Below are positions 1-64,000 of a stretch of 64,000 nucleotides of DNA, piece after piece. The stretch covers positions 73,943 to 137,942 of the forward strand of contig DXJO01000008.1 of the NCBI GenBank assembly GCA_019057475.1, given 5' to 3'. This DNA comes from Candidatus Thorarchaeota archaeon (GTDB lineage Archaea; Asgardarchaeota; Thorarchaeia; Thorarchaeales; Thorarchaeaceae). The notes under the pieces were generated by a model that worked only from the letters and a program-made list of their open reading frames with translations, ran no database searches and was not told the origin of the DNA. Within the stretch, counting starts at the first letter, position 1; each line of letters opens with the position of its first letter. The position numbers and the translations under genes are program-made.

Positions 1-663
1 TTCACAAGACGGGATGCGTGGAGGGCCGCACCCAAGTACACGGTCAAGGAACTCTCGAAGCTGCTCAAACAATCTAATGTCCCAATTCTGTCGGTGCACG
101 CGAACAGGGACGTGGGCATTTGCCTTTGCTCAGATGACTTGAGGGAGATTGCACGAGGGAAGGATATGATACACGAGAGCCTAGCGCTGGCTCAGAATGT
201 TGGTGCTGGTGTGGCAGTATTCCACCTTTGGGACACTTGGAAAGCAGAGTTTAGTCCCGCCTTCCTACGAAACCTTATGAGCGACATCGTTTCTCGATAC
301 CCGAATGTTGTTGCCGCTGTAGAGAACGTGCCAACACATCTTGTGGGCCGTACTCCTTTCGATCTCGTGAAAGAGTTCGAATATGTAACGCTTGACACTC
401 GATGGGCGGCAATGTATGATGAACTGGACAAGTTCGAGAGCATCAAGGACAGAATCATCAACGTTCATCTAAGAGGGCACCTGGAGAACAAGTGGTGGGC
501 TATTGACAACGCTCCATTCACATTTGATGAGGCTCTGGCCAAGATACAGGACGGCTGGAGGTACAGAGGTCTCTTAACCCTAGAACCCGAGCGGGGACCA
601 AGTGATGTGACGTGGGAGGGCCTGCTGGTTGCGTTGAAGAATCTAAGGAACTGTAAACATTAA
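1..663 (+). CDS. Sugar phosphate isomerase/epimerase-like (xylose-isomerase TIM barrel) protein, 5' partial (frame open to window start)
   Basis: The frame stays open from nt 1; the listed start at 94 is a GTG. The translation has a TIM-barrel epimerase-like composition. No exact family motif was verified. Confidence 0.4.
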   Translation, partial: FTRRDAWRAAPKYTVKELSKLLKQSNVPILSVHANRDVGICLCSDDLREIARGKDMIHESLALAQNVGAGVAVFHLWDTWKAEFSPAFLRNLMSDIVSRYPNVVAAVENVPTHLVGRTPFDLVKEFEYVTLDTRWAAMYDELDKFESIKDRIINVHLRGHLENKWWAIDNAPFTFDEALAKIQDGWRYRGLLTLEPERGPSDVTWEGLLVALKNLRNCKH

Positions 664-759
664 CCCGGGTGTCATGGGTGCACAGAGGTTATGTGTTGAC
701 GATATCTTTCTCTGCGCTTGAACAATCCACGCCCACTAGACAGGATGCGACCGTTCTCG

Positions 760-1305
760 CTATGCTCTGACCTTGTCAACCTCGATAGCTCGTCTGACAA
801 GATCTTTGAACATCAAGTCGACGTTGTCACCCGTTTTGGCGGATGTTTCGTAGTACATGGCATTCCACATCTTCTGGACCATTTCCCCGGCCTCGGGCGG
901 CACAAATCTATCCTTTCTGTCAATCTTGTTTGCAACTACGGCGACCACTGCATTTGGGCAAACAGCGATGAACTTGTCGTACCATTCGGTGACTTCGATG
1001 AACGTTCCTGGTCGAGTCACATCATAGACAATGAATGCCATGCTGGCACCAGCCATGTAGCGCCGCCTCAACATGCTGAATCTTGTCTGACCCGCAAGAT
1101 CCCAGAAGACCACATTGGCACTGATGTGTTCGCCATCTGGCATATCAACGTCTACTGCCTTCATGGCAATCGTAGTGCCAATGGTCGCCTTGTAGGTCTC
1201 ACTAAACGTGCGGTCGGTGAACCTCTTGATGCAACTAGTCTTACCTACACCTCCAGCTCCCAAAGCGACAAGCTTGAACTTGTGAGTAAGCACCCGTCGG
1301 GTCAC
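760..1305 (-). CDS. Ras-superfamily small GTPase (Rab/Ras-like)
   Basis: Every G-box is present: G1 GAGGVGKTS, switch-I Thr (TIGTT), G3 WDLAGQ, G4 NKID, G5 ETSAK. It is 181 aa and has no CAAX tail. Confidence 0.85.
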   Translation of the reverse strand: MTRRVLTHKFKLVALGAGGVGKTSCIKRFTDRTFSETYKATIGTTIAMKAVDVDMPDGEHISANVVFWDLAGQTRFSMLRRRYMAGASMAFIVYDVTRPGTFIEVTEWYDKFIAVCPNAVVAVVANKIDRKDRFVPPEAGEMVQKMWNAMYYETSAKTGDNVDLMFKDLVRRAIEVDKVRA

Positions 1306-1442
1306 TCTATTTCCCTTCTATGACTTCTAAACATGATTGCCGTACAAGTATTAGGGTTTACCGCCTGCGTTCCGCTTGGCCTGCAGAGGGTTTTTCACGT
1401 CCCTAAACATCACAGTGAACTACCAGTATCAGGTGTGCGACA

Positions 1443-2258
1443 GTGAATCTCCCTCGACTTCTGTTCAGATATCCCGGCGGCAAATTCTATGCTCTCAAGC
1501 TGCTGAGACCCTTCTGGCAGAACACCCCTCACGATGAATACCGGGAGGTTATGGTTGGGGGTGGTGCTGTCTTCTTCGACAAGCCAAAGGTTAGGCACAA
1601 CTGGCTGAACGACAAGCACGAGGATCTGATGACTACCTATAGAACAGTTGCTGACCCGGAACTGAGAGGGCGGCTTGTGGAGCTGTTTGAGAAAGAGGTT
1701 GCCACCAAGGAACGACACGCAGAGATGAAGGAGTTCATTCCAAGCAATGATTTCGATATTGCACTGAAATTCTTCTATCTGAACCGGACTTCATTCAGCG
1801 GCAAGACTAGGTCACCATCGTGGGGCTGGCGTCCCGTTAGAAGTCTTCCACCCAATCGCTGGAAAGAGAGAATCAGACCGTGTGGTGAAAAACTGGAAGA
1901 TACAAAGATGACATGCTTAGACTTCGAGGATGTCATCATTGCTCCCTCCCTTGGAGCGTCTACACTGCTGTTCGTGGACCCTCCTTACTTTCTCGCCAAA
2001 CAAGAGAATCACTATTCCGAATCGTTCTCAGAGAACGATCACTACCGACTAGCAGCAGTGCTTGAGAAGACATCGCACAAGTTCTTCCTAACTTATGATG
2101 ATTGCAAAGAGATTCGCGAGCTGTACAGTTTTGCAAGGATTAGCCAGAATAGGTTTCTCTATCGCATAGATAACTCAAGAAACCGGGGAGGAAAACGAAA
2201 ATATGGGAACGAGCTTGTAATAACCAACTATGACCATGAGAAGGCCTTGGAATGTTGA
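1443..2258 (+). CDS. Dam-family N6-adenine DNA methyltransferase (D12 class), paralog 1
   Basis: The N-terminus reads YPGGKFYALKLL..EYREVMVGGGAVFF, which is SAM-binding. The protein carries FYLNRTSFSG and the catalytic DPPY (FVDPPYF). GTG start. Confidence 0.8.
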   Translation: MNLPRLLFRYPGGKFYALKLLRPFWQNTPHDEYREVMVGGGAVFFDKPKVRHNWLNDKHEDLMTTYRTVADPELRGRLVELFEKEVATKERHAEMKEFIPSNDFDIALKFFYLNRTSFSGKTRSPSWGWRPVRSLPPNRWKERIRPCGEKLEDTKMTCLDFEDVIIAPSLGASTLLFVDPPYFLAKQENHYSESFSENDHYRLAAVLEKTSHKFFLTYDDCKEIRELYSFARISQNRFLYRIDNSRNRGGKRKYGNELVITNYDHEKALEC

Positions 2259-2286
2259 CCACAACATTCACATTCAAGTTTGCTGA

Positions 2287-2380
2287 GCCTTCTTGCTACG
2301 AGGCTGACCAGAAGCAAGGAGGAGCTTGCTGGTCATCTGCAAGTAACAGAGGAAAAAGAAAAGGGCGCGGTAGAGTGTTG
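2287..2380 (+). pseudogene. Decayed Dam-derived fragment (PPY-region and C-terminal remnants)
   Basis: The DNA tgctacgaggctgaccagaagcaagga is near-identical to Dam paralog 2 tactatgaggctgaccagaaacgggcg (YYEADQKR). It is followed by ggaaaaagaaaaggg, resembling Dam1 ggaaaacgaaaatatggg (GGKRKYG). There is no intact ORF. Confidence 0.35.
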
Positions 2381-3010
2381 GCGGAAAGAGGGCTGTAAAC
2401 AGCTGCTGCAAAGTTGGACATATCTGGACAATTTCATTGTGGGCTTCATATAGACCAATTCGACATTGATCTCCGAGGAATATGACACACCTGTGAAGGT
2501 TCCTCACGGAGTAGTCCAGTGCTGTTTTCTGGACGTACTAGACTTCGGTGTCAAACTTTGTACAACCTACAATGAACGGTTCGTATGGAGGGAAGGTATC
2601 GCGTGTAACGGGAGGAAAAAAGAGCCCGCCAACCCGCGCCACTGTCCATGCATGCCTGTGAGGCCATTTAAGCATCCATGAAAAACCACGGGGAGCGCAA
2701 GAGCAAGGTCAGACGCAACAGATCTACACAATGCATGGAGCCCCCGGCGAGTGCGGTGTCAAGCAGCTGGTCGAACTGTGAAAGATAATGCTTCAAGTGT
2801 CACTCATTCGCTTTTCCCAGCCAAGTCCTGCCAAGAGCAGTTCACAAAATCGGGACGATACACGATAAATCGAACAGATACAACGAAGATTCGATTATAT
2901 TATTTCATGGTAAATCGTTATATGCCTGTTCAGTCAGCTGCTTTCAGAGTCGCCCCAGCAGAAAATTGCAAGGGAATAACACTGCGACGAGGGCTGGATA
3001 TCCAAGCTGA

Positions 3011-6000
3011 ATGGACCGATTGCCAATCCAAAGGTGTATGCAGATGAGAATCAGTAGAAATTCCGTGGGTTTTGCATTCCTGATGACATTGTTACTTGTG
3101 TCAGGCTTTCTTTCGCAAATGGGGACTGCATCGCCTAATCTGAGTACTGTAGGAGCGATGCCGCACGCAATAGATAATATGCTGAGCCCTGACGCATCGG
3201 GTCCTGAAGCAGTGTATGTCACATCCGATCTCCCCTCATCGACAACCGGCACAGGATTGTTATTGCATGTAGTCGAATATGCTAATGGAACCTTTGTCGA
3301 ACGCAACACAAGAGCAAACGAATCAACCACTTTCTATCCTCAGAGGTTCGATATTCCACAGGGGTGGCACACCACTCAGATCACAGCAATAAGCTCTAAG
3401 ATGTATCATCTCAGAGATTGGGTACAGAACGGAAATTTCTCAGCCATCACCGGCTGGTCGTACAACGAGGATCCCAGTCCCACTGGTGTTCTAACAGAGG
3501 ATTACGATGGCATCAATGACTGGATTACGATTGTTCGTGAATCTGGTGGAAAAGTGCAATACGACTATTGGGGCTCGTGGAATCAAACAGTGCAAGTCAT
3601 CGAGGGTGGAGCTGCCTCTGCAACGCTGAATGTCACTTACAAAATCGATACCACAACAGGCACCAACGGGCAAACTGCAGAACCGTATCTCTTCGTCAAT
3701 GGTTCAATGTATGAACTACCATCCGGAGGAAGAAGATTCAGCAGCAATCAAGACTGGACTACCTATTCCGTTGAGCTACCGCTTTCTGAATTCACCTTTC
3801 CAGGCGACCTAGAAGTGGCGTTGGGCATTCGAGGCTGGAATGGAACTCAGTTCCAGACAAAGGGTACCTTAACTTGCGACAATGTCACGTTGACTCTACG
3901 GACCTCAAGATTCGTCGAGGCAGTTGACCTGAGAACACGCGACAAAGATGACCCCCCAAACACGGTGCAGTTCACAACGGGAGCAGGTGGAAAAGGCTAT
4001 GCCACCCTCTCAGGCAACTGGACAAATTATGTAGAGTTAGAGTTTCTAGCCAATGAAACGGGTACTGAGTTCAGTCTGGACCTCTTCATGCATTTGATGC
4101 GAAATAACAATCTTGATACCAATACATACACTGTCGCAAACGGCACTGATGCAACTTGGGACTGTGCTTTTACCGCGCGGGAGATGGCTTACCCATTTAC
4201 ATCCCACTACTTCAATGTGTCAATTCCTCATGATTGGACTCTTGAATCGGTGTATGATGCATACAATGACCTTCAGCTGTCTGGCACAACCTACTACAAT
4301 GCCACATACTACGGGGCCGAATCAATACTCGTATGCGATGTCTATGGTACTGGTGTAAGCGGAACGCCCCACTACGGCACCTGGACCTTTTCGTCGACCG
4401 CCCCCAACTACGGCAAGGCCCTCTCGTCATGGGGTGCACCGGACGGATACTGGACTGAAACGATCAACTTCTATCCGGGCTCAGATCTCCGGGTCAATGT
4501 CACATTCAGCGATGGAATAGAATCCCCCCCGACTTCTCCGGGTAACGGAACGCTGAATCTCTACAATGTGGAAACACAACTTGTATACACCGAGTCTGGA
4601 GGTGCTCTGGACGTTTCTGGCTTACACATTTACCAGAATGGAACAGGCATATCAAACATCACAATTCAACCCTCGTGGCTTGCTGGATCAATCACAGCAA
4701 TCGCTTCATGGGGCAACGGAACGTCGGTGGGAGAAATCAGGAAGCAGTTCTTCATCTATCACAGAACTGAACTAGAGATAGAGGCAGCAGTCTATTACGC
4801 GTTTCGAGGGGACACAATCTCCGTAAGAGTCAAGTATGTTGACTCTGAAACAGGACTTGGTATTCCTGCAGCCTCGCTCTACTATAACTGGACCTATGGT
4901 TCAGACGCCATGGGGTATGCTGGTAACGGATGGTACGCAGGATATGTGGATACCTCAATGGCCATGATAGGAGATTATCCAGTCACGGTGAACGCATCCA
5001 AAGAGTATAACGACTTTGCACTGACAACTGGCATCACAATCAAAATCCAAGAGAGAACCACGCTCTTCTCACCTAGGAGCCTGCAAACCCCAACCACTGA
5101 CTATGAGATCCCATGGGGGAACTCGAAGGTCATCTACTTGGCCTACGAGGATACCATTCAAATGAATCCTGTGGCCCTGAGTGCCAATCCAGGCAGTCCT
5201 GGGAGTCCAGATGTGACTGACACGTACACTTCCAACAATGTCTACGCGACGGTGACCAGTGTAGGCAATGAAATCTCTCTTACAGTTGAAACCAATGTCA
5301 CCCCTTACGGTTTCCTGACCGCTGACCTCACTTCGATGTCCTACAAGGCTGAGGGTAAGTTTAGCGTCGCAGTTAGCACCGGATCTGTTTATGCCTATAA
5401 CTTCAGCAGTGGCTCCTGGGTGATAATCATTGATTCATACCAACCAGTTGTCGACACCACTCTCTCATGGAAGACCCTCAAGCCAAGTGATTTCATCTCT
5501 ACAGGCGGTATTGTGCGGGCTCGGGTCAATGCAACCCATTCTGCATCCTTTAGCTTCGATCTCGACCTCTTCGATTTTGTGGCCAACCGCCCTATCGATG
5601 ACACTGAACCAAGTGTTTTGATTAAATCAGATTGGCCAGCACAGTCTGTCGTTGGCACTCAAGTAGGACCCGTCTACAACGCATCTCTGAATATCTGGCA
5701 GGTCACACTGAACACGAGGGATGTTGTACCTGGTGAATACACAGTACTCATTGAGGCCTCAGCCACTGGACACCAGAGCAAATCCCTAGAGTTGACAGTT
5801 GCTCTAAAAGCCCATCAGAGCCGGGTGTCGGTGTATCCACTCTCAGAAACTCCTTGGAGCTGGAAGACATGGATTAACGTTTCAATTACGGACACAGACA
5901 ACTCGTCAATGGTGCTTTCGGAGAACAACATCTCATTGATTCAAGTGGAATCCGCTTATGGTATTCAGTTTTTCACCTCATCCAATTGGACGTACAGCGA

Positions 6001-8566
6001 CTCAAGTGGATATGCTGAAGTTGCTCTCCATCTTGACACAAGCGCATGGGACATCGGTTCTCACTCTGTGACAGTCACAGTGACTACATCAGGCACAGGT
6101 CTATCCAAGTTCTTTAATGATCCATCATTACAGCATGTGGATATTGGAATCAGGCGGGTCAGGACAGGACTCTACGTTGACAGCTCCATAATTTCGGTGA
6201 ACTGGAGCGATCAGGTGAATCTTGCAGCTTGTTATGATAACCTAGATATAGGTGAACTGGTGCTTGGCGCAACCGTAAAGGCATCATTGAGTGGCCTATC
6301 ATTTGATCTTACTTCGAATGGTACAGCGTACACAGCTCACATTGACACTGCACCGCTGGATGTTGGAACCTACATCATTACCATAACGGCCAACAAGACG
6401 AACTTCGAAACCAAAATCATTCAGGTCACTCTTGTTGTGTTTGTTCTTCAGACTGTGATGGAGAGTGCAGATGGATTGTATTCATTCTCTGTCGTAAGTG
6501 GAGAACATGTCGACCTGTTAGTATACTATTACGAGCTGGCATTTGGACTTGGCGTAGGCGATGCCACTGTGTCATACGTCTGGGACCTCGGCAGCGGGCT
6601 GCTTGTCACAAATGGTACAGCTGGATACTACACGGCAACAATCAATGCAACGGCTTATGTGAACATATACACGATCTCCGTGAGAGCCAACAAAACGAAC
6701 TACGCCACAACCAGCATCTACTTCAGTCTCGATGTGGGCCTTGTTGAAACCGAGCTATCATCGGTCGGTGAGCCTACTCTCCGAGTCGTCTTTGGTGAAA
6801 TGGCATTCATGGTGGTCAACTACACCAGCAAGAATTTGGAAGAACCTGTCACAGGTGCCTCCTTGCAGTTTAGGTTTGGTGACACAAACTACACAGGCAT
6901 CCTAACTGAGTCCCAACCAGGAATCTACAACGCCACGATTGACTCCTCTCAACTGCACGCCGGGACGTTCAGTTTCTATATTGTGGCGACGAAGGCCGGA
7001 TACAAGGCTGGTACTCTCGCTCGCCTCTTGGAAGTAGCCCAGATTGACACAATTCTTACCTCTACACATCCACCGCTGACTGTTGTCTATGAGTCAATTG
7101 CCACATTCTTCTTCAACTACACAGATGTATATTACGGGCTTCCAATAGAGAATGCTACACTTGAGTACACATGGTTGGGTGGGACGGGCATCCTCGATGA
7201 GATGGGAAACGGAATCTACAGCACTGAGTTTGACAGCGTTCTCGTGGGTTTCGGACTGCACAATGTCCATGTGAGCGCTTCCAAGAGCAACTATGTGTTC
7301 AGAACTGCATCGTCGACGCTCGAGGTACGCGTCATAGCCGCCGAGGTCATTGTTGATGAGTACTACACGATTCCTATTGGCGACGCCTTGACAATCCATG
7401 TTATCTACAATGATACATCCTACAACAGATTGATCAATGATGCCACAGCTCTGGCAGTATGGAGCTACGGAAACGTAGACCTCATTCCCACGGGAGATGG
7501 CCAATACTCATTCACAATACCTGAAACCCTTGCAATGGACACCTTCTACGTGACATTCATCCTCAGCAAAGCTAACCACGAAAGTGTCAGTGTGCGCGTA
7601 ACAATTATCGTGCGAGAGATCGCCACTCATCTCTCAACACTCAGTGGCGACAACTTCGTGGGTGCCACAATCGGTGAGTTAGTCCAGATAACCATGGTCT
7701 ACACTGATACCGACCACAACATACCCATATCAGGCGCCATACTCTCTGTAACACAAGAGAGTGGAATTATTGATGAGAGCGATTGGACAGTTGTTGAGGG
7801 TCTTGTCCCTGGCCAGTATGTCATATCATTCGTCGTACCGGTTGACGAGCAGTTCAGCATACTGGTAAGTGCTCAGAACGGGGAGAACTACAATGCACAG
7901 GAGATTACTATTGCAATAGTCGCTACTCCAGTTACAGTGGATCCGCTGACGTCGATGATGACCTTATTCGGGAGTCTCGGTGTGATATTCTTCCTTGTTT
8001 GCGCTCTTCTCTATGTCAAGATCTTCAGCGTTCCGATAGTGATTCGTCGTCTGAATAGAATGATCAAGGTAATGTCCAAGGGCGGGATACCCAAGGTCCC
8101 GGAGGCCCCAGGTAGAGATGAGATAATCCAAGATATTATCAACACAGGCCTGGCCCCGGTCAACATATACAAGTCACTTGATGAGATTCCCAAGGAAACT
8201 ATCGAGCTCATGATACCTGAAACTGAAGCGCTGCTTCAGGAACTGGCGGAGATAACAGGTCTCACTGAGGATGACATAGCAGCACTCCATTCTGACCTTC
8301 TGAGAATGAAGCCTAGTGAGAGGCCCGGGTTCCTAATGGAGGTCATTCGTCAGGAGAAAGCCAGAAGGTCAAAAATCCTCGCTGAGAAAAAGGAGGAGTC
8401 AAAGAGAAGAGCAATCACCAAGGCCGAGCTTGAGGATGTGCGGGCTAGGCTTGAGGCCATGGGCTTCGATGAAGGTCAGCTTGAACTGATTATGGAAAAT
8501 GCGAAGAATCTAACCAAGGCTGAGGTAGATGCTCTGTTGGATAGCATGGGGGACTCCACTAGGTAG
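3011..8566 (+). CDS. Giant secreted/surface protein: N-terminal signal peptide, very many N-x-S/T sequons, C-terminal TM helix and cytoplasmic coiled-coil tail
   Basis: It is 1851 aa. MQMRISRNSVGFAFLMTLLLVSGFLSQMGTASP reads as a signal peptide; alternative starts are 3038 and 3044. N-x-S/T sequons run throughout (NGTF, NVTY, NGSM, NWTN, NETG, NVSI, NATY ...). Repeated Thr/Ser/Val-rich beta-like segments. TM helix LTSMMTLFGSLGVIFFLVCALLYVKIF, then about 170 aa of charged, Glu/Lys/Arg-rich tail. No PGF-CTERM. Confidence 0.7.
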   Translation: MDRLPIQRCMQMRISRNSVGFAFLMTLLLVSGFLSQMGTASPNLSTVGAMPHAIDNMLSPDASGPEAVYVTSDLPSSTTGTGLLLHVVEYANGTFVERNTRANESTTFYPQRFDIPQGWHTTQITAISSKMYHLRDWVQNGNFSAITGWSYNEDPSPTGVLTEDYDGINDWITIVRESGGKVQYDYWGSWNQTVQVIEGGAASATLNVTYKIDTTTGTNGQTAEPYLFVNGSMYELPSGGRRFSSNQDWTTYSVELPLSEFTFPGDLEVALGIRGWNGTQFQTKGTLTCDNVTLTLRTSRFVEAVDLRTRDKDDPPNTVQFTTGAGGKGYATLSGNWTNYVELEFLANETGTEFSLDLFMHLMRNNNLDTNTYTVANGTDATWDCAFTAREMAYPFTSHYFNVSIPHDWTLESVYDAYNDLQLSGTTYYNATYYGAESILVCDVYGTGVSGTPHYGTWTFSSTAPNYGKALSSWGAPDGYWTETINFYPGSDLRVNVTFSDGIESPPTSPGNGTLNLYNVETQLVYTESGGALDVSGLHIYQNGTGISNITIQPSWLAGSITAIASWGNGTSVGEIRKQFFIYHRTELEIEAAVYYAFRGDTISVRVKYVDSETGLGIPAASLYYNWTYGSDAMGYAGNGWYAGYVDTSMAMIGDYPVTVNASKEYNDFALTTGITIKIQERTTLFSPRSLQTPTTDYEIPWGNSKVIYLAYEDTIQMNPVALSANPGSPGSPDVTDTYTSNNVYATVTSVGNEISLTVETNVTPYGFLTADLTSMSYKAEGKFSVAVSTGSVYAYNFSSGSWVIIIDSYQPVVDTTLSWKTLKPSDFISTGGIVRARVNATHSASFSFDLDLFDFVANRPIDDTEPSVLIKSDWPAQSVVGTQVGPVYNASLNIWQVTLNTRDVVPGEYTVLIEASATGHQSKSLELTVALKAHQSRVSVYPLSETPWSWKTWINVSITDTDNSSMVLSENNISLIQVESAYGIQFFTSSNWTYSDSSGYAEVALHLDTSAWDIGSHSVTVTVTTSGTGLSKFFNDPSLQHVDIGIRRVRTGLYVDSSIISVNWSDQVNLAACYDNLDIGELVLGATVKASLSGLSFDLTSNGTAYTAHIDTAPLDVGTYIITITANKTNFETKIIQVTLVVFVLQTVMESADGLYSFSVVSGEHVDLLVYYYELAFGLGVGDATVSYVWDLGSGLLVTNGTAGYYTATINATAYVNIYTISVRANKTNYATTSIYFSLDVGLVETELSSVGEPTLRVVFGEMAFMVVNYTSKNLEEPVTGASLQFRFGDTNYTGILTESQPGIYNATIDSSQLHAGTFSFYIVATKAGYKAGTLARLLEVAQIDTILTSTHPPLTVVYESIATFFFNYTDVYYGLPIENATLEYTWLGGTGILDEMGNGIYSTEFDSVLVGFGLHNVHVSASKSNYVFRTASSTLEVRVIAAEVIVDEYYTIPIGDALTIHVIYNDTSYNRLINDATALAVWSYGNVDLIPTGDGQYSFTIPETLAMDTFYVTFILSKANHESVSVRVTIIVREIATHLSTLSGDNFVGATIGELVQITMVYTDTDHNIPISGAILSVTQESGIIDESDWTVVEGLVPGQYVISFVVPVDEQFSILVSAQNGENYNAQEITIAIVATPVTVDPLTSMMTLFGSLGVIFFLVCALLYVKIFSVPIVIRRLNRMIKVMSKGGIPKVPEAPGRDEIIQDIINTGLAPVNIYKSLDEIPKETIELMIPETEALLQELAEITGLTEDDIAALHSDLLRMKPSERPGFLMEVIRQEKARRSKILAEKKEESKRRAITKAELEDVRARLEAMGFDEGQLELIMENAKNLTKAEVDALLDSMGDSTR

Positions 8567-10247
8567 AACCACATTCTCCGGAGTAATACTGAAGGCTTGA
8601 CGTCGACCAGAATGCCCCCAACTTGTGACACATGAGTTCTTTGATGGCCTTGGCGGATTGCAACCCAACAATTGGCTACATTGACGACCTACTATTGACC
8701 TATTCTCTCGACATAGCTCTCTACGAACTTGGCTCTCTCGGCTCTGCATTTGTGGCTGAGCTGCGCAAATGGGCCAGCTGCCAGTACACTCTGGACCTCA
8801 ATGAGGGGGTCTCAGATAAGAGAATCAAGTCTGTCACTCTCTTACTGGGCTCAGCACTCAACTCCACAATCCATATCACAAGCTCCCTGAATCTCAACTC
8901 CACAGTCATCTTCTCGAACAATGCTCGTTTATCCTATGACAATCAAAGCTTCAAGTACGATGCTTCAGGAACCGTTGCCCGAAACTTGTACAATCTTGGA
9001 CATCAACGTCCTTGACTGATGTTTGGTTCCTGATTCATTGAGGTCTGCTCTGCAGATCCTACTGGATCTGCGACAAGTCTTGCGTCCTCTCCACAGGCGT
9101 TTTCTGTCTCCATCCAACTGGCGGCGACCGAAGTTCATGCAGGCCCTAGCAATCAGCATTGAACATCCACACTAATCAATCCTGAGCAGTATGTTATAAC
9201 CACCTACAAAATGTCTAAGAATGTACAAGTTCTTGGCAGCTGTTGCATACCCTCCGCTTTGGATTTGGTGAAGATGTAAGACTCAGCCGGTGGTTTCGCG
9301 TTTGGATTGACACAGACATGGCAGCCGTATACATTGACCTACTCGACAGTCATGGTGGTAAGATCACCTTTTCCTACCTGACAGACTACCTCATAGCAGA
9401 CATTGACGGTTGGTACTCCTGTGGTGCCCGTATGTATTCCGCCGAGGTCAAACTCACGCCACCTGTAGTTGATGTTGCGGTCAGCACGAATACTGCTGTG
9501 GTGGTTCTGTACGACTGGAACTTCTTTTGACCAGACCGCCTTACTCCTTCGTAGTTGTAGCCCCCTTGCTAGGAATATGGCCTTACGTGTCTGCTTCTCC
9601 GCAGTTGTAGCTAATTACCAGTACCCCAAAGCAGATTGATAGGACTGTATCTCTCTCCACTCGCATTAGCTGCTGAGAGCATGAAAAATCGTAGCCTCTG
9701 TGAATACAGTGAGGACGGCACCTGCGTACTTCGCAGTGATGAAACAGTGTATTGCCCATTCTCAGGTCAACTTGGAGCATGGGGTTTCGCAGGGCTCTTT
9801 GTCTACCAGTTCTACGAGATGAGGGAACAGGTACTGCACTTGGCTAACGGTCGGGAAGTGATAGAGCTCTCTCTAGAACGGGCATTTGAAGTGCCAAGCC
9901 GCAGCTACGTAGAGTCTGGGTTAGGTCCCATCACCTTCACTGACTTCCTGCGAGGAGTGGAGGAAACAGTAACATCATTTGTAGCAAACCTTTCGTGGTT
10001 GCCTCCAGTTCCTGACGAGTGACTTGTTTCGTCGAACGGTAGCAAGTTCCTGCTGGTTATGTTGACACCGTCGATTATGACAGTTTCTGTGGTAGTCCTG
10101 TCGAGAGCGCCGATAAGTTGTCTTTCCCGACCCGGGTGGTCCCATTATCCAGTAGATTGCCAGCATACTTAATACAGTCGTGTGAATAGCCGCGTCGACA
10201 AATTGGTTCAAAAATGGTGTATGATAGTGCAGGGGGATAACTCAAGA

Positions 10248-10307
10248 GACCGGAGTGGGCGCCGCAAGTCCGGTCAGGAATTAGTCATTACGAACTACGA
10301 CCCTCAG
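10248..10307 (+). pseudogene. Dam C-terminal remnant immediately upstream of Dam paralog 2
   Basis: The translation DRSGRRKSGQELVITNYDPQ mirrors the Dam1 C-terminus RNRGGKRKYGNELVITNYDHE and the Dam2 C-terminus KMGQELIISNY. It lies in frame upstream of the real Dam2 start. Confidence 0.4.
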
Positions 10308-10373
10308 ATAACTGTGGAAGAAACCACGACCCACACAGGGGGTGACGCCATTCATTCTGAAATCACCACAAGA

Positions 10374-11174
10374 ATGATGGACCGCTCTATCAAGTCTCCA
10401 TTCCGGTTTCCTGGCAGCAAGGCTCAGGCAATCAAGTACATTCGACCCCACTGGGAGAGCAATCCACACGCCGAGTATCGAGAACCATTCCTTGGTGGTG
10501 GTGCAGTGTTTTTCTCGAAGCTAAGGGTTCCATCTATCTGGCTGAACGACATTGACGAAGAACTTGTCACTACATACAAAACAATACAGGACGCTGAATC
10601 ATGCTCCCTTCTGATGGAACGAGTGAGTCAGGAAGAAGCAACAAAAGAACGCCACACGGAGATGAAGCACTGGAAACCGAAGACCGCCCTGGACATTGCT
10701 CATCGCTATTTCTACCTCAATCGTACATCGTACAGTGGTATAATGAAGAAACCCGCGTGGGGGTATCACCCGAAGAAGAGTGTCCCCCCGGAGCGGTGGG
10801 GACCACGAATCCTGCAAGCACATGAGAAGCTACAAGGTGCCAAAATCACATCTCAGGACTTCGAGTCCATAATCGAGGCACCCGCACAAAATAATGGCGT
10901 CTTCATGTTCATCGATCCTCCGTACTATGAGGCTGACCAGAAACGGGCGTATAAGCACTCATTCACTCAGGCTGACCATGTGCGGCTCGCTGCCATTCTC
11001 AAGGGGACCGACCTGCCCTTCTGCCTGACCTATGATAATTGCGAGCCAGTTAGAAACCTCTATGACTGGGCCACAATAACTCCGGTTTCTTGGAGGTATC
11101 ACACAGCAAATTCTCGAAAGGCTAGCAGGAAGATGGGTCAAGAACTTATCATCAGCAACTACAAACTCGAATGA
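10374..11174 (+). CDS. Dam-family N6-adenine DNA methyltransferase, paralog 2
   Basis: FPGSKAQAIKYI..EYREPFLGGGAVFF, YFYLNRTSYSG and FIDPPYY (DPPY). The likely ATG is at 10374. The listed ORF start at 10182 includes the Dam-remnant leader. Confidence 0.8.
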   Translation: MMDRSIKSPFRFPGSKAQAIKYIRPHWESNPHAEYREPFLGGGAVFFSKLRVPSIWLNDIDEELVTTYKTIQDAESCSLLMERVSQEEATKERHTEMKHWKPKTALDIAHRYFYLNRTSYSGIMKKPAWGYHPKKSVPPERWGPRILQAHEKLQGAKITSQDFESIIEAPAQNNGVFMFIDPPYYEADQKRAYKHSFTQADHVRLAAILKGTDLPFCLTYDNCEPVRNLYDWATITPVSWRYHTANSRKASRKMGQELIISNYKLE

Positions 11175-11391
11175 AGCCCTGAATCTTGGCCTGTCTTGAG
11201 CTTGGCCATATGTTAAGTTCGCAAGAACGATGTTGGTCCTCTGTTAAGACCGAGCCTTCGTTTCTTCTCATTTTTCGAGCACTATGATTTCTGGAGGTCC
11301 TAGAATGGTGTTTGGGTCTAGTCTGGGCGGTTTCTAAGGGAGACGCCATTACTACAACTGCTAATATGCAAAATGACAATCGTTCTGTTGA

Positions 11392-11730
11392 TTGTCGATG
11401 ACGGTACGATTAGATTCCATCTCTAGGGCTTTCAGCGAAGGAAGGACGGTATGCAATAGACTTGGCTGCGTCATTCTGTATACGGGTGACAGTTGCGCAC
11501 TGTGTGATGTCGCTATGGAGGTTCTGCAAGAGGTCGTTACCGAGTTCGGTCTTCCCCTCGACATTGTTACTGAGGTGGATATCGACACAGCCAATGATTG
11601 CGACCTTTCCGGTATTGTCGCTCTTCCCACGATGAGCATCTGTGGAAAAGTCATTCCCGGATTGCCGGATGTCGATGATGTTAGAGGAGCTCTCATGAAT
11701 GCAATTCTCGGGGGTTGCCTCTTTAGGTAG
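11392..11730 (+). CDS. Small thioredoxin/glutaredoxin-like redox protein (CxxC)
   Basis: VILYTGDSCALCDVAMEVL carries a CxxC in a thioredoxin-fold context. It was preferred over the overlapping antisense ORF 11361..11696. Confidence 0.4.
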   Translation: MSMTVRLDSISRAFSEGRTVCNRLGCVILYTGDSCALCDVAMEVLQEVVTEFGLPLDIVTEVDIDTANDCDLSGIVALPTMSICGKVIPGLPDVDDVRGALMNAILGGCLFR

Positions 11731-11755
11731 GCATGCTCTGACTGCTCGCTTCTTT

Positions 11756-13015
11756 CTACACCCGTTTGAGGATAACTAAGTGCTCTGTAGCCATTCTGCT
11801 GTCCGCATAGCCCGATGCCGGGTTAACTTCTGATTTGAACATGGATCGCGAAACTATCGGGTCTACGTAAGTGACAAGATGCTTCCAGCCCATTTCCGTG
11901 AGATGTTCAACCAAAATCTCATCAATGGGGATTGATCTTGTCCTAATCTTGGCAGGCCCAACGAATATGCACATGTAGTCATTGACTCTCTCTCCAAGAG
12001 TCGCGAATGCATTTATTGTTCCATGGAAGTACCTGTCATACAGCTGGACAAGGTGGTCCTCAACTATCTCCTTTCTGTAAGCTTGATACTTCTCAGAGTG
12101 AATGTGAATCTCGTCAACAGAGTTGTACGGGAGTTCTTTCTTGCTCAACGATCTCACGTATTCCTCATTATGCCCCAGCCAGAAGAGTTCGAGCTTCGTC
12201 GACCTGATGTACTCCTGAGCTTGCAGGTAGGGCGGAGATGTAATGAGAATATCCACATCTCTGTCTAGCTCGGTGTTGAGGGAATCAATCCCTGATCTCA
12301 GCTTGTGCTTCACCGGTTGAGGATTGAGATTGCTGTGTTCCTTCATCTTGTTGAGGAGTTTCTCAATCTGCTTTTCCAGCATGCTGTAGAACTCGGTTTC
12401 CCAATCTGTCCCCAGCAGCCGCTCTACCTTCTTCTTCGAGTGTCTGGATTTGTACAGCTTGTGCACCTTCTCATCACTGTATGAGAAGTATCTGGTTGCC
12501 TTCAGAAGAGGAATCGAGAGCATTTTCTTCGTCTTGCCCTTTGTTGCATGAACTAGTCCCCATGCCTTTGAGATAGTTGGGAGAAACTCTTCCGGGAACC
12601 AATACGTCAGGTTTGACCAGTCAGGAATGAATTCATGGTCAGAATTGCGCACTCTGGCAACTAGTTCTTGAACGTTGATTTTTGGGGCTTTCATGACTGC
12701 AGTGTCATGGAATAGGTTCATTATGGGATTCAGGTCCCAGAGCTCGTAGTCATGACCGTATACCCTTGACACAACGCCAACTGTGCCATAACCCGCAAAG
12801 GGATCGAACACGACTGACCCTGGTTCCGCGTATTTCTTCAGAGTGTAGGCGATAACCTGAGGGATGAACTTGGCTGGGTACTTGTAGATGGAGAAGGTTC
12901 CATAGGTCGTCTTGGGAATCTCTGGGACCGAGTTCCTGAACACCACGTCGACTCTCGGAGCAGCATCCTGATTGGATTGCGTGGTTCCGTTGGATGGTGT
13001 TCTGCCTTTGCTCAT
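11756..13015 (-). CDS. DNA methyltransferase, N4/N6 (N-4/N-6 methylase domain), alpha-like motif order
   Basis: Motif I VFDPFAGYGTVG lies near the N-terminus. Motif IV ITSPPYLQAQEY lies about 195 aa downstream, leaving room for a TRD in between. Confidence 0.75.
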   Translation of the reverse strand: MSKGRTPSNGTTQSNQDAAPRVDVVFRNSVPEIPKTTYGTFSIYKYPAKFIPQVIAYTLKKYAEPGSVVFDPFAGYGTVGVVSRVYGHDYELWDLNPIMNLFHDTAVMKAPKINVQELVARVRNSDHEFIPDWSNLTYWFPEEFLPTISKAWGLVHATKGKTKKMLSIPLLKATRYFSYSDEKVHKLYKSRHSKKKVERLLGTDWETEFYSMLEKQIEKLLNKMKEHSNLNPQPVKHKLRSGIDSLNTELDRDVDILITSPPYLQAQEYIRSTKLELFWLGHNEEYVRSLSKKELPYNSVDEIHIHSEKYQAYRKEIVEDHLVQLYDRYFHGTINAFATLGERVNDYMCIFVGPAKIRTRSIPIDEILVEHLTEMGWKHLVTYVDPIVSRSMFKSEVNPASGYADSRMATEHLVILKRV

Positions 13016-13044
13016 TGTTGTACACTCTTGAGAGTTCTTCAGAT

Positions 13045-13755
13045 TTAGGACTGTTTACTGTTCCTGTCTGTATGAAGGAACGCTCTTCTGCGTTTTCCAC
13101 AGACCGTAATGGCTCCCATCTTCCTCAAGCAATATGTCATCTTCTGCACCAGCCATCTCGGTTTGTCAGTGGCCTTGGCAAGGTCTGCATTAGTAAACGG
13201 TCTGGTCAGTGAATCTGGAATGAACGCGAGGAACTCCTCAGGTTTCTCGAAGAGATACTGGTCAGTAACCTCGACCAGCCTGCGGTCGACGATACTCCAC
13301 CCTTTGCGCCTCCAGCTCCCCTTTCCGTCATTGCGCCTGATTTCCTCTTCGCGGATGAGCAGAATTTCGAGTGAGAAGTTCTGATGAGCGACGAGTTCTG
13401 GGAAACTCACGAGTTCCTCAAACAGGTTCTCAAGCGACTTCCTCTTGGGTGAACGCCGTTTCCCGAGTTCGACGCTGCCGTCGAGGCTCTCCCGGACTAT
13501 CCATTTCTCGTGGGCGAGCGGATGAACGAGCCGCACCTGATGACTCCCAATCAGGGTCATTAGTTTCTGCTTGATAGCAGAGAAGTTGCTGGTCTGAATC
13601 TCGATAAGCAAGTCGCCACGCACTATGTCAATTACAAAACCATCAACTGGTACTTCCAAGAGGTCTCCTGAGTTGCTGTACCATTGCTTCAATGCAGCAT
13701 GCAAAGAGCTCTCAGCCAGTACTCCAATGCCTTGAGAGCCTCCCTCAGAAGCCAT
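13045..13755 (-). CDS. Hypothetical PD-(D/E)xK nuclease-like protein; candidate restriction endonuclease partner of the adjacent MTase
   Basis: VDGFVIDIVRGDLLIEIQT fits a D...D...E-x-Q/K layout. The gene is co-oriented and 29 nt upstream of the MTase. Start taken at MASEGG (13755); the listed ORF start at 13890 would overlap the IscU gene. Confidence 0.35.
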   Translation of the reverse strand: MASEGGSQGIGVLAESSLHAALKQWYSNSGDLLEVPVDGFVIDIVRGDLLIEIQTSNFSAIKQKLMTLIGSHQVRLVHPLAHEKWIVRESLDGSVELGKRRSPKRKSLENLFEELVSFPELVAHQNFSLEILLIREEEIRRNDGKGSWRRKGWSIVDRRLVEVTDQYLFEKPEEFLAFIPDSLTRPFTNADLAKATDKPRWLVQKMTYCLRKMGAITVCGKRRRAFLHTDRNSKQS

Positions 13756-13837
13756 GTGTTTGACTGATGCTTCACTCCTTTTGTCAGTTCTGATAAAAAG
13801 ATGGCTTCGCGCCATAAACCGAACTCTGCTCCGGGTA

Positions 13838-14617
13838 TTACCCGATAATGACAACGGCATCGATGAATAGCTCGTATTCCTCGTCTTCATCGAGGTTCTT
13901 GATCAGTGCACGTTCTACCTCAAAGTCACCTCTGATCTCAAGGAGTTGTGACTGGTACAGAATTTTGAGTCCCACGTTGCCGAGGAGCATGTTCAGCTCG
14001 TCCGGCATCTTGATGTCCTTGCCACATGTCAGCAGAATTACTCGGTCGGTATGATCTGTGAGCTTAATCGCGGCTTTGATTGATGCATCTCCAGTGTAAA
14101 TTACCAGAGTTCGCTGATCGTCAAAAACAGTCGGATCGCCTATTGTTCGGTACAACCCGTTATTCTCAAATTCGGTCTTGCACACGATGTGTTCTGTTTG
14201 GACGATATCATCACACTCGGGCTCATCCACCTCGCCACTCTCCCTGCGGCGGTAGCTGCTGATTGCCTCGTGCAAAGCTTCCGCTGCCAAATTCGAACAG
14301 TGCATCTTGATGGGCGGCAAACCGTCCAATTCTCCGGCTACATCCTCGCGCTTGACTTTCATTGCCTCATCCAAGGTCATTCCTATGACCATCTCCGTGG
14401 TCATGCTGCTTGTGGCAATAGCGGAGCCGCAACCGAAGGTTCGGAACTTGGCATCCACAATCTTGTCATCTTTCACCTTGATGAAGACCTCCATAATGTC
14501 TCCACACGTTGGATTGCCAACAGTTCCAGAAGCCACGTCATCTCCCTCGAGAGTACCAACGTTTCTTGGATTTCGGAAGTGGTCTAGAACCTTTTCAGAG
14601 TACTTTGTTGACTTCAT
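13838..14617 (-). CDS. iscU: IscU/NifU-type Fe-S scaffold fused to an uncharacterised ~130-aa C-terminal domain
   Basis: The N-terminus has the three scaffold Cys contexts (GNPTCGDIMEV, FRTFGCGSAIATSS, MHCSNLAAEAL). Residues 125-259 have no recognised motif. Confidence 0.8.
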   Translation of the reverse strand: MKSTKYSEKVLDHFRNPRNVGTLEGDDVASGTVGNPTCGDIMEVFIKVKDDKIVDAKFRTFGCGSAIATSSMTTEMVIGMTLDEAMKVKREDVAGELDGLPPIKMHCSNLAAEALHEAISSYRRRESGEVDEPECDDIVQTEHIVCKTEFENNGLYRTIGDPTVFDDQRTLVIYTGDASIKAAIKLTDHTDRVILLTCGKDIKMPDELNMLLGNVGLKILYQSQLLEIRGDFEVERALIKNLDEDEEYELFIDAVVIIG

Positions 14618-14627
14618 TAGTCATCAC

Positions 14628-15806
14628 CTATTTTCTGGCCTTGTAGATTGGCGATAATTCCCTCAGGCGATTTACCACTTTGGGAACCACCTCGAGAGCC
14701 CGGTCGATATCGCTACCTTCATTGAAGCGTCCAACCGTGAACTGCAGTGAGCCGTGTGCTTCCTCGTGCAGCAAGCCGGTTGCTATTAATGTATGCGACG
14801 GCTCAAGGGTCTTTGAGCTGCAAGCTGACCCAGTTGATACTGATATTCCCTCATCTTTGAAGGAGAGCAGTATCGACTCTCCCTCAATACCATCGAATCT
14901 AAAATGAGCGTTACTGGCAAGCCGTTCTTTTTGATGGCCGTTGAGGTAGCTGTCTGGAATCTCTTCCAAGACCTGTTTAATCATTCTATCGCGCCAGCCT
15001 ATGAACCGCTTAACCTCTCTCTTCATTTCTTTCCTCATGATTCGCGCAGCAGCCTGCATGCCGATAATGGCTGGCATGTTCTCAGTGCCCGAGCGAAGCC
15101 CTCTCTCCTGTCCACCGCCCTGAATCACAGGGTTGGGGCGGGCTCCCTTCCTGATGTACAGAATGCCAAGGCCCTTTGGTCCATAGATATCGTTGGACGA
15201 CAGTGACATCAAGTCGATGTTGTCACGCTTGACATCCAATTCAACCAGCCCCTCGGCAGCCACTGCGTCGGTGTGAAACTTAATTCCTCTCTCCCTAGCG
15301 AGATTTCCAATTTCTGCTACTGGCTGGATTGTACCTATCTCATTGCTTGCATAGCCTATGGAGATCAGTATCGTTTGGTCTGTTAGTCTTCTCTCGAGCT
15401 TCTTAATGCTCACTCTGCCATACCTATCCACGGGTACCCGCGTAACATTGAAGCCCTGCATCTGGAGGTACTTGGCGATGTTGCGGATAGAGATGTGTTC
15501 AACCTCGGAGATGATGACATGGTTTCCCTTTCTCTTGTTCTTCAGCATGTATCCTAACAGGGCGAAATTGTTGGATTCAGTCGCACCGGATGTAAAGACA
15601 ATCTCATCGTTATCAGCATTGATGAATTTCGCAATCTCCTTTCTGCTCTCCTCAAGTGCATCTGTAGCAACGTCTCCCACCTTGTGTAGCGCTGAGGGAT
15701 TCCCGAACTTCTCAGTGAAGAAGGGTATCATCTCATCTATGACTCTAGGATCGACTGGTTTCGATGACTGGTAGTCCAGATAGATTTCAGGGCGAGAGGT
15801 ATTCAT
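14628..15806 (-). CDS. iscS: IscS/NifS-like class V aminotransferase-fold protein lacking the PLP-binding lysine
   Basis: Class-V fold throughout. The active-site Cys loop is present (STGSACSS). The canonical SGHKIYGPKG reads SSNDIYGPKG, so H-K is N-D here. Confidence 0.8.
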   Translation of the reverse strand: MNTSRPEIYLDYQSSKPVDPRVIDEMIPFFTEKFGNPSALHKVGDVATDALEESRKEIAKFINADNDEIVFTSGATESNNFALLGYMLKNKRKGNHVIISEVEHISIRNIAKYLQMQGFNVTRVPVDRYGRVSIKKLERRLTDQTILISIGYASNEIGTIQPVAEIGNLARERGIKFHTDAVAAEGLVELDVKRDNIDLMSLSSNDIYGPKGLGILYIRKGARPNPVIQGGGQERGLRSGTENMPAIIGMQAAARIMRKEMKREVKRFIGWRDRMIKQVLEEIPDSYLNGHQKERLASNAHFRFDGIEGESILLSFKDEGISVSTGSACSSKTLEPSHTLIATGLLHEEAHGSLQFTVGRFNEGSDIDRALEVVPKVVNRLRELSPIYKARK

Positions 15807-15820
15807 CTTGGTACGTCACC

Positions 15821-16063
15821 TTACTTCAGTCTGCGAATCAGGAAGCGCTGCACTCCATCATCAAACTTCTCATAGGAGATGAGTTCATGACCTGTGCGCT
15901 TACAGAACCTCTTGATATCCGACTCTGCGCCTGGATCATCAGCGAGCAGCTCTAGAATCTCTCCAACTTCGACAGAGCCAATCGATTTCCGTGCCTGCAG
16001 GAGCGGCATAGGACAAAAGAGTCCCACACAATCCAATGTCTTAGTTGGTTCAGAATCATTCAT
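15821..16063 (-). CDS. tusA: TusA-like sulfurtransferase
   Basis: 80 aa, with the CPxP motif in LDCVGLFCPMPLLQARK. Confidence 0.75.
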   Translation of the reverse strand: MNDSEPTKTLDCVGLFCPMPLLQARKSIGSVEVGEILELLADDPGAESDIKRFCKRTGHELISYEKFDDGVQRFLIRRLK

Positions 16064-16183
16064 ATTGGCAACACCTAACCATTGTTAAGTTTGGGCTAGG
16101 TTCGGTTGAGAACCTTATAACTTTTAGCATAGGTCTGGCGAAAATCAAAAGCGTTTTCAAGAGGGTGCAACTCCGCGGATGCC

Positions 16184-17008
16184 ATGCCCGACTTCTCAAA
16201 ACTCCTGAGGAGAGCACGCGATGACGTAAATCTCTGCATTGGGATTTGGTCTGATTTGCTTGGGTCGCTTTATGGCGACAGCTTGGTTTGTGCCTACTCG
16301 AAGGGGTCGGGTGTGAAGCCGTGGGACGGCGAAATCGACTATGTTCCCCTCATCAGTGACGTAGATATCCACGTCCATCTAAAACCCGAAGTCCCAATCA
16401 CCACTGATGATATCAATTCATTCGGGTTGGCAATGAAAACCTCTGCGGAGTATGAGGAGCGATTCCTAGAAGCGAGCTCAGAACACCTACATATCCCGCG
16501 AACTCAGATTACTTTCGTCCGGATGCTTGAAGATATGATCAGTTATGTTGCCCCAAGAGCATCAGATGTCCAGATGCTGATTGGTCGCTTCAAGGATACC
16601 AAACCACTCTTAGCGGAACGAATCCGCGAGATAGACTACGAACAGCTCCTCTCCATGAAGCCATTTCTTGAGGACATTCCGAGAACACTCATAGATCGTA
16701 CTGGCCTTGACCTGTGGAACCTGGTTCGACGCTTGACATGGCGGGTTTCCCCGTCACCGGTCAGACTGATTACACAGCGACACGAGGACCCGTATGAGGT
16801 GTGGACCTGGAACCGTACCCGAATTCTATCTGAGCTCGAAGCGATGGATTATGATGCGATTGCACAGAATTACAATGACTTCTACGATGCAGGATGGCGT
16901 CTGTTCCTCTCAAATTTCAGTGATTCAGGTCTCTATCGTGAGATGATTGAGCATGGCTACCACCTGCTATGGGGCTGTGTTCGAGAGGTACAAGAAATCG
17001 CAGACTAG
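16184..17008 (+). CDS. Hypothetical protein with possible Pol-beta-type nucleotidyltransferase motif
   Basis: GS/GSG ... SDVDIHVHL resembles hG[GS]x(n)DhDh, followed by a helical C-terminal region. The motif spacing is atypical. Confidence 0.3.
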   Translation: MPDFSKLLRRARDDVNLCIGIWSDLLGSLYGDSLVCAYSKGSGVKPWDGEIDYVPLISDVDIHVHLKPEVPITTDDINSFGLAMKTSAEYEERFLEASSEHLHIPRTQITFVRMLEDMISYVAPRASDVQMLIGRFKDTKPLLAERIREIDYEQLLSMKPFLEDIPRTLIDRTGLDLWNLVRRLTWRVSPSPVRLITQRHEDPYEVWTWNRTRILSELEAMDYDAIAQNYNDFYDAGWRLFLSNFSDSGLYREMIEHGYHLLWGCVREVQEIAD

Positions 17009-17022
17009 TCCTTCGTGGGTTG

Positions 17023-17496
17023 TTACTGAGTATCATTGAGATGACGCAGCCAGATTACACCATCATCTTGGGGGTAGAATGAGGGGAGATTCGCAACTTC
17101 TTCGAAGCCTAATGACCTGTAGAATGACCTTCCGCCATCATTCCCATGTTCCATAAACAGATACAGAACTCTGAGGCGGTATCCGTTCTCTTCGTAGAAA
17201 CCAGCAGCATCCTTGATGAGCGCCTTCATGAGTGCACTAGCTACTCCCTTGCGGCGGAATGCAAGATTCACGCCAAGCCCAGCTATCTCAACTACGCCAT
17301 CGTCGAGACCTCCTCTTGTGTCCCAGGAGAGAGACCCCGCCAGGTTACTATCCACGAAACCGAGGATTGTCTTGAATTTGAGGGTCAGGTCATCTGCAAA
17401 CGCCTTCGCGCGCTCTTGATGATTCTCGATGTCCTTAAGGTACATTTTCTCCAATAGGGTTCTGTCAGTTTGAACGGCCTTGCGTATCTCTGGCAT
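17023..17496 (-). CDS. GNAT family N-acetyltransferase
   Basis: Motif A LAFRRKGVASALMKALI (R-x-x-G-x-A). The start is likely at MPEIRK (17496). Confidence 0.7.
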   Translation of the reverse strand: MPEIRKAVQTDRTLLEKMYLKDIENHQERAKAFADDLTLKFKTILGFVDSNLAGSLSWDTRGGLDDGVVEIAGLGVNLAFRRKGVASALMKALIKDAAGFYEENGYRLRVLYLFMEHGNDGGRSFYRSLGFEEVANLPSFYPQDDGVIWLRHLNDTQ

Positions 17497-17516
17497 ATCT
17501 GTTTCTCCATCTTGAT

Positions 17517-17966
17517 TCATTTGGGTTCCGCACTGCTCTGCGTTCTCTCTTGCTCTAGCTCTTGATGCATTGCTCTGCATCTGCCAAGCCAGAGAATCTC
17601 ATACTCCTCAGCACTGATGATTCTGTCGTGAAGGTTGGGAATCCCGCGAATACCTGCTTCCTTGCACCACTCGACGCATATCCTGTACTCCTCCCAATCC
17701 ATCTCCATGTCTTCCCACTCACATAGAATATCGGAGTGTCCTTTCAGGTGCCATACAAGGGCCCTCGTGTGTCCATCAGTGGATATCATCTCCCCATCTA
17801 GCTTCTTGATTGGCACTGGCGGTATCTTGTGCGCTTCATCTTTGTCGAAGGCCTCTAGGATTCTATCGAGTTTCTTGCGACTAATGTATAGCTGACTGGG
17901 CTGAATGTCCTCAAGGTTCATCCGAAATGTGGTCATCGATTTTCTTGGCTCCGCCACACTGGACAA
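17517..17966 (-). CDS. Hypothetical protein
   Basis: 149-aa ORF lying 20 nt upstream of the GNAT on the same strand. No motif recognised. Confidence 0.3.
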   Translation of the reverse strand: MSSVAEPRKSMTTFRMNLEDIQPSQLYISRKKLDRILEAFDKDEAHKIPPVPIKKLDGEMISTDGHTRALVWHLKGHSDILCEWEDMEMDWEEYRICVEWCKEAGIRGIPNLHDRIISAEEYEILWLGRCRAMHQELEQERTQSSAEPK

Positions 17967-18078
17967 TCAGCTCTCGGACCTTATGTTTCCTCTTGTGGAT
18001 ACGCACATCAAGGGCAATTTATTAAACCCCTTCAGTTCGGGTGAATGCTGTTGTTCTTTCATAAAATGTGTGCTGCAA

Positions 18079-19203
18079 ATGACCGGAGATCTGACAATAG
18101 TGAAAAGCCGTGCTGCTGTTATTCCTGCACCTAACGCCTCGATTGAGATTAGAGAGTTCGAAGTTCCTGAACTAGTTCCGGGCTCTGCTTTACTGAAGGT
18201 CGCCAATGCTGGTGTGTGTGGAACAGATGTTCATCTTTGGCATGGAAAACTAGCAGGTGTTCCTTATCCTCTAATTCCTGGTCATGAAGCTGTTGGAACT
18301 ATTGAGAGGATTGGTCCCAGCCCGATTAGCTATCTAAACGGCCAAGAGATCAAAGTTGGCGATAGAGTAACATTTCATGACGTGACGAAGACATGCTTCT
18401 CCTGCTACTACTGTCTCATCGCGAAGACTCCTACGAAATGTCCAAACCGAGTTGTGTATGGGATAACAATGGACTCGACCAAGTTCCCCCATTTGATTGG
18501 TGGTTACAGCGAGTACGTATATCTCATTCCCGGTACGCACATCATCAGAGTACCCGATCATGTCAGTTTTGATGGTGCCATCTCGGTGGGATGTGCGCTT
18601 CCTACTGCCATCCACGCAGTGACACGGAGTCCAATGAAGCATGGCCTTAATGTTGCAGTTCAGGGCGCAGGGCCTGTTGGGCTAATGATTGCAATCCTTG
18701 CTAAGATAACCGGGGCAGCAACGATTACCTCAATTGACCAGGCACCCAATAGGTTAGAGGTTGCGAGGCGATTTGGAGTGACTCACACACTCAACATCCG
18801 TGAAACCGACCTAGAAGAGCGAAAGCAAGCCTTGCGTGAGATATCGGACGGACATGGACCCGATATTGTGTATGAAGCAACTGGAAACGCTCTAGCCGTT
18901 CCAGAAGGTATCGAACTTGTCCGCGAGGGTGGCACATACACTATCTGCGGGCAATACACTGATAGTGGGACCGTGGAAATGAATCCACATCTCATGAACC
19001 GCAAACATCTGGACATTCGAACCGTTTGGGGCTCAGAAACCACCCATGTGTATCAGGCAATACGCACAATCGCCAACAATTATGATCGATTCCCATTTGA
19101 GGACCTTGTCACACATAGCTTCAAACTTGATGAGGCTCAGAAAGCCCTTGAAACCCAACGTGATCAGAAGTCACTGAAAGCTGTAATCAGACCACATGAA
19201 TAG
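18079..19203 (+). CDS. Zinc-dependent medium-chain alcohol/threonine dehydrogenase-like oxidoreductase
   Basis: GVCGTDVHLW and GHEAVGTIE are zinc-ligand motifs. AVQGAGPVGLM is a Rossmann motif. Start taken at the ATG at 18079 to avoid overlapping the upstream antisense gene. Confidence 0.8.
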   Translation: MTGDLTIVKSRAAVIPAPNASIEIREFEVPELVPGSALLKVANAGVCGTDVHLWHGKLAGVPYPLIPGHEAVGTIERIGPSPISYLNGQEIKVGDRVTFHDVTKTCFSCYYCLIAKTPTKCPNRVVYGITMDSTKFPHLIGGYSEYVYLIPGTHIIRVPDHVSFDGAISVGCALPTAIHAVTRSPMKHGLNVAVQGAGPVGLMIAILAKITGAATITSIDQAPNRLEVARRFGVTHTLNIRETDLEERKQALREISDGHGPDIVYEATGNALAVPEGIELVREGGTYTICGQYTDSGTVEMNPHLMNRKHLDIRTVWGSETTHVYQAIRTIANNYDRFPFEDLVTHSFKLDEAQKALETQRDQKSLKAVIRPHE

Positions 19204-20404
19204 ACAGGGAGCCAAGCGCATGGATTACCAACTTGAGATTGAGAAGAGTCAGCAAGCATGTGAGATACTCGACGAACTCGACATCGCATCTTGGCTAGTC
19301 TGGGTCCGTGAGACCTCTCAGACTCCTGACCCAGTTCTGGAACTAATCCTGGGTGGTGATGTGGTTTGGCAATCTGCTTTCCTCTTCACCAAGGATGGTG
19401 AGAAGATTGGCATTGTTGGGAACTTCGATGTCGATGCAATTGAAGCAAAGGGCATCTATGACCGAGTTGTTCCGTACACCGAGGGTATCAGAGACCAACT
19501 GATTTCAGAACTCGATAAATTCCGCCCTCGTCAGGTTGCAATCAACTTCAGCAAAGACAATGTGGCTGCTGATGGTCTGACTGTGGGAATGTTGTTGAAG
19601 CTCAAAGAGTATCTGAAAGACACTCCTTACCTGACTCGTTTGGTGAGCGCGGAGGAAATCATCACACGACTCCGGGGTCGCAAGACCGAAAAAGAGGTTA
19701 CCTGCATTAGGTCAGCTATTGAGGTAACCGAGGCAATTTACGACCGGGCCAAGAGTTTTGTCAAAGTAGGGATGACCGAGATCGAGGTGTACCAGCATTT
19801 TCATGAACTCATGAAGGAACACAAAGTCACTAGTGCTTGGAACGCGGACCACAACCCCGCTGTCGATGCTGGTCCAGACAAGCAGTTTGGACACTCAGGA
19901 CCAACCGGGAATAAAATCAAGAAGGGACACCTATTGCACTTTGACTTCGGAGTGCGCTGGCAGGGCTATTGTTCGGACATTCAACGTATGTTCTTCTTCG
20001 GGCCTAAGTCGGCGATACCTGAGGAAGTGCAGACGGCATTCGAAACGGTGCGTGATGCGATTCAGGAAGCCTCTCTTTATATCTCCCCTGGAGTTCTGGG
20101 TTACGAGGTGGATGCACTAGCCCGCAAGTTCGTAAAAGATAGGGGCTACGAGGAGTATCAACATGCTCTCGGCCATCAGGTTGGTCGGCGCGCACATGAC
20201 GGTGGGACCCTCCTTGGTCCATTGTGGGAGCGATATGGAACCAGCCCGAAGGGCGTTGTTGAGGCCGGAAACGTCTTCACGCTTGAGCTCTACGTGACAA
20301 CGAGTAACTATGGACAAGTCAGTCTAGAAGAGGACATTCTGGTCACTCGAAGCGGCTGTCGATTCCTATCTAACCCGCAGAGCGAACCAATTTGTATAGA
20401 ATAA
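19196..20404 (+). CDS. M24 family metallopeptidase (Xaa-Pro aminopeptidase-like)
   Basis: A creatinase-like N-terminal domain plus a pita-bread C-terminal domain with HALGHQVGRRAHDGG and metal ligands. Confidence 0.65.
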   Translation: MNRQGAKRMDYQLEIEKSQQACEILDELDIASWLVWVRETSQTPDPVLELILGGDVVWQSAFLFTKDGEKIGIVGNFDVDAIEAKGIYDRVVPYTEGIRDQLISELDKFRPRQVAINFSKDNVAADGLTVGMLLKLKEYLKDTPYLTRLVSAEEIITRLRGRKTEKEVTCIRSAIEVTEAIYDRAKSFVKVGMTEIEVYQHFHELMKEHKVTSAWNADHNPAVDAGPDKQFGHSGPTGNKIKKGHLLHFDFGVRWQGYCSDIQRMFFFGPKSAIPEEVQTAFETVRDAIQEASLYISPGVLGYEVDALARKFVKDRGYEEYQHALGHQVGRRAHDGGTLLGPLWERYGTSPKGVVEAGNVFTLELYVTTSNYGQVSLEEDILVTRSGCRFLSNPQSEPICIE

Positions 20405-20407
20405 GAT

Positions 20408-21265
20408 TCAGGAATTCGCCAGTTCATCCATTGCTCCGGTTCGATACCCTCTAGCGTCGATAGCAACATAGGTGAATCCAACGGAGATTGCCAACTCGTT
20501 TAGCTCGTCGAGTTTGTTGGTGTCGAAGAGTTTGTCACGCTCGTCAGAACCTACTTCTATTCGCACAAGATCACCGTGGAATCGAGCTCGGATTGTACGG
20601 ACTTCGAATATTCGTCTGACTGCTTGTTCAATCGTATCTACCATGGTGACATATTTCTTTGTGATCTGCACTCCGTAAGGAAATCTGGTTGCTAAGCATG
20701 CCATGGAGGGTCTGTCTGCAACAGATAGTCCGTTCTCTCTTGCGTACTTGCGAATCTCATCCTTCGTCATGCCTGCATCCAAAAAGGGTGATGTCACTCC
20801 CATCTCTCTGAGAGCACGTTCGCCAGGTCTGTGGCCTTTCAGATCACTTGCGCTTGTGCCTTCAACGACCATGTCGAAACCTCGTTTGCTAGCGTATTCA
20901 ATCCAGACCTTAGCCAGCTTCTTCTTGCAGAGGTAACATCGGTCGCGGGGGTTCTTTGTGAACTCATCATCGTCCAGATGATCCACATGGATTATCTCAG
21001 ACCCAATTTTCAGCTCGTCTGCGACTTTCTTTGCATTTACAAGTTCAGACTGGGGTGACAGAATACTATCGATGGTGAGTAACACAACTCTGTCTGCATG
21101 CTTCTTAGCGAGGAGTGCAAGGACAGAGCTATCAACACCGCCGCTAAACGCAACTAATACTCGTTGTCCATTCAGAAGGCGCGCGATTTTGCTAAACTTA
21201 TCCTTGGAGTGTTCATTCATCGAAGTCTTGCCTGCTTTCGAGCTGATGGTCTTAAGGATTGGCAA
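20408..21265 (-). CDS. PP-loop ATP pyrophosphatase (TIGR00268/LarE-like sulfur transferase family)
   Basis: SGGVDSS PP-loop, RDRCYLCK, and ARFHGDLVRIEV, which is typical of LarE-like enzymes. Confidence 0.7.
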   Translation of the reverse strand: MPILKTISSKAGKTSMNEHSKDKFSKIARLLNGQRVLVAFSGGVDSSVLALLAKKHADRVVLLTIDSILSPQSELVNAKKVADELKIGSEIIHVDHLDDDEFTKNPRDRCYLCKKKLAKVWIEYASKRGFDMVVEGTSASDLKGHRPGERALREMGVTSPFLDAGMTKDEIRKYARENGLSVADRPSMACLATRFPYGVQITKKYVTMVDTIEQAVRRIFEVRTIRARFHGDLVRIEVGSDERDKLFDTNKLDELNELAISVGFTYVAIDARGYRTGAMDELANS

Positions 21266-21300
21266 ACTGACAATGCTTGAGGATCTTTCCGGGCTCTCGA

Positions 21301-23148
21301 TTACTTTCCTTTATTTGTTGACATGTAGGGGTCCTCATCAAAATCCATGTCGGTGTAACCCTGGTCCTCCAGAAGATGTTCCACGGATTCCGCTCCCTTT
21401 GTCCATTTTACCTGCCACTGACCCTCTTCAGTCAGCCTGAGCTCCACATCAGGCAGGTCTCCCAGAAGGTTGTGATCCATCTCAATAACATCTTGGTACG
21501 CGCCTGTCAGGGCCAGAACGAAGTAGGAGTCCTGGACATTCTCCAAGACACCAACAGGGATTCCTTCCTCCATCCCTTCCTTTGGCAAGGTTAGCGGCCG
21601 GTCATCTCTTGTGAACAGCGGCACATCAGTGACCTTTCTGTGGAACTGAGATATCTCACCGTCTGAGTCACAGGTAATATCTACCAAGCGCACAGTCGTT
21701 TCGGGTCTTACATGCAGGTCGCGAATAGGCACAATTGGGAAGTGTTGATGGACTAGAACATAGTCTCCTACACTGTTGAACACACTGAAGTTGCCTATCA
21801 CGATGTGCTCCGGATACCAGAAGCTTCTGGAAACAGAGCCCGATTTTAGTTGATTGAGTCCGTGCTTCTTCAGTTTCCTCCGAACTGCTGCTTCAAGCAC
21901 GCCCACCAACATCTCGCTCTCGAAGATTCCTTTTAGGGTGCCAGAGGTTTCAGTGAGTTCCTTATGGAATTTATTCCACGATTTCGCCAACTCATCAGCA
22001 GAACTTGATTTCTCAATCCGATCAAGCCATTGGCGCTCAGCCCTTTCCATTGCTTTGCTTTCGTAATCCTTCCGGGGAGGAAATACTGACCTCAACTCAA
22101 GTGCTCTGACCAACACGAGTGAGCCCAAGGCAGTAATTCCCCTTCCTGACTCTATGAGAATGGTCGGCGAAATGCCTTGGTGCTGGCTCTCCTTGAGGAT
22201 ATCCTTGATTCCCTGAACAAGTGATAGGGCGTACAACTCCATCAGGTCTGAGCGATGGGCGCTAGTGTAGTCAATTGGTAACCCTCCTCCGAAGTCGATA
22301 GTATCCAAGCCAGAGAGGCCCCTGTCGCGGAGCTCCAGGAATACCCGTGTCATGAACTGTGCAAAGCCCCGAAAGCTCGCCACGTTGATTATCTGTGAAC
22401 CAGCGTGGCCAAGGATAGTGGAAACAGAGGTCAAGAACCCAGTTTCCTTGAACAGCTCAATAACATCGAAGATATCATGGATGCTCATCCCAAACTTGGA
22501 GTCGCGCCCGGTCGAGTGTGACCAATGGCCTTCAAGAGTAAGATATGGTTTGAGCCGCAATACTAAATCAGTCATCTGTGGATTGAAGCGCTCGACAATC
22601 ATCCTAGCCTCATGCAAAGATTCCACTGACACTGACATTGTGTAGCCATTATCAATGCACTTCTGAATCATATCCAAATACTCTGGGTCTTTGGCACCAT
22701 TGCAGACGATGCGTCTGTGCTTTTCATTTTTGGTCACGTTACAAACTAGAATCAACTCGGACTTGGTCCCAACCTCAAGGCCGTATTCTGTGTCTGCAGC
22801 CAGCACGGGCAACACGAAGTCCCGCCGCTGGTTTACCTTCACTGGATATACTGCATTGAATTTGCCTTCATAGTTCAATTGCTTGATGGCTGAAGCGAAT
22901 GCAGTCTTTAGCTTCTTGACTTGAGAAATAATCAACTGAGGAAGTCGAAGAGTGAACGAGGATGTATAGCCAATGGTTTCTTCGGCATCTGATTTGGTTC
23001 GTCTGACAATTTCTGAGAAGGTTATGGTTGCCTCACCCATTCTTATGCAGAGCTCACCTTCTTCTGTAATGTCAAGAAAGTGCAAATCATTGCGGTCCAA
23101 CCCGTAGACCAGTTTCGATTGACCGATAGTCCACTCTTCTTCTTTCAC
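21301..23148 (-). CDS. speA: Biosynthetic arginine decarboxylase (PLP-dependent, SpeA type)
   Basis: 615 aa. AVYPVKVNQ carries the PLP lysine context. IDFGGGLPIDY. Overall SpeA architecture. Confidence 0.8.
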   Translation of the reverse strand: MKEEEWTIGQSKLVYGLDRNDLHFLDITEEGELCIRMGEATITFSEIVRRTKSDAEETIGYTSSFTLRLPQLIISQVKKLKTAFASAIKQLNYEGKFNAVYPVKVNQRRDFVLPVLAADTEYGLEVGTKSELILVCNVTKNEKHRRIVCNGAKDPEYLDMIQKCIDNGYTMSVSVESLHEARMIVERFNPQMTDLVLRLKPYLTLEGHWSHSTGRDSKFGMSIHDIFDVIELFKETGFLTSVSTILGHAGSQIINVASFRGFAQFMTRVFLELRDRGLSGLDTIDFGGGLPIDYTSAHRSDLMELYALSLVQGIKDILKESQHQGISPTILIESGRGITALGSLVLVRALELRSVFPPRKDYESKAMERAERQWLDRIEKSSSADELAKSWNKFHKELTETSGTLKGIFESEMLVGVLEAAVRRKLKKHGLNQLKSGSVSRSFWYPEHIVIGNFSVFNSVGDYVLVHQHFPIVPIRDLHVRPETTVRLVDITCDSDGEISQFHRKVTDVPLFTRDDRPLTLPKEGMEEGIPVGVLENVQDSYFVLALTGAYQDVIEMDHNLLGDLPDVELRLTEEGQWQVKWTKGAESVEHLLEDQGYTDMDFDEDPYMSTNKGK

Positions 23149-23176
23149 TCAACCACCCCTGACGATGTGCTCTTCT

Positions 23177-24649
23177 TCAGGACTCGTCTTCTTTGATGGA
23201 ATCAAGCATCCCTTGAAAAGCTCTAGCTAACTCACCGATCTCGTCGTCCTGTGAGATGTAGGTTGTATCAACCCTAAGGTCAATCGAGTCCAGACTTTCC
23301 TCCTTTATCATAGCTTCGACGTTTCTGGTTGCCAGATCCATGAGGTATTGCAGAGGTTTCGTAATCTGATTGGAGATCACGATGGCCACAGCTCCAGCTA
23401 CTATGATTCCGCCCACGGTGATAGCCAGGATGAATGCCAATGCCTGCTGATTGGCCGCATCGATTCTCTCTTCCAACGGTGGAATCGCGCTCAGCACTTC
23501 ATCTTCAGGAACAACGATAACAACGATGTAGTTGCCTCTCTCCACGCTAGCGTACACTAGAAGATGGGTTTCACCATTTCTGGTGTAAGTTAGATTCCCC
23601 ACTCCTCCTGATTGAACGCTTCTAATCTGCAGAAGCTGTGTGTCACTTAGAGCTTCAGTCGTATCGTTATTTATCTCCACTTCAGTCAATGGCATGAGAA
23701 TCTCGTTCTCTACCCAAAACTCTGCGTAATCCTCTGGGGATAGTTCCGGATGGGCGATGATTCCTCCTCCGGCCTTTTCGATGAGCGATGCATAGCCGCT
23801 CTCCAGGACCTGCACATCTAGAATCTTCTCGTTGATGTCTGCAACTGAGATGTCACCTGAGATGACGCCTATGATGGATCCATTGTCGTATCGCACGACT
23901 CTGCCGATGGATATGAGAAGAACCCCCTCGAATTCATCAAAGTACGGTTCGACATATGTTATGTCGGGACTTCCCGAGAGGATATCTATGTACCATGGCT
24001 GTGAGCTGGCAGAGTATGGGTGAATCGACCGATCAAGGATACTGCCTGGGTAGTTAATGAAGAGGTCATTCGTGAATGCTAGGTAGAGCCATCGAAACTC
24101 AGGCATCTGCTGATGGATGCCCTGGAATATGAAGTCGAGATTAGAGGCTCGTCCAAGCTTCTCTGCATTCGCATCGGCAGTGTCATTATAGTTCACTTCG
24201 TCTGCGGATGGATGATACCAACTGCTGTAATTCCAAGAAACGCTGAGCCCGTAGCCATCTTCGTAATGGGTATCATTGGGTTGTGGTCCTCCGGAGTTCT
24301 CAAAGAAGTAGTCATAGTATGCTTCTCGAGGTTGTACTGTGGAGTCGTCGCTGAATATCTGTTCGCACTCTTCAGCCATTGCTCGAATCATCCCCTCCGC
24401 GCTAGCCAGCTTCTGGTTGATCACAAGTGCGTTCTTCTCTGCAGTGAGTTCCATGTTTCTGATTGCTTGTTCTCGCAAAGCCGTAGCGCTGAGCGAAGTA
24501 GTGTCATCCCCGATGTATGTCATGAATTGCTGGGACACCACACCAGTGACAGCTAGCGATATCACTGAGATCAACACTAGTGAGATCACCACGCTCCTTC
24601 GGAAACTCCCTCTCTTCTTCGTAACGTTCTTTTTCTGTGCCATTTTCAT
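23177..24649 (-). CDS. Membrane sensor: TM - extracellular dCache-like domain - TM - HAMP, no output domain
   Basis: N-terminal TM helix. The Cache core reads RYDNGSIIGVISGDISV..LESGYASLIEKAGGGIIAHPE. A second TM follows. HAMP (PLQYLMDL...DEIGELARAFQGM), and the protein ends there. Confidence 0.65.
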   Translation of the reverse strand: MKMAQKKNVTKKRGSFRRSVVISLVLISVISLAVTGVVSQQFMTYIGDDTTSLSATALREQAIRNMELTAEKNALVINQKLASAEGMIRAMAEECEQIFSDDSTVQPREAYYDYFFENSGGPQPNDTHYEDGYGLSVSWNYSSWYHPSADEVNYNDTADANAEKLGRASNLDFIFQGIHQQMPEFRWLYLAFTNDLFINYPGSILDRSIHPYSASSQPWYIDILSGSPDITYVEPYFDEFEGVLLISIGRVVRYDNGSIIGVISGDISVADINEKILDVQVLESGYASLIEKAGGGIIAHPELSPEDYAEFWVENEILMPLTEVEINNDTTEALSDTQLLQIRSVQSGGVGNLTYTRNGETHLLVYASVERGNYIVVIVVPEDEVLSAIPPLEERIDAANQQALAFILAITVGGIIVAGAVAIVISNQITKPLQYLMDLATRNVEAMIKEESLDSIDLRVDTTYISQDDEIGELARAFQGMLDSIKEDES

Positions 24650-24658
24650 ATCGCCCCC

Positions 24659-27526
24659 TCAGTAATCAACCGTGGTTCCTCCCACTTCCATCTGAGCCAT
24701 AAGCACTCCAATCTCCTGGAACGCTCGCTCTATGTCACTACGTACGTCGCGACTATCGACCACAGAGAGGTATTGTCCCTGTGGGATTCCCAAGCACACG
24801 GATTCTAGTAGCTCTTCGATTGTCAACCGCTGTCCGGTCTTGGGGGACCTGATTCTCTTCTTCGTGTCCACTGGTGCCCTGAGCTCCCCGCCCACACCTA
24901 TTATGATTAAGTTCACATCTAGGTGGTTGTTCCTGACGTATCCCTCTATTGTGGATTTCCTGGTCTTCTTCAGACGCTGTTGAGGCGTGAATACCCCTTG
25001 GAGAGCATCAAGTGAGAAGTGCTTTGAGCTGTTGTCCTGGCCGTCAGTAAGGGCAATCACCCATCTATGTTCGCTCGACTCCACTCTGTCAAGCTCGACA
25101 AGTGCCTTTCCAAGAGCATCGTAGAATGCTGTCGCGTTGTTGGGATGCCTTAGAGCATCAAGTGTTCGATAGATTGGACTATCACGGGGGTTCTTGTATT
25201 CACCCTTCACGGTGAGTGGCAAAAGCTCGCGGAATCCAGAATTGAACACGATTATGCTCACTTCATCCTGCGGGTTAACCTGACTGTCAAGGATCTCCTT
25301 GGCTCCTGCAACAGCAGCCTTGATTCTATCCTGTGCTCGCATACTGCCTGAATAATCGATGACGAAGATCACACTCTTCTTGAACATAATTGACCGTCTA
25401 AGCTTCTCAGCTTGCCGTCTCAGCTCGTGGCTTGGCTTATTCAGGTGGTCCAAGACCTCAGCAAGTGCATTCATGCTATGGACTGCCAACCAGTACTCCT
25501 CGACACTCTGAGCGAGTTGGATGGATGCATCAAACTCCTTTTGGGCTTTTTTCCATTTGCTTTGGTCTGCAAAGAGATCGCCCATGTGGTAGTGTATGTA
25601 AGCTAAAGCTCGCTCGTAGTTCTCTGCCTTGGCAATTTTCTGAGCCTCTTTAAATCGTGAGAGAGCCTGACTGTGGCGTCCTGCCTTGAACAAGTTGAGA
25701 CCCATTGCATCGAAACGTCTAGCGAGTCCTCGATTGTTGCCGAGGGTACGGTCAATCGCTTCTGCATCTTCCAAGTACTTCATCGCCGCACCATAATCGC
25801 CGATGTCCATCTTAACAAGCGCCATGTTATGATACACCGATGCGATTCGGATCATTGCATCCGATTCGTCAGTGGTATCTGACTTGGCTCGCTTGAGCAT
25901 CCGATTGGCGATGGTTTGAGCCCGACCGTAGTGGTCTAGCGCATTGCCAGTGTCCCCTCGCTGTCTGAACACGTTGCCAATGTTCAGACTCATTGTCTGT
26001 TCCCCAATCTCAATCTTGAGCCTTCTACTGATCTCCAATAGGTTCTGGTAATTGGCTAGTGCTCGGTTCAAGTCGCCTCTGATGAATGCCTGGTTACCGA
26101 ATCTACAGGCTTCCTGGAAACTAAGTAGGGCGTCTACAGTTGTTCCTATCTCCTCGAACATCGCCCCTGTCACCGTGACTCCGCGTGTGAAGTCCTGTTT
26201 CGACATCTTCTCAACCATTTTGGTCATTTCATTGATTGGCTTGACCACGGCTCGTCCTCTTCTGTAGGATATGGCACCGACAACCACTGCCACAACAGCA
26301 AGGACTCCTCCCAGTGCTATCGTCAACAGAAGGGTTTCTTGCATCACAACGTTCAGTATATTGTTGGCAGGTTCAATGACCTCGTCAGCAGGAACCACGA
26401 TTGCAAGTGCGAAACCTGTGTTTGTCACATTGATGTGTGTGAGTATCCATGACTCTCCATCCTTTGTGAACTCAGTACTCCCTTGTCCTGCAGTGAAAGC
26501 ACTGCTAAGCACATCTTGGAAGTCTATTGCTTCCTGGCTTGCTTCAGAGTCAAATTCCAACTCGAAGATGCTTGGCTGATCCTCAGCAACAGTGTCCAAG
26601 TCTGGATGGGCCAAGACGGTACCGTCAGATGTAAGCAGGTACGCATATCCGCTATCAAGGACCTCTATATTCAGAACTTCAGATCGAATTGTTTCAACCG
26701 ACACATCTGCAGAAACAACGCCAATCAGTGTGCCATTATCATACCTAACAGGTCTACCAAATGACAACACCCAGTCGGTGCTTGGATCGAAGTTCAGTGT
26801 GAATGTAATTTCCTCGTTCATGACTCCCTCGACATTGGTATACCAAGTCTCGACGTTAGGGTCATAGTCGTTAGCTGGGTCAAGCCATACTCCGGGGTCC
26901 TCCTGCTGAAAGTACCAGAGATCATCATATGGGTAGTTCCTCATCAAATGCTGGTCGGATACTGCTGGGTCGAATCCCATGTACAGCCAGATGTAATCTG
27001 GATTCATCTTATGAAGTGCCCTGAATATGTTGACCATGTTTGAAGAGATATCTAGGGTATTGGCCGTCTTGGGAGAGAGGTCGAATGGATCACTGTTGCG
27101 ATAGTGCGGTCGCGGCATGTAGTAACAATCGACCGTAAATGATATTCTGTCCGAACCATACTCCTCCCAGAGCTCCTCCATGTCAGGCACAACAAAACCT
27201 GATTGGAGGAATTCGAGCTGCCAATCCCAGTAATAGCTGTGCCGAGTTGTGGCATTGATTTTCCCATTGAAGAGGTCCTCACAATACCTCTCCATCATGT
27301 AGACACCGTCCATGTAGCTCTGGGTTCTCTCCTCAATGTAGAGTCTAGTGTCATTTGATATTCGAAGGAGATTCGCTAGTTCCTCCTCGTGAAGTGCATT
27401 AGCAGCATCGCCAGCATTGTCTTGTGACACATTAAAGATAGTTGTCGCTGATAACGCTGAGATAATGAGAATCGGTATCAACGATACCGTCACGAACGTT
27501 ACAATGATTCGTCTGCTTATCTCCAT
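24659..27526 (-). CDS. Multidomain membrane protein: Cache-like sensor - TM - HAMP - TPR repeats - von Willebrand factor A domain
   Basis: Cache core RYDNGTLIGVVSADVSV..LDSGYAYLLTSDGTVLAHPD. Second TM. HAMP-like FEEIGTTVDALLSFQ. TPR-like helical repeats. vWA with the MIDAS motif VIFVIDYSGSM ... ALTDGQDN. Confidence 0.7.
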   Translation of the reverse strand: MEISRRIIVTFVTVSLIPILIISALSATTIFNVSQDNAGDAANALHEEELANLLRISNDTRLYIEERTQSYMDGVYMMERYCEDLFNGKINATTRHSYYWDWQLEFLQSGFVVPDMEELWEEYGSDRISFTVDCYYMPRPHYRNSDPFDLSPKTANTLDISSNMVNIFRALHKMNPDYIWLYMGFDPAVSDQHLMRNYPYDDLWYFQQEDPGVWLDPANDYDPNVETWYTNVEGVMNEEITFTLNFDPSTDWVLSFGRPVRYDNGTLIGVVSADVSVETIRSEVLNIEVLDSGYAYLLTSDGTVLAHPDLDTVAEDQPSIFELEFDSEASQEAIDFQDVLSSAFTAGQGSTEFTKDGESWILTHINVTNTGFALAIVVPADEVIEPANNILNVVMQETLLLTIALGGVLAVVAVVVGAISYRRGRAVVKPINEMTKMVEKMSKQDFTRGVTVTGAMFEEIGTTVDALLSFQEACRFGNQAFIRGDLNRALANYQNLLEISRRLKIEIGEQTMSLNIGNVFRQRGDTGNALDHYGRAQTIANRMLKRAKSDTTDESDAMIRIASVYHNMALVKMDIGDYGAAMKYLEDAEAIDRTLGNNRGLARRFDAMGLNLFKAGRHSQALSRFKEAQKIAKAENYERALAYIHYHMGDLFADQSKWKKAQKEFDASIQLAQSVEEYWLAVHSMNALAEVLDHLNKPSHELRRQAEKLRRSIMFKKSVIFVIDYSGSMRAQDRIKAAVAGAKEILDSQVNPQDEVSIIVFNSGFRELLPLTVKGEYKNPRDSPIYRTLDALRHPNNATAFYDALGKALVELDRVESSEHRWVIALTDGQDNSSKHFSLDALQGVFTPQQRLKKTRKSTIEGYVRNNHLDVNLIIIGVGGELRAPVDTKKRIRSPKTGQRLTIEELLESVCLGIPQGQYLSVVDSRDVRSDIERAFQEIGVLMAQMEVGGTTVDY

Positions 27527-27593
27527 CTATTTTCCTCCGAGCTATGATAATGCGTGCCTTTTTTTTCTGATTCCATTATGTCCCCTCCTAGTT

Positions 27594-29135
27594 CTAAACT
27601 GCCCAATGTTTCAGTTCCTTGTTTAGTCCAACCACGAATTCTCTGATGTCTTGACTCTTATCAAGAATAAACGAGTCGCCAATCAACTCGCCTTCAACCA
27701 AACCTTCTCCGAGAAGAATTAGCAGCGTTCTACGAAGAATCTGCCTGTCCACTCCGGTTTCCAGTTCAAGCATCTCGATATCTACGGTATTTTCGCCCCC
27801 GAGCACTTTGGCTACGGAAGTTCGCAACTTGTTTGGTGTAATCGGTTTCGCTTTCTTGAGCAACTTCAATTTGGTTCGTCCTGTCCGGACAAAGACATTG
27901 TCATCGAAGTGTCCCCTGATGATCTTCTTCTTTATCATCGTTTGAAGGCTTCGTCTAAGATTGTAAGCAGCTGGTTGTGCAAGCGTTCTCCTCAAGATTC
28001 GGTCCAATTCCTTCAGGGGAATTCGAGTGTGCTTTGATGTTATCGATTCAAGACTCTCTTGAAGAAACTCCTCAATCGCGTATTCATCGAGTATTTCCAG
28101 AGTCGCGCCGCAGGAATCACAGGTTGCTGCTTCTGGTGATGCATTTGCTCCGCAGTTACCACACTTGATTGCTCGACGGTAGAGAATCGTTTTCGTGGAT
28201 TCTATCTGTTGCAGTGTGATTCTTTCAGTCTTGGAAACCTCGGTTGTTTGTTCAACTTCCCAGAAACCTAGTCTTCGGTCACCCGTGCTCACCACTAAAT
28301 ACGCAATGTCGGACACATCATCCGGGGTGCCTGTTGCAATTGCCTTGGGTGTTGCCGAGAGCTCAATCCTGGCAACCTCGCGACCATCGAGGTCCCAGAC
28401 TCTAAGATGAGTCGAATGATTGCCAGTCACAAACAGCCTTCTTTCTCCAAAGGCTAGAACTCCGAACACAGTCACAGTCTCTCCAAGCTGAAACCGCTTC
28501 AGCTGGTATCCAGCTGACGTGAGTATCGTGATTGTGCCATTTCTCTCAGCGATGACCACTTCGAGCTGGGAGTCGTTGGTGATATCTTCCAACCAGACAT
28601 CGCAGAGCGGGCTATCCATAGTCCTACTAAACAGTGCCATCTTGTCATCGTTCCAGAGGATTACTCTTCGATTTTGAAGCGCAACCACAACTTCAGCTGC
28701 AGAATCCCCATCGACGTCTCTGGAGTCACAAGCAAGAATTGGGCTCTCTAGGTCAATGTTCCACATTGGTTGACCCCTACAGGTAACGACGAGAACCTTT
28801 TTCCCGACGCCCCCGACAAGCGCATCATCCCCTTCTCCTTCCACATCTGCAACAGCAATACATCTGACCTTACTACTCCATTTTCTGGAAGCCCTGAGTG
28901 ATCCACGAGTGTCGTAGACCCTTAATCGGTCTCCATAGTCGAGAGAGAAGACTTGTGACCTTGCATCTGGTCTTTGTCTCACATACAAATTGTACGCGCC
29001 AGCAGAAGTAGCTACCTTCGCAACCGAGTGAATCCGCACTAAGCCAAGCACCATCCTTGATGTTCTCGTGAAACGATATAAGTGTGCACTCCGAAAAGAC
29101 CACCTTGTAATGAGTCCTTCCCCTGAAGACTGCAC
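27594..29135 (-). CDS. FG-GAP-like beta-propeller repeat protein with C4 zinc ribbon and C-terminal helical (possible winged-helix) domain
   Basis: Repeated D-x-D/E-G-D-xxAE-VVV motifs (ADVEGEGDDALV, SRDVDGDSAAEVVV, ...). CGNCGANASPEAATCDSCG. A basic helical C-terminus. No signal peptide seen. The start is uncertain. Confidence 0.5.
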   Translation of the reverse strand: MQSSGEGLITRWSFRSAHLYRFTRTSRMVLGLVRIHSVAKVATSAGAYNLYVRQRPDARSQVFSLDYGDRLRVYDTRGSLRASRKWSSKVRCIAVADVEGEGDDALVGGVGKKVLVVTCRGQPMWNIDLESPILACDSRDVDGDSAAEVVVALQNRRVILWNDDKMALFSRTMDSPLCDVWLEDITNDSQLEVVIAERNGTITILTSAGYQLKRFQLGETVTVFGVLAFGERRLFVTGNHSTHLRVWDLDGREVARIELSATPKAIATGTPDDVSDIAYLVVSTGDRRLGFWEVEQTTEVSKTERITLQQIESTKTILYRRAIKCGNCGANASPEAATCDSCGATLEILDEYAIEEFLQESLESITSKHTRIPLKELDRILRRTLAQPAAYNLRRSLQTMIKKKIIRGHFDDNVFVRTGRTKLKLLKKAKPITPNKLRTSVAKVLGGENTVDIEMLELETGVDRQILRRTLLILLGEGLVEGELIGDSFILDKSQDIREFVVGLNKELKHWAV

Positions 29136-30198
29136 CGTTGGTTTCGTATGGAGTGCCGAGTTTGAGAGATTCGACTTTGGTCGCAGACATCCAATTCGTG
29201 TCGGCCGCTTCCAGATGGCACATGATCTCGTTAGCGATGCGGGGTTCCTTGAACATCCTTCGGTTTGCCTAATTGATCCGATTCCACTATCAGATGAGAT
29301 GCTTGTCCGGATTCATTCCGAGGAGTACATCAAACGAGTGAAGCAGATATCACTCACCGGACAAGGAGAGATTGACATCGACACGCCTGGATTCAAGGGA
29401 ATCTATGAGTACGGTCAGCTGAGCTGTGGAGCCACATTGACAGGAGTCCGCGAAGTGGCCTCTGGGCGTCTCAATCACTTCCTCTCTCCAACGGGAGGGT
29501 TCCATCATGCGAAGTATGATTCCGGGGGCGGATTCTGCATCTTCAATGATGTCGCAGCTGCAGTGCTTGCACTGAAGGACATGGGTTTCGAAAGGGTTCT
29601 TGTTGCAGATTTCGACGTTCATCACGGGAACGGGACACAGACGTACTTCTATGAAGACCCCGGCGTTATGGTTATTTCATTCCATGAAGACCCTGAGTGG
29701 ATGTATCCTCACGATGGTCATATCGGGGATATTGGGGCTGGCAAGGGGCGCGGGTACAACATCAATATGCACTTCCCGATGGATTCAGGTGACAGTGTCT
29801 ACAGATATGCCTTTGATGAGCTGGTACCCTCTCTAGTTGAATTCTATCAGCCAGAGTTCATTCTGTTTCTTCCAGGATTCGATGCGCACTACAACGATCC
29901 GTTGGCACACATGAAGCTTACTACCAACATGATTCGGTATGTTGCTGAGTACATACACAATGCAGCTCATACTTGGAGCGGGGGTCAACTTGGCGTTCTT
30001 TCGGCTGGGGGCTACGACGCTACTGCATTCGGATGGGGAATCGGGACCATCCTCTCAGTTCTCACAGGACTCAAGTACTCACCACCAAAACAAACACCTC
30101 CGTTTGATGATGATGAGGAAACTTGGGATATCGTTCGTTCCAACGTACGGGAGGTAAAGGAAATGGTCTTCCCCGCGCTAGGGGCAGACGTAATGTGA
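29110..30198 (+). CDS. Histone deacetylase family protein (AcuC/acetylpolyamine amidohydrolase-like)
   Basis: ADFDVHHGNGTQ, HPIRV and the GGGFCIFNDVA motifs of the arginase/deacetylase fold. Confidence 0.8.
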   Translation: MSPSPEDCTVGFVWSAEFERFDFGRRHPIRVGRFQMAHDLVSDAGFLEHPSVCLIDPIPLSDEMLVRIHSEEYIKRVKQISLTGQGEIDIDTPGFKGIYEYGQLSCGATLTGVREVASGRLNHFLSPTGGFHHAKYDSGGGFCIFNDVAAAVLALKDMGFERVLVADFDVHHGNGTQTYFYEDPGVMVISFHEDPEWMYPHDGHIGDIGAGKGRGYNINMHFPMDSGDSVYRYAFDELVPSLVEFYQPEFILFLPGFDAHYNDPLAHMKLTTNMIRYVAEYIHNAAHTWSGGQLGVLSAGGYDATAFGWGIGTILSVLTGLKYSPPKQTPPFDDDEETWDIVRSNVREVKEMVFPALGADVM

Positions 30199-30277
30199 TC
30201 TCGTCAGTGGCTGTTGCATTTAGTGCTTGCCTTGCGCAAGAGAGAAATCCATGTATTGTCAATGATTCTCGATTGCA

Positions 30278-30934
30278 TTGCAGTGGAAGTATCGTGACAG
30301 AACACATGCTGGAGAAGTCCTAGCTGAGGAGCTGCTTCAACTTGAGCTGAATGTCCTGCCCTTGGTGCTTGCTGTACCCAACGGGGGAGTCGCAGTGGCT
30401 GTGCCAATCGCCCGGGCTCTAGGGGCAGAGCTGAATGTTGTGATTGTGAGAAAACTGCAAATCCCACACAACCCCGAGGCCGGTTTTAGTGCACTGACTT
30501 CCCTTGGCACACTGATACTGAACAAACCATTGGTGGCACGCCTAGGACTGACTGAAAAAGAGATAAATTCAGTGAAGAGAAAGACCGAGAGGCAGATTGA
30601 GGAGCGAAGAGAAACCTATGAAGGACTAGTTGGGCACACTGAGCCATTAGGCCGAGCTGTCATTCTCGTAGACGATGGGCTGGCTTCTGGCTACACTATG
30701 ATGGCTGCAATCGATTCAGTTCGCGAGTTCCATCCCGATTCAGTCACAGTAGCAGTTCCAACTGCTCATGATAACTCAGCTAGGATGGTGGAGGCCGCTG
30801 TGGATAGATTGGTATGTCCCAGAATTGAAACTGGCTTTGTGTTCGCTGTTGCGAATGCGTATCAGAATTGGTATGATGTTTCGGACTCTGAGGTGATAGA
30901 AGTGCTGCGTCATGCTGCAGACGCAGTAACCTAG
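30278..30934 (+). CDS. Phosphoribosyltransferase-domain protein
   Basis: PRPP-binding loop VILVDDGLASGYTMMAAI. Confidence 0.65.
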   Translation: MQWKYRDRTHAGEVLAEELLQLELNVLPLVLAVPNGGVAVAVPIARALGAELNVVIVRKLQIPHNPEAGFSALTSLGTLILNKPLVARLGLTEKEINSVKRKTERQIEERRETYEGLVGHTEPLGRAVILVDDGLASGYTMMAAIDSVREFHPDSVTVAVPTAHDNSARMVEAAVDRLVCPRIETGFVFAVANAYQNWYDVSDSEVIEVLRHAADAVT

Positions 30935-30952
30935 CGTTTCTCGTACTGCATC

Positions 30953-31588
30953 TTACTGTGCCAGTTCTCCGATGAACTGCTTGGCAACTGCGACCGCACT
31001 GGTGGCATCCTTGCCAAACGCGTCAGCACCCGTGTAGTCAACGGTTTCTTGGTTGGTGTTTCCTCCGCCTATCATAACCTTGACATCGTTCCTGATTCCA
31101 GCTGTTCTAAGGGCCTCGATTGTTATCTTCATTGAGTCATGAGCCACAGTAATGAGTCCACTGAGCGCGAGAATCCGTGCACCGGTTTCATTCAGTTTCT
31201 CAATGAACTTCTCAGAAGGCACGTTTTCACCAAGATCATGGACCTCGAAACCGTTGGACTTCAAAAAGGCAATAACCAGGTTCTTGCCAACATCATGCAC
31301 ATCGCCCTTTACAGTTCCAATCACGATTTTCCCTATTGCGCTCCCTTTCTGTTTCTCAAGCAGCTTGGGTTCCACGAATGTCATGGCTTTCTTGAACAGC
31401 TCTGCTGACAGGATGAGCTCTACAAGGAAATACTCGTTATTGGCAAACCTTGCTCCAACGATATCCATTCCTTGCCTTAGCCAATCTAGTATTTGTGCTG
31501 GGTCAGTGCCCGCGTCCAGCTGTTCCTTGACAATGTCTAGGAGCTTCTCCTCTTCTAGATCGCCCACGGCATCAATGAGGTTTTTCAT
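30953..31588 (-). CDS. Corrinoid (B12)-binding protein of methyltransferase systems (MtaC/MtbC-like)
   Basis: A helical B12-binding_2 N-terminus, then a Rossmann B12 domain with DxHxxG (GDVHDVGKNLV), SGL and GGG motifs. Confidence 0.8.
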   Translation of the reverse strand: MKNLIDAVGDLEEEKLLDIVKEQLDAGTDPAQILDWLRQGMDIVGARFANNEYFLVELILSAELFKKAMTFVEPKLLEKQKGSAIGKIVIGTVKGDVHDVGKNLVIAFLKSNGFEVHDLGENVPSEKFIEKLNETGARILALSGLITVAHDSMKITIEALRTAGIRNDVKVMIGGGNTNQETVDYTGADAFGKDATSAVAVAKQFIGELAQ

Positions 31589-31647
31589 CGTGATTCACTC
31601 ACAGGTTTCCCTCGAATCGAGCCCCCGCATAAATATGTCCCGAAAAG

Positions 31648-33261
31648 TCAGTCGTGGACTGATTCAAGTATGGTTGCTTGAGCGAAAATATCAGCGAAGT
31701 TGTCGTGAGTAGCAAGCTCGTAGTAGTTTATCTTCCTTCTCAATTGCTCAATCACCCCGCGGCTTCTCCTGGATACCAGTAACCTCTTTGCTCCTTCTCC
31801 TGCGGCGTTACCCACCGCGATAATCCTCTCAAGGTCGACCGGGGGAAAGAGGCTAATCCGCAGCGCGCTAGACGGGTCGATGTAGTTCCCGAATGCTCCC
31901 GCGAGATAAATCGCCTTGATGTCCTCAGTACGGACATTCGCAACCTGCATCAAAATTTGGGTTCCTGCTAGAATGGCTCCCTTTGCTAGTTGAACCTGTC
32001 GAACATCTCTCTGCGTAAACATGATTCTGCTCTTAGATGCGTGTTCTCCAGCACCTACGACGAGATAGGCTAGCCCCGCTTTGGTGTCATCCACTACCCT
32101 TGCTGATGCTTTCATCCTCCCACCAGCATCAACTAGTCCGTTTCTCAGCAGTTCTGCTACGGTATCCACAATGGCAGAGCCGCACAGTCCTCTAGGTGCA
32201 CCGCCGCCAATCACTGAGATTTCAGGGGCATCGTCAATCTCTCGAATTGTTAAGTGCTCAATCGCACCATCTTGGCCTCTCATGCCGTGACTGATTGTCG
32301 CTCCTTCGAAAGCGGACCCAGCAGCTGCGGAGCAACAGAACAATTCGCCTCTCTTAGAAAGCACGATTTCACCATTCGTTCCTATATCGATGCCGAGGAC
32401 GACATCATCAGCAAGGTCTAATCTTTGGGACAGAATGAAAGCAAGTGTATCGCTTCCGACAAAACCCGCTACGTTCGGGGCGAAGTATACCTCTGCGTCC
32501 GGAGTGGATTTGAGGCCGATTTTTCTCCCATTGCTTGTGAACGCATCCCGCATCTGCGGCTCATAGGGGGCTAGGCCCAATGATGAGGTATCTAGACCCA
32601 AAGCGAGATGATGCATTGCCGTGTTGCCTACCACGACCAATCTCGATAGCTTGTTTGAGGGCACTCCAGACTCATTGCAGAGCATAGTACTTAGTTCGTC
32701 AATCTTATCCAGTACTCTCTGCTTAAGGAGGGTTCTGCCTTTCTCATCTTTCATAGCGTACGCTATTCGTGACATCACATCTTCGCCGAATATGACCTGA
32801 GGGTTGAGGTCCGCAGAGTTCGCAATCTGGTTGCCTTTGCTCAGGTCAAGCAGATATGCAACTATTGTTGTGGTTCCTAAGTCGACCGCGATGCCAAATT
32901 CTCCTTCATGTCCTTCATCCAGAGCGAAATCGCTTGTTGAAGAGACCCCACTTGCTAGTATTTTAGCAGCAGTGGATGTGTGAGGAATGACTGCCCTTGT
33001 GTCAAAACTGATTCGATGCTGACAGGCAAGTCGCACACCCACGTCGATGTCATGTTCTCCAATGAGTTGGGTTTCCACACGTGTGGGGGCAGTTGCAGGG
33101 TTGAGTATGATACGACATTTCCCGCACGTTCCTCGGCCTCCGCACTCCGAGGAAACTTGGAGTCCTACCATCCGTATCGCTTCGAGAATTGTAGTCTGCT
33201 CGCCTATGGCTATGCGAAGTCCCGATGGTTCAAGGATAAGGACGTGCTCTCGCAAGTGCAT
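31648..33261 (-). CDS. RACo-type reductive activator of corrinoid protein (2Fe-2S ferredoxin + ASKHA ATPase)
   Basis: An N-terminal plant-type ferredoxin (CGGRGTCGKCR...C) is followed by an ASKHA-fold domain. 537 aa. Confidence 0.75.
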   Translation of the reverse strand: MHLREHVLILEPSGLRIAIGEQTTILEAIRMVGLQVSSECGGRGTCGKCRIILNPATAPTRVETQLIGEHDIDVGVRLACQHRISFDTRAVIPHTSTAAKILASGVSSTSDFALDEGHEGEFGIAVDLGTTTIVAYLLDLSKGNQIANSADLNPQVIFGEDVMSRIAYAMKDEKGRTLLKQRVLDKIDELSTMLCNESGVPSNKLSRLVVVGNTAMHHLALGLDTSSLGLAPYEPQMRDAFTSNGRKIGLKSTPDAEVYFAPNVAGFVGSDTLAFILSQRLDLADDVVLGIDIGTNGEIVLSKRGELFCCSAAAGSAFEGATISHGMRGQDGAIEHLTIREIDDAPEISVIGGGAPRGLCGSAIVDTVAELLRNGLVDAGGRMKASARVVDDTKAGLAYLVVGAGEHASKSRIMFTQRDVRQVQLAKGAILAGTQILMQVANVRTEDIKAIYLAGAFGNYIDPSSALRISLFPPVDLERIIAVGNAAGEGAKRLLVSRRSRGVIEQLRRKINYYELATHDNFADIFAQATILESVHD

Positions 33262-33266
33262 GACTC

Positions 33267-34217
33267 CTAAGCGATTCGATACCGTGGATGCTGGCGGTCC
33301 ACGCGCGTTCTTGTTTCAAGCAGCACTCCTGATAGGGCAACGTCAATCATCGCCACTGATGGGAACACAATGGGTGCATGTTTGATAGGTCCATAGAGCA
33401 CAAAGTCGGCTCCAAGTGTTACTGGCATTAAACTCGATCCTACAAGAGCTGGTTTCTTTGCATCTTTCCCAAATTTCGGAACCAAGCCCCTCCAAGTGTT
33501 CACAGCATTATGTGCACCGCATCCCACCGGCACGCCGAACTTGTCCTTTATCATATGCTGCGCTTTGCATGCAAGGCCAAGTGTCAACAGATCGATGACT
33601 CCCGTATCGATGATAACATTCTCAATTCCTGCCTTGGTTGTTTTGTCTAGGAGCATTTCCGCGAGATCCAACCGCTTCGTAGCTGATGCCATCGCGGCGT
33701 TAGAGAAGGTCAGTCCCACTGCATGCTTCACGCCAAGTTCATGGAACGATTCCAACGCTTCCATGCTTGTGTCTGGTGTAATGGAATTCAGCATCACTCT
33801 GTCTAGGAATCCACCTTCGCGAGCCGCTTGGACCCCTGCAAGATTTACTTCTTCAGAACCGGACCCGTCAACCAGCAGAGGCATATCTGTGACGTCTACA
33901 AGGTGCAGCAGATGCTTCTCAATCGCTTTGGGGGACTCTGCGACGACATCGAGCATGCTTGGCAGTCCAGTAGCACTGGACGCGTCCACTAACGCATTCA
34001 GCAGCGCTTCTGCACTGGGCACATCAATAGTGCCCTCTTTCGCATTCTTGACAAGTTTATCTCCCGAGTGGAAGATGGAGCCTATGAGAACGGTGGGGTT
34101 GATGCCAGGCTTTCCTCCTATCCTCATGTTGTCAATCTCAAGAACTCTTTGCTCTGCTGTGTATTCAAACATCTGATCAGCACCCAAGGCTGCACGCTGG
34201 CTCATAGCTGCCTTCAA
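33267..34217 (-). CDS. MtrH-family methyl-corrinoid:tetrahydropterin methyltransferase
   Basis: Aligns by eye along its length with MtrH, for example GADFVLYGPIKHAPIVFPSVAMIDV against MtrH GGDFVLYGPIENAEMAFPACAMADI. Confidence 0.8.
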   Translation of the reverse strand: MKAAMSQRAALGADQMFEYTAEQRVLEIDNMRIGGKPGINPTVLIGSIFHSGDKLVKNAKEGTIDVPSAEALLNALVDASSATGLPSMLDVVAESPKAIEKHLLHLVDVTDMPLLVDGSGSEEVNLAGVQAAREGGFLDRVMLNSITPDTSMEALESFHELGVKHAVGLTFSNAAMASATKRLDLAEMLLDKTTKAGIENVIIDTGVIDLLTLGLACKAQHMIKDKFGVPVGCGAHNAVNTWRGLVPKFGKDAKKPALVGSSLMPVTLGADFVLYGPIKHAPIVFPSVAMIDVALSGVLLETRTRVDRQHPRYRIA

Positions 34218-34322
34218 GTTCTGACGGTATCTCCGCTCAATAACCTTTTGCGAAGTAGAGCTAGGCGCTATGGATAGGTATCATCGCAAGTACCCATGCA
34301 TTAATCAGACGAATTTCCGACG

Positions 34323-35705
34323 GTGCCATCACTAAAAGGATGGGTCCTCGTGCTGGCGGTAAAAGAGTCATGCAATCCTTCCGAGTGCAACCTGGAGTGC
34401 GTTGAAGCGTGTCAAGGTGTACAGGGAGACGGTGCGCCCCTTACGATATCGAAAGAAACAGGCCATCCAAGCATTCGTTATGGCGGGTGTACGGCATGCC
34501 TGTTGTGCGTGCGAGCATGCCCTCTCAATGCAATTGAAATCGAGGGATCCACTGCCGGTGCTGCTCGCGCAATGAAACGTAGGAACCGCACCAAGCCGAA
34601 GCCAGCCGCCAAACAGGCCTATGAGGTGACTGATGATTTCGCCAGGTTCTCCGAGGCAGATATGATATTTGCCAGGGCATGGAATGATCCAGAATTCAAG
34701 CACTATAAGAGGAGCGAATGGGATGGGGCAAAGGCTGCGATGCAAAGTGGTCTTCCTGGGTATAGCCGAGCCTACTACGAGCTGGCGCGGGCTGGATGGG
34801 AGCTGTACAATCATCGGACATCTATGATGAACCCCTTGGCTGATCTTGAGGGAGATGGCTCGAGTTTTGCAAATGAACGCACATTCGACTCCGACTTGCT
34901 TACGAGGATGATGAAGAAGGCAGCTCATTTCTTTGGAGCTAGTCTTGTTGGGATTGCATCTCTAGACCATCGGTGGTTGTATTCTGCCAGTCGTAGAGGT
35001 GTAGAGTACTCCATACCTGACAGCATAGATCACGCAGTCGTCATGGCAATTGCAATGGATTACGACGCCATAGCAACCTCACCGACATTCATCAGCTCGG
35101 CTGCGACTGCTCTTGGGTACTCCACAATGGCATTCGTTGAAATCGAGCTGGCTGCCTTCATTCGCAGGCTTGGATATCGAGCGATACCCTGCGGGAATGA
35201 TATCGCTCTGAGTGTGCCTTTAGCTATTGATGCAGGTCTCGGACAATACGGACGGCATGGTCTTCTGATTACAAAGGAGTTCGGTTCACGAGTGCGTATT
35301 GCCAAGGTGCTAACGGACATGCCCCTTCTTCCAGATAGTCCTGACTTGGACTTCTACAACTCCGTGACTCGTTTCTGCGAAGTATGTGAGAAATGCGCAG
35401 AGCACTGTCCCAGTCAATCCATCCCTTATGGAAGAGAACGCACTTGGCATGGTGAGTGCAGGTCCAATAACCCCGGTGTCAAGAAGTGGTACGTGGATGT
35501 GGAGTCATGCTATGGTTTCTGGGTGCAGAATGGCGCTGAGTGTTCGAACTGCATCCGAAGCTGTCCTTACGACAAACGCGATGGGCCTGCACTCAGGATT
35601 CTTCTCTGGCTTACGCGTCATATGCCTAGGCTCAACTCCCTGGTTGTGAAATTGGACGATTTGCTAGGCTACGGAAAGCAGCGTCTTCCGAAAGATATGC
35701 TCTAA
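34323..35705 (+). CDS. Reductive dehalogenase-like protein (RdhA/QueG superfamily) with N-terminal ferredoxin-like Cys motifs, no Tat signal
   Basis: The C-terminus has CEVCEKCAEHCP (CxxCxxCxxxCP) and CSNCIRSCP (CxxCxxxCP). The N-terminus has CNPSECNLECVEAC plus CTACLLCVRACP. No RRxFLK twin-arginine leader. Confidence 0.55.
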   Translation: MPSLKGWVLVLAVKESCNPSECNLECVEACQGVQGDGAPLTISKETGHPSIRYGGCTACLLCVRACPLNAIEIEGSTAGAARAMKRRNRTKPKPAAKQAYEVTDDFARFSEADMIFARAWNDPEFKHYKRSEWDGAKAAMQSGLPGYSRAYYELARAGWELYNHRTSMMNPLADLEGDGSSFANERTFDSDLLTRMMKKAAHFFGASLVGIASLDHRWLYSASRRGVEYSIPDSIDHAVVMAIAMDYDAIATSPTFISSAATALGYSTMAFVEIELAAFIRRLGYRAIPCGNDIALSVPLAIDAGLGQYGRHGLLITKEFGSRVRIAKVLTDMPLLPDSPDLDFYNSVTRFCEVCEKCAEHCPSQSIPYGRERTWHGECRSNNPGVKKWYVDVESCYGFWVQNGAECSNCIRSCPYDKRDGPALRILLWLTRHMPRLNSLVVKLDDLLGYGKQRLPKDML

Positions 35706-35706
35706 A

Positions 35707-36015
35707 CTACTTGGTGCTTCTAGAGATTCTTTGGTAAAGGCCCTCAAAGAAATCTCCCTTGCGAATCTTACCCTTGTTGATTGCAAAGAAGTTTGTCTTT
35801 ATGCGATATAGCTTTGGCTTGAGATTGTCGTAATTCCGAATTCCCCTTCCGTCAATGCTATCGTCAAAAATCTTGGTGACGTACTCTGGGAAGTTATCGA
35901 TGTACTGGCATTGATTGAGCTGGATATGGAACAGGGTGCTTCGTAGTATCTCTGCTCGACTAATATTCCGCGTTGCCATTGCTTGGTCCCACCGTATTAT
36001 CGATGGTGCTGCCAA
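35707..36015 (-). CDS. Hypothetical small protein
   Basis: 102-aa ORF in an otherwise empty gap. No motif recognised. Confidence 0.2.
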   Translation of the reverse strand: MAAPSIIRWDQAMATRNISRAEILRSTLFHIQLNQCQYIDNFPEYVTKIFDDSIDGRGIRNYDNLKPKLYRIKTNFFAINKGKIRKGDFFEGLYQRISRSTK

Positions 36016-36107
36016 TTAAGAGTTCTAGTAAGACAAACCGCCTTCGAGCATTGGCATACGGTTATCAGGCACGAATAGTCACCGGTTCGTGGAAGCGTGG
36101 CAGAAAC

Positions 36108-36803
36108 ATGCGGATTGCATCCATCATTGATATCAGTCTTGTAGATGTGCCCAAGATTCCAGTAACGGTGATATTCACAGCAGGATGCAATTTCGACTGC
36201 TCATACTGTCAAAACGCTGAACTCATTCCGCTCTCATCAGGCGAGAGCATGGCGATACCTGATATTGTAGCTCATGCACGCGGTCATCTTGTAGATGGTT
36301 ATTGTGTAACTGGTGGGGAACCCACAATACACAAGGATCTCCCGGAGTTGTTGAAAGCCCTCAAAGAAGACTGCGACGGTCACATCAATCTCAATACGCA
36401 GGGGTCAGTTCCGTCCGTGCTAGAGAGGTCTCTACCCTATATTGACTCGGTCTGGTTTGACATGAAGGCAAGCCCTACTCGATATGTAGAAACCGCAAGA
36501 ACATCTTCCGATCCATGGCCGAGGGTCCAGCAGAGTCTAGAGATGCTCCTAGATTCTGAGGTTCTTTTTTGGCCTCGCACAACGTATGTTGGAAACCTAA
36601 CAACACCTGACGACATAAAGGCGATTCTTGCAAAATTGCATGAACTTGGATTCAGAGGTGAGTATCTAGTTCAGAATTACATCGATTCGGCAGGCACGCG
36701 AGATGAAGAGGTAGCAGCCTTTGAGAAACCGAATCGTGAGGAGATTGAACCGCTGCTTTCTAGCCTTCCCTCTGGAATTTCGATGCGGCTTGAGTGGAGA
36801 TGA
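36108..36803 (+). CDS. Radical SAM activating enzyme (NrdG/QueE-like, COG0602 type)
   Basis: FTAGCNFDCSYCQN (CxxxCxxC) and VTGGEPTIH. The ATG at 36108 is the probable start. Confidence 0.7.
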   Translation: MRIASIIDISLVDVPKIPVTVIFTAGCNFDCSYCQNAELIPLSSGESMAIPDIVAHARGHLVDGYCVTGGEPTIHKDLPELLKALKEDCDGHINLNTQGSVPSVLERSLPYIDSVWFDMKASPTRYVETARTSSDPWPRVQQSLEMLLDSEVLFWPRTTYVGNLTTPDDIKAILAKLHELGFRGEYLVQNYIDSAGTRDEEVAAFEKPNREEIEPLLSSLPSGISMRLEWR

Positions 36804-36954
36804 ATCACATAGAATCGAAGACCAGCCGCTAAGATGGGTGGTCGCTGCGCTCGCACGATTCAGACACAGAAATACGCTTATATACGCCGAAGGCCGTGCT
36901 CAAATTCGACCTCACCTCTTTGGTGGTTGGTCATTACAGGAGTGTCTTTGAAGC

Positions 36955-37692
36955 ATGTTCCCGACACAGTCACTAGGCTACGACCGTGCAATTACAGTAT
37001 TCAGTCCCGAAGGACGCCTATACCAAGTTGAATACGCTACAGAAGCAGTCCGTCACGGGCCGCTTGCAGTTGGTGTAAAGGCTACTGATGGTGTTGTCTT
37101 GGTTGGTGAGAAGCGTTCTCCGCACCCCCTGGTTGATTTGACCACATTGAAGAAACTCCTTCTTATCGACGATCATGTTGGAACGGCAATTGCAGGGCTG
37201 CATGCTGATGCTAGGAAGCTCATTGATCAGGCTAGAGTTCAGGCACAAATCAATAGACTCAGTTATGACGAACCGGTGTCGATACAATCACTAGTTGTTA
37301 ATGTCTGTGACACTAAACAGCTTCATACACAATATGGTGGAGTCCGACCATTCGGAGTGGCACTTCTGGTCGCTGGCGTAGATGACCTCGGCCCCCAGCT
37401 ATTCAGCACTGATCCTTCTGGATCCTACTGGGGTTGGAAGGCAACCGCAATAGGCAAGGATTCGGACGTGGTACGTGAGTTCTTCGCTGAGAAGTACAAA
37501 CCAGACATCAATCTAGATGGTGCACTCAAGTTGGCAATAGAAGGCGTCCTCACGCCTGGCAGCGACAAGACTGTATCTGACCCAGCTGAGAAGGCAAAGA
37601 CCATAGAGATTGGTCGGGTTGACACCACTAAGCGTGAATTCAAGATATTGCCGCAAGATGAGGTCGAGGCCATTCTCGCAGCTTTCGCTTAG
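36955..37692 (+). CDS. psmA: 20S proteasome alpha subunit
   Basis: YDRAITVFSPEGRLYQVEYA and YGGVRPFGVALLVAG closely match archaeal PsmA. Confidence 0.9.
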   Translation: MFPTQSLGYDRAITVFSPEGRLYQVEYATEAVRHGPLAVGVKATDGVVLVGEKRSPHPLVDLTTLKKLLLIDDHVGTAIAGLHADARKLIDQARVQAQINRLSYDEPVSIQSLVVNVCDTKQLHTQYGGVRPFGVALLVAGVDDLGPQLFSTDPSGSYWGWKATAIGKDSDVVREFFAEKYKPDINLDGALKLAIEGVLTPGSDKTVSDPAEKAKTIEIGRVDTTKREFKILPQDEVEAILAAFA

Positions 37693-37724
37693 CTTGACCG
37701 TTCCGCACTCAAGTTTGACAGGAA

Positions 37725-38600
37725 CTAAGTGCCTTTTGATTTCTTCACCAGTAGATCGACAATCATCCCAGCTATATCGAGATTTGTGACCCTTGACAAT
37801 GCACTCCAGGATGGCGAAGCATTGGCTTCTATAACACAAGGGCCATCTTTTGATTCCAGGATGTCGACACCTGTATAGTCGAGCTTCAACACCTCTGCGG
37901 TCTTGATGGCACACTCTGTGTACTCGTCATCGAGTTCCACAGCTTCTGCCTCGGCTCCTCCGTGTATGTTGCTTCGCCACTCCCCCTTTGGCACATTGCG
38001 GTACATTGCAGCCACAAGCTGATTATCTATGACAAATGCTCTAATGTCGCGGTCAGGTTTCTCAATCATTTCTTGAACGTAGAGCACCTGTCCAAGCTGG
38101 TGAATAAATTTCAGTGCACGGTAGGTTAGTTCTTGGTTCTCCGCTCGAATCATGCCCATGCCACGCGCTCCGATTAGAGGTTTGATGATTACATCCCCTA
38201 CCTCCTCGGAGAATGCTGTAGCGGCCTCTAGGTTCTCACTCACATGCGTGCGTGGCACTCTGATGCCCGCCTTGTGCAGGGCAGTAAGAGTGGCATACTT
38301 GTCCTTAGCGCGTCGGAACGAGTAGGCTGGATTCATCACGTAGATTCCGGCATCTTCGAGATGTTCAAGGAGGCTTATTCGGTATGTAATTTGATTGCCG
38401 GTGCCAAACCCAATGGTCCTCACGATGGCACCATCCAGTGTAAGGTCCTCTTCGAGGTGTACGAACCCATGAGGAATCTCAGCTGCAACGTCTAGTAGTC
38501 GAAAGGGTTTCACATCATGGCCTTTGGCTTTCATTGCATCAATCAGTCCTTTCGTAGCCCAGTTGTTGACGTTCTCGTGGTAGCTTATTCCGAACCGCAT
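37725..38600 (-). CDS. ATP-grasp ligase, RimK/LysX family
   Basis: Pre-ATP-grasp and ATP-grasp segments (VIIKPLIGARGMGM). Start taken at MRFGISYH (38600), which leaves a divergent intergenic region before YjeF_N. Confidence 0.65.
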   Translation of the reverse strand: MRFGISYHENVNNWATKGLIDAMKAKGHDVKPFRLLDVAAEIPHGFVHLEEDLTLDGAIVRTIGFGTGNQITYRISLLEHLEDAGIYVMNPAYSFRRAKDKYATLTALHKAGIRVPRTHVSENLEAATAFSEEVGDVIIKPLIGARGMGMIRAENQELTYRALKFIHQLGQVLYVQEMIEKPDRDIRAFVIDNQLVAAMYRNVPKGEWRSNIHGGAEAEAVELDDEYTECAIKTAEVLKLDYTGVDILESKDGPCVIEANASPSWSALSRVTNLDIAGMIVDLLVKKSKGT

Positions 38601-38729
38601 TCGAGCGTGGTCTCCCTTTGTTTCAGATGCACATTGCACTAGTAGCTTGGTCCATAAAAACCTGAATGCTTGCACCACAGGTGTAGCCCATGGAAAAAGC
38701 CTAAGTGAACATGCTGCTATCTGCAATCT

Positions 38730-39509
38730 ATGCCCCTCCCCGGACTCACCAAGGAACAGATGGTTGAGGTCGACCGCATCATGGTGAAAGAGCTCCATGT
38801 TCCCGTTGAATTGATGATGGAGCATGCGGGACTGAATCTAGCCCGGTTGGCCATTCGCCTTAGTGGGGTCAAGCCCATTGAGTATCTAGTTGTGGCGGGT
38901 TCGGGAAATAACGGGGGTGGGGGTCTCGCGGCAGCAAGGCGCTTACAAAACTGGAATCTTTCGGTAGAAGTGTGGCTGCCAAAAGGTGAAGACGCCCTCC
39001 GCTCGATACCTATGGAACAGCTAAACCGGGCAAAGGAAGCAGGCGTAACTATCTATGAAGGCGAACCGAAGGCGAGCAAAGGTCCTGAAGTCTGCATCTT
39101 GGACGCTTACGTTGGATATGGCTATTCTAGGAGGAATGACTCCGTGACTAGCGAAGTCTTCAGTTACTTGGCAGAACACTCCAACGTTATATCGCTGGAT
39201 GCTCCGTCGGGACTGGATGTGACTACGGGAGTCAGCGAGAACGGACTGTCACCAAGAGCCACGCTGACACTGGCGTTCCCAAAGATTGGTCTCCTTCGTG
39301 CCCTTGAGAAAACATCAGATGCGCTCTATGTTGCGGATATCGGTGTTCCATCAAGCATCTACAAAGATCGGCTTGGCATTGCGTGGAGTTCGCCATTTGA
39401 TTTGGTGAGCCTCTCCAAGCTGGACCGAGCATTTGCAGAGGACGCTATCCAACAGGTTGAGATCAGTTACGTAGAGGCAGAAGGAGTCCATTTCTGGGAT
39501 ATCAAATGA
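38730..39509 (+). CDS. YjeF N-terminal domain protein (NAD(P)H-hydrate epimerase-like)
   Basis: LVVAGSGNNGGGGLAAARRL is the signature motif. Confidence 0.75.
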   Translation: MPLPGLTKEQMVEVDRIMVKELHVPVELMMEHAGLNLARLAIRLSGVKPIEYLVVAGSGNNGGGGLAAARRLQNWNLSVEVWLPKGEDALRSIPMEQLNRAKEAGVTIYEGEPKASKGPEVCILDAYVGYGYSRRNDSVTSEVFSYLAEHSNVISLDAPSGLDVTTGVSENGLSPRATLTLAFPKIGLLRALEKTSDALYVADIGVPSSIYKDRLGIAWSSPFDLVSLSKLDRAFAEDAIQQVEISYVEAEGVHFWDIK

Positions 39510-39600
39510 TAAAGAAGTTTTAAGTGGTCCACTGGAGCCGAAGGCAAAACAGCAGAGAAGCGATTCTTGCATTGAACTGGAACGCTTTTGGTGAGCATCC

Positions 39601-40611
39601 TTGATCAACAAGATGACTGAGATATCTGACAAATTGGAGCGGCAGAGAAAGGACGATCCAAAGCTGCTTATCAAGATGCAGGTGGCCGCTCAGGGACAAG
39701 ATCCTCGTTTCTTCATAGTTTCTCAAATCCATCGAAGCACTCAAGATCTGAAGCTTCTGGGTCTTGAACAAGGAGATGCCTTCCATGGCACTCGCGTTTC
39801 AGGCTGTCCGCTCCTCTCACCCAGCAAATCGCCAGTACTGTTTGCTGGACCTGCCGCCTTCAATGGAAATTTTCCCCAGAAAGATGGCGTTGTAATCACG
39901 TTTGATAGAGATGAACCACAAGAACGAATTCGCGAATCACTTGTCAATCTTACAGAACATCCGGACCTTTCTGAGATACCCATCATAGCTCTCAGTGTTG
40001 ATTATGGTCAGGGCCATGCTCAAGCAATAGGTCACTCCTTTAATCGCAATAGAGATGTTGAGGAGATGTTCGTATCGAGGTGTGTTAGACCCGAAAGACT
40101 CGACGAGAGCGTCCTAGTGTTGTTATGCTCAGACTCGCGTGTTCATCCTCCTTTAACTCCCGTCGGAATACCCTACGCGATTCAAACTCTTGGAGCCTAC
40201 GTTTCCAAGTACACTGGTGCAAATGACGAAACTATGCAGCTGAATGATTTCTTCTCAGACTGGCTTTCCACAGACGCTAGTGAAAAACGAATTCTGATAG
40301 TTGAACATGGGGGATTCACCCAGAATGAACCGCCATGTGGTGCAGGGCAGGCATCCCTGAATCCAGACCAGGTGAAAGGAGAGTTTCTGCGCCCTGTGAT
40401 TGAGCTACTCCGCCAAGAAGCACTTCGATTCGAAGATGGCATTCCCAAGACAGTCGAAGATAGAGTTCTTGCAATCGGCCAGGCCACTGAATACAATCTA
40501 CGAAACTACCCTGCGATAGCCAGAGCGCAGGACGAAGGAGTTAGCATGGAATCGCTGTTTCAGATAGTGACAATGGACACTGTTACAGGCAAGCTCCGTG
40601 AGATTGGATAA
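39601..40611 (+). CDS. Hypothetical protein with beta-carbonic-anhydrase-like motifs in C-terminal half
   Basis: CSDSRVHP matches the beta-CA signature C-[SA]-D-S-R-[LIVM]-x-[AP]. A downstream H...C-G lies in LIVEHGGFTQNEPPCGAG. The last 12 codons are duplicated at 43920-43958. Confidence 0.4.
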   Translation: MINKMTEISDKLERQRKDDPKLLIKMQVAAQGQDPRFFIVSQIHRSTQDLKLLGLEQGDAFHGTRVSGCPLLSPSKSPVLFAGPAAFNGNFPQKDGVVITFDRDEPQERIRESLVNLTEHPDLSEIPIIALSVDYGQGHAQAIGHSFNRNRDVEEMFVSRCVRPERLDESVLVLLCSDSRVHPPLTPVGIPYAIQTLGAYVSKYTGANDETMQLNDFFSDWLSTDASEKRILIVEHGGFTQNEPPCGAGQASLNPDQVKGEFLRPVIELLRQEALRFEDGIPKTVEDRVLAIGQATEYNLRNYPAIARAQDEGVSMESLFQIVTMDTVTGKLREIG

Positions 40612-40690
40612 GGGCTTGTTGACATCATCACGCCTTCAAAGGTGACATACATACTATCATACAATTGCAGGTCCAGAATGATACTGGCAT
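40581..40690. repeat. Left copy of ~110-bp imperfect direct repeat flanking a 3.2-kb insertion
   Basis: gttacaggcaagctccgtgagattggataaggg.ttgttgacatcatcacgccttcaa...catacatactatcatacaattgcaggtccagaatga pairs with 43909-44031 at about 90% identity. Confidence 0.65.
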
Positions 40691-40789
40691 TCCCAAAGAT
40701 TGGCCTCCTTCTAAGGTTACTACTTAATAGGAAATCAGATTCCTGAATTTGAATGCGGGAGGTTATTGATAGTGTCAACAAAGGATAAG

Positions 40790-43700
40790 ATGCGCCCACA
40801 ATTTTCACATAATGATGCTGTCAGACTAGCCAAGACGATATATGGTATTGATTGTGCTGCAAGGGAATTGCCAAGTGAACGTGATAGAAACTTTCTGCTC
40901 ATTACTAAAACCAATGAGAAATACGTGATGAAAATTTCCGCAACCTCTGAATCCCGAGATGTCATTGATTGTCAAAATGCCGCGTTGCAGCATATCCAAG
41001 AGGTTGATGAATCAATAGCGATTCCAAGAATAATTCATTCTCTTAATGGAGAATTTGTTCCGCTTATTTCGACCGAAGTGGGACATGAGCATTTCATAAG
41101 ACTATTGACATATCTCCCGGGACGAGTATTCGCGAAAATTAATCCGCATACTATGAAACTGATGGAAGATTTCGGAAAATTCATGGGGTCCCTTTCTAGG
41201 GCATTAGAGAGCTTTTCGCACCCTGCTGCTAATCGCGACTTCTACTGGGATTTGAAAAACTCACCTCAAATGATTGTTGAATATAGAGAATTGATTAGTG
41301 ACAAGAAGAAAAGGGAAATTTCAGACTATTTCTACAATCTATTCGATCAAGAAGTAGTACCCCATATCCGAGAATTAAGGTCAAGTATAGTGCATAATGA
41401 CGCAAACGATTACAATGTGGTCGTTGATACAAATTGGACTAATGATTCGAGAAAACTCGGAATTTTTGATTTTGGTGACATGTTGTTTACTTGCACAATA
41501 TTTGAGCTAGCAATTGCTACTGCGTACGCAATATTAGACCATGATGATCCAGTAATGGCTGCAGCTGCAATGATTAAGGGGTATCACTCAGTATTTCCAC
41601 TAACAGAACTAGAAATGAAAGTTCTATTTCCAGCTATATGTGCAAGATTACTATCTAGTGTTTGTGTATCAGCATACCAGCAGTTTCTGGAACCAGAGAA
41701 TGAATACTTGGCGATAACTGAAACTCCCGCATGGCGGACTCTCAGCAGACTTAGAAAAATGCATCCTAAACACGTTTGGTACATCTTCAGAGATGCATGT
41801 GGATTTCCGCCAAACCCAGAAAACCCGAGAATAGTAAAATGGATAACCGATAATGAAAGTCACTTTGGCAATGTTCTGACTAAAAGCATGGAAGAATACA
41901 AGTCCGTAGTAATTGACCTAAGTGTCGGTAGTCTAGATTTCGAGTATCCTGAGGATGTCGTGGTTTTTAAAAGATTTTCTAGAATAATACAGAATAAGAT
42001 GGACGACCACAAGGCAGAGATTGCTTTTGGTCGATACGATGAAAGTCGTCTTATCTACACCGGTGACCAATATTCAGAGAATGAAGATCTCGTACAGAAT
42101 TCAAGAGTAACCCATCTTGGTATTGATATCTTTTCACCACCTAAAACTCCCATTTTCGCACCTCTAGATGGTATCGTTCATTCACTGAAAAACAATGACA
42201 TTCCATTAGATAATGGACCAACTATTATCCTTGAACATAACCCCACTTCAGATACTAAGTTCTATACACTCTATGGACATCTAAGTCTGGACTCAATTAA
42301 CGGACTAATAATTGGACAGAAAATAAGTAAAGGAGATGAAATTGCGCGCATAGGGGATTACCCTAAGAATGGTGGATGGCCTCCACATTTACATTTTCAA
42401 ATAATCACAGATATGTTGGACGTGGAGGGGAATTACAATGGAGCTTGTGGGGTAAATCAACGTGATGTTTGGCGAAGCATTTGTCCTGATCCAAATTTGA
42501 TTCTAAAGATTCCAGAAGATAAGTTTCCAGACCCTCTCCTAACTAAACAAGAGATATTACAGACTAGACAGGAGTATATTGGACCAAATCTGAGTGTTTC
42601 CTATAAAGAGCCATTGAAGATTGTAAGAGGATACATGCAGTACTTGTATGATGAAGATGGAAAGAGATACCTTGACGCAGTGAATAATGTTCCCCACGTC
42701 GGTCATTCAAATCCAAATGTGGTTAAAGCTCTACAGAAACAAGCAGCTGCACTTTATACAAATACTAGATACTTGCATGATAACCTTGTTAGGTATGCGG
42801 AGAAACTTATTGAAAAAACGCCAGAACCACTTAGTGTCTGTTATTTCGTGAATAGTGGAAGTGAAGCAAACGAACTTGCATTGAGATTAGCTAGAACACA
42901 TACTCAGCGAGATGGAATTATCATTGTGGATGATGCGTATCATGGAAACACCGATACCTTAGTCGATCTTAGTCCATACAAACACAAAGGACCCGGAGGA
43001 CGTGAACCACCCACACATGTAGTCTCAGTTTTCAAAGCAGATCCATTCAGAGGGAAGTTTGGTTCTGATGACTCCAAGGCCGGAGAGAAATACGCTTCTT
43101 ATATCAAAGATTTTGCTATACCAAGGTTGGAAGAAAGCGGTCATCCTGTAGCTGCATTCATTTGCGAACCCGTTATGAGTTGTGCAGGACAAATCGTATT
43201 TCCAAAGGGATACCTAAAGAAAGCCTATGAGCACGTAAGAAATGCGGGAGGCGTGTGCATAGCAGATGAAGTGCAGATTGGATTCGGTAGAGTTGGAAGT
43301 CATTTCTGGGGGTTTGAAACACAAGGAGCCATACCGGATATTGTAACTATGGGTAAACCAATAGGAAACGGACATCCATTAGCAGCTGTTGTTACAACCC
43401 CAGAGATAGCAAAATCATTCGACAATGGAATGGAATTCTTCAGCACTACGGGTGGAAACACTGTTTCATGTGCAGTTGGACTAGCTGTTCTTAATGAGAT
43501 CGAATCAAAGAACTTGCAGGAGAATGCATTCTCTGTTGGAAAACATATGAAAGAAAAACTGCTCGATCTGAAAAAGAAATACCCTCTCATTGGAGATGTA
43601 AGAGGTCTCGGACTGTTTCTTGGTGTTGAACTAGTAAAAGACCAGGAAGAATTGTTTGAACCAGCAGCAGAAGAAGCAACATATATTGTCAATAGGATGA

Positions 43701-43855
43701 AAGAACTTGGAGTATTAATTAGTGTGGATGGATATCTTCGTAATGTCCTCAAGATCAAACCCCCAATCATATTCTCCAATGAGGATGTAGATTATTTTAT
43801 TGAACGTCTGGAAACCGTTCTTAACGAAGATTTTCCGAGCGGTATTATAGAATAA
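40790..43855 (+). CDS. Tri-domain fusion: aminoglycoside/hydroxylysine-kinase-like phosphotransferase (APH) - M23 peptidase - class III aminotransferase (AGXT2-like, possible phospho-lyase)
   Basis: APH-type N-terminus (HNDANDYNVVVD, FDFGD). M23 (HLGIDIF...DGIV...YTLYGHLS...GGWPPHLHFQI). Class-III aminotransferase (DDAYHGNTD, ICEPVMSCAGQI, DEVQIGFGRVGSHFWGFE, TMGKPIGNGHPLAAV with the PLP Lys). Markedly AT-richer than its flanks. Confidence 0.8.
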   Translation: MRPQFSHNDAVRLAKTIYGIDCAARELPSERDRNFLLITKTNEKYVMKISATSESRDVIDCQNAALQHIQEVDESIAIPRIIHSLNGEFVPLISTEVGHEHFIRLLTYLPGRVFAKINPHTMKLMEDFGKFMGSLSRALESFSHPAANRDFYWDLKNSPQMIVEYRELISDKKKREISDYFYNLFDQEVVPHIRELRSSIVHNDANDYNVVVDTNWTNDSRKLGIFDFGDMLFTCTIFELAIATAYAILDHDDPVMAAAAMIKGYHSVFPLTELEMKVLFPAICARLLSSVCVSAYQQFLEPENEYLAITETPAWRTLSRLRKMHPKHVWYIFRDACGFPPNPENPRIVKWITDNESHFGNVLTKSMEEYKSVVIDLSVGSLDFEYPEDVVVFKRFSRIIQNKMDDHKAEIAFGRYDESRLIYTGDQYSENEDLVQNSRVTHLGIDIFSPPKTPIFAPLDGIVHSLKNNDIPLDNGPTIILEHNPTSDTKFYTLYGHLSLDSINGLIIGQKISKGDEIARIGDYPKNGGWPPHLHFQIITDMLDVEGNYNGACGVNQRDVWRSICPDPNLILKIPEDKFPDPLLTKQEILQTRQEYIGPNLSVSYKEPLKIVRGYMQYLYDEDGKRYLDAVNNVPHVGHSNPNVVKALQKQAAALYTNTRYLHDNLVRYAEKLIEKTPEPLSVCYFVNSGSEANELALRLARTHTQRDGIIIVDDAYHGNTDTLVDLSPYKHKGPGGREPPTHVVSVFKADPFRGKFGSDDSKAGEKYASYIKDFAIPRLEESGHPVAAFICEPVMSCAGQIVFPKGYLKKAYEHVRNAGGVCIADEVQIGFGRVGSHFWGFETQGAIPDIVTMGKPIGNGHPLAAVVTTPEIAKSFDNGMEFFSTTGGNTVSCAVGLAVLNEIESKNLQENAFSVGKHMKEKLLDLKKKYPLIGDVRGLGLFLGVELVKDQEELFEPAAEEATYIVNRMKELGVLISVDGYLRNVLKIKPPIIFSNEDVDYFIERLETVLNEDFPSGIIE

Positions 43856-43908
43856 GACGTAATACCAAGTCAATAGTTGAAATCCAAGAATTTGCAGGAT
43901 GCAATGGA

Positions 43909-44031
43909 TACAGTTACAGGCAAGCTCCGTGAGATTGGATAAGGGATTGTTGACATCATCACGCCTTCAAGACGCCTTCGAAGGTGATATACATGCTATC
44001 ATACATTTGCAGGTCCAGAATGAAGGAGTTT
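43909..44031. repeat. Right copy of direct repeat flanking the insertion
   Basis: Matches 40581-40690. It carries an extra internal gacgccttcgaa duplication. Confidence 0.65.
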
Positions 44032-44639
44032 AGTTTGAATATGGGTATCACGGGCACGCCTTCATGAAACTCGATATCCTCCACCATCCAAGTCACAATG
44101 ATTGGCACAAGAGAATAGGACCCGTTGGGTATGGGCTTGAGTTTTCGTGCGAGCCTGTTCATTTGATTCGCTAATTGGGCGGTTCTTTCCTTCTGCTTTT
44201 CCGCAGCGTGCGCAAGTGCCGAGGATTTCCCTGGTCTAATCCCCCACATCTTTGCATCTATGGACACGATAGTCTTTCCTCTCACGCCGACAACATCGAT
44301 TTCCATGCCCTTGATGATGCTGTTACCTCTTCTTCGGAAGCTCTCCACGCAACGGAATTCATTCTCTTCCAAGATTTCCGCAACAAATCCCTCAAAGTCT
44401 TTCCAAGTCAGCAGTTTAACAACCGTTTCGATGGCTGATCCAAGGGCAACCGCCTTGAAGGCGAGTGTGATACGGTTGCGCCTTGATACAATCCACGTGT
44501 CGTCTAATCCCCTGCTAGTCCCCAGGCTTTCAAGAACCCCTACCGTTCTTCTGTCCACAATCTCGAGAGCACTCGAATCCTTCGTATTCTTTAGGAGAAA
44601 CAGAATGCGGTCAAGGATGTTCTCGTCCATCTCACTCAT
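43959..44639 (-). CDS. Hypothetical PD-(D/E)xK (Mrr/restriction-endonuclease-like) protein
   Basis: EIDVVGVRGKTIVSIDAKMW fits D...(D/E)xK. Its C-terminal coding end is part of the duplicated repeat; the fragment ORF 40560..40808 repeats ILDLQ.YDSMY.TFEGV. Confidence 0.4.
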   Translation of the reverse strand: MSEMDENILDRILFLLKNTKDSSALEIVDRRTVGVLESLGTSRGLDDTWIVSRRNRITLAFKAVALGSAIETVVKLLTWKDFEGFVAEILEENEFRCVESFRRRGNSIIKGMEIDVVGVRGKTIVSIDAKMWGIRPGKSSALAHAAEKQKERTAQLANQMNRLARKLKPIPNGSYSLVPIIVTWMVEDIEFHEGVPVIPIFKLNSFILDLQMYDSMYITFEGVLKA

Positions 44640-44689
44640 TCGTTTTTGCGCTCTAGTTTATATCTCCCACTGCTGTGATAATAGTTTGA

Positions 44690-45190
44690 TTGAGTATGTC
44701 TGAATCTTCAGAAGGTTGGGGGCGGGTCCTCAAGGCATTCGATGATTGGATCTCCTACGAAAGCTCAGAGTTTGCTCCATGGACTGCATACTTTTCCCCA
44801 GAGAATCTGCGTGACCTTACTGACAAGGAGCGGATGGGTTGGATGCACTCCATGTACAGTGAGGTGATTCCAGGACGTGTTGAGAGCTGTAAATCGGTCG
44901 CTGTTGCTTTCGAGGACTTTTTGCCATATATGCCCGACCCGGCGTCGATAGAGACCGTGCGGTCAATGATTGACTTGAGCGCAAGAATACAGGATGGCAT
45001 GCTAGGCATGAGTGATGTCATAACTACCATGATGGAGGAGTACAAGGTTGGAGGACTTGATGAAGCCTTTCACTACCTCTCATCTCTCGCTGAAGCTGAA
45101 GAAGACATTCGGCACCACATGACTCTCTATAGTGCGGGATTTAGGAAGCTGAAGAAGTTGGGGCTCACAATGCCTGAGGAAATGACGTAG
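44690..45190 (+). CDS. Hypothetical protein
   Basis: 166-aa ORF with no recognised motif. Confidence 0.3.
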   Translation: MSMSESSEGWGRVLKAFDDWISYESSEFAPWTAYFSPENLRDLTDKERMGWMHSMYSEVIPGRVESCKSVAVAFEDFLPYMPDPASIETVRSMIDLSARIQDGMLGMSDVITTMMEEYKVGGLDEAFHYLSSLAEAEEDIRHHMTLYSAGFRKLKKLGLTMPEEMT

Positions 45191-45329
45191 GTCATGGACC
45201 GGCATGGCGTGATAAAGCATTGATTCAACAAGTAGGCCCGCCGTATTTCAGCTCGAAAGGCTAACAGCACGCCTGACAAACCTTAAGTATTGATAGACGA
45301 GAGGGAATTCGACCCACTAACAAAGTGAG

Positions 45330-45794
45330 GTGATAACACAATGGGTTTTGGAAGTAAAACCACAACCTCGGCCCATCGATGTCGGGTCGCAGAGTCAACA
45401 GGTGAGTGTCAAATTAGCCAACGAGGCGAATGTGTTCTCCAGTAGCCATCAGGTTTCTGAACAGTTCACTCATACTGCTGACAAGCCTACTTTTGAGAGT
45501 CTTGCTGCATCATTCCTACGGTTAGCCGACCTAAGGTTGAGCAGCACTCAGAAGACCGTCTTGAGAATGAGTGCCCAACTCTTGGAGCACCATCGTCTAA
45601 CGGTTACTGGGCTTGCAGATTTGCTATCCCGACGAAGCACTGTTCCATATTCGACTGCGAAATGGAATCTGCGTTCTTTGATGGACTTGGGGCTGCTTGC
45701 TGGGGGCAATGCCCAGTGCAGAGGATTGCAAGCAAGTCTGACCCCCTCTGGGCGGATGTTAGCTGCATATCTCGAAGAATCTGATGTAGACTGA
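45330..45794 (+). CDS. Hypothetical protein, possible winged-helix
   Basis: 154 aa. TVTGLADLLSRRSTVPYSTAKWNLRSLMDLGLL looks like a wHTH. Confidence 0.3.
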   Translation: MITQWVLEVKPQPRPIDVGSQSQQVSVKLANEANVFSSSHQVSEQFTHTADKPTFESLAASFLRLADLRLSSTQKTVLRMSAQLLEHHRLTVTGLADLLSRRSTVPYSTAKWNLRSLMDLGLLAGGNAQCRGLQASLTPSGRMLAAYLEESDVD

Positions 45795-45842
45795 GAAAGA
45801 GGGGACTCCATCGAGTTTCCCCTTTCTCGTTTCTTTTTTTGG
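45793..45842. terminator. Stem-loop plus oligo-T between convergent genes
   Basis: gagaaagagggga / tcccctttctc is an inverted repeat with a 2-nt bulge and a 12-nt loop. It is followed by gtttcttttttt and starts at the stop codon of 45330..45794. Confidence 0.35.
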
Positions 45843-45916
45843 TGTCCGACAGTCCAATGAAGATATCGAGGGACTCCTCGTGCTCTGCCGGTGTTGCATT
45901 GCTTTACACGCCGGCT

Positions 45917-46606
45917 TCACTGCATCTTCTTGCTGAAGAGCTCCCATGCCTTTGGAATGAGAGCCTCCGCATCCTCGTGGCTGATCCCTGATGAGATCAC
46001 GACATCGACGAACTTGCTCTCGCCTTTGTCAAGGGTTCCAAGGTTCCACTGCACTGCGACTGCAACATCCCTTGGTCCCAGCTCGAGGTTGTTCTTCAGG
46101 TCGCGGTAGGTATCTGTCACCTTTAGCTTCAGCGGAGGCGATATCTCCCAACCGGCTGGCTTGGGCTTTGAGGCCAGTTCCACATGGAGTGGCGCTTCAT
46201 CCCAGATCCGCATGACGCCTGTTTCTGGGTCGAATCTAGCCATGTCGTCCCTGTAGCTGGGCGGACCGCCAATATCGAAGTCCATCAGGTTGTAGACCCT
46301 CAGGTCTTCCAGTGGCGAACCGCTTATATTCGTCGTCCGATGGCGCATCAACAGGAATGGCCTGTTGAAGGTCCACAAGGCGATATCGAACATGGCCATT
46401 GGGACAGTCTGACCCTCTGGAGTGTATTCCAGAGCCAGTTCGAACCGTTTCTGCTTGTACTCCCTCCGCTTCACGGAATAGGACTGCTCTTCTGTGGACA
46501 TAGCACAGAAGACCTGTCCGCCGCTTCTGAATGTTGACCAGAAGCCACTTCTGTACCCGGCGGGATTCCGAAGCAGTAGGCGGTCTTTGCCGGTGGGATC
46601 AATCAA
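45917..46606 (-). CDS. Hypothetical protein
   Basis: 229-aa ORF with no recognised motif. Confidence 0.3.
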   Translation of the reverse strand: MIDPTGKDRLLLRNPAGYRSGFWSTFRSGGQVFCAMSTEEQSYSVKRREYKQKRFELALEYTPEGQTVPMAMFDIALWTFNRPFLLMRHRTTNISGSPLEDLRVYNLMDFDIGGPPSYRDDMARFDPETGVMRIWDEAPLHVELASKPKPAGWEISPPLKLKVTDTYRDLKNNLELGPRDVAVAVQWNLGTLDKGESKFVDVVISSGISHEDAEALIPKAWELFSKKMQ

Positions 46607-46862
46607 GCTGAGGCGTTTGATGTAGAAACCTAGGCGACCTTTTCGTCAGCTTGTGCACTCGACATTGTACGCGAGGTCAAGCCTAGGACGTCGGCTGCCA
46701 GTCTCTAGTATCTCAGACATGACCGATCACTTGTTCCTATGCACCATCACTTTTATTCAGGTCTTGATATAAATCTGGTCAGATGTGTGTACATGCTTTG
46801 CGAGGTCGCAAAGTTGATAAAGCGCATTCAGAAACCGAGGCCCGATTAGGTGAGCTTCCCCT

Positions 46863-48098
46863 GTGACCACTCTTACTGTCGACCAGCTCGACAAATGGTA
46901 TCGAAAGCGCTTGGCAACGCAGTCGAAGGACTTCATCAAACGCGCTGAGAAAAGCCATAAGAATGTAAGCCAGACTCTCAAGGATGTTGGGACGATTGCA
47001 GGGGATCTGGAAGACAATGCAAAAGACGATTCTGAAACCATTGGGATTGCCAGCCGATTTGCAATGAAACTGGACGGCATTGTCAAGAGATTCGAAGTTA
47101 AGCAGGATATCACATACGAAAGCACTGAGGCCATGCAAGAGGAGATTCAGCGCTTTATCCAGGAGTTGTGGGGTGCCGGTGCTCGCTGGATTCGCAGGAT
47201 GGATAAGAGGCACAAGAATACAATCAAAATGCTTGACACCTACATGAAGGAGCTTTCTAAGGAGATGAAGGTCCTTGGTAAGTTGCTTTACGAGTTCAGC
47301 TGGGTCAAGGACTTGGAACGCATTGGTGGGCGAATCCAGACATTGAGCGAACTAACCTACAGCGCTGAGGGGTTCGAGGAGCAGATCCGTCAGATTCAGC
47401 TCAAGATTGACGCGGCCACGAAAGAGCATTCAACTGCTGCGCAAGCTTACAATGAATTCACTGAAACATCTAATGTCGCAGAGCTGCTCTCGCTAGACGA
47501 GGAATCGGAGCACATCGCTGCGCTGCTCCGGATGAGGCTCAGCCCTTTGAAAAAACAAGTCAAGAAGTTCATGCAGCGTGATACCGGTGTGAGGGTGTCC
47601 CCTTCCAGTCAGAGAGCATTGGCCAATTACTTCGAGGATCCTCTGACTGCAATAATTGCAGAGCCTGATGGCACTCCTGGCTTAGTTGAGGGTCTAGAAG
47701 GCTTGCAGAAAGCTCTTGACACCGGCAAGTTGAAACTTAAGGACCGGCTAGCACGTCGTGCTTCTGAGGAGATTGAAGCGATAAAGAATGGCTCCATAAG
47801 CAATCTTCAACTACAAGCAAAGGAACTGGACGAGAAGCGTCGAACTTTCGCAGGGTCAGATGTTTACAAGAAAAGCGCCGCCCTCGCAGAGCGTTTGAAC
47901 GAAGCTTCAAGGAACTTGGAGTATCATACGAATGACCTCCTAAAGGTTGGAGCTGACATTAGGAAACAGATAGCTCGAGTTGAAGAATTCAAAACACGCA
48001 TTGAATCCGAGATACTGGAATTCTTTGAAGACACAATCTCAATTAAAATCGATAAGCTAGGTTTGGAGCCATTACTGGCACGTTGCGTCGTTAGCTGA
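46863..48098 (+). CDS. Hypothetical coiled-coil protein
   Basis: 411 aa. Helical heptad-like and charged throughout. GTG start. Confidence 0.4.
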   Translation: MTTLTVDQLDKWYRKRLATQSKDFIKRAEKSHKNVSQTLKDVGTIAGDLEDNAKDDSETIGIASRFAMKLDGIVKRFEVKQDITYESTEAMQEEIQRFIQELWGAGARWIRRMDKRHKNTIKMLDTYMKELSKEMKVLGKLLYEFSWVKDLERIGGRIQTLSELTYSAEGFEEQIRQIQLKIDAATKEHSTAAQAYNEFTETSNVAELLSLDEESEHIAALLRMRLSPLKKQVKKFMQRDTGVRVSPSSQRALANYFEDPLTAIIAEPDGTPGLVEGLEGLQKALDTGKLKLKDRLARRASEEIEAIKNGSISNLQLQAKELDEKRRTFAGSDVYKKSAALAERLNEASRNLEYHTNDLLKVGADIRKQIARVEEFKTRIESEILEFFEDTISIKIDKLGLEPLLARCVVS

Positions 48099-48099
48099 C

Positions 48100-48939
48100 T
48101 TGAGGTGCGCAGCCTTGCGAATTCTTGTAACATCGGAAAAGGATATCGCCAGCCAAACGATTCGAAACGTCCTGATAGAAGAACATGGATTCCTGGAAAC
48201 CGGAGATACATTCGAGGGCAATCCGATTCTATCATCAGATGAATCGATCTTACTGATTACTTCTACTCGTGACATGATTTTCTGTAACCATCTGGAGTCG
48301 CACTTTGATGCCGAAGTGTTCATCTTCTGTTCGCGCCACAGGGCTGAATCCGGACAACCTGCCTTGCTGGTCCACAGTACAGGCAACCTTGGTCAAGAAG
48401 CGCTCTTTGGTGGTAATCCCCAACATCTCTCCGTATCAACAGCATCTCTGGTAGCAGTCGCTCTGAAACGGCTTTACAAAGAACAAGCAGATCGCAAATT
48501 GGATGCCTTCGATGTGACAATGGAAGTCACACACCATGGGCCCACCACAATGAATGCCCCCCTGTTGTTTATCGAACTGGGCAGCGATGAAGCCCACTGG
48601 CGACACGAGGAAGGTGCGCGTGCAGTTGCTGCAGCGGCACTCGACTGCGCAAGAGAGCCGTTTGCAAAAGATGCAGTCATCGGGTTTGGGGGTACACACT
48701 ACGCCAGCAAATTCAACAAATTAGTTTTGGAGCGCAATCTGCGTGTTGGTCATATGGCTCCGAAATACGCAATACCTGGTCTAACTCGCGATGTTGTACT
48801 TCAGATGATGAATAGGTCTCGCGAAACCGTGAAGACCGCCGTTATCGATTGGAAAGGCACAAACGCTGAGCAAAAGGCGCACCTCCTCCCGCTGCTTGAA
48901 AGTCTTGGCCTGGATGTTGTGCGAGCAAAGCGCGTATAG
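48100..48939 (+). CDS. dtdA: D-aminoacyl-tRNA deacylase, archaeal DTD2 type
   Basis: Matches archaeal DtdA by eye: ILVTS..D, EVTHHGPT, LLFIELGSDE, GFGGTHYA, HMAPKYA, IDWKG. TTG start; the true start may be 48115. Confidence 0.85.
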   Translation: MRCAALRILVTSEKDIASQTIRNVLIEEHGFLETGDTFEGNPILSSDESILLITSTRDMIFCNHLESHFDAEVFIFCSRHRAESGQPALLVHSTGNLGQEALFGGNPQHLSVSTASLVAVALKRLYKEQADRKLDAFDVTMEVTHHGPTTMNAPLLFIELGSDEAHWRHEEGARAVAAAALDCAREPFAKDAVIGFGGTHYASKFNKLVLERNLRVGHMAPKYAIPGLTRDVVLQMMNRSRETVKTAVIDWKGTNAEQKAHLLPLLESLGLDVVRAKRV

Positions 48940-49090
48940 ACTTCAGGTGCCCTTTCTCACTCATTCACGGTTCTCAACGATTCCTGATGTCCCCCACAGC
49001 GTTGTTTTACGTTTTCGTAATCTTCTCCCGAAAGCCTAAATACCGGACTCACATCTCAAGCAGCACTCACACGCCCAAGTAGGGGAAATT

Positions 49091-50122
49091 ATGTCCACCC
49101 TAAAAGACGCAGCATCTAACAAGCTTGAAGAAAAAGTTGACAAACTGGCAGAGAGTCTAGCCACGATTGTCAACGAGCTAAAAGTGCTTTCTTCTGTCAA
49201 GGACATGGCCAAGAAGATGGGCGCGCTAGAAGCAGAAGTCAATGACATTAAGACGGCACTAGATCCATTGTCCAAGATTGATGATTTGCTCGCCTCAGTC
49301 AATGGCATCGACAAGAATGTCGTTGGGATTGTCGAGTCAAGGGAGTACGAGGTCGTTCTGAAGAAAATTGATGATCTTCTGGTGTCCTCTCAAGACTTGG
49401 ATGCGGGACTAGCAGAGATTAGGAACTCCAATGCCTTGAGTGAGCTTGGAAAGAAGGTGGAGGCGGTGTCAAGCTCGGTGTCAGACATTAGCAAGAACAT
49501 CGAGTTCACTCGCGCAGGGCGCAGTCTCGAAACGCTGGAAACCAAGATTGATGACCTTCAGCAGTATGTCGCTGGTCTCTCATCGCTGGAAAGCAGCATT
49601 CAGGACCTCTCCGGGACATTTGATGAAACCCGTGAGATAGTCAGTATTATCGTGCGACAGTTGGATGACATTGAGCGCAAATACAACAAGTCAGTTGAAG
49701 AGATTCGCAAGGTTGTTGAAGATGTTTCACAGGTGACCCGTACGGTTAGTGAAGATCCATCTGCAATCAAGACAACTAAGAAAACCGCGAAGACTACAAA
49801 GCGCAAGGAAATTGAAAAGAAGACTCCGCCTGCGGCTGAGGAGATAGTACTCCCTGGCACAATCGATGGAATCATGAAGCATCTTCTGGAAAAGGTATCC
49901 CCTGCAACTGAGGCTGTTGAGATGGCCAACGCATTGGAGACCGTTCGGGACCAATTGACCACGATGATTACTGGCGGTACCCCTGTCTTGTTCCAGTTCG
50001 GCAAGAGAGCGAGGGAGCTCAAATCGTACCCACCAACCGCAACTTTGAACGAGAATGACATTGCTCGACTCAACAGTGAAATCCGCAACTGGTCAACCAA
50101 GCTAAAGGAAGTTACCAAATAG
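49091..50122 (+). CDS. Hypothetical coiled-coil protein
   Basis: 343 aa, helical, with a Lys/Thr-rich linker. Confidence 0.4.
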   Translation: MSTLKDAASNKLEEKVDKLAESLATIVNELKVLSSVKDMAKKMGALEAEVNDIKTALDPLSKIDDLLASVNGIDKNVVGIVESREYEVVLKKIDDLLVSSQDLDAGLAEIRNSNALSELGKKVEAVSSSVSDISKNIEFTRAGRSLETLETKIDDLQQYVAGLSSLESSIQDLSGTFDETREIVSIIVRQLDDIERKYNKSVEEIRKVVEDVSQVTRTVSEDPSAIKTTKKTAKTTKRKEIEKKTPPAAEEIVLPGTIDGIMKHLLEKVSPATEAVEMANALETVRDQLTTMITGGTPVLFQFGKRARELKSYPPTATLNENDIARLNSEIRNWSTKLKEVTK

Positions 50123-50344
50123 GATTCGGCCTTTCTCTGTCCCGTTTGGAGTCTAATGCTTCCAACTTGTCCCAGACAATCGCAATTGCACGTAATTACT
50201 GCATTATCCCGGTTGACCACGCGCATAACTTTATTTCATTGAAAGCACAGATGCGCAATTGAATCTCGCTCGCGACTGTTTGGGTCGTTAACGAGGGTTG
50301 ACCATCTTGGTCATAGTACTACTGGGCTATCTTTAAGCAACGGG

Positions 50345-51172
50345 TTGAAAACTAAAATGAAACTGAAGAAGCATAACACGACTTTCGCCACTAAAATGGA
50401 CTTGTTGGATGTGACAGCTGATAATCAGCTGGCGAAAGAGCTAATGGAATTGCACGAAAACAAGTGTCGTGTGTGTCAAGAGGATCGATTAAGCTGCACA
50501 GTGCGTCCTTCGTGCAAAAACAGGAATTTCCTGAACATGTTGATTGAACTGGGTATTGAACCTGAGGATCTCCCAAGTTTCTGTTACAGCCAGTATCTCA
50601 ATCATGTCCAGAGGTTCGTTACGGAGCAGAAGGGACGCCGAATGATTGACCGCAGGCTTCCAATCAAAGATTTCCTCTCAGCACTGCGTGTGAGTTCGAT
50701 TAGACACTTCACAACGAAGTTCAAGAAGACTTGGTCCAAGTCGGCCTTAATTCAAAGAAAGAATACCATGCTTGTGGCTGGTGACGGTCTGCTTTTCCAC
50801 TTTGACTTTGCTCGCGGCATAGTCGTAATGAATCCCGTGCACGTAAAGATCAAAAGCCTTGAAGTGTTCAAGCTCTACGCAGACTTGTTCTCGAAGTACT
50901 ATGACTTGAAGTCAGAGGTTAAGGATGTAACTCTGAACTGGTGGATACTCAGTATCGCGGTTGATGTTGAGGGCACTGTTGAGAGTATAAAGCCTGTAAA
51001 AAGCAAACTCTCTGGCAGTTTTGATGCTCTCAATGTAGAAGCATTTGAGAATGTCGTAAACATTCATGCTGAGGTCATTATCGATGAGAATCGGAAACCT
51101 CTCTTTGTGGATGACATTGAGAAGGCATTCACTGTGAGCTCCAAGCTGAGATTGGGCGAGATTAGTAACTAG
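50345..51172 (+). CDS. Hypothetical protein with N-terminal Cys cluster
   Basis: CRVCQEDRLSC...C near the N-terminus. 275 aa. Confidence 0.35.
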   Translation: MKTKMKLKKHNTTFATKMDLLDVTADNQLAKELMELHENKCRVCQEDRLSCTVRPSCKNRNFLNMLIELGIEPEDLPSFCYSQYLNHVQRFVTEQKGRRMIDRRLPIKDFLSALRVSSIRHFTTKFKKTWSKSALIQRKNTMLVAGDGLLFHFDFARGIVVMNPVHVKIKSLEVFKLYADLFSKYYDLKSEVKDVTLNWWILSIAVDVEGTVESIKPVKSKLSGSFDALNVEAFENVVNIHAEVIIDENRKPLFVDDIEKAFTVSSKLRLGEISN

Positions 51173-51196
51173 GTAGTACAGTCCAGATTCTGAGTC

Positions 51197-54100
51197 TTGG
51201 ACTGTCATTGGATGGGATGCAATTTGACTGAGAATGCAGTTGTAGAATATATGCCTGTCTTGAAGGCGAATCTAGGTCTAACAGACCTTGAAGCCAAGGT
51301 TATGCTGCCCATTTACTTGGGCGGGAACATGACACCTGGCGCCGTCGCCATGATTTCGGGCGAGAAACTTCCCAGAGTGAATCGCACTCTGGGTAGATTA
51401 GAAAGTAAAGGATTTGTCGTTAAGGTCGAGGGTGTAGTGCCTATTTTCAGACCAGTTCCGGCAGTACTCTCCATGACTGGTGAGCTCAATTCTATGGTTG
51501 AGAATATCGAGGGATTGGCGCATGCCTCTCTCAGTGCATTGGACAACCAGATACAGCAAACTGAGGAGTCGGCTGTTGAGATTAGGGACACGCAAACCAC
51601 AGCAAGTGAGCGCACAAGGACAATCCTAGAGAATTACGAAAACAAAATGCTTCAAACCGTGCTGAGTCAGGTAGAGCTAGTCGTCGATACTGCGACCAAT
51701 GTCTTGACTGGGTACTCACAGAAAATCGAAGAAGCAGTGACAGGGCTGGACACGAGTCTGGATGACGCTCTGGGGATAAAGCTGGCGGACCTTCAAGCTG
51801 AACTGGATAAAAGCCAGATACAACTCAAGCAGGACCTCAAGGTGATATCCCGCGACTTTGACAAGGGCGTCAAACGGGAACGTGCGCCCTCACTAACTGC
51901 ACTATCGGATTTCGATAAGAAAGTCCAAGCGCTCATCAAGAAGTCAAAGAACGCAGTTTCCACTGCACTCACAGACTCAGAAAAAGCAATTCAGAGTGTA
52001 TCCCTTGATGTGTCCCAGAAGACAAGCTCACAGGTTCTTGGCACCATTGATAAGACTCTTGTAAATCTCGGTTCTTCAGCAGATTCCTTGACTGCATCTC
52101 TCGATCAGTTAGACAAAGATCTCAGTCAAGCATCAAGGGTCGCTCATGACTCACTCACCTCTCTGATAAGTCAAACAAGATTGATGTCGAACGAGCAGGC
52201 GGATCTAACTCGCATAAAGATTCTCAATGCATTCAAGGTCACCGAATCTGCTACTGACGCACTAGATTCCTGGAAAACAGATGTCAGAGGAATCATGGAT
52301 GTTGCATCCCACTCCATGACCGCGCAGTTCGAGCAGGCGGCAGTGACAGAGCGAAACTACCTAGATGCAAACAAGAATACACTTGTAGCCTATCTTGACA
52401 AGATTCGCACCATTGTTAGTGAGGAGTACAGCACTCTCCAGAGCTTGGCAGTGGCGATTGACAGTGAGTTCGCCAAGCATCTCGACGAAACCAAAATATC
52501 GATGATGGGCTTATTCCGCAACGAGCTTGAGGCTGACGAAACAACCCTTGAGGTCGCAACTGAGAAGCTACGCAAAGACTTGAACCGATGGTCAACTAAA
52601 ACGGGGCGGTCAGTTAGAAGGAAAGCGTCGAAGGCTGGCAAAGAGGTGATCGAGGTTCTTGATGGCAAAATTGCTGAAGTAGACACCATGACCGAGAAAA
52701 TGTTCAACGAGGTCAAGTCTTCGCTTGGTGCAGTCACCGCAACGGCGGGCACTAAGAACGAAACAATTCTCACTGCCATTAATAAGAGCGCACAGAAATT
52801 CGAGAAAGATGTTGATGCTAAACTTGGGGGTGTCACTACACGTTTTTCCTCGATAGCGGACAAGTACGTCACTGGAGCGGGAGTGCTCTATGAAAATCTA
52901 AATACAAGATTCGACGACCGAGTCAGTCAGTCAGTCAAGTCCTTGAGTTCGAGCGTAGAGCGAGCACGACAAGAGATTGACACCATGATGGAAGACCAGA
53001 TGACCAGAATTGATTTCCATGCCTCTGAGATTCGAAAGGAGTTCCACATGCAGGTTGAGGATATCTCAAGGCAGTTCATTAACATGACTCAAGGATTGGA
53101 AGCTGCTTTCGGAGGGCTTGTGGCGAGTCAGATAGTCGAAACACGCGATTTCATCGCATCCACACACACCGAGTTCAATGCAGCTCTGAATGCTGAGATG
53201 AATGCTCTTCGAGATGATTCCGAGAAGCTCCAAGTCGGGTATTCCTCAGAGATGACTCAACGCATAGAGAATCTCCGAGATTCGGCGAGTGTAATGCGCA
53301 AGACCCTAGAAGAGCTTGCCAAGGAGAAACGGCTGGAGATGTCCTCCTCCATAGCGGGCACGCTAACTCAGCTTGAAAGTGCGACAAATGAAATACAGAA
53401 ATCGCTTGAGAGCCTCGAAACAGATACGATTAAGGAAATCAATGATGACCTAGCAGAGTTCTCCGAGGAATTCACAGAGGCTCTTACGACGGCCAAGACG
53501 AACCTCACTGATCAGCTTTCAAATCTCAGTGAAGCAACTACAACCGACCTGGAGCGGGGAACAAAGCTTGTCAGGGACATAGCAGACTCTTACTTCACGG
53601 AGCACATGGATTCCCATCAGAGGCTTATCGCAAGCACGAGCAAAAAACTAGATTCACTCTCAACTGCCATAACTACAGGATCATCCCGTAAGGTTGAGGC
53701 GTTTCAAGCGAATCTTGCGAAGTCTGAGAAGACTGGACTACGTGGAAGGAATGCTGTGAAGACCGAGATAGCGGAAGCAATAGAGAACCATAGGACAGAA
53801 GCCAGTCAGGCGTTTGAGGGGGCTGCTGCGCGGGTTGATTCCGGTCTATCGAACACAGCTGATTCTATTACAATACTTGGTGACAAGCTCAACAACGACT
53901 TGATGGCGGTTCAGCAGCAAATCGCCCGGGCAGCCAACGATGCCGCGAAGCTTCTCGCAGAGAAGAGCCGCGAAAATTTAGAAATACTTGAAGAAACGGG
54001 AGTTTCGCTCTTCCAGAAGGCGGAGGATACTTTCCGGGAGCACGCTGTAACCTTTGGCAACACAAGTGCTGCCGCATTAAAACAAGGTGAGGATAGCATG

Positions 54101-55111
54101 TCCGACCTACCAGAGCTCATTTCAGATATCGTGGATGGCTGTCTCAAGCAAGCGATAAGTGACGCATCGAAGGATTTCGGCGATGTTACGGGCAATCTGA
54201 CTGGATCTTTCTCAGAGTGTGAAAGATCTGCTGAATCCGCAGCCACTGAATTCAAGGAGTTCGTGGAGCGGGTGTCAATGAATGTGACGAAAGTTCGTGA
54301 TTCGGCCTTTGAGAATTCCCAACAAAGTGTTCTCTTGGCCAACCAACATGCATCTAGGAAATTCGAGTCGATCGGTTTGGACCTAAGAGCGCGTTTCAGC
54401 ACTGAATCGCATGGGCTGATTGAAGCTGTGCGAAATGACTCTGCAGCAAGAACACTACAGGTTACCAATGCAGGGATAAAAGCAACAAATGCAGCTGAAG
54501 AAACAACAGCGGTCCTGTCACAGTCGCGGAGCGAGGCGTTTAACAAACTGGCCACATCCACGGACAAGACCTTGACTCGCTGGGCGAACAACGAGAAGAA
54601 ACAAGCAACATCCTTGCACAAACAAGTGGAAGAAACAGCAACCAGTTTGACAGAATCTGTCAATAGGACTGTGGAAACTATGGAGGCAGTTCGTAAAGCT
54701 GGTGAAGGATTATTGAAGGTTTCAGCTGAGAAGACATGGTATCTGACAGGCGAGGATGAAACATGTGCTTACATCATGGACATGGTGCAGAGGGCTGAGG
54801 AATCTGTGGTCGTATCCGTTCTGAGCACAGAGTGTTTAGATCTGAAGAAACTGAGTAGGATGAAAGCACCAAAGCGAAGAGTGCTCATCGTACCCCATAC
54901 AGACGAACCAGCGCTTGAGGATTTGCACGGTTGGCGAATATGGCACGTGAAGACACCTGTACTCTTTGCGGTAGCAGATGACCGTGAGATTTTTCTAGGC
55001 GGGGCGGAGGAGTCTGACTTCCCGCTTGGCGTTGTATCCACGGACGAAGCGTACGTGCGCCTCTACCACGATGTTATAGGCCCCCGGCTTATACGTAGTC
55101 GAGTCCAATAG
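51197..55111 (+). CDS. TrmB-like protein: N-terminal TrmB-type HTH, ~1100-aa coiled-coil, TrmB-C-like C-terminal domain
   Basis: LGLTDLEAKVMLPIYLGGNMTPGAVAMISGEKLPRVNRTLGRLESKGFV is a TrmB-type HTH. The long middle section has a repetitive helical composition. The C-terminus reads TWYLTGEDETCAYIMDMVQRAEESVVVSV...RRVLIV. Confidence 0.5.
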   Translation: MDCHWMGCNLTENAVVEYMPVLKANLGLTDLEAKVMLPIYLGGNMTPGAVAMISGEKLPRVNRTLGRLESKGFVVKVEGVVPIFRPVPAVLSMTGELNSMVENIEGLAHASLSALDNQIQQTEESAVEIRDTQTTASERTRTILENYENKMLQTVLSQVELVVDTATNVLTGYSQKIEEAVTGLDTSLDDALGIKLADLQAELDKSQIQLKQDLKVISRDFDKGVKRERAPSLTALSDFDKKVQALIKKSKNAVSTALTDSEKAIQSVSLDVSQKTSSQVLGTIDKTLVNLGSSADSLTASLDQLDKDLSQASRVAHDSLTSLISQTRLMSNEQADLTRIKILNAFKVTESATDALDSWKTDVRGIMDVASHSMTAQFEQAAVTERNYLDANKNTLVAYLDKIRTIVSEEYSTLQSLAVAIDSEFAKHLDETKISMMGLFRNELEADETTLEVATEKLRKDLNRWSTKTGRSVRRKASKAGKEVIEVLDGKIAEVDTMTEKMFNEVKSSLGAVTATAGTKNETILTAINKSAQKFEKDVDAKLGGVTTRFSSIADKYVTGAGVLYENLNTRFDDRVSQSVKSLSSSVERARQEIDTMMEDQMTRIDFHASEIRKEFHMQVEDISRQFINMTQGLEAAFGGLVASQIVETRDFIASTHTEFNAALNAEMNALRDDSEKLQVGYSSEMTQRIENLRDSASVMRKTLEELAKEKRLEMSSSIAGTLTQLESATNEIQKSLESLETDTIKEINDDLAEFSEEFTEALTTAKTNLTDQLSNLSEATTTDLERGTKLVRDIADSYFTEHMDSHQRLIASTSKKLDSLSTAITTGSSRKVEAFQANLAKSEKTGLRGRNAVKTEIAEAIENHRTEASQAFEGAAARVDSGLSNTADSITILGDKLNNDLMAVQQQIARAANDAAKLLAEKSRENLEILEETGVSLFQKAEDTFREHAVTFGNTSAAALKQGEDSMSDLPELISDIVDGCLKQAISDASKDFGDVTGNLTGSFSECERSAESAATEFKEFVERVSMNVTKVRDSAFENSQQSVLLANQHASRKFESIGLDLRARFSTESHGLIEAVRNDSAARTLQVTNAGIKATNAAEETTAVLSQSRSEAFNKLATSTDKTLTRWANNEKKQATSLHKQVEETATSLTESVNRTVETMEAVRKAGEGLLKVSAEKTWYLTGEDETCAYIMDMVQRAEESVVVSVLSTECLDLKKLSRMKAPKRRVLIVPHTDEPALEDLHGWRIWHVKTPVLFAVADDREIFLGGAEESDFPLGVVSTDEAYVRLYHDVIGPRLIRSRVQ

Positions 55112-55639
55112 TCAAAGTGTGATGGAGTAGATGATTGCATCTTCATCTTCGTAGTAGTCGGGTACACTACCCGACTCCTCCATTCCCATCCTCTCATAGA
55201 ACCGGCGCGCAGTAAAGTTGCTCTCACGCACCTCAAGGGTGGTTGTTTTGATTCCTCTCACAGTCAATGAGTCAAACACGTGTTGGAGTAGGCTCCTACC
55301 GAAGCCCCTTCTCTGCAGATTCTTGCTAACAGCGATATTCAGCACTCTGCCTTCGGACGTATCTGGACAATCCTCCCAGACGACGTATCCAGCCACACTG
55401 CCGTTGTTCTCGATGACTTGCATGGATGCTTGTTTTCCTCTACCCAGAGTGATACATCCCTCCGAGCTAGCCAGCGTGGCAAATACATCTATGTCCCAAG
55501 GACTAGGGAAGCAGCTGTCCTCAATGGTTTTCACTGCGATTACGTCGTCAATTCGCACGGGTCTTGTTCTGTCTGGCATCTGACTCTCTCCTGACGATCT
55601 GCTAGTCCTCGTTCTCGAAGCCCCTCTGGCATCCATCAA
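55112..55639 (-). CDS. GNAT N-acetyltransferase (RimI-like)
   Basis: LNIAVSKNLQRRGFGRSLLQHV is motif A. Confidence 0.75.
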   Translation of the reverse strand: MMDARGASRTRTSRSSGESQMPDRTRPVRIDDVIAVKTIEDSCFPSPWDIDVFATLASSEGCITLGRGKQASMQVIENNGSVAGYVVWEDCPDTSEGRVLNIAVSKNLQRRGFGRSLLQHVFDSLTVRGIKTTTLEVRESNFTARRFYERMGMEESGSVPDYYEDEDAIIYSITL

Positions 55640-56072
55640 TAGGTCTACCGCAACTGGGGCAAAAGGACGCTCGTGATGGCAGTGCGCCCTCGCAATGGTC
55701 GCATAGCGAGTCTACTCTAAGATAACGAGTGTGCAGGCGTGTACCGTCTTCGAATCCTCCAGCCTGAACTAGATCTAAGACCCCCTTTACAAACCATAGA
55801 GCGATTCCCAGAGTAATGATCAGTATGACTACTTCAGCAACTGGACCCAAGCCACTGGCGATGACGAACGGGAATACGAAGACGAAACCTGTTTCTTCGC
55901 CTGTCGAGCTAAGAGCAATCATCGCCATTCCCGCCCCAAGTAGGATGAATCCAGTAACGATGATTGCCAAATGTTTCTCCTTCATCGCACGGCCTCCTCT
56001 TCTTCCCATGAGCGCTCCATTGATGGGGCTAAAAAAACCTGTGGCACCACCGGCGTTGCCTGAATCACACAA
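55602..56072 (-). CDS. Small membrane protein with C-terminal zinc ribbon
   Basis: Two or three TM helices, then CDHCEGALPSRASFCPSCG. Confidence 0.4.
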   Translation of the reverse strand: MCDSGNAGGATGFFSPINGALMGRRGGRAMKEKHLAIIVTGFILLGAGMAMIALSSTGEETGFVFVFPFVIASGLGPVAEVVILIITLGIALWFVKGVLDLVQAGGFEDGTRLHTRYLRVDSLCDHCEGALPSRASFCPSCGRPIDGCQRGFENED

Positions 56073-56120
56073 GACATATCAATATCTAGGCCTGTGATAA
56101 AGGCACGACAGTGATTTGAC

Positions 56121-56582
56121 ATGCCACAAGGAAAGCGTCGAAAGAAGTCCAGACCTAGGAAGAAGAAACCACGCTATCTCTTCAAGATTACAGTGGTCGG
56201 ACCCGATGATAAGCTGCTTGAGGAAGTACTTAGTGTGCTGAGCGCAGAAGTTATTGCCGTTGACGGAATTCGGATTAGCTCAGCGGCGGTGACCGTGGAG
56301 AAGACAGATGTTAAGACCCTCTTCATGTCACCAAGGCATTCAGCTCTTGACATCCTGTTATCTGTGACTTTTGCGGGTGCCAGCGGAGCAATCATTGTTC
56401 TCAAGGAAGCAGATTCAGAGATGGAAACTCTCTACAGAAACGAAGTTCGGGAGAAAATCGGTGCCGGCGTGCCCACACGTGTTATCGCGATTGGATCTGG
56501 AATGGATGACTTCAAGAGAAACGAGATTGCTGTTCTCTTGGATGAGATGGTTGAAGAGATACTCTCTGTCAAAGTACACTAG
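56121..56582 (+). CDS. Hypothetical protein with basic N-terminal tail and P-loop-less GTPase-like beta-alpha pattern
   Basis: The N-terminus is MPQGKRRKKSRPRKKKPRY. LFKITVVGPDDKL sits where a G1 box would be but carries no GK[ST]. Confidence 0.3.
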   Translation: MPQGKRRKKSRPRKKKPRYLFKITVVGPDDKLLEEVLSVLSAEVIAVDGIRISSAAVTVEKTDVKTLFMSPRHSALDILLSVTFAGASGAIIVLKEADSEMETLYRNEVREKIGAGVPTRVIAIGSGMDDFKRNEIAVLLDEMVEEILSVKVH

Positions 56583-56641
56583 CTTCGGCTCTTCCACCGA
56601 CGTAATAGCAACGCTTTTTTCTAATCTATGGGTAACCATGG

Positions 56642-57586
56642 TTGGTGTCATTCGTGAGCTCAGATGAAAAAGATGAAAATTATTGGCTCGGAGTCCGTGA
56701 TGGACTTAGGATGGTGGACTCCTTCGTAAGATGGTCAGCTAGGCATAAAGACAAGGCCAAGAATCTGCAGGAATTTATCTCCGAAGGACTGATCGCGGCC
56801 GCGAAGCGATGCGAGTCGTGTTTGAGCACGACATTAGGTCTTACTTTCGGAGAGTCGCTGGGTGGCCTATCTCCGGATGATTTGCTTGAACCTGCCGATC
56901 CGAAGGACAGATTGCCGACGCATTATGAGGAACCAGCAGAGGAAAAAGATAATGCTGTTCCGGATGATGAAGTGCCGGCCACTGAGGATTTGAGTCCCGA
57001 ACCGAAATTCGAGTCAGAACCAGAGGCAAGCTCAGAAGTCGAGTCTACGTCGATTGAGGCCATCGAGCGAATGGAAGATACTGAAATTGAAGATATGCAT
57101 CTTGAGGGGCCTTCAAGGGACTTTGGAACCGAATTCGAGCTAGGTGAGCCAAGCCCCTTGACAATCGAACCTGAAGTTGAAGATCAGGAGTTGTCTGTTT
57201 CAGAAGCTTCGGAACCAGTGGAACCTTCTGAGCCTGAGCATACTGATGTGATTAAGGATGAAGTCGATGACGCTTCACTATCGACGGAGTCTGGGCTCAC
57301 ATGGAGTGAGTACGAGGACACTATTGCTCCCCCCAAAACAACTGGTACACCTACCTCTGAAGAGCGTGTGACCGAAACCGAGCCTTCAGAGACGCCTACG
57401 AAATGGAGCCCCATTGATGAGCCCATGGTATCAGAGGACGAGCCAGCTGAGGAAGAAGTTGAATCTCCTGACGAAGTTGACAAAGAAGTGCCCGAAGTCG
57501 AACCCCCGCCACCTCCACCGCCAGAATCTGATGAGAGTGAGGAAGAGCGAAGGCGTAGGGCACGAAGATTATTCTTCGGCACGTAG
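56642..57586 (+). CDS. Acidic low-complexity (Glu/Asp/Pro/Ser-rich) protein, likely disordered
   Basis: EPEVEDQELSVSEASEPVEPSEPEH ... PPPPPPPESDESEEERRRRARRLFFGT. Confidence 0.4.
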   Translation: MVSFVSSDEKDENYWLGVRDGLRMVDSFVRWSARHKDKAKNLQEFISEGLIAAAKRCESCLSTTLGLTFGESLGGLSPDDLLEPADPKDRLPTHYEEPAEEKDNAVPDDEVPATEDLSPEPKFESEPEASSEVESTSIEAIERMEDTEIEDMHLEGPSRDFGTEFELGEPSPLTIEPEVEDQELSVSEASEPVEPSEPEHTDVIKDEVDDASLSTESGLTWSEYEDTIAPPKTTGTPTSEERVTETEPSETPTKWSPIDEPMVSEDEPAEEEVESPDEVDKEVPEVEPPPPPPPESDESEEERRRRARRLFFGT

Positions 57587-57593
57587 AAGGATG

Positions 57594-58661
57594 CTATTGG
57601 AGAATGTCCAGGTAGACAGAAAGGGCTTTCTCCGGTGTTTCCACACCTCTTATGGTTGCAGTACCAGTAGTCGATAATGTGACCTTCACTGCATTACTAG
57701 TTTCAACCAACAGGAATTTTTCTTGTCTAACCACCTTGTGCTTTCTTGCTAGACGGTTCTCAATTGATTTCAGGTCGAGATTGAGGATTTTCATAGGAGA
57801 AACGTTGAAGGTGCCCGAACATAGAGCCGTCACAACTGGCCCATCCTGAACAACCGTGCTGTCTACTCGATTCACTGAACATACCGGGCAGTTCTCAGCG
57901 CGTGCGATCTCAAAGAAATCGAAACTCAAAGAGCTGATGTCTATGGTCATCAACCTGTTCCTCAAACGCGCTTCCTTCTCGGTTGTCAAGAGGACAGCTT
58001 CTCTTACTTCAATTGCGGCAGCGATTGAGAGGAGCGTAGGTGTAACCCCAATCCTTTCACAGCTGTTATCCGGATTGTCTTCCACGTTTCCCATAATGCA
58101 TGAGAAGCAACCTGTTTCTCCTGGTACAAACGTGGTCAAGTTCGCGTAGTATTCTACCGCTCCAGCAAACACATAGGGGATGCCCAACGATTGGCTAGCT
58201 TTGTTTACAGCCCGGCGGGAGTGGAACGAATCGAGTCCATCAACGATAATATCACATCCCTTCAGGATATCATTCGCATTGCTCTCCTCTATTGATATGC
58301 ATAGGGGCTCGAAGTTGACGTGTGGATTCAAGAGCGCGAGGTTTTCTGCCGCAACATCTACCTTTGGTTTCCCAACATCTTGAGTGTTGTAGATGGTCTG
58401 TCGCTGAATGTTGGATAGTTCGACCACATCTCTATCCACAATCCGTATGACACCAAAGCCGATGGCAGTCAGAAGCCTCAAGGCAGCGCTTCCAAGTCCG
58501 CCAGCACCGACAACTGCCACCCTGGTGCCCATTACGGACTCCATGTCTGCTTCTTTGAAGTCGTGGAGGGCAAGCATCCGCGAATACCGCTCTGTTTCGT
58601 CTGGAGTAATCTTCATTTTGCGGGCCCTGAGAGGTTTAGAGTCACTTAAAGCCTTGTACAC
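57594..58661 (-). CDS. ThiF/MoeB/UbaA-type E1-like activating enzyme with ~100-aa C-terminal extension
   Basis: VAVVGAGGLGSAALRLL is a Rossmann/ATP motif. Cys motifs CFSC and CPVC suggest a zinc site and catalytic region. Confidence 0.75.
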   Translation of the reverse strand: MYKALSDSKPLRARKMKITPDETERYSRMLALHDFKEADMESVMGTRVAVVGAGGLGSAALRLLTAIGFGVIRIVDRDVVELSNIQRQTIYNTQDVGKPKVDVAAENLALLNPHVNFEPLCISIEESNANDILKGCDIIVDGLDSFHSRRAVNKASQSLGIPYVFAGAVEYYANLTTFVPGETGCFSCIMGNVEDNPDNSCERIGVTPTLLSIAAAIEVREAVLLTTEKEARLRNRLMTIDISSLSFDFFEIARAENCPVCSVNRVDSTVVQDGPVVTALCSGTFNVSPMKILNLDLKSIENRLARKHKVVRQEKFLLVETSNAVKVTLSTTGTATIRGVETPEKALSVYLDILQ

Positions 58662-58676
58662 AGGCCCAATCTTGGC

Positions 58677-59519
58677 ATGAACTACACATCAGAGGTTGCA
58701 ATAGCCATTCGCAGGACTCCACAAGAATCCCTCTCAGAGGCTCTCTCCAAGCTCCTTGCCCCTCCCACTCCAAAAGGCCCAATAGATCGCGTGATAATCA
58801 AGCCTTCCATCTATAAACCCCGTTTGGCAGGAAACACAAATTCAGACCTAGTTGGTGCTCTTATCCGTCTGTTCAAGTCTATCGCTCCGGTGCTGGTCGT
58901 GGAGAGTGATAACCCTCTCAGAAACGCGGAAGATGCGTTTCGGCAGTCCTCATATCATACGCTTGAAGGGAAAACAACAACACTGGTCAACCTCTCGAAA
59001 TCGGACTTAGCTCCTGTGAAAATGGCTGGGCATCTCTTTAAGAGCAAGCCCATGCCAACTCTGCTGACTGGGTCTCGCATGCTAATCAATGCGGCGACAA
59101 TAAAGGTCGATTCTGGGATTTCAGTCATTGGAGCCAGTATGAAGAACCTTTTTGGACTACTGCCTGAGGTTGACAAGTCAGTTTATCACGACCGCATCGA
59201 TGATGCTCTGGTCGATCTTCTTCAGGCTTTCAGGCCAGATTTGACAGTTGTTGATTTGACAGAGATTGTAATAGGGCAGCGAGAAGAGGGACAGGTTGCC
59301 AAGGTCGGAGGTGTGGTGGTAGGCACAGACCCTGTTGCAGTTGATACGTTCTGTTGTGACCTCGTAGGAATAGATGCTTTCAATGTTCCCTACATAGTCA
59401 AGGCATATGAATTGGGTTTAGGAGAAGCGCTAATCGATCGAATCGGTATTCGTGGAACTGAGTATCAGAAGCGGAAAATCTACGACAGCTTGAAGATCCA
59501 GATGCCTCCCCGGAAATAA
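58677..59519 (+). CDS. DUF362-like protein
   Basis: DRVIIKPSIY ... GGVVVGTDPVAVDTFCCDLVGID is the pattern typical of DUF362. Confidence 0.5.
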   Translation: MNYTSEVAIAIRRTPQESLSEALSKLLAPPTPKGPIDRVIIKPSIYKPRLAGNTNSDLVGALIRLFKSIAPVLVVESDNPLRNAEDAFRQSSYHTLEGKTTTLVNLSKSDLAPVKMAGHLFKSKPMPTLLTGSRMLINAATIKVDSGISVIGASMKNLFGLLPEVDKSVYHDRIDDALVDLLQAFRPDLTVVDLTEIVIGQREEGQVAKVGGVVVGTDPVAVDTFCCDLVGIDAFNVPYIVKAYELGLGEALIDRIGIRGTEYQKRKIYDSLKIQMPPRK

Positions 59520-59594
59520 TATAATCCCGGTGTAGAGAATAAATTTGTTCTCAACGTTTGTGAACTAGCAACGGCAACAAAAGGGTGAACTAAA

Positions 59595-60761
59595 TTGGAT
59601 TGGACTTCACACGCTATGGAACGCATTCCCGCTTCTGGCACCTTAAAGATGTTCGAACTGGCCAAGAAACTCGAGGCTAAGGGTCGCAAGATATACCACT
59701 TCGAGGTGGGAGAACCCGACTTCCCCACTCCGGCGAATGTGGTTGAAGCGGGTATAAAGGCTCTCAAGGAGGGACACACCAAATACGTTTCCTCTCGCGG
59801 AGCGCCTCCGCTTCTTGACGCTATAGCCGATTACTACAATCAACAAGGCATCAAAATCGACAGCCAAGAGAATGTTATTGTTACACCCGGAGCCAAGCTG
59901 GCTCTGTTCAGTGGAATCATGGCGACTATCGATAGTGGCGATGAGGTTCTCTGTTTGTCTCCGGCATGGCCAACATATCGCGTTATGATACGCATGGTCG
60001 GAGCTAAGCCCGTGGATGTCCCAATGAGTCCGGACTTCCAGCTTGATGAAGAGGCTCTCAAGAGCGCTATGACGAGAACAGTAACTGCATTAATCATCAA
60101 TAGTCCATCGAATCCAACGGGCGGGGCGTTGACAAAGGAGCACCTTAAAACCATCTATGACCTAGCCTGCGATCATGACTTTGTCGTCTTCAGTGATGAG
60201 ATCTACGAGTCGCTGGTCTATGATGGCTTCCGTCAGGCATCCATGCTTGATGTCGACCCAGACATGAAGCGGAGCTTGATTATCAACGGGTTCTCGAAAT
60301 CATACGCGATGACTGGATGGCGGTTAGGTTATGCTGTAGGTAATTCGCAAACGATAGGCAACATGATCCGAATACAGCAGAACACCACCTCTTGTGCTGC
60401 AGACTTTTCGCAGATGGCTGCTGTAGAGGCTCTAAGAGGGGACCAAACCTCGATCGAAAAGATGAGGCTCGCATATCAAAAGCGCCGAGACGTCATTACA
60501 CAGTTGTTCTGTGATATGGACGGAGTTAGTTGCATGTCCCCGAAAGGAGCCTTCTATGTGTTTCCTGACTTCAGTGAATACAACCTAAGCAGTACGACCC
60601 TTGCCGAGCTACTTCTGAAGAAGGTTGGTGTTGTAGGGACGCCGGGGGTTGCGTTTGGGAAAGCGTACGACTCATATCTTAGATTCTCCTACTCAGCTTC
60701 AATGTCCGACATTCAGGAAGGCATCACCAAGCTCAGGGAGTACTTGCCCTCATTGAAGTAG
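59595..60761 (+). CDS. Class I/II (aspartate/aromatic-type) PLP aminotransferase
   Basis: NPTGGALT, FSKSYAMTGWRLGY (with the PLP Lys) and SPAWP. Confidence 0.85.
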   Translation: MDWTSHAMERIPASGTLKMFELAKKLEAKGRKIYHFEVGEPDFPTPANVVEAGIKALKEGHTKYVSSRGAPPLLDAIADYYNQQGIKIDSQENVIVTPGAKLALFSGIMATIDSGDEVLCLSPAWPTYRVMIRMVGAKPVDVPMSPDFQLDEEALKSAMTRTVTALIINSPSNPTGGALTKEHLKTIYDLACDHDFVVFSDEIYESLVYDGFRQASMLDVDPDMKRSLIINGFSKSYAMTGWRLGYAVGNSQTIGNMIRIQQNTTSCAADFSQMAAVEALRGDQTSIEKMRLAYQKRRDVITQLFCDMDGVSCMSPKGAFYVFPDFSEYNLSSTTLAELLLKKVGVVGTPGVAFGKAYDSYLRFSYSASMSDIQEGITKLREYLPSLK

Positions 60762-60774
60762 GCAGTGACCCGCA

Positions 60775-61380
60775 ATGTCTGAGAAGAGCCGCGAAACGCA
60801 AGAAAATGGCAAGAATCTTGTGCGCTTCGAGTGTATCAAGTGCGGTGAATGTTGCAGACAGAAGGGGCTGATTGTGACTGTAACTGGCAGGGACGTAGCC
60901 CGTTTGTCTTCAACACTAGGGATGGCAGCTCCAGAGCTATTACGTGCACTGGACTTCTATGTTCTTCCGGAAAACGGAAACGCCCCCAAGGGTCTGCGTG
61001 ATACTCCGCTGCTGAAGACCGAATCTGGTAAGGCTTACATGGCGCTGCGGAAGATGGAGTCGGGTGACTGTATCTTTCTCAAGGACAACCAGTGCATGAT
61101 ACATCCGATTCGCCCATTCGTTTGTAGGACTTTCCCATTTGTATTTCGTGATGTGGCTGGAAGAGTGAAGTGGGGTTTCAGCTCGATGAAGGATATCTGT
61201 CCTGGAATCGGCGAGGGCAGTAAAGCTACAAAGCAGGAACTAGTTGAGTTGTGCATAGCAGCACTTGAGGATTTGGCCATATATCGAGAGTTCGCAGAAA
61301 CCTGGAATGAAACTACTGCTGAACCAACTGTTATTGGTTTCCTTGAGGCAATTCTCTCTGATGTTCGCTTCTCCGTCTAG
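60775..61380 (+). CDS. YkgJ/UPF0153 family CxxCxxCC metal-binding protein
   Basis: CIKCGECCRQ is the signature motif. Confidence 0.7.
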   Translation: MSEKSRETQENGKNLVRFECIKCGECCRQKGLIVTVTGRDVARLSSTLGMAAPELLRALDFYVLPENGNAPKGLRDTPLLKTESGKAYMALRKMESGDCIFLKDNQCMIHPIRPFVCRTFPFVFRDVAGRVKWGFSSMKDICPGIGEGSKATKQELVELCIAALEDLAIYREFAETWNETTAEPTVIGFLEAILSDVRFSV

Positions 61381-61472
61381 CAATAAGCAATGCAATTGGC
61401 CGTTGTGTACGATGGCTCGTCAAGAAGTTTGGGCCTGTCGAGTAAATGCGCATTGAATCAGATTTCAAGAGC

Positions 61473-62447
61473 TTAGAGCCGGCTAAGGATCTCTAGGATG
61501 TTGCTGAAGTTATGCTCGACGGTCCGGCTCTTCTCCCCGTAAGCCTCGAGATGCTTGAATCTCTTATCATCCTTCACGAGGCTCATGAAGCGCTCGGACC
61601 GAATCTCAGTATGGATGCTCTCGTTCAATAGCAATATCTCATCTGAGGTCTTCAGAATGAATTGTAGCATCTTTATCAGGAGATTGAAGTCTGCGATGTC
61701 TCTAAGTTGTAATGTCTGGCTGTAAAATTGGAATTCCAATCTGGCTAGGAACTCTCTCATCTGCGCCAACTTGATGAGCCAATCATTAGCTTTCTCATTG
61801 TTGAGTTCATAGTGTATCCTCGACCAATAGGCTTGCTGCTCCAGAAGCTGCACTAGATAGCTCCGCAAGAACGCGAAGGAGTCAACACCCTCCTCGATGT
61901 CATCCTCACTACCGATGGATTTCATCATGTCGTCCATATCGCTGTGTTTGATAGCAATCTTCAGCGAGAACTTGTCGACATACCTCCTGATCTCGTCTGC
62001 CTTCTCCTGCTTAGTCATGGTGTCAGCATATGTATCACTTAGCGTCAGTATGAATTTGTATATACAATCACTACATATTTCCATACTTCCAGTCAAATCC
62101 TTCGTGGACATAAACTGAAGAGCATCCTCTATGTCACTAGCAGGAACATCCCTGCCATGAATACGCAAAACCCATCCTTGTGATATGCAATAAATGCGAT
62201 TTGTAATGTCATCAATATACACCCAAGCGTAGCAAATACAGTCCTTTTCACTTCGTTCTTTGTCCATGTCTTCCTTGGAGCGTGCAAACCCAAACAAGGA
62301 GGTGTCTACGTCGATGACATCCACTTCTAGAATTGAATCGTCATTCACACAGAGCTTTTCATCGCCAAAAACCTTGAAGCAGGGACATCCCCTGATCAGT
62401 CTGATTGTGCCTTGGCGATCACTGTCTTGGCTTCCACCAATCGTCAC
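61473..62447 (-). CDS. Hypothetical Cys-motif protein, paralog A of tandem pair
   Basis: GCPCFKVFGDEKLCVND, CICYAWVYID..IYCISQGW.LRI.G.DV..SDIEDALQF, CSDC. It shares this whole layout with the downstream paralog. Confidence 0.45.
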   Translation of the reverse strand: MTIGGSQDSDRQGTIRLIRGCPCFKVFGDEKLCVNDDSILEVDVIDVDTSLFGFARSKEDMDKERSEKDCICYAWVYIDDITNRIYCISQGWVLRIHGRDVPASDIEDALQFMSTKDLTGSMEICSDCIYKFILTLSDTYADTMTKQEKADEIRRYVDKFSLKIAIKHSDMDDMMKSIGSEDDIEEGVDSFAFLRSYLVQLLEQQAYWSRIHYELNNEKANDWLIKLAQMREFLARLEFQFYSQTLQLRDIADFNLLIKMLQFILKTSDEILLLNESIHTEIRSERFMSLVKDDKRFKHLEAYGEKSRTVEHNFSNILEILSRL

Positions 62448-62540
62448 TATTCACTGCTCCATGTCCTGCTTCCGCTTGCTCTGCGCTTTCAAACAATCAA
62501 CAAAAAACAAACGCGGAATCATGTTATAGAGTTTATCGTG

Positions 62541-63563
62541 CTATGTTCGAATCTGGCTGAGGGCTCTGAGAAGGTTGCTGAATCGGTGCTCAGTGCGCCT
62601 ACGTTTGTTAGAGTGAATTTCAAATAACTGTTGCACCTGATTTGGAACCCCACCCGTTTCCATTACCTTATGCGACTTCTCGCGGATTTCGTTGTTTAGA
62701 CTTACCACCCTCCCAGCAACTTCAACCATGAACTTCAGGATTCCCAGAGAAACGACTTGATCCGGAGCTTGGCTCAGAGTTATCACCTGGAAGAGGAACA
62801 CAGTTTCGAGTCTGGCGAGGAGCTTGTAATGCTCCATAAGTTCGATGAGACCTTCGCTGGCTCCCTCCTTCTTCATGTCGTCTATTCGAGACGCCCATTC
62901 ACTCCGTTGCTTCATGAGGTCCTCAATGTGGTTCTCAACAAGCTCAATGGGATCCACTCCCTCATCCAGCACAGCTTCTTCGACTATTTCCTCGAGATCC
63001 ATGGCCATCTTCACAGCCAAGTTCTTTACATATGCTGCGATTATTTCTCCTCTTTCAGTTTCGCTGAGCCGATCCGCGAAGACTTCAGTATTCATTATCA
63101 GATACTTGTAAAGACAATCAGAACACACGACACCGTCACTAGACTGTTCTGTTGATGTGACAAACTGCAAGGCGTCAAGAACATCTGACGACTTTACATC
63201 GCACTTGTTGATTCGTATTCGCTGACCTTGACTGACACAATATACCTTATCGTCTGTCTCGTCGAGGAAAACCAATAGATAACACATGTTCTTCCTGCTA
63301 CTCTTGAACTTGAGAAGTTCTTCCGGCGACTGTGACTCGGCGAAGAACGATGGGTCAACTGATATCGAGATGATGGGTAGCACGTCATCGTTGTTCAGGC
63401 AGACCTTCTCATCGCCGAACTCCCTGTAACAAGGGCATCCCTTGACAAGGCGCGATGAACCACTGCTGGCTCCTGCCAGAGATGATGCGCCCAGTTTCAT
63501 TTCAGACACCTTAGGTCTTATAATAGCACACTCCCGGTCCGATATTCCGATTTCTGTGTTCAA
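62541..63563 (-). CDS. Hypothetical Cys-motif protein, paralog B of tandem pair
   Basis: GCPCYREFGDEKVCLNND, MCYLLVFLD..VYCVSQGQRIRI..CDV.SSDVLDALQF, CSDC. Confidence 0.45.
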   Translation of the reverse strand: MNTEIGISDRECAIIRPKVSEMKLGASSLAGASSGSSRLVKGCPCYREFGDEKVCLNNDDVLPIISISVDPSFFAESQSPEELLKFKSSRKNMCYLLVFLDETDDKVYCVSQGQRIRINKCDVKSSDVLDALQFVTSTEQSSDGVVCSDCLYKYLIMNTEVFADRLSETERGEIIAAYVKNLAVKMAMDLEEIVEEAVLDEGVDPIELVENHIEDLMKQRSEWASRIDDMKKEGASEGLIELMEHYKLLARLETVFLFQVITLSQAPDQVVSLGILKFMVEVAGRVVSLNNEIREKSHKVMETGGVPNQVQQLFEIHSNKRRRTEHRFSNLLRALSQIRT

Positions 63564-63741
63564 GCGATATGAAGTTTTCTTGCACAGACGGCCCTTCTGG
63601 GTTCAAGAAACACAGTCCAGAAGAAGAGAATTCACTGTTAGCCGATTTCGCAGCATCTTTGACCTTCTATTGTATAGGGATAACTGAATGCAGGTCGTGA
63701 AACCTGGCATGCTAAAAGGAGGGAAGGAGCCGCGGGGTGCC

Positions 63742-63876
63742 TATGTGCCCCACAGCTCACGCTTCAGCAGGTCACGGATAGCAATCCTGATAGCTTCTGA
63801 CCTGTTCGGATAGAGATTGCTTTGTACGAGCTTCTCTAGACCATCAACGTACGTTTCCGGGACATGAAGTGTGACC
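63742..63876 (-). CDS. Probable ribbon-helix-helix (CopG-like) small protein
   Basis: The minus-strand translation (M)KLVTLHVPETYVDGLEKLVQSNLYPNRSEAIRIAIRDLLKRELWGT has an RHH beta-strand/helix signature. TTG start. It was absent from the ORF track because it is under 60 aa. Confidence 0.35.
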
Positions 63877-64000
63877 AATTTCAATGTTGTATCACCTGAG
63901 TCATGTCAGGGTCATACTGTAATATCACTGTGAGTAATACTGGGTCGAGGGTCAAGATGGCAGGCCTTCCTTGGTTCGCAAGGCAGGAGTTATATCACTT

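Follow-up and report, generated by a model that had tools for sequence, protein, structure and literature searches.

The window analysed here is a stretch of 64,000 nucleotides from Candidatus Thorarchaeota archaeon (assembly GCA_019057475.1, contig DXJO01000008.1, positions 73,943 to 137,942 of the forward strand). It harbours a minus-strand operon of corrinoid-dependent methyl-transfer genes and, back-to-back with it, a gene encoding a reductive dehalogenase (RdhA)-like protein. Both kinds of gene, the B12-dependent dehalogenase-like gene and the B12 methyl-transfer operon, have previously been described in Thorarchaeota (Asgard archaea). All the open reading frames described in the first-pass annotation were present, and profile and PDB matches showed its gene identities to be correct. 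The features of the locus are the following:

30953-31588, minus strand: corrinoid (cobalamin-binding) protein, 211 aa (PF02310 1.1e-21, PF02607 3.8e-16)
31648-33261, minus strand: RACo-type ATP-dependent corrinoid-protein activator, 537 aa (Fer2, Raco_middle 2.9e-53, RACo_C_ter 2e-78)
33267-34172, minus strand: soluble MtrH-family methyl-corrinoid:pterin methyltransferase, 301 aa (PF02007 9.6e-67)
34173-34349, no strand: divergent intergenic region (blastn break points against L092, L089, L004 and L001; alignment; no Rfam element found)
34323-35705, plus strand: RdhA-like open reading frame (TIGR02486, 217.8 bits against a cut-off of 160.35)
34350-34547, plus strand: N-terminal di-cluster ferredoxin domain of the RdhA-like protein, residues 1-66 (Cys motifs, ABCE1-like matches)
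34617-35705, plus strand: PceA-type reductive dehalogenase catalytic domain, residues ~90-451 (TIGR02486, PDB, Foldseek)
35707-35979, minus strand: conserved 90-aa protein (tblastn, related Thor loci)
36105-36803, plus strand: NrdG2-like radical SAM protein, ~232 aa from the likely ATG (PF04055 3.6e-14)
36955-37692: proteasome alpha, synteny anchor
37725-38825, minus strand: RimK, synteny anchor

The profile matches bear out the earlier description of the minus-strand operon as encoding an MtrH-like protein, RACo and a DxHxxG corrinoid protein. The MtrH-like gene is the first of the operon and ends 5 bp ahead of the RACo start; its open reading frame extends at most over 33267-34217 (minus strand), and its start is probably the ATG at 34172, because its homologues are 301 aa long. 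Its product scored 266 against 287 for model NF002142, 202 bits for MtgA and 194 against 271 for the true mtrH equivalog, and matched PDB entries 8z9u_B (5e-63), MtgA (6sj8, 2e-48) and the MtrH of the Mtr complex (9qtp, 9e-42). By homology, its role would be that of an MT2, as in MtgA and MtoA. RACo begins with an N-terminal [2Fe-2S] ferredoxin, continues with a middle domain and an ATPase domain of the ASKHA type, and matches PDB 3zyy (E 1.2e-96); its scores with the AcsV (365.8 bits, cut-off 800) and RamA (145 bits) models are both under cut-off. The corrinoid protein, encoded by the final gene of the operon, presents the motif DVHDVG, which fits DxHxxG, and scored 167 bits with TIGR02370, under the 215 cut-off; its nearest solved structures are 4jgi, 1y80 and MttC (7xcn_M).

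No mtrA-G genes were found in the 64-kb window. The claim that the cluster lacks a substrate-specific MT1 also held, and can be extended to the whole window, where no MttB, MtmB, URO-D or MtaB was detected. The minus-strand unit (30953-34172) would be the half of a corrinoid-dependent methylotrophy system that comprises carrier, activator and exit. A substrate-specific MT1 would transfer a methyl group onto the Co(I) of the corrinoid protein, from which the unit would act as an MtoA/MtgA-like methyl funnel to a C1 carrier, presumably a pterin, with RACo using ATP and its [2Fe-2S] cluster to return accidentally oxidised Co(II) to Co(I). Since the window holds no MT1, the unit would either be served by one or more MT1s encoded elsewhere or represent a reduced remnant.

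The start of the RdhA-like protein is probably the GTG at 34350, because this gives the 451 aa seen both in its homologues and in the gene call of the database. The extra N-terminal Cys cluster and the twin C-terminal 4Fe-4S motifs previously noted in this protein were both confirmed. The eight N-terminal cysteines, arranged as C8-x4-C13-x3-C17-x3-C21 and C47-x2-C50-x2-C53-x3-C57-P, are invariant across 85 homologues, as are the eight C-terminal ones (C343, C346, C349, C353, C387, C398, C401 and C405) of the two [4Fe-4S] motifs in the catalytic domain. The N-terminal domain matches the RLI/ABCE1 model NF009945 (2.1e-10), and the Fe-S domains of ABCE1 (PDB sequences 6tmf, 3j15 and 3bk7) match residues 6-64 at 3e-5 to 5e-5. 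A disordered linker rich in Lys and Arg (residues 67-86) comes next; the AF2 model has a pLDDT of 87.7, with values of 80-87 for the N-terminal domain and <50 for the linker. The catalytic residues Tyr246, Asn272 and Arg305 of PceA align to Y257, N283 and R316, with Y257 and N283 invariant and R316 at least 90% conserved in the 85 homologues. Only 7 residues precede the first cysteine, too few for a Tat or Sec signal, and no RdhB-like hydrophobic open reading frame adjoins the gene, in agreement with the earlier view of a cytoplasmic protein devoid of a Tat leader.

An archaeal QueG-like tRNA modification had also been suggested, in which case the gene would encode an epoxyqueuosine reductase or some other reductase that modifies tRNA. 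In favour of this, QueG and RdhA share a superfamily, some JGI homologues are annotated as "epoxyqueuosine reductase", and the neighbours of the gene include housekeeping genes (proteasome alpha and RimK, for instance). Against this, the protein scored 49 bits with the QueG model TIGR00276 (cut-off 200) and 217.8 with the reductive dehalogenase model (cut-off 160); its PDB sequence match to QueG (3.6e-6) compares with 3.9e-59 for PceA 8q4h, 2.6e-55 for PceA 4uqu and 6e-28 for NpRdhA; and Foldseek returned a TM of 0.33 for QueG and of 0.65 for PceA (E 3e-27). Furthermore, the PceA-type Tyr/Asn/Arg triad is conserved, the gene has been lost in close relatives, and queuosine is a modification of bacteria and eukaryotes. 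The model, PDB and fold scores effectively refute a QueG identity, and we regard any role in tRNA modification as highly improbable.

The plus-strand unit (34350-35705) is instead the known Thorarchaeota-type cytoplasmic reductive dehalogenase homologue, with a PceA-like catalytic domain employing a cobamide and two [4Fe-4S] clusters. Its ABCE1-like N-terminal 2x[4Fe-4S] domain probably lengthens the electron wire toward a soluble low-potential donor, which would stand in for the export by Tat and the path through RdhB and quinol that respiratory enzymes use.

Downstream, the gene for the 90-aa protein lies tail-to-tail with the RdhA-like gene and is divergent from the radical SAM gene. By tblastn, 36 related Thor loci other than the window encode it, with identities of 47-94%, and it returned no match in Pfam or PDB. 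It is present in two loci without RdhA (L089 and L104), and because it is kept where RdhA has been deleted it belongs to the synteny block rather than to RdhA function. The radical SAM open reading frame (maximal start 35973) had been described as NrdG/QueE-like. The NrdG2-like part of this assignment stands (126.5 against 131.15 for TIGR02495), but QueE models scored at most 38.7 bits against cut-offs of 206-300, and nothing was found in support of the claim that this family co-occurs with QueG. Together with proteasome alpha and RimK, this gene is a synteny anchor, and almost every Thor locus has it downstream of RdhA.

The gap between the two divergent units had been given as 105 bp, which is correct for maximal open reading frames; taking the likely starts widens it to 145-177 bp. 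Its RdhA-proximal ~60-70 nt are conserved regardless of the upstream genes, and segment 34269-34336 marks the junction at which genomes differ by a 2.4-kb insertion/deletion. In sister genomes (86-92% identity; CoP2-MttB in L092), the 2.4 kb insert places CoP2-MttB between RdhA and MtrH, and this MttB-family MT1 is of the non-pyrrolysine type, with its own corrinoid protein. Divergent transcription from a short spacer is compatible with co-regulation, and as such counts against the view of two independent units.

A comparison of ~170 related loci revealed that the corrinoid cassette is the most variable element of an otherwise rigid synteny block: it may be complete (the full triad), comprise only CoP-RACo or only RACo, be missing, or include MttB or URO-D as well. 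The beta-propeller, HDAC and rSAM-PsmA-RimK flanks are steadier than the cassette. In an RdhA-centred survey of GTDB genomes, with 43 evaluable orthologues at >=50% identity, MtrH lay directly upstream of RdhA in 14, the rest showing other states: CoP-RACo (4/43), RACo as the sole corrinoid gene (9/43), CoP-RACo-UROD-MttB-CoP2 (1/43), HDAC directly adjoining RdhA without a corrinoid gene (7/43), and unrelated neighbours (8/43), namely LplA with FAD oxidoreductase, acyl-CoA dehydrogenase, PAS or LRR genes. Conversely, in L089 RdhA has been cleanly deleted, leaving a 29-codon remnant, and in L104 it is absent; both retain the cassette. In an MtrH-centred survey, the MtrH-RACo-CoP triad of one closed genome (L085) was accompanied by an MtmB-like MT1 and lay a long way from any RdhA, and the triad lies beside NurA/HerA/Mre11/Rad50 DNA-repair genes, without RdhA, in L086 and L093-L099. 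A neighbour-joining tree, which carries no support values, suggests several independent losses. Among close relatives, the gain or loss of one unit does not entail that of the other.

Another reading is that the physiological substrate is not an organohalide. A conserved cytoplasmic enzyme with the RdhA fold and chemistry could use its cobamide to reduce a metabolite that is endogenous or common in sediments: in contrast to typical rdhA genes, the gene was found in a single copy at every locus, it follows a conserved block of the chromosome through orthologues that share only ~50-57% identity (this survey; PMC6737245), its usual neighbour is a PAS histidine kinase, and it comes without RdhB, a Tat signal or a recognised RdhK/RdhR-type regulator. 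We consider this unlikely, given that the catalytic Tyr/Asn/Arg of PceA are conserved and that the gene is dispensable in close relatives. In addition, PMC13101508 relays second-hand, from Ng & Silver (2024), that a Thorarchaeota reductive dehalogenase (A0A5C9E7E1, not equated here with the window protein) showed activity toward PCE and/or triiodophenol when in E. coli. The window protein is a candidate dehalogenase.

A functional coupling of the two units, along the lines of the first-pass annotation, is a further alternative. RACo could serve RdhA, perhaps jointly with the corrinoid protein, for instance through ATP-driven re-reduction of its Co(II) cobamide or cobamide handling, or both units could share a substrate class, such as halomethanes or halogenated methylated or methoxylated compounds. 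The genes diverge over a short spacer, the cytoplasmic RdhA has no obvious dedicated reductase partner, and RACo is its most persistent neighbour, with at least RACo adjoining RdhA in 28 of the 43 loci and as sole corrinoid gene in nine. The RACo-only state is nonetheless essentially a single clade and therefore counts as one event, and 7 same-backbone loci and at least 8 other orthologues have no nearby corrinoid gene. The cassette persists without RdhA in L089 and L104, the triad occurs elsewhere without it in L085 and L086, and the MT1s found in the slot are of the MttB type, for methylamines and quaternary amines, not halogenated compounds. Moreover, solved RdhAs hold their cobamide in a buried position and reduce it by way of their own Fe-S clusters. 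Coupling hence appears quite unlikely, and an obligate common pathway or common activase is not supported as the cause of the adjacency. That RdhA and the cassette vary independently contradicts, on the first-pass annotation's own terms, its proposal of one pathway sharing one activation system. With a probability of roughly 75%, we interpret the dehalogenase-like gene and the methyl-transfer operon as two independent back-to-back units, adjacent through lineage-specific synteny.

The operon resembles the biochemically tested Mto system of Methermicoccus shengliensis, which comprises the MtrH-like MtoA, the corrinoid protein MtoC and the RACo-like activase MtoD, with an N-terminal 2Fe-2S cluster, and transfers methyl groups to H4F (an H4MPT analogue), not to CoM (PMC8630106). 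Like Mto and the MtgA/MtgB/MtgC system of Desulfitobacterium hafniense, it brings together a RACo-type activase, a soluble MT2 of the MtrH family and a corrinoid protein with the DxHxxG motif. Unlike these systems, it has no MtoB or MtgB equivalent in the operon or the 64 kb, and the MT1s of related loci are not O-demethylases but MttB-family in the sisters and MtmB-family in L085. RACo shares its domain order with that of Carboxydothermus hydrogenoformans (3zyy, 4c1n; E 1e-96), whose partner is CoFeSP, whereas here its place is taken by a small corrinoid protein of the MtbC/MtgC-like kind and the AcsV model stays under cut-off (366 against 800).

The RdhA-like catalytic domain is akin to that of PceA (S. 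multivorans 4uqu; D. restrictus RDH complex 8q4h) in sequence (E 1e-55 to 1e-59), fold (TM 0.61-0.65), both [4Fe-4S] motifs and active-site Tyr/Asn/Arg. Unlike PceA, the protein is cytoplasmic, with an extra N-terminal di-cluster domain and without a Tat signal, RdhB membrane anchor or quinol route. RdhA-like proteins with an N-terminal 4Fe-4S domain have been reported in Asgard MAGs from cold seeps (PMC12219181), and the window protein is 50-91% identical to many entries named "reductive dehalogenase [Candidatus Thorarchaeota archaeon]". Its closest counterparts are the putative reductive dehalogenases of Thorarchaeota and Lokiarchaeota described by Manoharan et al. (2019, mBio; PMC6737245), for which an N-terminal 4Fe-4S domain, the lack of Tat and RdhB, a conserved Tyr/Asn/Arg and block synteny were reported in Thorarchaeota. 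There is no essential difference between these proteins and the one analysed here in architecture (N-terminal 4Fe-4S domain, RdhA core, two C-terminal clusters), residues or synteny. To that description, our analysis adds the ABCE1/RLI-like nature of the N-terminal domain, with its eight invariant cysteines, the variability of the neighbouring corrinoid cassette and the deletion of RdhA in some close relatives.

The minus-strand operon at 30953-34172 and the divergent gene beside it are listed below. The Pfam and NCBIfam identities of all four genes are unambiguous and, together with PDB matches, bear out the identities given in the first-pass annotation.

Genes of the corrinoid methyl-transfer operon and the divergent RdhA-like gene
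33267-34172 (open reading frame to 34217), minus strand: MtrH-like gene, first in the operon; PF02007, 9.6e-67, 225.6 bits against a cut-off of 22.8
31648-33261, minus strand: RACo gene, 5 bp downstream of the MtrH-like gene
30953-31588, minus strand: corrinoid protein gene, after a 59-bp gap following RACo; B12-binding and B12-binding_2 domains with a DVHDVG motif
34350 (likely GTG start; open reading frame from 34323), plus strand: RdhA-like gene; 451 aa by the gene call and homologue N-termini, 460 aa for the open reading frame

The MtrH-like protein is nearer to soluble homologues (8z9u_B, 5e-63; the methylcorrinoid:tetrahydrofolate methyltransferase MtgA, 6sj8, 2e-48) than to MtrH of the Mtr complex (9qtp, 9e-42), and its score for subfamily NF002142 (266) falls just below the cut-off of 287. 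A true Mtr-complex MtrH (TIGR01114) was rejected on a score of 194.2 bits against 271.4, and no further mtr gene was found within the window. Its PF02007 domain and its place in an operon beside corrinoid protein and activase genes identify it as a predicted methylcorrinoid:pterin methyltransferase of the soluble MtgA/MtoA type. The RACo protein presents the 2Fe-2S Fer2, Raco_middle and ASKHA C-terminal (RACo_C_ter) domains, with PF00111, PF17651 and PF14574 all above their cut-offs, and matches Carboxydothermus hydrogenoformans RACo (3zyy) at 1.2e-96; it is hence a RACo family member with a predicted role in ATP-dependent activation. The third protein matches the small corrinoid proteins of methyltransferase systems (4jgi, 1y80 and MttC).

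The analysis of the divergent gene product outlined a PceA-like protein. It scores 217.8 bits for TIGR02486 (RDH; cut-off 160.35), with a partial, C-terminal match to PF13486 below threshold (19.5 bits against 24.3), and its PDB sequence matches are led by PceA of Dehalobacter restrictus (8q4h, 3.9e-59) and of Sulfurospirillum multivorans (4uqu, 2.6e-55), followed by NpRdhA (4ras, 6e-28) and QueG (5d6s, 3.6e-6). An AlphaFold2 model built on 85 homologues (pLDDT 87.7, pTM 0.80) returned the same order in Foldseek searches, with PceA (8q4h_A) at E 3e-27 and TM 0.65, NpRdhA at E 1e-18 and QueG as a remote match (6e-7, TM 0.29-0.34). The C-terminal cluster motifs sought, CxxCxxCxxxCP and Cx(n)CxxCxxxCP, are present as C343, C346, C349, C353-P and C387, C398, C401, C405-P, and are invariant across the 85 homologues. 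In the phmmer alignment to 4uqu, the PceA residues Y246, N272 and R305 correspond to Y257, N283 and R316, of which the first two are invariant in the homologues and the third is at least 90% conserved.

The N-terminus presents eight further invariant cysteines (C8-x4-C13-x3-C17-x3-C21 and C47-x2-C50-x2-C53-x3-C57-P) in a 66-residue domain whose nearest sequence relatives are the Fe-S domains of ABCE1/RLI (NF009945, 2.1e-10; PDB 6tmf, 3j15 and 3bk7, ~3e-5 to 5e-5). In the model, residues 67-86 appear as a basic disordered linker joining this domain to the catalytic one. Since the first cysteine lies only 7 residues after the protein start, there is no room for a Tat or Sec signal. Both C-terminal clusters, the extra N-terminal cluster and the missing Tat leader had been noted in the first-pass annotation, and that description proved correct.

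These scores, motifs and the N-terminus define a cytoplasmic, PceA-clade RdhA homologue. Three other assignments were considered. A respiratory RdhA was rejected on the lack of an N-terminal RRxFxK motif and of any adjoining small hydrophobic rdhB-like open reading frame, and a published survey of Thorarchaeota homologues (PMC6737245) likewise concludes that these proteins lack a Tat signal and RdhB. A catabolic enzyme of the NpRdhA/BhbA type was rejected on the relative matches (6e-28 to NpRdhA against 4e-59 to PceA), and no flavin or 2Fe-2S reductase domain is found in the 451 residues. A QueG-like tRNA-modification function, raised earlier as an alternative, would draw on the superfamily that QueG and RdhA share, but the score for TIGR00276 is 49.2 bits against a cut-off of 200 and PceA is far better in both sequence and fold; QueG membership is excluded, and a QueG-like function is scarcely credible.

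In this enzyme, electrons from a soluble low-potential donor would enter through the ABCE1-like di-cluster domain and reach a buried cobamide through the C-terminal cluster pair; the cobamide would reduce the bound substrate with Y257 as the putative proton donor, as in PceA. The motifs and the modelled fold are observed; the electron path, the donor and the substrate are predictions. Dehalogenation is predicted, and a non-halide physiological substrate, which is compatible with the account of the locus developed below, appears rather unlikely.

To place the gene in its genomic context, one genome per GTDB species was scanned, and the resulting 80 loci were annotated by tblastn with the window proteins. 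The Thorarchaeota orthologues of the RdhA-like protein (50-92% identical) lie in a rigid block, ordered as a dCache/TPR/VWA gene, a beta-propeller gene, an HDAC gene, a variable slot, RdhA, sometimes a PAS histidine kinase, and then a 90-aa open reading frame, a radical SAM gene, proteasome alpha and RimK. The content of the slot could be evaluated in 43 orthologous loci, including the window and locus L001.

States of the slot upstream of RdhA in 43 orthologous loci
14/43: MtrH directly upstream of RdhA, with the full corrinoid protein-RACo-MtrH triad wherever the contig is long enough
4/43: corrinoid protein-RACo
9/43: RACo alone, sometimes with a DNA methylase
1/43 (L001): corrinoid protein-RACo-UROD-MttB-second corrinoid protein
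7/43 (L003, L012, L019, L020, L029, L043, L050): empty, with HDAC abutting RdhA
8/43: unrelated genes and no HDAC backbone (lipoate ligase and FAD oxidoreductase, acyl-CoA dehydrogenase, PAS or LRR)

The survey counts indicate that the corrinoid cassette is the least conserved element of the block, and the divergent arrangement with MtrH, whose conservation had been put forward as a check, is seen in the 14 loci of the first class. In a neighbour-joining tree of the RdhA proteins, computed without support values, the slot states follow the clades, with at least 3-4 separate occurrences of the empty state. More distant Asgard orthologues present metallo-beta-lactamase genes as upstream neighbours, and no corrinoid genes were found near RdhA homologues lacking the N-terminal domain in Planctomycetota, Bathyarchaeia and Thermoplasmatota. 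The 950-bp gap of the RACo-only loci was considered as the site of a hidden, divergent corrinoid protein, and was found to hold an N6/N4 DNA methylase.

The downstream side of the block also varies. Most Thorarchaeota lineages carry a multi-PAS histidine kinase right after RdhA (for instance at L002:9481-11268), and this gene is missing at about 35705 in the window; in the clade of the window the gene was lost, and the end of RdhA now lies 1 bp from the stop codon of the converging 90-aa frame. The kinase is kept in locus L104, where RdhA is missing. The 90-aa frame itself (35707-35979, minus strand) recurs in 36 other Thorarchaeota loci related to the window, 47-94% identical, with the consensus ILRSTLFHIQ..QCQYIDNFPE...KLYRIKTNFF..N...KKDFF.GLYQRI and without a counterpart in Pfam or PDB; in every locus it is transcribed away from the NrdG2-like radical SAM gene, and it is retained where RdhA is deleted. 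At L038:9980-11335 the RdhA orthologue is broken into frames of 269 and 180 aa, through a frameshift, pseudogenization or an assembly error.

The first-pass annotation had remarked that the cluster lacks a substrate-specific methyltransferase (MT1), and this holds for the whole 64 kb, in which neither Pfam searches of all open reading frames of at least 150 aa nor tblastn with MttB, URO-D and MtmB probes detected one. The window thus presents an incomplete corrinoid methyltransferase system, in which the corrinoid protein, the methyl-corrinoid:pterin methyltransferase (MT2) and the activase are found and MT1 is absent. MT1 genes are present in the sister loci L092, L091 and L001, and in L085.

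The closest relatives of the window (86-92% amino-acid identity) account for this absence. In L092, RdhA is followed by a divergent second corrinoid protein-MttB-MtrH array, and blastn shows that a segment of ~2.4 kb encoding the second corrinoid protein and a non-Pyl MttB (1286-3815) replaces the 66-bp spacer stretch at 34269-34336 of the window; the missing MT1 is explained by this sister-genome segment at exactly the same spot. L091 presents MttB-MtrH-RACo, and L001 keeps the second corrinoid protein and MttB with a URO-D-family gene instead of MtrH. The converse loss is seen in L089, a metagenome contig ~90% identical to the window that retains the spacer to 34329, the 90-aa frame and the radical SAM gene, with MtrH-RACo-corrinoid protein intact. 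A deletion running from ~20 bp upstream of the RdhA start to codon ~422 has left only the last 29 codons of RdhA (L089:2630-2716), between the 90-aa frame and MtrH. RdhA is absent from L104 too. These contexts show that closely related genomes have gained or lost RdhA without the cassette and the cassette without RdhA, and they mark the slot as a hot spot for the exchange and deletion of genes for MT1, MT2, corrinoid protein and RdhA.

In the survey centred on MtrH, the best 120 homologues are all from Thorarchaeota, and their contexts vary. The closed genome CP070761 (L085) carries a corrinoid protein-MtmB-MtrH-RACo module next to an aldehyde:ferredoxin oxidoreductase gene and the genes of a peptide ABC transporter. 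No RdhA gene occurs up to 8 kb away, and the MtmB homologue of the module (PF05369, 319 bits) has no in-frame stop. In L086 and L093-L099 the MtrH-RACo-corrinoid protein triad adjoins HerA/Mre11/Rad50 genes. Many loci have an unaccompanied MtrH, and more distant MtrH-like genes are paired with MtmB, MttB or URO-D-type genes and corrinoid proteins. A 437-aa protein beside the L086 triad was rejected as a hidden MT1; it lies within the DUF87/HerA, Mre11 and Rad50 cluster, and is therefore probably NurA, and the window encodes no homologue of it. Thorarchaeota also have a second set of MtrH-like genes (L084, L105-L122), 56-61% identical to that of the window and isolated, with no RACo, corrinoid protein or RdhA gene within up to 8 kb and, in L084, two small membrane proteins following; this set may represent a paralogue that has other partners.

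The adjacency of the operon and the RdhA-like gene is hence best read as the product of block synteny and a recombination-prone slot, to which we assign a probability of roughly three in four. The first-pass annotation had raised a single pathway sharing corrinoid activation as a possibility, and the independent variation of RdhA and the cassette speaks against it, by a standard that the annotation had set beforehand. A functional coupling, with RACo shared or one class of substrates in common, is kept alive by the persistence of RACo next to RdhA, but given that variation we consider it unlikely. A bolder version takes the RdhA-RACo pairing itself as functional; it persists in 28 of the 43 loci, with RACo the sole corrinoid gene in 9 of them. 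RACo would then be an ATP-driven re-activator or cobamide-handling partner of a cytoplasmic, non-respiratory RdhA, with docking or electron entry at the ABCE1-like domain; in a weaker variant, methyl halides or polyhalomethanes would be handled jointly by cassette and RdhA: RdhA would remove halogens, and the Co(I) corrinoid protein would take up the methyl group and pass it to MtrH. We regard this as very improbable. A shared activase, if true, would be the first corrinoid activase common to a methyltransferase system and a reductive dehalogenase, and a hint to the role of the Asgard RdhA homologues. The evidence points instead to an ordinary Thorarchaeota RdhA homologue of published type beside a modular methylotrophy cassette, and the hot-spot slot is a warning that, where Asgard genomes are highly syntenic, function should not be read from gene neighbours by association.

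Under the synteny reading, the cassette would operate on its own. An MT1, which in the window's genome would have to be encoded elsewhere, would methylate the Co(I) of the corrinoid protein, the MtrH-like enzyme would hand the methyl group on to the pterin (H4MPT or H4F) of the methyl branch of the Wood-Ljungdahl pathway, and RACo would repair Co(II) at the expense of ATP. The MT1 of the sister genomes belongs to the non-Pyl MttB family, so methylamines or quaternary amines are the probable donors. The component set follows from homology; which way the methyl group flows, what accepts it and which MT1 takes part are predictions.

The names of the homologues place the organism among the Thorarchaeota (Asgard archaea), and an archaeal proteasome alpha subunit is encoded downstream of the RdhA-like gene. 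Rfam searches at gathering thresholds detected no riboswitch or shared RNA element in the window, and no tRNA genes were found there. A sigma-70 promoter and terminator scan performed no better than on shuffled sequence, its models being bacterial and not applicable to archaea. Elsewhere in the window, GC content falls to 0.40-0.42 at 40001-44000 (~0.49 elsewhere), and this stretch holds a plus-strand gene (40766-43855) for a 1029-aa fusion of APH phosphotransferase, Peptidase_M23 and class-III aminotransferase domains, a candidate for horizontal acquisition. The region 1443-13015 looks like a restriction-modification or defence-like island, with an 1851-aa frame lacking Pfam matches (3011-8566) flanked by D12-class N6-adenine DNA methyltransferases (1443-2258 and 10182-11174) and an N6/N4 methylase (11756-13015). 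A 1304-aa protein (51197-55111, plus strand) combines an N-terminal TrmB-type HTH with long apolipoprotein-like helical repeats, and the neighbouring 343-aa frame (49091-50122) has similar coiled-coil-type matches.

Both units belong to known, published kinds. The RdhA architecture has been described by Manoharan et al. (PMC6737245), who reported Thorarchaeota proteins with an additional N-terminal 4Fe-4S domain, conserved PceA Tyr/Asn/Arg residues and strong synteny, and a 2025 cold-seep study (PMC12219181) found N-terminal 4Fe-4S domains in Asgard RdhA-like proteins. A passage in PMC13101508 (2026), citing Ng & Silver 2024, names the Thorarchaeota RDase A0A5C9E7E1 among heterologously expressed active enzymes, a second-hand report on that accession. 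For the cassette, non-methanogenic methylotrophy modules combining MtrH, an MttB-like protein and a corrinoid protein have been described in other Asgard lineages (PMC11291895), and the trio in the window corresponds to the biochemically characterised MtoA, MtoC and MtoD of the Methermicoccus Mto system, in which the RACo-like activase MtoD carries a 2Fe-2S cluster at its N-terminus (PMC8630106).

What the first reader, a model, noticed from the sequence alone, without database searches (positions are those of the whole stretch)
40581..44031. 3.2-kb low-GC single-gene insertion bounded by ~110-bp imperfect direct repeats
The same segment, about 110 bp, occurs at 40581-40690 and 43909-44031 at roughly 90% identity. 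One copy has an extra 12-nt internal duplication. The segment covers the convergent 3' ends of gene 39601..40611 (last codons MDTVTGKLREIG-stop) and of the minus-strand gene 43959..44639. Between the two copies sits one large gene (40790-43855) that is visibly AT-richer than the flanks, which are about 50% GC. This pattern points to a horizontally acquired cassette inserted between two convergent genes, either by target duplication or by att-like site-specific or microhomology recombination. No integrase or transposase accompanies it.
Basis: seen in the sequence. Interest (0 to 1): 0.75.

Follow-up and report, generated by a model that had tools for sequence, protein, structure and literature searches.

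The report
Foreign gene inserted with 122-bp target duplication
An Asgard archaeon (Thorarchaeota) captured one metabolic gene from a lower-GC relative between two convergent genes, apparently by a single illegitimate recombination event that duplicated 122 bp of the target; ordinary homologous recombination then spread the gene among related lineages, so this is a clean but ordinary case of gene gain.

Summary
R1 (40571-40681) and R2 (43902-44023) match at 105/111 aligned bases with one 11-nt gap, and they are the only repeat in the window at E<=1e-8. The gene between them has 39.8% GC against 48.6% for the window, and GC3 of 0.32 against 0.52.

Four related Thorarchaeota haplotypes have the empty site, with genes A and B convergent and 15-16 nt apart. 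They carry one 122-nt copy of the repeat, so R2 has the ancestral length and R1 lost 11 nt.

The insert is about 3.19 kb: promoter-like leader plus a kinase/M23/phospho-lyase fusion gene (NCBIfam PRK06148). Its nearest non-conspecific relative (73% aa) lies in a 37-40% GC Thorarchaeota contig.

A 30-nt copy of the upstream YjeF_N gene abuts R1. The layout is therefore [Y1-A-R1][Y2-foreign-R2], a tandem-duplication-type junction with 3-nt microhomology. There is no integrase, transposase, tRNA or terminal inverted repeat.

All six occupied haplotypes share the same junctions where these can be read. The insert's synonymous divergence (0.03-0.13) is about three times lower than that of the flanks (0.17-0.43). 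Flank trees interleave occupied and empty genomes, so there was one insertion that then spread by homologous recombination.

This is a new member of a known kind, of moderate interest.

The parts
40571..40681 (.). R1, the left copy of the duplicated target (111 nt). It holds the functional 3' end of gene A (to 40611), the spacer, and a dead remnant of the 3' end of gene B. It lost one 11-nt unit relative to the ancestral 122 nt.
   Evidence: empty sites in L004, L007, L119 and L092 hold a single 122-nt copy
43902..44023 (.). R2, the right copy of the duplicated target (122 nt, ancestral length). It holds a dead remnant of the last 13 codons of gene A (43902-43942), the spacer, and the functional 3' end of gene B (from 43959).
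39265..39297 (+). Y1, a segment inside YjeF_N (codes TLAFPKIGLL) that is the source of the Y2 copy. Its first 3 nt (TGA) are the microhomology with the end of R.
40679..40711 (+). Y2, a 30-nt copy of the YjeF_N segment joined to the end of R1 through TGA (junction J1). The ancestral form ...CCAGAATGA|CACTGGCG... is kept in L118 and L120. Over its 30 nt, the ancestral Y2 as reconstructed from the aligned copies is identical to the YjeF_N sequence of L004.
40712..43901 (+). Foreign (donor) DNA, about 3.19 kb. It is homologous to the low-GC Thorarchaeota contig L088 from 40713 to 43869 (74% nt). Weak similarity in the last 32 nt suggests the donor DNA runs up to R2.
40712..40771 (+). Leader brought in with the gene. 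It has a TATA-like TTAATAGG near 40727 and GGAGGT at 40758-40763, and it aligns closely with the corresponding leader of L088 (inferred promoter and ribosome-binding site).
   Evidence: alignment with L088; function inferred
40772..43855 (+). The cargo gene, 1027 aa: APH-type kinase (PF01636) + Peptidase_M23-like (PF01551) + class-III aminotransferase-fold domain (PF00202). It belongs to NCBIfam NF004799/PRK06148. The C-terminal domain is closest to ethanolamine-phosphate phospho-lyase (6tor).
39601..40611 (+). Gene A (336 aa), a host gene with no Pfam or PDB match; some sources call its homologues carbonic anhydrase. It is a recombination mosaic between lineages.
43959..44639 (-). Gene B (226 aa), a conserved host gene that sources name restriction-endonuclease-like or Holliday-junction-resolvase-like. 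Its last ~21 codons lie in R2.
38730..39509 (+). YjeF_N-domain gene (NAD(P)HX-epimerase-like), intact here. It is independently deleted or truncated in L003, L118, L091/L092 and L008.

Best explanation
This is a one-off capture of foreign DNA by illegitimate (microhomology-level) recombination. It is not a mobile element.

A ~3.19-kb fragment from a lower-GC Thorarchaeote carried one gene with its own leader. It was joined into the chromosome at the convergent 3' ends of host genes A and B.

The product has the form [Y1 - YjeF_N 3' end - A - R1] [Y2 - foreign DNA - R2] - rest of B. The junction R1|Y2 joins two host sequences that lie 1.4 kb apart in direct orientation and share only TGA. That is the signature of a tandem-duplication or template-switch junction.

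The 122-bp R repeats and the 30-nt Y repeats are therefore the two ends of a 1.4-kb duplicated host unit. The interior of the second copy is occupied by the foreign fragment.

Whether this arose in one complex template-switching or end-joining event, or as a tandem duplication followed by replacement, is inferred and not resolved.

Because the target was duplicated, both A and B kept intact 3' ends, so the insertion cost nothing.

The cassette then spread among Thorarchaeota lineages that differ by 7-12% in nucleotide sequence. It spread by ordinary homologous recombination in the flanking genes, as a gene-specific spread in a recombining population.

Since then it has begun to decay in places:
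- an 11-nt slippage loss in R1 (window, L003);
- a Y1xY2 deletion that removed A (L008);
- a 125-nt deletion inside the gene (L120).

The cargo probably encodes a kinase plus phospho-lyase for breakdown of an amino alcohol. This is inferred from homology.
For: Insertion, not deletion:
- Empty sites with one 122-nt R and A/B 15-16 nt apart occur in L004/L005/L006, L007, L119 and L091/L092.
- In relatives at about 50% identity, A and B are adjacent wherever A is present.

Foreign origin:
- The gene is 39.8% GC and GC3 0.32, against flanks of 47-50% in window, L003, L008 and L009. In 11 other Asgard loci the homologue's GC tracks its flanks within 0-4 points.
- The nearest relative, L088 (73% aa, 74% nt), lies in a contig whose flanks are 37% GC. 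Homology starts exactly after Y2 and includes the leader.

Illegitimate junctions:
- J1 is ...AGAATGA|CACTGG... with TGA shared.
- The Y2|donor junction may share ~TTC, though the breakpoint cannot be placed exactly at 74% identity to L088.
- There are no terminal inverted repeats, no tRNA, and no integrase or transposase.
- Other deletions at this locus also show no-homology or filler junctions.

Single event:
- The left junctions (J1 and Y2|donor) are identical in window, L003, L118 and L120, the four haplotypes where they can be read. L008 keeps the same Y|donor join.
- The donor/R2 junction was aligned and is identical in window, L003, L008 and L009.

Spread by homologous recombination:
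- dS of the cargo is 0.03-0.13, against A 0.25-0.32, B 0.17-0.39 and p164 0.23-0.43, with equal dN/dS. Fisher p is 6e-11 to 1e-7.
- In the A tree, L120(occupied) groups with L007/L119(empty) at 99% and L118(occupied) with L092(empty) at 97%.
- L118 and L120 are near-identical from window ~40181 rightwards and 11-19% divergent to the left of it, so a breakpoint lies inside A.

L008 is derived: it is nested in a 100%-supported clade with window and L003 in the cargo tree rooted with L088.
Against: - A 122-bp target duplication is also what single-crossover integration of a circle carrying R would give. The data cannot exclude that path.
- The donor is known only through a 73%-identical relative, so the exact donor breakpoints and their microhomologies are uncertain.
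- The order of events (duplication first, replacement first, or all at once) is not resolved.
- All sequences are metagenome assemblies. Strain-chimeric contigs could blur the mosaic patterns, though not the consistent three-fold dS contrast seen in six assemblies.
- No repair or replication pathway of Thorarchaeota has been studied experimentally, so the enzymology is inferred.
Confidence: 0.7

Rival explanations
1. Campbell-type integration. A simple replacement allele (YjeF_N fused at Y to the foreign DNA, then R and B, as in L008) formed first. A fragment running from Y to the end of R was circularised by end joining at TGA. The circle integrated by a single homologous crossover at R into a wild-type chromosome, which duplicated R.
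For: Direct repeats equal to a shared homologous segment are the classic product of single-crossover integration. An allele with exactly the predicted precursor structure exists (L008). The model explains Y2 without any templated filler.
Against: L008 is nested within a 100%-supported clade of window-like haplotypes in the rooted cargo tree, and the other clade (L118/L120) is also window-like. L008 therefore looks derived, by Y1xY2 deletion, rather than ancestral. The model needs three separate steps. It still requires the same illegitimate junctions.
Confidence: 0.17
2. Site-specific or transpositional insertion by an enzyme acting in trans, with R as an att-like site or a very long target-site duplication.
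For: Direct repeats bound the insert precisely. A MITE-like element with an 8-bp duplication shows that transposition is active in these genomes.
Against: No integrase or transposase appears in the annotations covering window 28730-54642. There is no tRNA and no terminal inverted repeats. A 122-bp duplication is far outside known transposon ranges. The left junction carries a 30-nt host-gene fragment. No other cargo was seen at this site in about 20 relatives. All copies trace to one event. Known Asgard elements use tRNA sites or short att motifs with tyrosine integrases (PMC8813620, PMC11529989).
Confidence: 0.04
3. The gene is ancestral at this site and the 'empty' genomes lost it by R1xR2 recombination. 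Low divergence of the gene reflects constraint.
For: R1xR2 recombination would regenerate a clean empty site. The locus loses genes often.
Against: GC and GC3 are foreign. The cargo's synonymous divergence is three-fold lower than the flanks at the same dN/dS. The cargo tree and the flank trees are incongruent. Distant Thorarchaeota keep their homologue at a different locus, next to AsnC and glutamine synthetase genes. A duplicated target implies an insertion at some time.
Confidence: 0.03
4. Assembly artefact: a chimeric metagenome contig joined through the repeat.
For: Two contigs of the same population break near here. L001 ends inside R2 and L002 ends in gene B.
Against: The same architecture occurs in the window and in three independent assemblies of diverged strains (L003, L118, L120). 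L002 also shows it but is 100% identical to the window, so it may not be independent. R1 and R2 differ within each genome. An artefact would need two chimeric joins each time.
Confidence: 0.01

Closest known systems
Illegitimate-recombination capture of foreign DNA with tandem-duplication or template-switch junctions (microhomology-mediated end joining; FoSTeS/MMBIR-type complex rearrangements; my own knowledge of these models)
   Same: Junctions have 0-3 nt of microhomology. A short templated piece of nearby host sequence (30 nt from 1.4 kb upstream) sits at a breakpoint. The sequence where the event re-enters the original template is duplicated. No dedicated recombinase is present.
   Different: Those models were defined in bacteria, yeast and human. 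No such event has been documented mechanistically in Asgard archaea. Here the inserted material is foreign DNA rather than another part of the same genome. The pathway is inferred from the scar only.
Flexible genomic islets spread by homologous recombination in flanks (e.g. replacement and additive flexible islands in aquatic prokaryotes, PMC4033161, found; only its abstract was read)
   Same: The locus is hypervariable between conserved genes (RimK-like and B). A young, low-diversity insert sits within old, high-diversity flanks. Recombination breakpoints lie in the flanking genes, and flank and cargo trees disagree.
   Different: The insert is a single gene. The insertion scar is still fully readable (122-bp and 30-nt repeats). 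The host is an Asgard archaeon.
Campbell-type single-crossover integration of circular DNA
   Same: The insert is bounded by direct repeats that equal the chromosomal target sequence.
   Different: No replicon or integrase genes are present and no circular form has been observed. The phylogeny makes the putative precursor allele look derived.
Integrated mobile elements of Asgard archaea (aloposons, tyrosine-integrase elements; PMC8813620, PMC11529989)
   Same: They are strain-variable insertions in Asgard genomes that carry genes of foreign origin.
   Different: Those elements are 8-44 kb or larger, encode integrases or giant proteins, and target tRNA genes or an 11-bp motif. This insert is 3.2 kb with one metabolic gene, no mobility gene and a 122-bp duplication.
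PRK06148 / NF004799 fusion proteins (APH kinase + M23-like + class-III aminotransferase-fold phospho-lyase)
   Same: There is a full-length match above the curated cut-off. The C-terminal domain matches ethanolamine-phosphate phospho-lyase at E = 4e-140.
   Different: The substrate is unknown and NCBIfam itself names the family 'hypothetical protein'.

Membership tests
Transposon / insertion sequence | Transposase gene, or terminal inverted repeats recognised in trans | tested here: not met
   Pfam of the cargo and neighbours shows no transposase. No inverted repeat pairs the two insert ends.
Transposon / insertion sequence | Short target-site duplication of fixed length (about 2-15 bp) and multiple copies | tested here: not met
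   The duplication is 122 bp. The insert is single-copy in the window, and all copies in relatives sit at the same site with the same junctions.
Integrase-mediated integrative element (att sites) | Tyrosine or serine recombinase encoded in or next to the element | tested here: not met
   None appears in the precomputed annotations covering window 28730-54642. The insert holds one metabolic gene.
Integrase-mediated integrative element (att sites) | Recurrent use of the same att site, often a tRNA gene, by different cargo | tested here: not met
   There is no tRNA in the window. About 20 relatives have nothing, or only this cassette, between A and B.
Integrase-mediated integrative element (att sites) | Clean att junctions without extra host sequence | tested here: not met
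   A 30-nt copy of YjeF_N lies between R1 and the foreign DNA.
Campbell-type homologous integration of a circle | Direct repeats equal to the homologous segment shared by circle and chromosome | tested here: met
   R1 and R2 each equal the single 122-nt empty-site sequence.
Campbell-type homologous integration of a circle | Existence of the circular or precursor form carrying the homologous segment | tested here: inconclusive
   An L008-type allele exists but is phylogenetically nested among window-type alleles. Circles are not testable without reads.
Tandem-duplication / template-switch (microhomology) rearrangement | Novel junction joining two host sequences in direct orientation with only a few bases of homology | tested here: met
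   J1 joins the end of R to YjeF_N position 39268, with TGA shared.
Tandem-duplication / template-switch (microhomology) rearrangement | Formation during replication or repair (enzymology) | not testable with these tools
   Only the scar is available.
Homology-facilitated illegitimate recombination | One end of the incoming DNA anchored by real homology to the recipient | tested here: inconclusive
   No similarity was found between the flanks of the nearest donor relative L088 and the host locus. The true donor is unknown.
Horizontally transferred gene | Composition foreign to the host and native to a candidate donor lineage | tested here: met
   The gene is 40% GC against flanks of 47-50% in four genomes. 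L088 has the gene at 39.7% and flanks at 37.3%. In 11 other Asgard loci, gene GC is close to flank GC.
Horizontally transferred gene | Empty site in close relatives | tested here: met
   L004/L005/L006, L007, L119, L091/L092.
Gene spread by homologous recombination in a population | Insert younger than flanks, incongruent trees, breakpoints in flanks | tested here: met
NCBIfam NF004799 (PRK06148) | Full-length score above the curated cut-off | tested here: met
   1233 bits against a cut-off of 1128, covering residues 1-1019.

The most novel reading that the evidence does not exclude
The scar records foreign-DNA capture by replication template switching (MMBIR-like) in an Asgard archaeon. Alternatively or additionally, the 122-bp repeats turn the gene into an integrase-free cassette. 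Such a cassette could loop out by R1xR2 recombination and re-enter empty sites of related lineages by a single crossover at R, a recombination-dependent way of moving single genes. A further speculation is that the conserved nuclease-like gene B helps make the interval at its 3' end a break-prone hotspot.
Probability: 0.1. Interest if true: 0.6.

Novelty: new member of a known kind. Interest (0 to 1): 0.38.

Why it matters
It is an unusually legible record of how an uncultured Asgard archaeon gains a gene. Six things can all be read from sequence:
- the donor lineage;
- both breakpoints;
- the duplicated target;
- the empty site;
- the later spread by homologous recombination across lineages 7-12% apart;
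- the first steps of decay.

It shows that Thorarchaeota populations exchange DNA by homologous recombination often enough to uncouple a new gene from its flanks. It also shows that new genes can enter without any mobile-element machinery. It does not reveal a new kind of system.

Tried and rejected
- **Exact look-up of the 1021-aa product.** Nothing on record, because the called gene starts at GTG 40772.
- **Nine-nucleotide microhomology at R1|Y2.** The 39-nt blast match suggested it. Alignment of all haplotypes shows only TGA is shared.
- **A separate 32-nt filler before R2 (43870-43901).** Rejected as unnecessary. The stretch shows weak residual similarity to L088 downstream DNA and is probably donor sequence.
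- **R1 and R2 derived from different diverged alleles.** This rested on synonymous-looking differences. With more haplotypes, the differences fit drift and recombination after one duplication.
- **Homology between the 164-aa neighbour of the gene in L088 and the 164-aa gene next to B.** None found.
- **Rfam scan of the window.** No hit.
- **PDB sequence searches for A and B.** Nothing significant.
- **NCBIfam for A, B and p164.** Nothing.
- **Literature searches** for archaeal illegitimate recombination and for the kinase/phospho-lyase fusion gave no directly relevant paper.
- **Not used:** structure prediction and the representative-protein search, because the cargo's family assignment was already clear.
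Full report
**1. The observation**

The window holds a direct repeat, R1 at 40571-40681 and R2 at 43902-44023. The two copies match at 105 of 111 aligned bases with a single 11-nt gap. It is the only repeat in the 64-kb window at blastn E<=1e-8 (E = 5e-36).

The repeat spans three pieces:
- the last 13 codons and stop of gene A (39601..40611, +);
- a short spacer;
- the last ~21 codons of gene B (43959..44639, -).

The gene between the copies is 39.8% GC against 48.6% for the window. It is the lowest of all 3066-bp windows (sd 2.0%). Its GC3 is 0.321 against 0.523+-0.057 for 41 ORFs (z = -4.3).

Otherwise the description stands.

**2. Organism and genes**

Window 28730-44312 is identical to a JGI metagenome contig (L002). 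Window 43916-54642 is 99.95% identical to a Logan contig (L001).

Homologues of A and B come almost only from Candidatus Thorarchaeota MAGs. The window therefore belongs to an Asgard archaeon.

The central gene carries APH kinase, Peptidase_M23 and class-III aminotransferase domains.
- It matches NCBIfam NF004799/PRK06148 full-length, above the curated cut-off.
- Its C-terminal domain is closest to ethanolamine-phosphate phospho-lyase (6tor, E = 4e-140).
- I read it as a kinase plus phospho-lyase for an amino alcohol. This is an inference from homology.
- The likely start is GTG 40772 (1027 aa). That matches the JGI gene call and the ATG of the nearest relative, and GGAGGT lies 8 nt upstream.

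A and B have no Pfam, NCBIfam or PDB match.

**3. Empty and occupied sites**

| Haplotype | State | Notes |
|---|---|---|
| L004/L005/L006 (one lineage) | empty | A and B convergent |
| L007 | empty | A and B convergent |
| L119 | empty | A and B convergent |
| L091/L092 | empty | A interrupted by a MITE-like element |
| window | occupied | window-type layout |
| L003 | occupied | window-type layout |
| L118 | occupied | window-type layout |
| L120 | occupied | window-type layout |
| L009 | occupied | contig starts inside the gene |
| L008 | occupied | variant form, gene A absent |

The empty haplotypes are 87-93% identical to the window in nucleotide sequence. In the empty sites whose gene calls were listed, A and B lie 15-16 nt apart.

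Each empty site holds one 122-nt sequence. It aligns without gaps to R2 and with an 11-nt gap to R1. R1 of L118 and L120 is also 122 nt.

So the event duplicated 122 bp of target. Later, R1 lost one unit of an imperfect 11-nt tandem (ACGCCTTCAAG/ACGCCTTCGAAG) in the window/L003 branch.

**4. Anatomy of the insert**

Directly after R1 lies a 30-nt copy (Y2, 40682-40711) of a segment of the upstream YjeF_N gene (Y1, 39268-39297). It is joined through a shared TGA.
- The ancestral junction ...CCAGAATGA|CACTGGCG... is preserved in L118 and L120.
- Over its 30 nt, the ancestral Y2 (reconstructed from the aligned copies) equals the YjeF_N sequence of L004.

Homology to the nearest non-conspecific relative begins immediately after Y2, at 40713. 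That relative is L088, a Thorarchaeota contig (73% aa, 74% nt).
- The homology includes about 60 nt of leader with a TATA-like box and a Shine-Dalgarno sequence.
- It runs to 14 nt past the stop. Weak similarity continues to R2.

The layout is therefore R1 | Y2 | ~3.19 kb of foreign DNA | R2. Equivalently it is [Y1-YjeF_N 3' end-A-R1][Y2-foreign-R2].

The junction R1|Y2 joins two host sequences 1.4 kb apart in direct orientation. This is what a tandem-duplication or template-switch junction looks like. The R and Y repeats are the two ends of that duplicated unit.

**5. Foreign origin**

L088 has the gene at 39.7% GC within flanks of 37.3% GC. In 11 other Asgard loci the homologue's GC is within 0-4 points of its flanks. 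In window, L003, L008 and L009 the gene is 7-9 points below its flanks.

The next relatives (58-61% aa) are also Thorarchaeota, where the gene sits next to AsnC-type regulator and glutamine synthetase genes. The donor was thus a lower-GC Thorarchaeote.

**6. No mobility machinery**

- The window has no tRNA.
- No inverted repeats pair the insert ends.
- The precomputed Pfam annotations of the genes called on L001 and L002, which together span window 28730-54642, show no integrase or transposase.
- The neighbouring genes without annotation are syntenic in empty-site relatives, so they are host genes.
- Known Asgard integrated elements use tRNA genes or an 11-bp att motif with tyrosine integrases and are much larger (PMC8813620, PMC11529989).
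- A transposon of these genomes makes an 8-bp duplication, not 122 bp. It is a ~340-nt MITE-like element present at window 8972-9253 and inserted in gene A of L091/L092.

**7. One event, then spread by homologous recombination**

The left junctions (R1|Y2 and Y2|donor) are identical in window, L003, L118 and L120, the four haplotypes where they can be read. L008 keeps the same Y|donor join. The donor|R2 junction was aligned in window, L003, L008 and L009 and is identical there.

Yet synonymous divergence differs sharply between cargo and flanks, at the same dN/dS of about 0.16. Fisher p was 6e-11, 4e-12 and 1e-7 for three pairs.

| Gene | dS among occupied genomes |
|---|---|
| Cargo | 0.03-0.13 |
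| A | 0.25-0.32 |
| B | 0.17-0.39 |
| 164-aa gene (p164) | 0.23-0.43 |

Flank trees interleave occupied and empty genomes.
- In the A tree, L120 groups with empty L007/L119 (99%).
- In the same tree, L118 groups with empty L092 (97%), although the cargoes of L118 and L120 differ by dS of only 0.027.
- The B+p164 tree gives the same picture with 71-88% support.

L118 and L120 are nearly identical from window ~40181 rightwards and 11-19% divergent to the left. That is a recombination breakpoint inside A. Gene A is a mosaic in other pairs too.

The cassette is therefore younger than the lineages that carry it, and it moved between them through crossovers in the flanking genes. This needs no property of R, which counts against a special R-mediated mobility.

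**8. The L008 allele**

In L008, YjeF_N is fused at Y directly to the foreign DNA. Gene A and R1 are absent. This could be the precursor (a simple replacement) or a derivative (deletion between Y1 and Y2).

In the cargo tree rooted with L088, L008 sits in a 100%-supported clade with window and L003. The sister clade L118/L120 is also window-type. Parsimony makes L008 a derivative.

**9. A hotspot**

Across Thorarchaeota, the interval between a RimK-like gene and B holds varying gene sets:

| Genes between RimK and B | Haplotypes |
|---|---|
| YjeF_N + A | L004, L007 |
| A only | L093, L094, L096 |
| YjeF_N only | L095, L101, L103 |
| nothing | L097, L099 |
| YjeF_N + A + cargo | window |

Within the close group, YjeF_N was hit by independent events:
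- deleted in L003, with a ~12-nt filler at the junction;
- deleted in L118;
- deleted in L091/L092;
- truncated in L008.

Filler and no-homology junctions at these deletions show that end-joining-type events recur here.

**10. Mechanism**

*Shown:*
- a single insertion of foreign DNA;
- a 122-bp target duplication;
- a 30-nt host-derived segment at the left junction;
- about 3 nt of microhomology at the left junction;
- no recombinase;
- later spread by homologous recombination.

*Inferred:* the event was illegitimate recombination of the tandem-duplication or template-switch type. Two forms are possible.
- One complex event: leave the template at the end of R, copy 30 nt of YjeF_N, copy the foreign fragment, then re-enter 122 nt upstream.
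- A 1.4-kb tandem duplication whose redundant second copy was then replaced.

The main rival is single-crossover integration of a circle that already carried R and Y2. It predicts the same scar but is less favoured by the rooted tree. I put the illegitimate-capture reading at about 0.7, the Campbell variant at about 0.17, and everything else below 0.1.

**11. Comparison, novelty and verdict**

The thing works like a horizontally acquired islet in a flexible locus that spreads by homologous recombination. It entered like the microhomology and template-switch rearrangements described in other organisms.

It fails the tested defining features of transposons and integrase-borne elements. It meets those of HGT, of recombination-driven spread, and of the PRK06148 protein family.

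It is a new, well-resolved example of known processes in an Asgard archaeon. It is not a new kind of element. I score it 0.38.

Noticed in passing
window 8972-9253 (minus strand); L091 (reverse complement) 2055-2393: A ~340-nt MITE-like element. The window copy is 90-96% identical to an insertion that interrupts gene A in L091/L092 at window-equivalent 40346-40353, with an 8-bp target duplication. It has no Rfam match and no obvious terminal inverted repeats.
   Followed up: partly
window 38730-39509 (YjeF_N) and relatives L003, L118, L091/L092, L008: The YjeF_N gene was hit by four independent events in close relatives. Window 38675-39312 is missing in L003 (with a ~12-nt filler at the junction), 38736-39487 in L118, and 38841-39429 in L091/L092. 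L008 has a C-terminal truncation. The gene appears dispensable in this group.
   Followed up: partly
window 37725-44639 and loci L093-L103: The interval between the RimK-like gene and gene B is hypervariable across Thorarchaeota, holding 0-3 genes. The conserved nuclease-like gene B always borders it. Why this interval is so plastic is unexplained.
   Followed up: partly
L120 4293/4294 (window-equivalent 43477-43601): The cargo gene of L120 lacks 125 nt and is split into 892-aa and 67-aa ORFs. Either the acquired gene is already decaying in one lineage, or this is an assembly error.
   Followed up: no
window 43916 and 44312: Two independent assemblies of the same population end here: Logan contig L001 inside R2, and JGI contig L002 inside gene B. 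This suggests strain variation or repeat-induced breaks at the locus.
   Followed up: no
window 39601-40570: Gene A is a fine-scale recombination mosaic between lineages. For example, window against L120 shows 2/100 mismatches at 39681-39780 next to 12-17/100 in adjacent blocks.
   Followed up: partly
window ~30950-34200: A cluster of MtrH-like methyltransferase, RACo-type corrinoid activator and B12-binding protein genes, taken from the L002 annotation. It suggests corrinoid-dependent methyl transfer in this Thorarchaeote.
   Followed up: no
window 3011-8566: A single 1851-aa ORF lies just upstream of the MITE-like element. It was not examined.
   Followed up: no

Follow-up and report, generated by a model that had tools for sequence, protein, structure and literature searches.

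The tri-domain gene and its reading frame

The window (the whole 64,000-nt stretch of Candidatus Thorarchaeota DNA that was analysed) contains, at 40766–43855 on the forward strand, a single open frame in which the ORF list and its translation reveal neither internal stops nor frameshifts. The first-pass annotation of this DNA had described a kinase, an M23 peptidase and a class-III aminotransferase joined on one ORF, with the proviso that a frameshift might split them into separate genes: the frame is uninterrupted, so these are not separate genes, and the families APH, Peptidase_M23 and Aminotran_3 each score above the Pfam gathering threshold on the one ORF (Table 1). The 1029 aa given in that annotation hold for the ORF that runs from TTG 40766 to the stop codon, but the coordinates attached to them, 40790–43855, begin at an internal ATG and correspond to 1021 aa. 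The most likely start is the GTG at 40772, which yields 1027 aa. An SD-like GGAGGT (40758–40763) lies 8 nt upstream of this GTG, the resulting N terminus M-S-T-K-D-K-M-R-P-Q-F fits the consensus MxxxDxxRPxF of 32 homologues, and a 98%-identical protein (P0001) is likewise 1027 aa long. Residue numbers of the tri-domain protein are counted from the ATG at 40790.

Table 1. Positions of the gene, its domains and active-site codons, and the surrounding insert and repeats (window coordinates)
Feature	Position	Strand	Details
Tri-domain gene	40772–43855	+	Most likely start GTG 40772; alternatives TTG 40766 and ATG 40790; stop codon 43853–43855
Small-molecule kinase domain, APH/eukaryotic-like kinase fold	40790–41800	+	Residues ~1–337; Pfam APH
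Kinase motif codons	40931–40933; 41393–41416; 41468–41470	+	K48; H202-x-D204-x4-N209; D227 (FDFGD)
Middle module, N-terminal extension plus M23 core	41807–42529	+	Residues ~340–580; Pfam core 441–540 = 42110–42409
M23 codons	42113–42115; 42125–42127; 42278–42280; 42386–42388; 42392–42394	+	H442; D446; H497; H533; H535
Class-III PLP domain, ETNPPL/A1RDF1 phospho-lyase type	42536–43828	+	Residues ~583–1013
PLP domain codons	43265–43267; 43355–43357	+	D826; PLP-lysine K856
Low-GC single-gene insert, ~3.2 kb	40682–43901		Gene plus its own upstream and downstream spacers
Left direct-repeat copy	40571–40681		True 3' end of ORF A (39601–40611, +) and remnant of ORF B 3' end
Right direct-repeat copy	43902–44023		Remnant of ORF A tail and true 3' end of ORF B (43959–44639, −)
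29-nt copy of an internal YjeF_N segment (39269–39297)	40683–40711		27 of 29 identical; left insert edge

A low-GC insert bounded by direct repeats

The tri-domain gene has a GC content of 0.398 and a GC3 of 0.319, as against a GC content of 0.491 in the remaining window and GC3 values of 0.44–0.68 in the neighbouring ORFs; the dip is limited to this gene. Its closest relative outside its own population is a gene in a low-GC Thorarchaeota contig, and nucleotide homology to such a contig (L001, 37–40% GC) extends over 40713–43869 at 74% identity. The insert is flanked by direct repeats of ~111 nt, for which a repeat search gave two repeat families, D1 and D2, at 96% and 89% identity; pairwise alignment places an 11-nt internal duplication in the right copy. 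The first-pass annotation had put the gene on an inserted cassette, a view borne out by the gene-confined GC dip, the flanking repeats and the donor-like low-GC relative. We envisage that another Thorarchaeota-like lineage supplied the gene, which entered the locus on its own as a low-GC insertion; the locus would then illustrate cleanly the transfer of one gene within the Asgard archaea.

The same gene turns up independently in two metagenome contigs (nucleotide identity 95.5% and 98.2%). The flanking repeat is also present in the independent metagenome contigs L006 and L096; in these, a hybrid of both 29-mers connects YjeF_N with the cassette, and the segment corresponding to window positions 39298–40682 is missing from them. 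There are two structural alleles in nature, and flanking duplications of ~111 nt are unusually long. The YjeF_N gene, an internal segment of which is copied in the 29-mer at the insert edge, lies upstream. No integrase or transposase was found within the insert, and a search for an ‘empty site’ allele with a 33-mer from the repeat matched only another cassette-bearing contig.

Three domains with conserved active sites

The N-terminal domain matches Pfam APH (PF01636) over residues 26–266 with 68.3 bits (gathering score 23.2; E 1e-18). The elements H202-N-D204-x4-N209, D227 and K48 are all present, that is, the catalytic loop, the Mg-binding Asp and the ATP-binding Lys; K48, D204, N209 and D227 are invariant in the 32 homologues. 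Bearing in mind that a phmmer search of the N-terminal 581 residues against the PDB returned M23 chains only and no kinase, we placed this domain by its fold: the AF2 model of the domain has a pLDDT of 92, and its nearest solved relatives are small-molecule hydroxyl kinases, namely a type-II homoserine kinase (2ppq), the amicoumacin kinase AmiN and an aminopropanol kinase (6ef6), all at 13–16% identity.

At the C terminus, residues 608–1011 match Pfam Aminotran_3 (PF00202) with 267.9 bits (gathering score 30.5; E 2e-79). The PLP-lysine context, described as intact in the earlier reading of this DNA, is so: K856 lies within TMGKPIGNGHP and is accompanied by D826, both of them invariant in the 32 homologues. 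The best PDB match is human ETNPPL (6tor, 474 bits), to which Foldseek aligns the domain with 52% identity over ~405 residues and a TM score of 0.86; a second solved relative is the Arthrobacter phospholyase A1RDF1 (5g4i, 328 bits, 40% identity), whereas ordinary class-III enzymes in the PDB all score ≤193 bits. In this comparison, in which ETNPPL and A1RDF1 represent the phospho-lyases, the domain groups with the characterised phospho-lyases and not with transaminases. The model for PbfA, an (R)-1-hydroxy-2-aminoethylphosphonate ammonia-lyase (NF049939), gives 219.7 bits against a cutoff of 525. Human ETNPPL/AGXT2L1 has in common with the window domain the motifs TMGKP(I/M)GNGHP and, towards its N terminus, NNV(P/A)HVGH; on the other hand, animal ETNPPL and PHYKPL/AGXT2L2 stand alone, whereas the window domain follows a kinase and an M23 module on one polypeptide. 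Also stand-alone, and further from the window domain than human ETNPPL, is A1RDF1 of Arthrobacter aurescens (5g4i/5g4j), a bacterial enzyme that was deposited as a phospholyase and is termed a class-III ‘transaminase homologue’.

Between these two domains, residues 441–540 match Pfam Peptidase_M23 (PF01551) with 53.5 bits (gathering score 28.7). The zinc ligands H442-x3-D446 and H533-x-H535, the check recommended for this module, are in place together with the histidine of YGH497L, and the motifs align with those of the solved enzymes ShyA, LytM and TagE. H442, D446, H464, H533 and H535 are invariant in the 32 homologues, and H497 is kept in at least 90% of them; the zinc and catalytic residues are also invariant in stand-alone M23 relatives (39–49% identity). 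Because the ligands and catalytic histidines are so strictly conserved, we take the middle module to be a catalytically active zinc M23 hydrolase.

The fold signature and the full HxxxD / H / HxH set are shared with peptidoglycan-lytic M23 enzymes (LytM, lysostaphin, ShyA and MepM), but the matches to these are weak (E 3e-5 to 0.02), and, unlike these peptidases, the window subfamily has no signal peptide or targeting domain and possesses an N-terminal extension of its own, ~100 residues long. It comprises 433 clusters at E≤1e-30, is mostly embedded in the tri-domain fusion and is also found in archaeal genome assemblies. The stand-alone relatives begin, as judged by eye, without a hydrophobic signal sequence; one of them belongs to a Woesearchaeota genome assembly, and the subfamily is therefore not confined to cell-wall-bearing bacteria. 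NCBIfam models specific for peptidoglycan enzymes give these M23 relatives ≤33 bits, as against 137–205 bits for PRK06148 (see below). The export and wall targeting that mark the functional class of peptidoglycan-lytic M23 endopeptidases are absent from the window module, which is internal to its protein, flanked by ATP- and PLP-using domains, and hosted by an archaeon. The conserved and apparently catalytic module defines a signal-peptide-less subfamily unrelated to cell walls.

Membership of a catalogued family

The tri-domain protein scores 1230.4 bits against the NCBIfam family PRK06148 (NF004799; curated cutoff 1128), and the match runs end to end: residues 3–1013 align with profile positions 9–1010 of 1015. 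The sister family PRK06149 (NF004800) gives 753.2 bits, under its cutoff of 973, so the protein is not a member of it. PRK06148 (‘hypothetical protein’, ~1015 aa) has the identical domain order, kinase–M23–lyase, and there is no structural difference from the window protein, which is Asgard archaeal, whereas the sampled diversity of the family is mostly bacterial. Among the 32 homologues (52–73% identity), the active sites of kinase, M23 module and lyase show no residue changes.

The rarity implied by the first-pass annotation does not survive this comparison: the architecture is not new, the window gene is a further member of a catalogued family, and kinase–M23–lyase proteins occur in at least 597 species genomes from many bacterial phyla and the Asgard archaea, with collinear homologues numbering in the thousands. 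Nor is the M23 domain the archaeal oddity for which it had been taken, since the family carries it without exception and it belongs to a signal-peptide-less subfamily and, according to a rough tree, is part of a family that is bacterial in origin, with the Asgard archaeal sequences forming one nested clade. A full-text literature search found no paper on the tri-domain protein, on PRK06148 or on an M23–aminotransferase fusion, and we found no enzymatic data for any member of the family, the NCBIfam name of which is still ‘hypothetical protein’.

Coupling of kinase and lyase in unfused genes

Stand-alone kinase genes (~41% identity) overlap a downstream lyase gene by 4 nt; the stand-alone kinase P0319 aligns to PRK06148 profile positions 16–327. 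The partner lyase has 407 residues and shares 55% identity with the C-terminal domain of the window protein; among PDB entries, it too matches 6tor best. From these overlapping two-gene operons it follows that kinase and lyase are functionally linked even when unfused. The kinase plus phospho-lyase logic put forward for this gene in the first-pass annotation therefore holds at the level of homology, given the ETNPPL-type C-terminal domain and the overlapping gene pairs. The split operons carry no M23 gene, and M23 is therefore dispensable for kinase–lyase coupling.

Proposed function and alternatives

We consider it probable that the product of this gene is a self-contained amino-alcohol-degrading enzyme. 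In a scheme drawn from family membership and gene linkage, the APH-fold kinase would transfer phosphate from ATP to the hydroxyl group of a small amino alcohol, with ethanolamine as the foremost candidate and 1-aminopropan-2-ol or 5-hydroxylysine as possible alternatives. The phospho-amine would then be bound by the ETNPPL-type PLP domain as an external aldimine on K856, phosphate would be eliminated, and ammonia and an aldehyde (acetaldehyde, if ethanolamine is the substrate) would be released. PRK06148 may accordingly harbour an ATP-dependent route of amino-alcohol (ethanolamine) degradation, spread over many bacterial phyla and the Asgard archaea, and such a route would not rely on the B12-dependent ethanolamine ammonia-lyase.

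There are precedents for this two-step logic. The aminopropanol kinase 6ef6, from a mycobacterial microcompartment, works with a partner phospholyase in a pathway of the kind proposed here; it is an APH-fold amino-alcohol kinase, which the modelled kinase domain matches with TM 0.71/0.75, but its sequence identity is 14%, its system is encoded by separate genes in a microcompartment locus, and there is no M23. In animals, a hydroxylysine kinase and two ammoniophospholyases were identified by Veiga-da-Cunha et al. 2012 (J Biol Chem 287:7246). The pair HYKK/AGPHD1 and PHYKPL proceeds alike, in that an APH-family kinase acts first and an AGXT2L-type ammoniophospholyase second, although these are separate animal proteins with no M23, whereas the window protein is fused with one. 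The animal discovery was reportedly prompted by bacterial proteins, ‘bi- or tri-functional’, in which AGXT2L homologues are fused with an APH-type kinase.

The most conjectural step concerns the M23 module, whose likeliest role would be to cut an amide bond and so free an amine or amino alcohol for the kinase–lyase route; its substrate would be an amide-linked conjugate, for example ethanolamine (or a related amine) that bears an N-acyl or peptidyl group. We regard this picture, in which an active intracellular zinc amidase completes a three-step amidase–kinase–phospho-lyase pathway on one polypeptide, as tentative and rather doubtful. It would be analogous to the succession of ceramidase, sphingosine kinase and S1P lyase, and, if true, would imply a non-peptidoglycan role for a whole M23 subfamily common to bacteria and archaea. 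Somewhat doubtful, too, is the alternative that the module has no catalytic role and serves as a scaffold or regulatory domain in an enzyme that performs two steps only, kinase then lyase; it could keep the kinase beside the PLP dimer or provide a binding site for a ligand or metal. That two-gene kinase–lyase operons function without M23 agrees with such a role, as do the placement of the module as a linker between both catalytic domains and the uninformative gene context of the stand-alone M23 relatives, but the invariance of zinc ligands and catalytic histidines in fused and stand-alone relatives argues against it: in non-catalytic LytM-type domains, EnvC and NlpD among them, these residues are no longer present.

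An unlikely variant of the pathway takes 5-hydroxylysine as the substrate, as for HYKK/PHYKPL, with 2-aminoadipate semialdehyde as the product and M23 freeing the amino acid from Gly-rich collagen-like peptides. M23 enzymes do typically cleave beside glycine, and the animal analogy of the first-pass annotation, like the link reportedly drawn in 2012 between bacterial fusions and HYKK, points the same way; on the other hand, ETNPPL, the animal phospho-lyase used for comparison, is already 52% identical, free hydroxylysine is expected to be scarce in the sediments that Asgard archaea inhabit, and there are no lysine- or aminoadipate-pathway genes near the loci examined. Still less probable, to a marked degree, is a reading of the C-terminal domain as a plain class-III aminotransferase or racemase, with the fusion making or modifying an aminated compound: the domain's Pfam family is Aminotran_3, and dozens of NCBIfam transaminase models match at 180–270 bits, but none of these models reaches its cutoff, the two phospho-lyases outscore all other class-III enzymes (474 and 328 versus ≤193 bits), and genetic coupling to a kinase fits a phosphorylated substrate. 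Finally, the anomalous GC and the flanking repeats might suggest that the ORF is a product of misassembly, or a pseudogene in decay after horizontal acquisition. We reject this explanation as effectively refuted by an intact frame with all catalytic residues retained, by the two independent metagenome contigs and the thousands of collinear homologues, and by repeat copies that have diverged from one another, unlike an assembler artefact. The amino-alcohol kinase–phospho-lyase remains our preferred reading of the gene.

Gene neighbourhood

Gene context was considered as a clue to the substrate and rejected, the neighbours being uninformative in five Thorarchaeota loci as well as in 80 clustered loci. 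In the clustering of neighbours, no family was shared by more than 7 of the 80, and the best-shared ones were of a housekeeping kind (topoisomerase I, XerC-like and DprA-like, assigned by eye), and neither an aldehyde dehydrogenase nor a transporter was consistently adjacent among the neighbours of these 80 loci; this lack of conserved neighbours fits a self-sufficient module. Around the stand-alone M23 genes in Thalassospira, Emticicia and Woesearchaeota, neither a kinase nor a lyase gene was present, and no neighbour recurred. The five Thorarchaeota loci display only a partial, lineage-level synteny (glutamine synthetase/AsnC, SCP2 and PanB); a PF01663 phosphodiesterase is encoded near the gene in two of these five, and PEMT in one.

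A single gene for three domains

We found the tri-domain protein to be encoded by one uninterrupted plus-strand ORF of 1029 codons, running from a TTG at 40766 to a stop codon at 43853-43855 in both the ORF listing and its translation. A frameshift was sought and is absent, and the first-pass annotation was right to read one joined protein here instead of separate genes. The start that it chose, 40790, is an in-frame ATG, but an internal one (1021 aa): a GTG at 40772 is the best-supported start, since GGAGGT precedes it by 8 nt, the resulting N-terminus (MSTKDKMRPQF) agrees with the family consensus MxxxDxxRPxF, and the 1027-aa product has the length of P0001, a 98%-identical protein. Residue numbers are counted from ATG 40790.

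The three predicted domains, APH, Peptidase_M23 and Aminotran_3, are all recovered, each above its Pfam gathering score (Table). The kinase motifs comprise K48, the catalytic loop H202-x-D204-x4-N209, and D227 in FDFGD. The zinc ligands expected of an M23 enzyme are present as H442-x3-D446 and H533-x-H535, together with the histidine of YGH497L, and this set aligns, position by position, with ShyA and further M23 enzymes of solved structure. [quoted passage not shown] Across 32 aligned tri-domain homologues (52-73% identity), K48, D204, N209, D227, H442, D446, H464, H533, H535, D826 and K856 are invariant, which indicates that all three active sites are under purifying selection; H497 is conserved at ≥90%.

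Features of the tri-domain protein, its insertion site and related loci
Feature	Location	Strand	Remarks
APH	residues 26-266	+	Pfam 68.3 bits, cutoff 23.2
Peptidase_M23	residues 441-540	+	Pfam 53.5 bits, cutoff 28.7
Aminotran_3	residues 608-1011	+	Pfam 267.9 bits, cutoff 30.5
ORF A	39601-40611	+	336 aa, convergent, flanks insert
ORF B	43959-44639	-	226 aa, convergent, flanks insert
Flanking direct repeat, ~111 nt	40571-40681 and 43902-44023		96% and 89% identity, two blocks
Alternative-allele junction	L006 575-640		also in L096
Split kinase/lyase loci	L093 6001-8159; L094 6001-8144; L095 1437-3580		APH-type kinase overlapping ETNPPL-type lyase
Stand-alone kinase	PRK06148 profile 16-327		own segment is best match
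Stand-alone M23	PRK06148 profile 325-581		own segment is best match
Stand-alone lyase	PRK06148 profile 582-1009		own segment is best match
Stand-alone M23 relative P0128	L007 7001-7795		Thalassospira
Stand-alone M23 relative P0222	L009		Emticicia
Stand-alone M23 relative P0198	L011		Woesearchaeota
Stand-alone M23 relative P0167			Tiddalikarchaeum

A known architecture in an archaeal setting

NCBIfam NF004799 (PRK06148, ‘hypothetical protein’) covers the protein over its full length, with a score of 1230 bits against a curated cutoff of 1128; with the sister model PRK06149 the protein scores 753, below the cutoff of 973. In a search of 5.8 billion proteins, nearly all of the best 120 matches are ~1010-1070 aa long with the same three Pfam domains, and their names are mostly those of Thorarchaeota and other Asgard groups, with KSB1 and Blastocatellia bacteria also represented. 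With one genome scanned per species, relatives turned up in at least 597 genomes; the 80 best loci belong mainly to Acidobacteriota, Chloroflexota, Gemmatimonadota, Desulfobacterota, Bacteroidota, Proteobacteria, Planctomycetota and Nitrospirota, with a few Asgard genomes. The family is known but biochemically uncharacterised, its architecture is common and already catalogued, and the window protein adds a new, archaeal member to it.

That the window is archaeal is shown by its proteasome alpha subunit, which scores 299 against an archaeal equivalog cutoff of 287. In a rough neighbour-joining tree of 57 tri-domain proteins, drawn without support values, the archaeal sequences form one clade nested among bacteria, in which a Thorarchaeota sequence is the sister of the window protein; this topology suggests a single bacterial-to-Asgard transfer. 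The clade holds Thor-, Hermod-, Hod-, Odin- and ‘Prometh’-archaeota and one sequence labelled Pacearchaeota, and adjoins KSB1 and Blastocatellia.

Probable coupling of kinase and phospho-lyase

Homology and gene linkage both support the proposal that a kinase acts ahead of a phospho-lyase. The lyase domain gives 474 bits with human ETNPPL (6tor; 52% identity, TM 0.86 by Foldseek with an AF2 model) and 328 bits with the Arthrobacter phospholyase A1RDF1 (5g4i; 40% identity), whereas solved ordinary class-III transaminases, racemases and decarboxylases all score ≤193 bits. Dozens of NCBIfam transaminase models hit the window protein, all below their own cutoffs, and the PbfA lyase model gives 219.7 bits, below its cutoff of 525. 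The kinase domain is too divergent for phmmer, which found no related solved kinase; its AF2 model is confident (pLDDT 92), and the nearest folds are small-molecule hydroxyl kinases at 13-16% identity: type-II homoserine kinase 2ppq, the amicoumacin kinase AmiN and the microcompartment aminopropanol kinase 6ef6 (TM 0.71/0.75 for the last). For one stand-alone kinase (P0319), the closest family after PRK06148/PRK06149 is ThrB-alt homoserine kinase, at 47-49 bits.

Stand-alone kinases (307-312 aa, ~41% identical) are followed, with a 4-nt overlap, by a 407-aa class-III gene whose product is 55% identical to the window C-terminal domain and has ETNPPL as its top PDB match. These overlapping genes are independent genetic evidence linking kinase with lyase. 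No M23 gene occurs in the three split loci, each of which has a GDSL lipase gene close by.

We consider it probable, from homology and gene linkage, that the kinase domain phosphorylates an amino alcohol, after which the phospho-lyase domain would eliminate phosphate and ammonia from the phosphorylated amine to give an aldehyde. The idea is not new: Veiga-da-Cunha et al. in 2012 reportedly took as their clue bacterial ‘bi- or tri-functional’ fusions of AGXT2L homologues with an APH-type kinase, which is said to have led them to the human hydroxylysine kinase and two phospho-lyases, so the first-pass annotation restated a published rationale in reverse. Ethanolamine is the most likely substrate, given that the lyase domain is close to ETNPPL and that ethanolamine is common; the solved phospho-lyases compared were ETNPPL and A1RDF1, and 5-hydroxylysine or aminopropanol are alternative candidates.

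ORF clustering found no conserved neighbour of the fused gene among 80 loci: the commonest neighbour family, present in 7, reflects housekeeping synteny. These data fit a self-contained catabolic module that is mobile as a single gene. Genes near it in some Thorarchaeota (L002 7091-7942; L003 11037-11375; L004 16417-17523; L005 11817-12965) encode a PEMT-like phospholipid methyltransferase, a PF01663 phosphodiesterase (two loci) or a short-chain dehydrogenase; these non-recurrent neighbours hint weakly at lipid head-group or aldehyde metabolism.

The M23 module

The sole puzzling element is a conserved M23 module without signs of export. Its core and a ~100-residue N-terminal extension form a ~240-residue unit (residues ~340-580), and stand-alone homologues of ~215-265 aa match a module of ~250 residues along almost its full length at 39-49% identity. 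Bacterial examples come from Thalassospira, Emticicia, Carboxylicivirga and Psychroserpens. Archaeal genome assemblies contain them too, with two protein records that carry DPANN labels: Woesearchaeota (locus confirmed) and Tiddalikarchaeum. These homologues retain the module's invariant H/D/H/H/H set and the subfamily motifs GRYxExR, DYGPTIILEH, FYTLYGHLS, NGxWPPHLHFQ and CPDPNLIL, and reach 137-205 bits with the central part of PRK06148 versus ≤33 bits on peptidoglycan M23 models; no dedicated family model covers them. By eye, their N-termini carry no hydrophobic signal sequence. The module is thus not a stray peptidoglycan hydrolase: the relatives are signal-less and form their own subfamily.

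When 1.84 billion representatives were searched exhaustively with HMMER, just 433 clusters reached E≤1e-30. Of the top 150, 40 have the complete tri-domain layout and 43 are ≤340 aa; in 84 the module begins at least 320 residues in, after a kinase-sized N-terminus. These counts place the subfamily mainly within the kinase-M23-lyase fusion.

Kinase-lyase operons exist without M23, and the gene contexts of its stand-alone relatives are uninformative; both leave a scaffold role as a less likely alternative, the strictly conserved zinc site arguing for retained M23 hydrolytic activity. Most economically, we infer, the module would free the amine substrate from an amide conjugate, such that amidase, kinase and lyase might act in that order.

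The cassette and its insertion site

The proposal that the gene arrived on an inserted cassette is supported by a GC dip, flanking direct repeats and a low-GC relative. The gene has a GC of 0.398 and GC3 of 0.319, compared with 0.491 for the remaining window and GC3 of 0.44-0.68 for neighbouring ORFs, and the dip is coextensive with the gene. The repeat represents the abutting 3' ends of convergent ORFs A and B, neither of which has a Pfam or NCBIfam match; its right copy has an 11-nt internal duplication. The closest homologue outside the window's population (73% aa; 74% nt across 40713-43869) lies in a Thorarchaeota contig of 37-40% GC with a matching GC3 of 0.314, which points to a lower-GC relative, not a bacterium, as donor. 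The gene's surroundings in other Thorarchaeota are different, and syntenic in part. No integrase, transposase or other recombinase was found inside the 3.2-kb insert.

The insert's left edge (40683-40711) is a 29-nt copy (27/29) of an internal YjeF_N segment, 39269-39297. Window 39298-40682, which holds the 3' portion of YjeF_N, the whole of ORF A and the left repeat, is missing from L006 and L096, two independent metagenome contigs with 95.5% and 98.2% nt identity; in them, a truncated YjeF_N is joined to the cassette via a hybrid 29-mer. Two structural alleles therefore exist in nature, and the alternative one could reflect deletion between the 29-nt repeats or else the Campbell-type integration of a circularised fragment.

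Downstream of the cassette are several long, uncharacterised ORFs (e.g., 46863-48098 and 49091-50122), as well as a low-complexity, coiled-coil-like ORF of 1304 aa (51197-55111, plus strand). On the minus strand at 30953-34217, three adjoining ORFs resemble, by eye, a putative corrinoid-dependent methyltransferase set: a B12-binding protein, a 2Fe-2S/ASKHA RamA-like activator and an MtrH-like methyltransferase.
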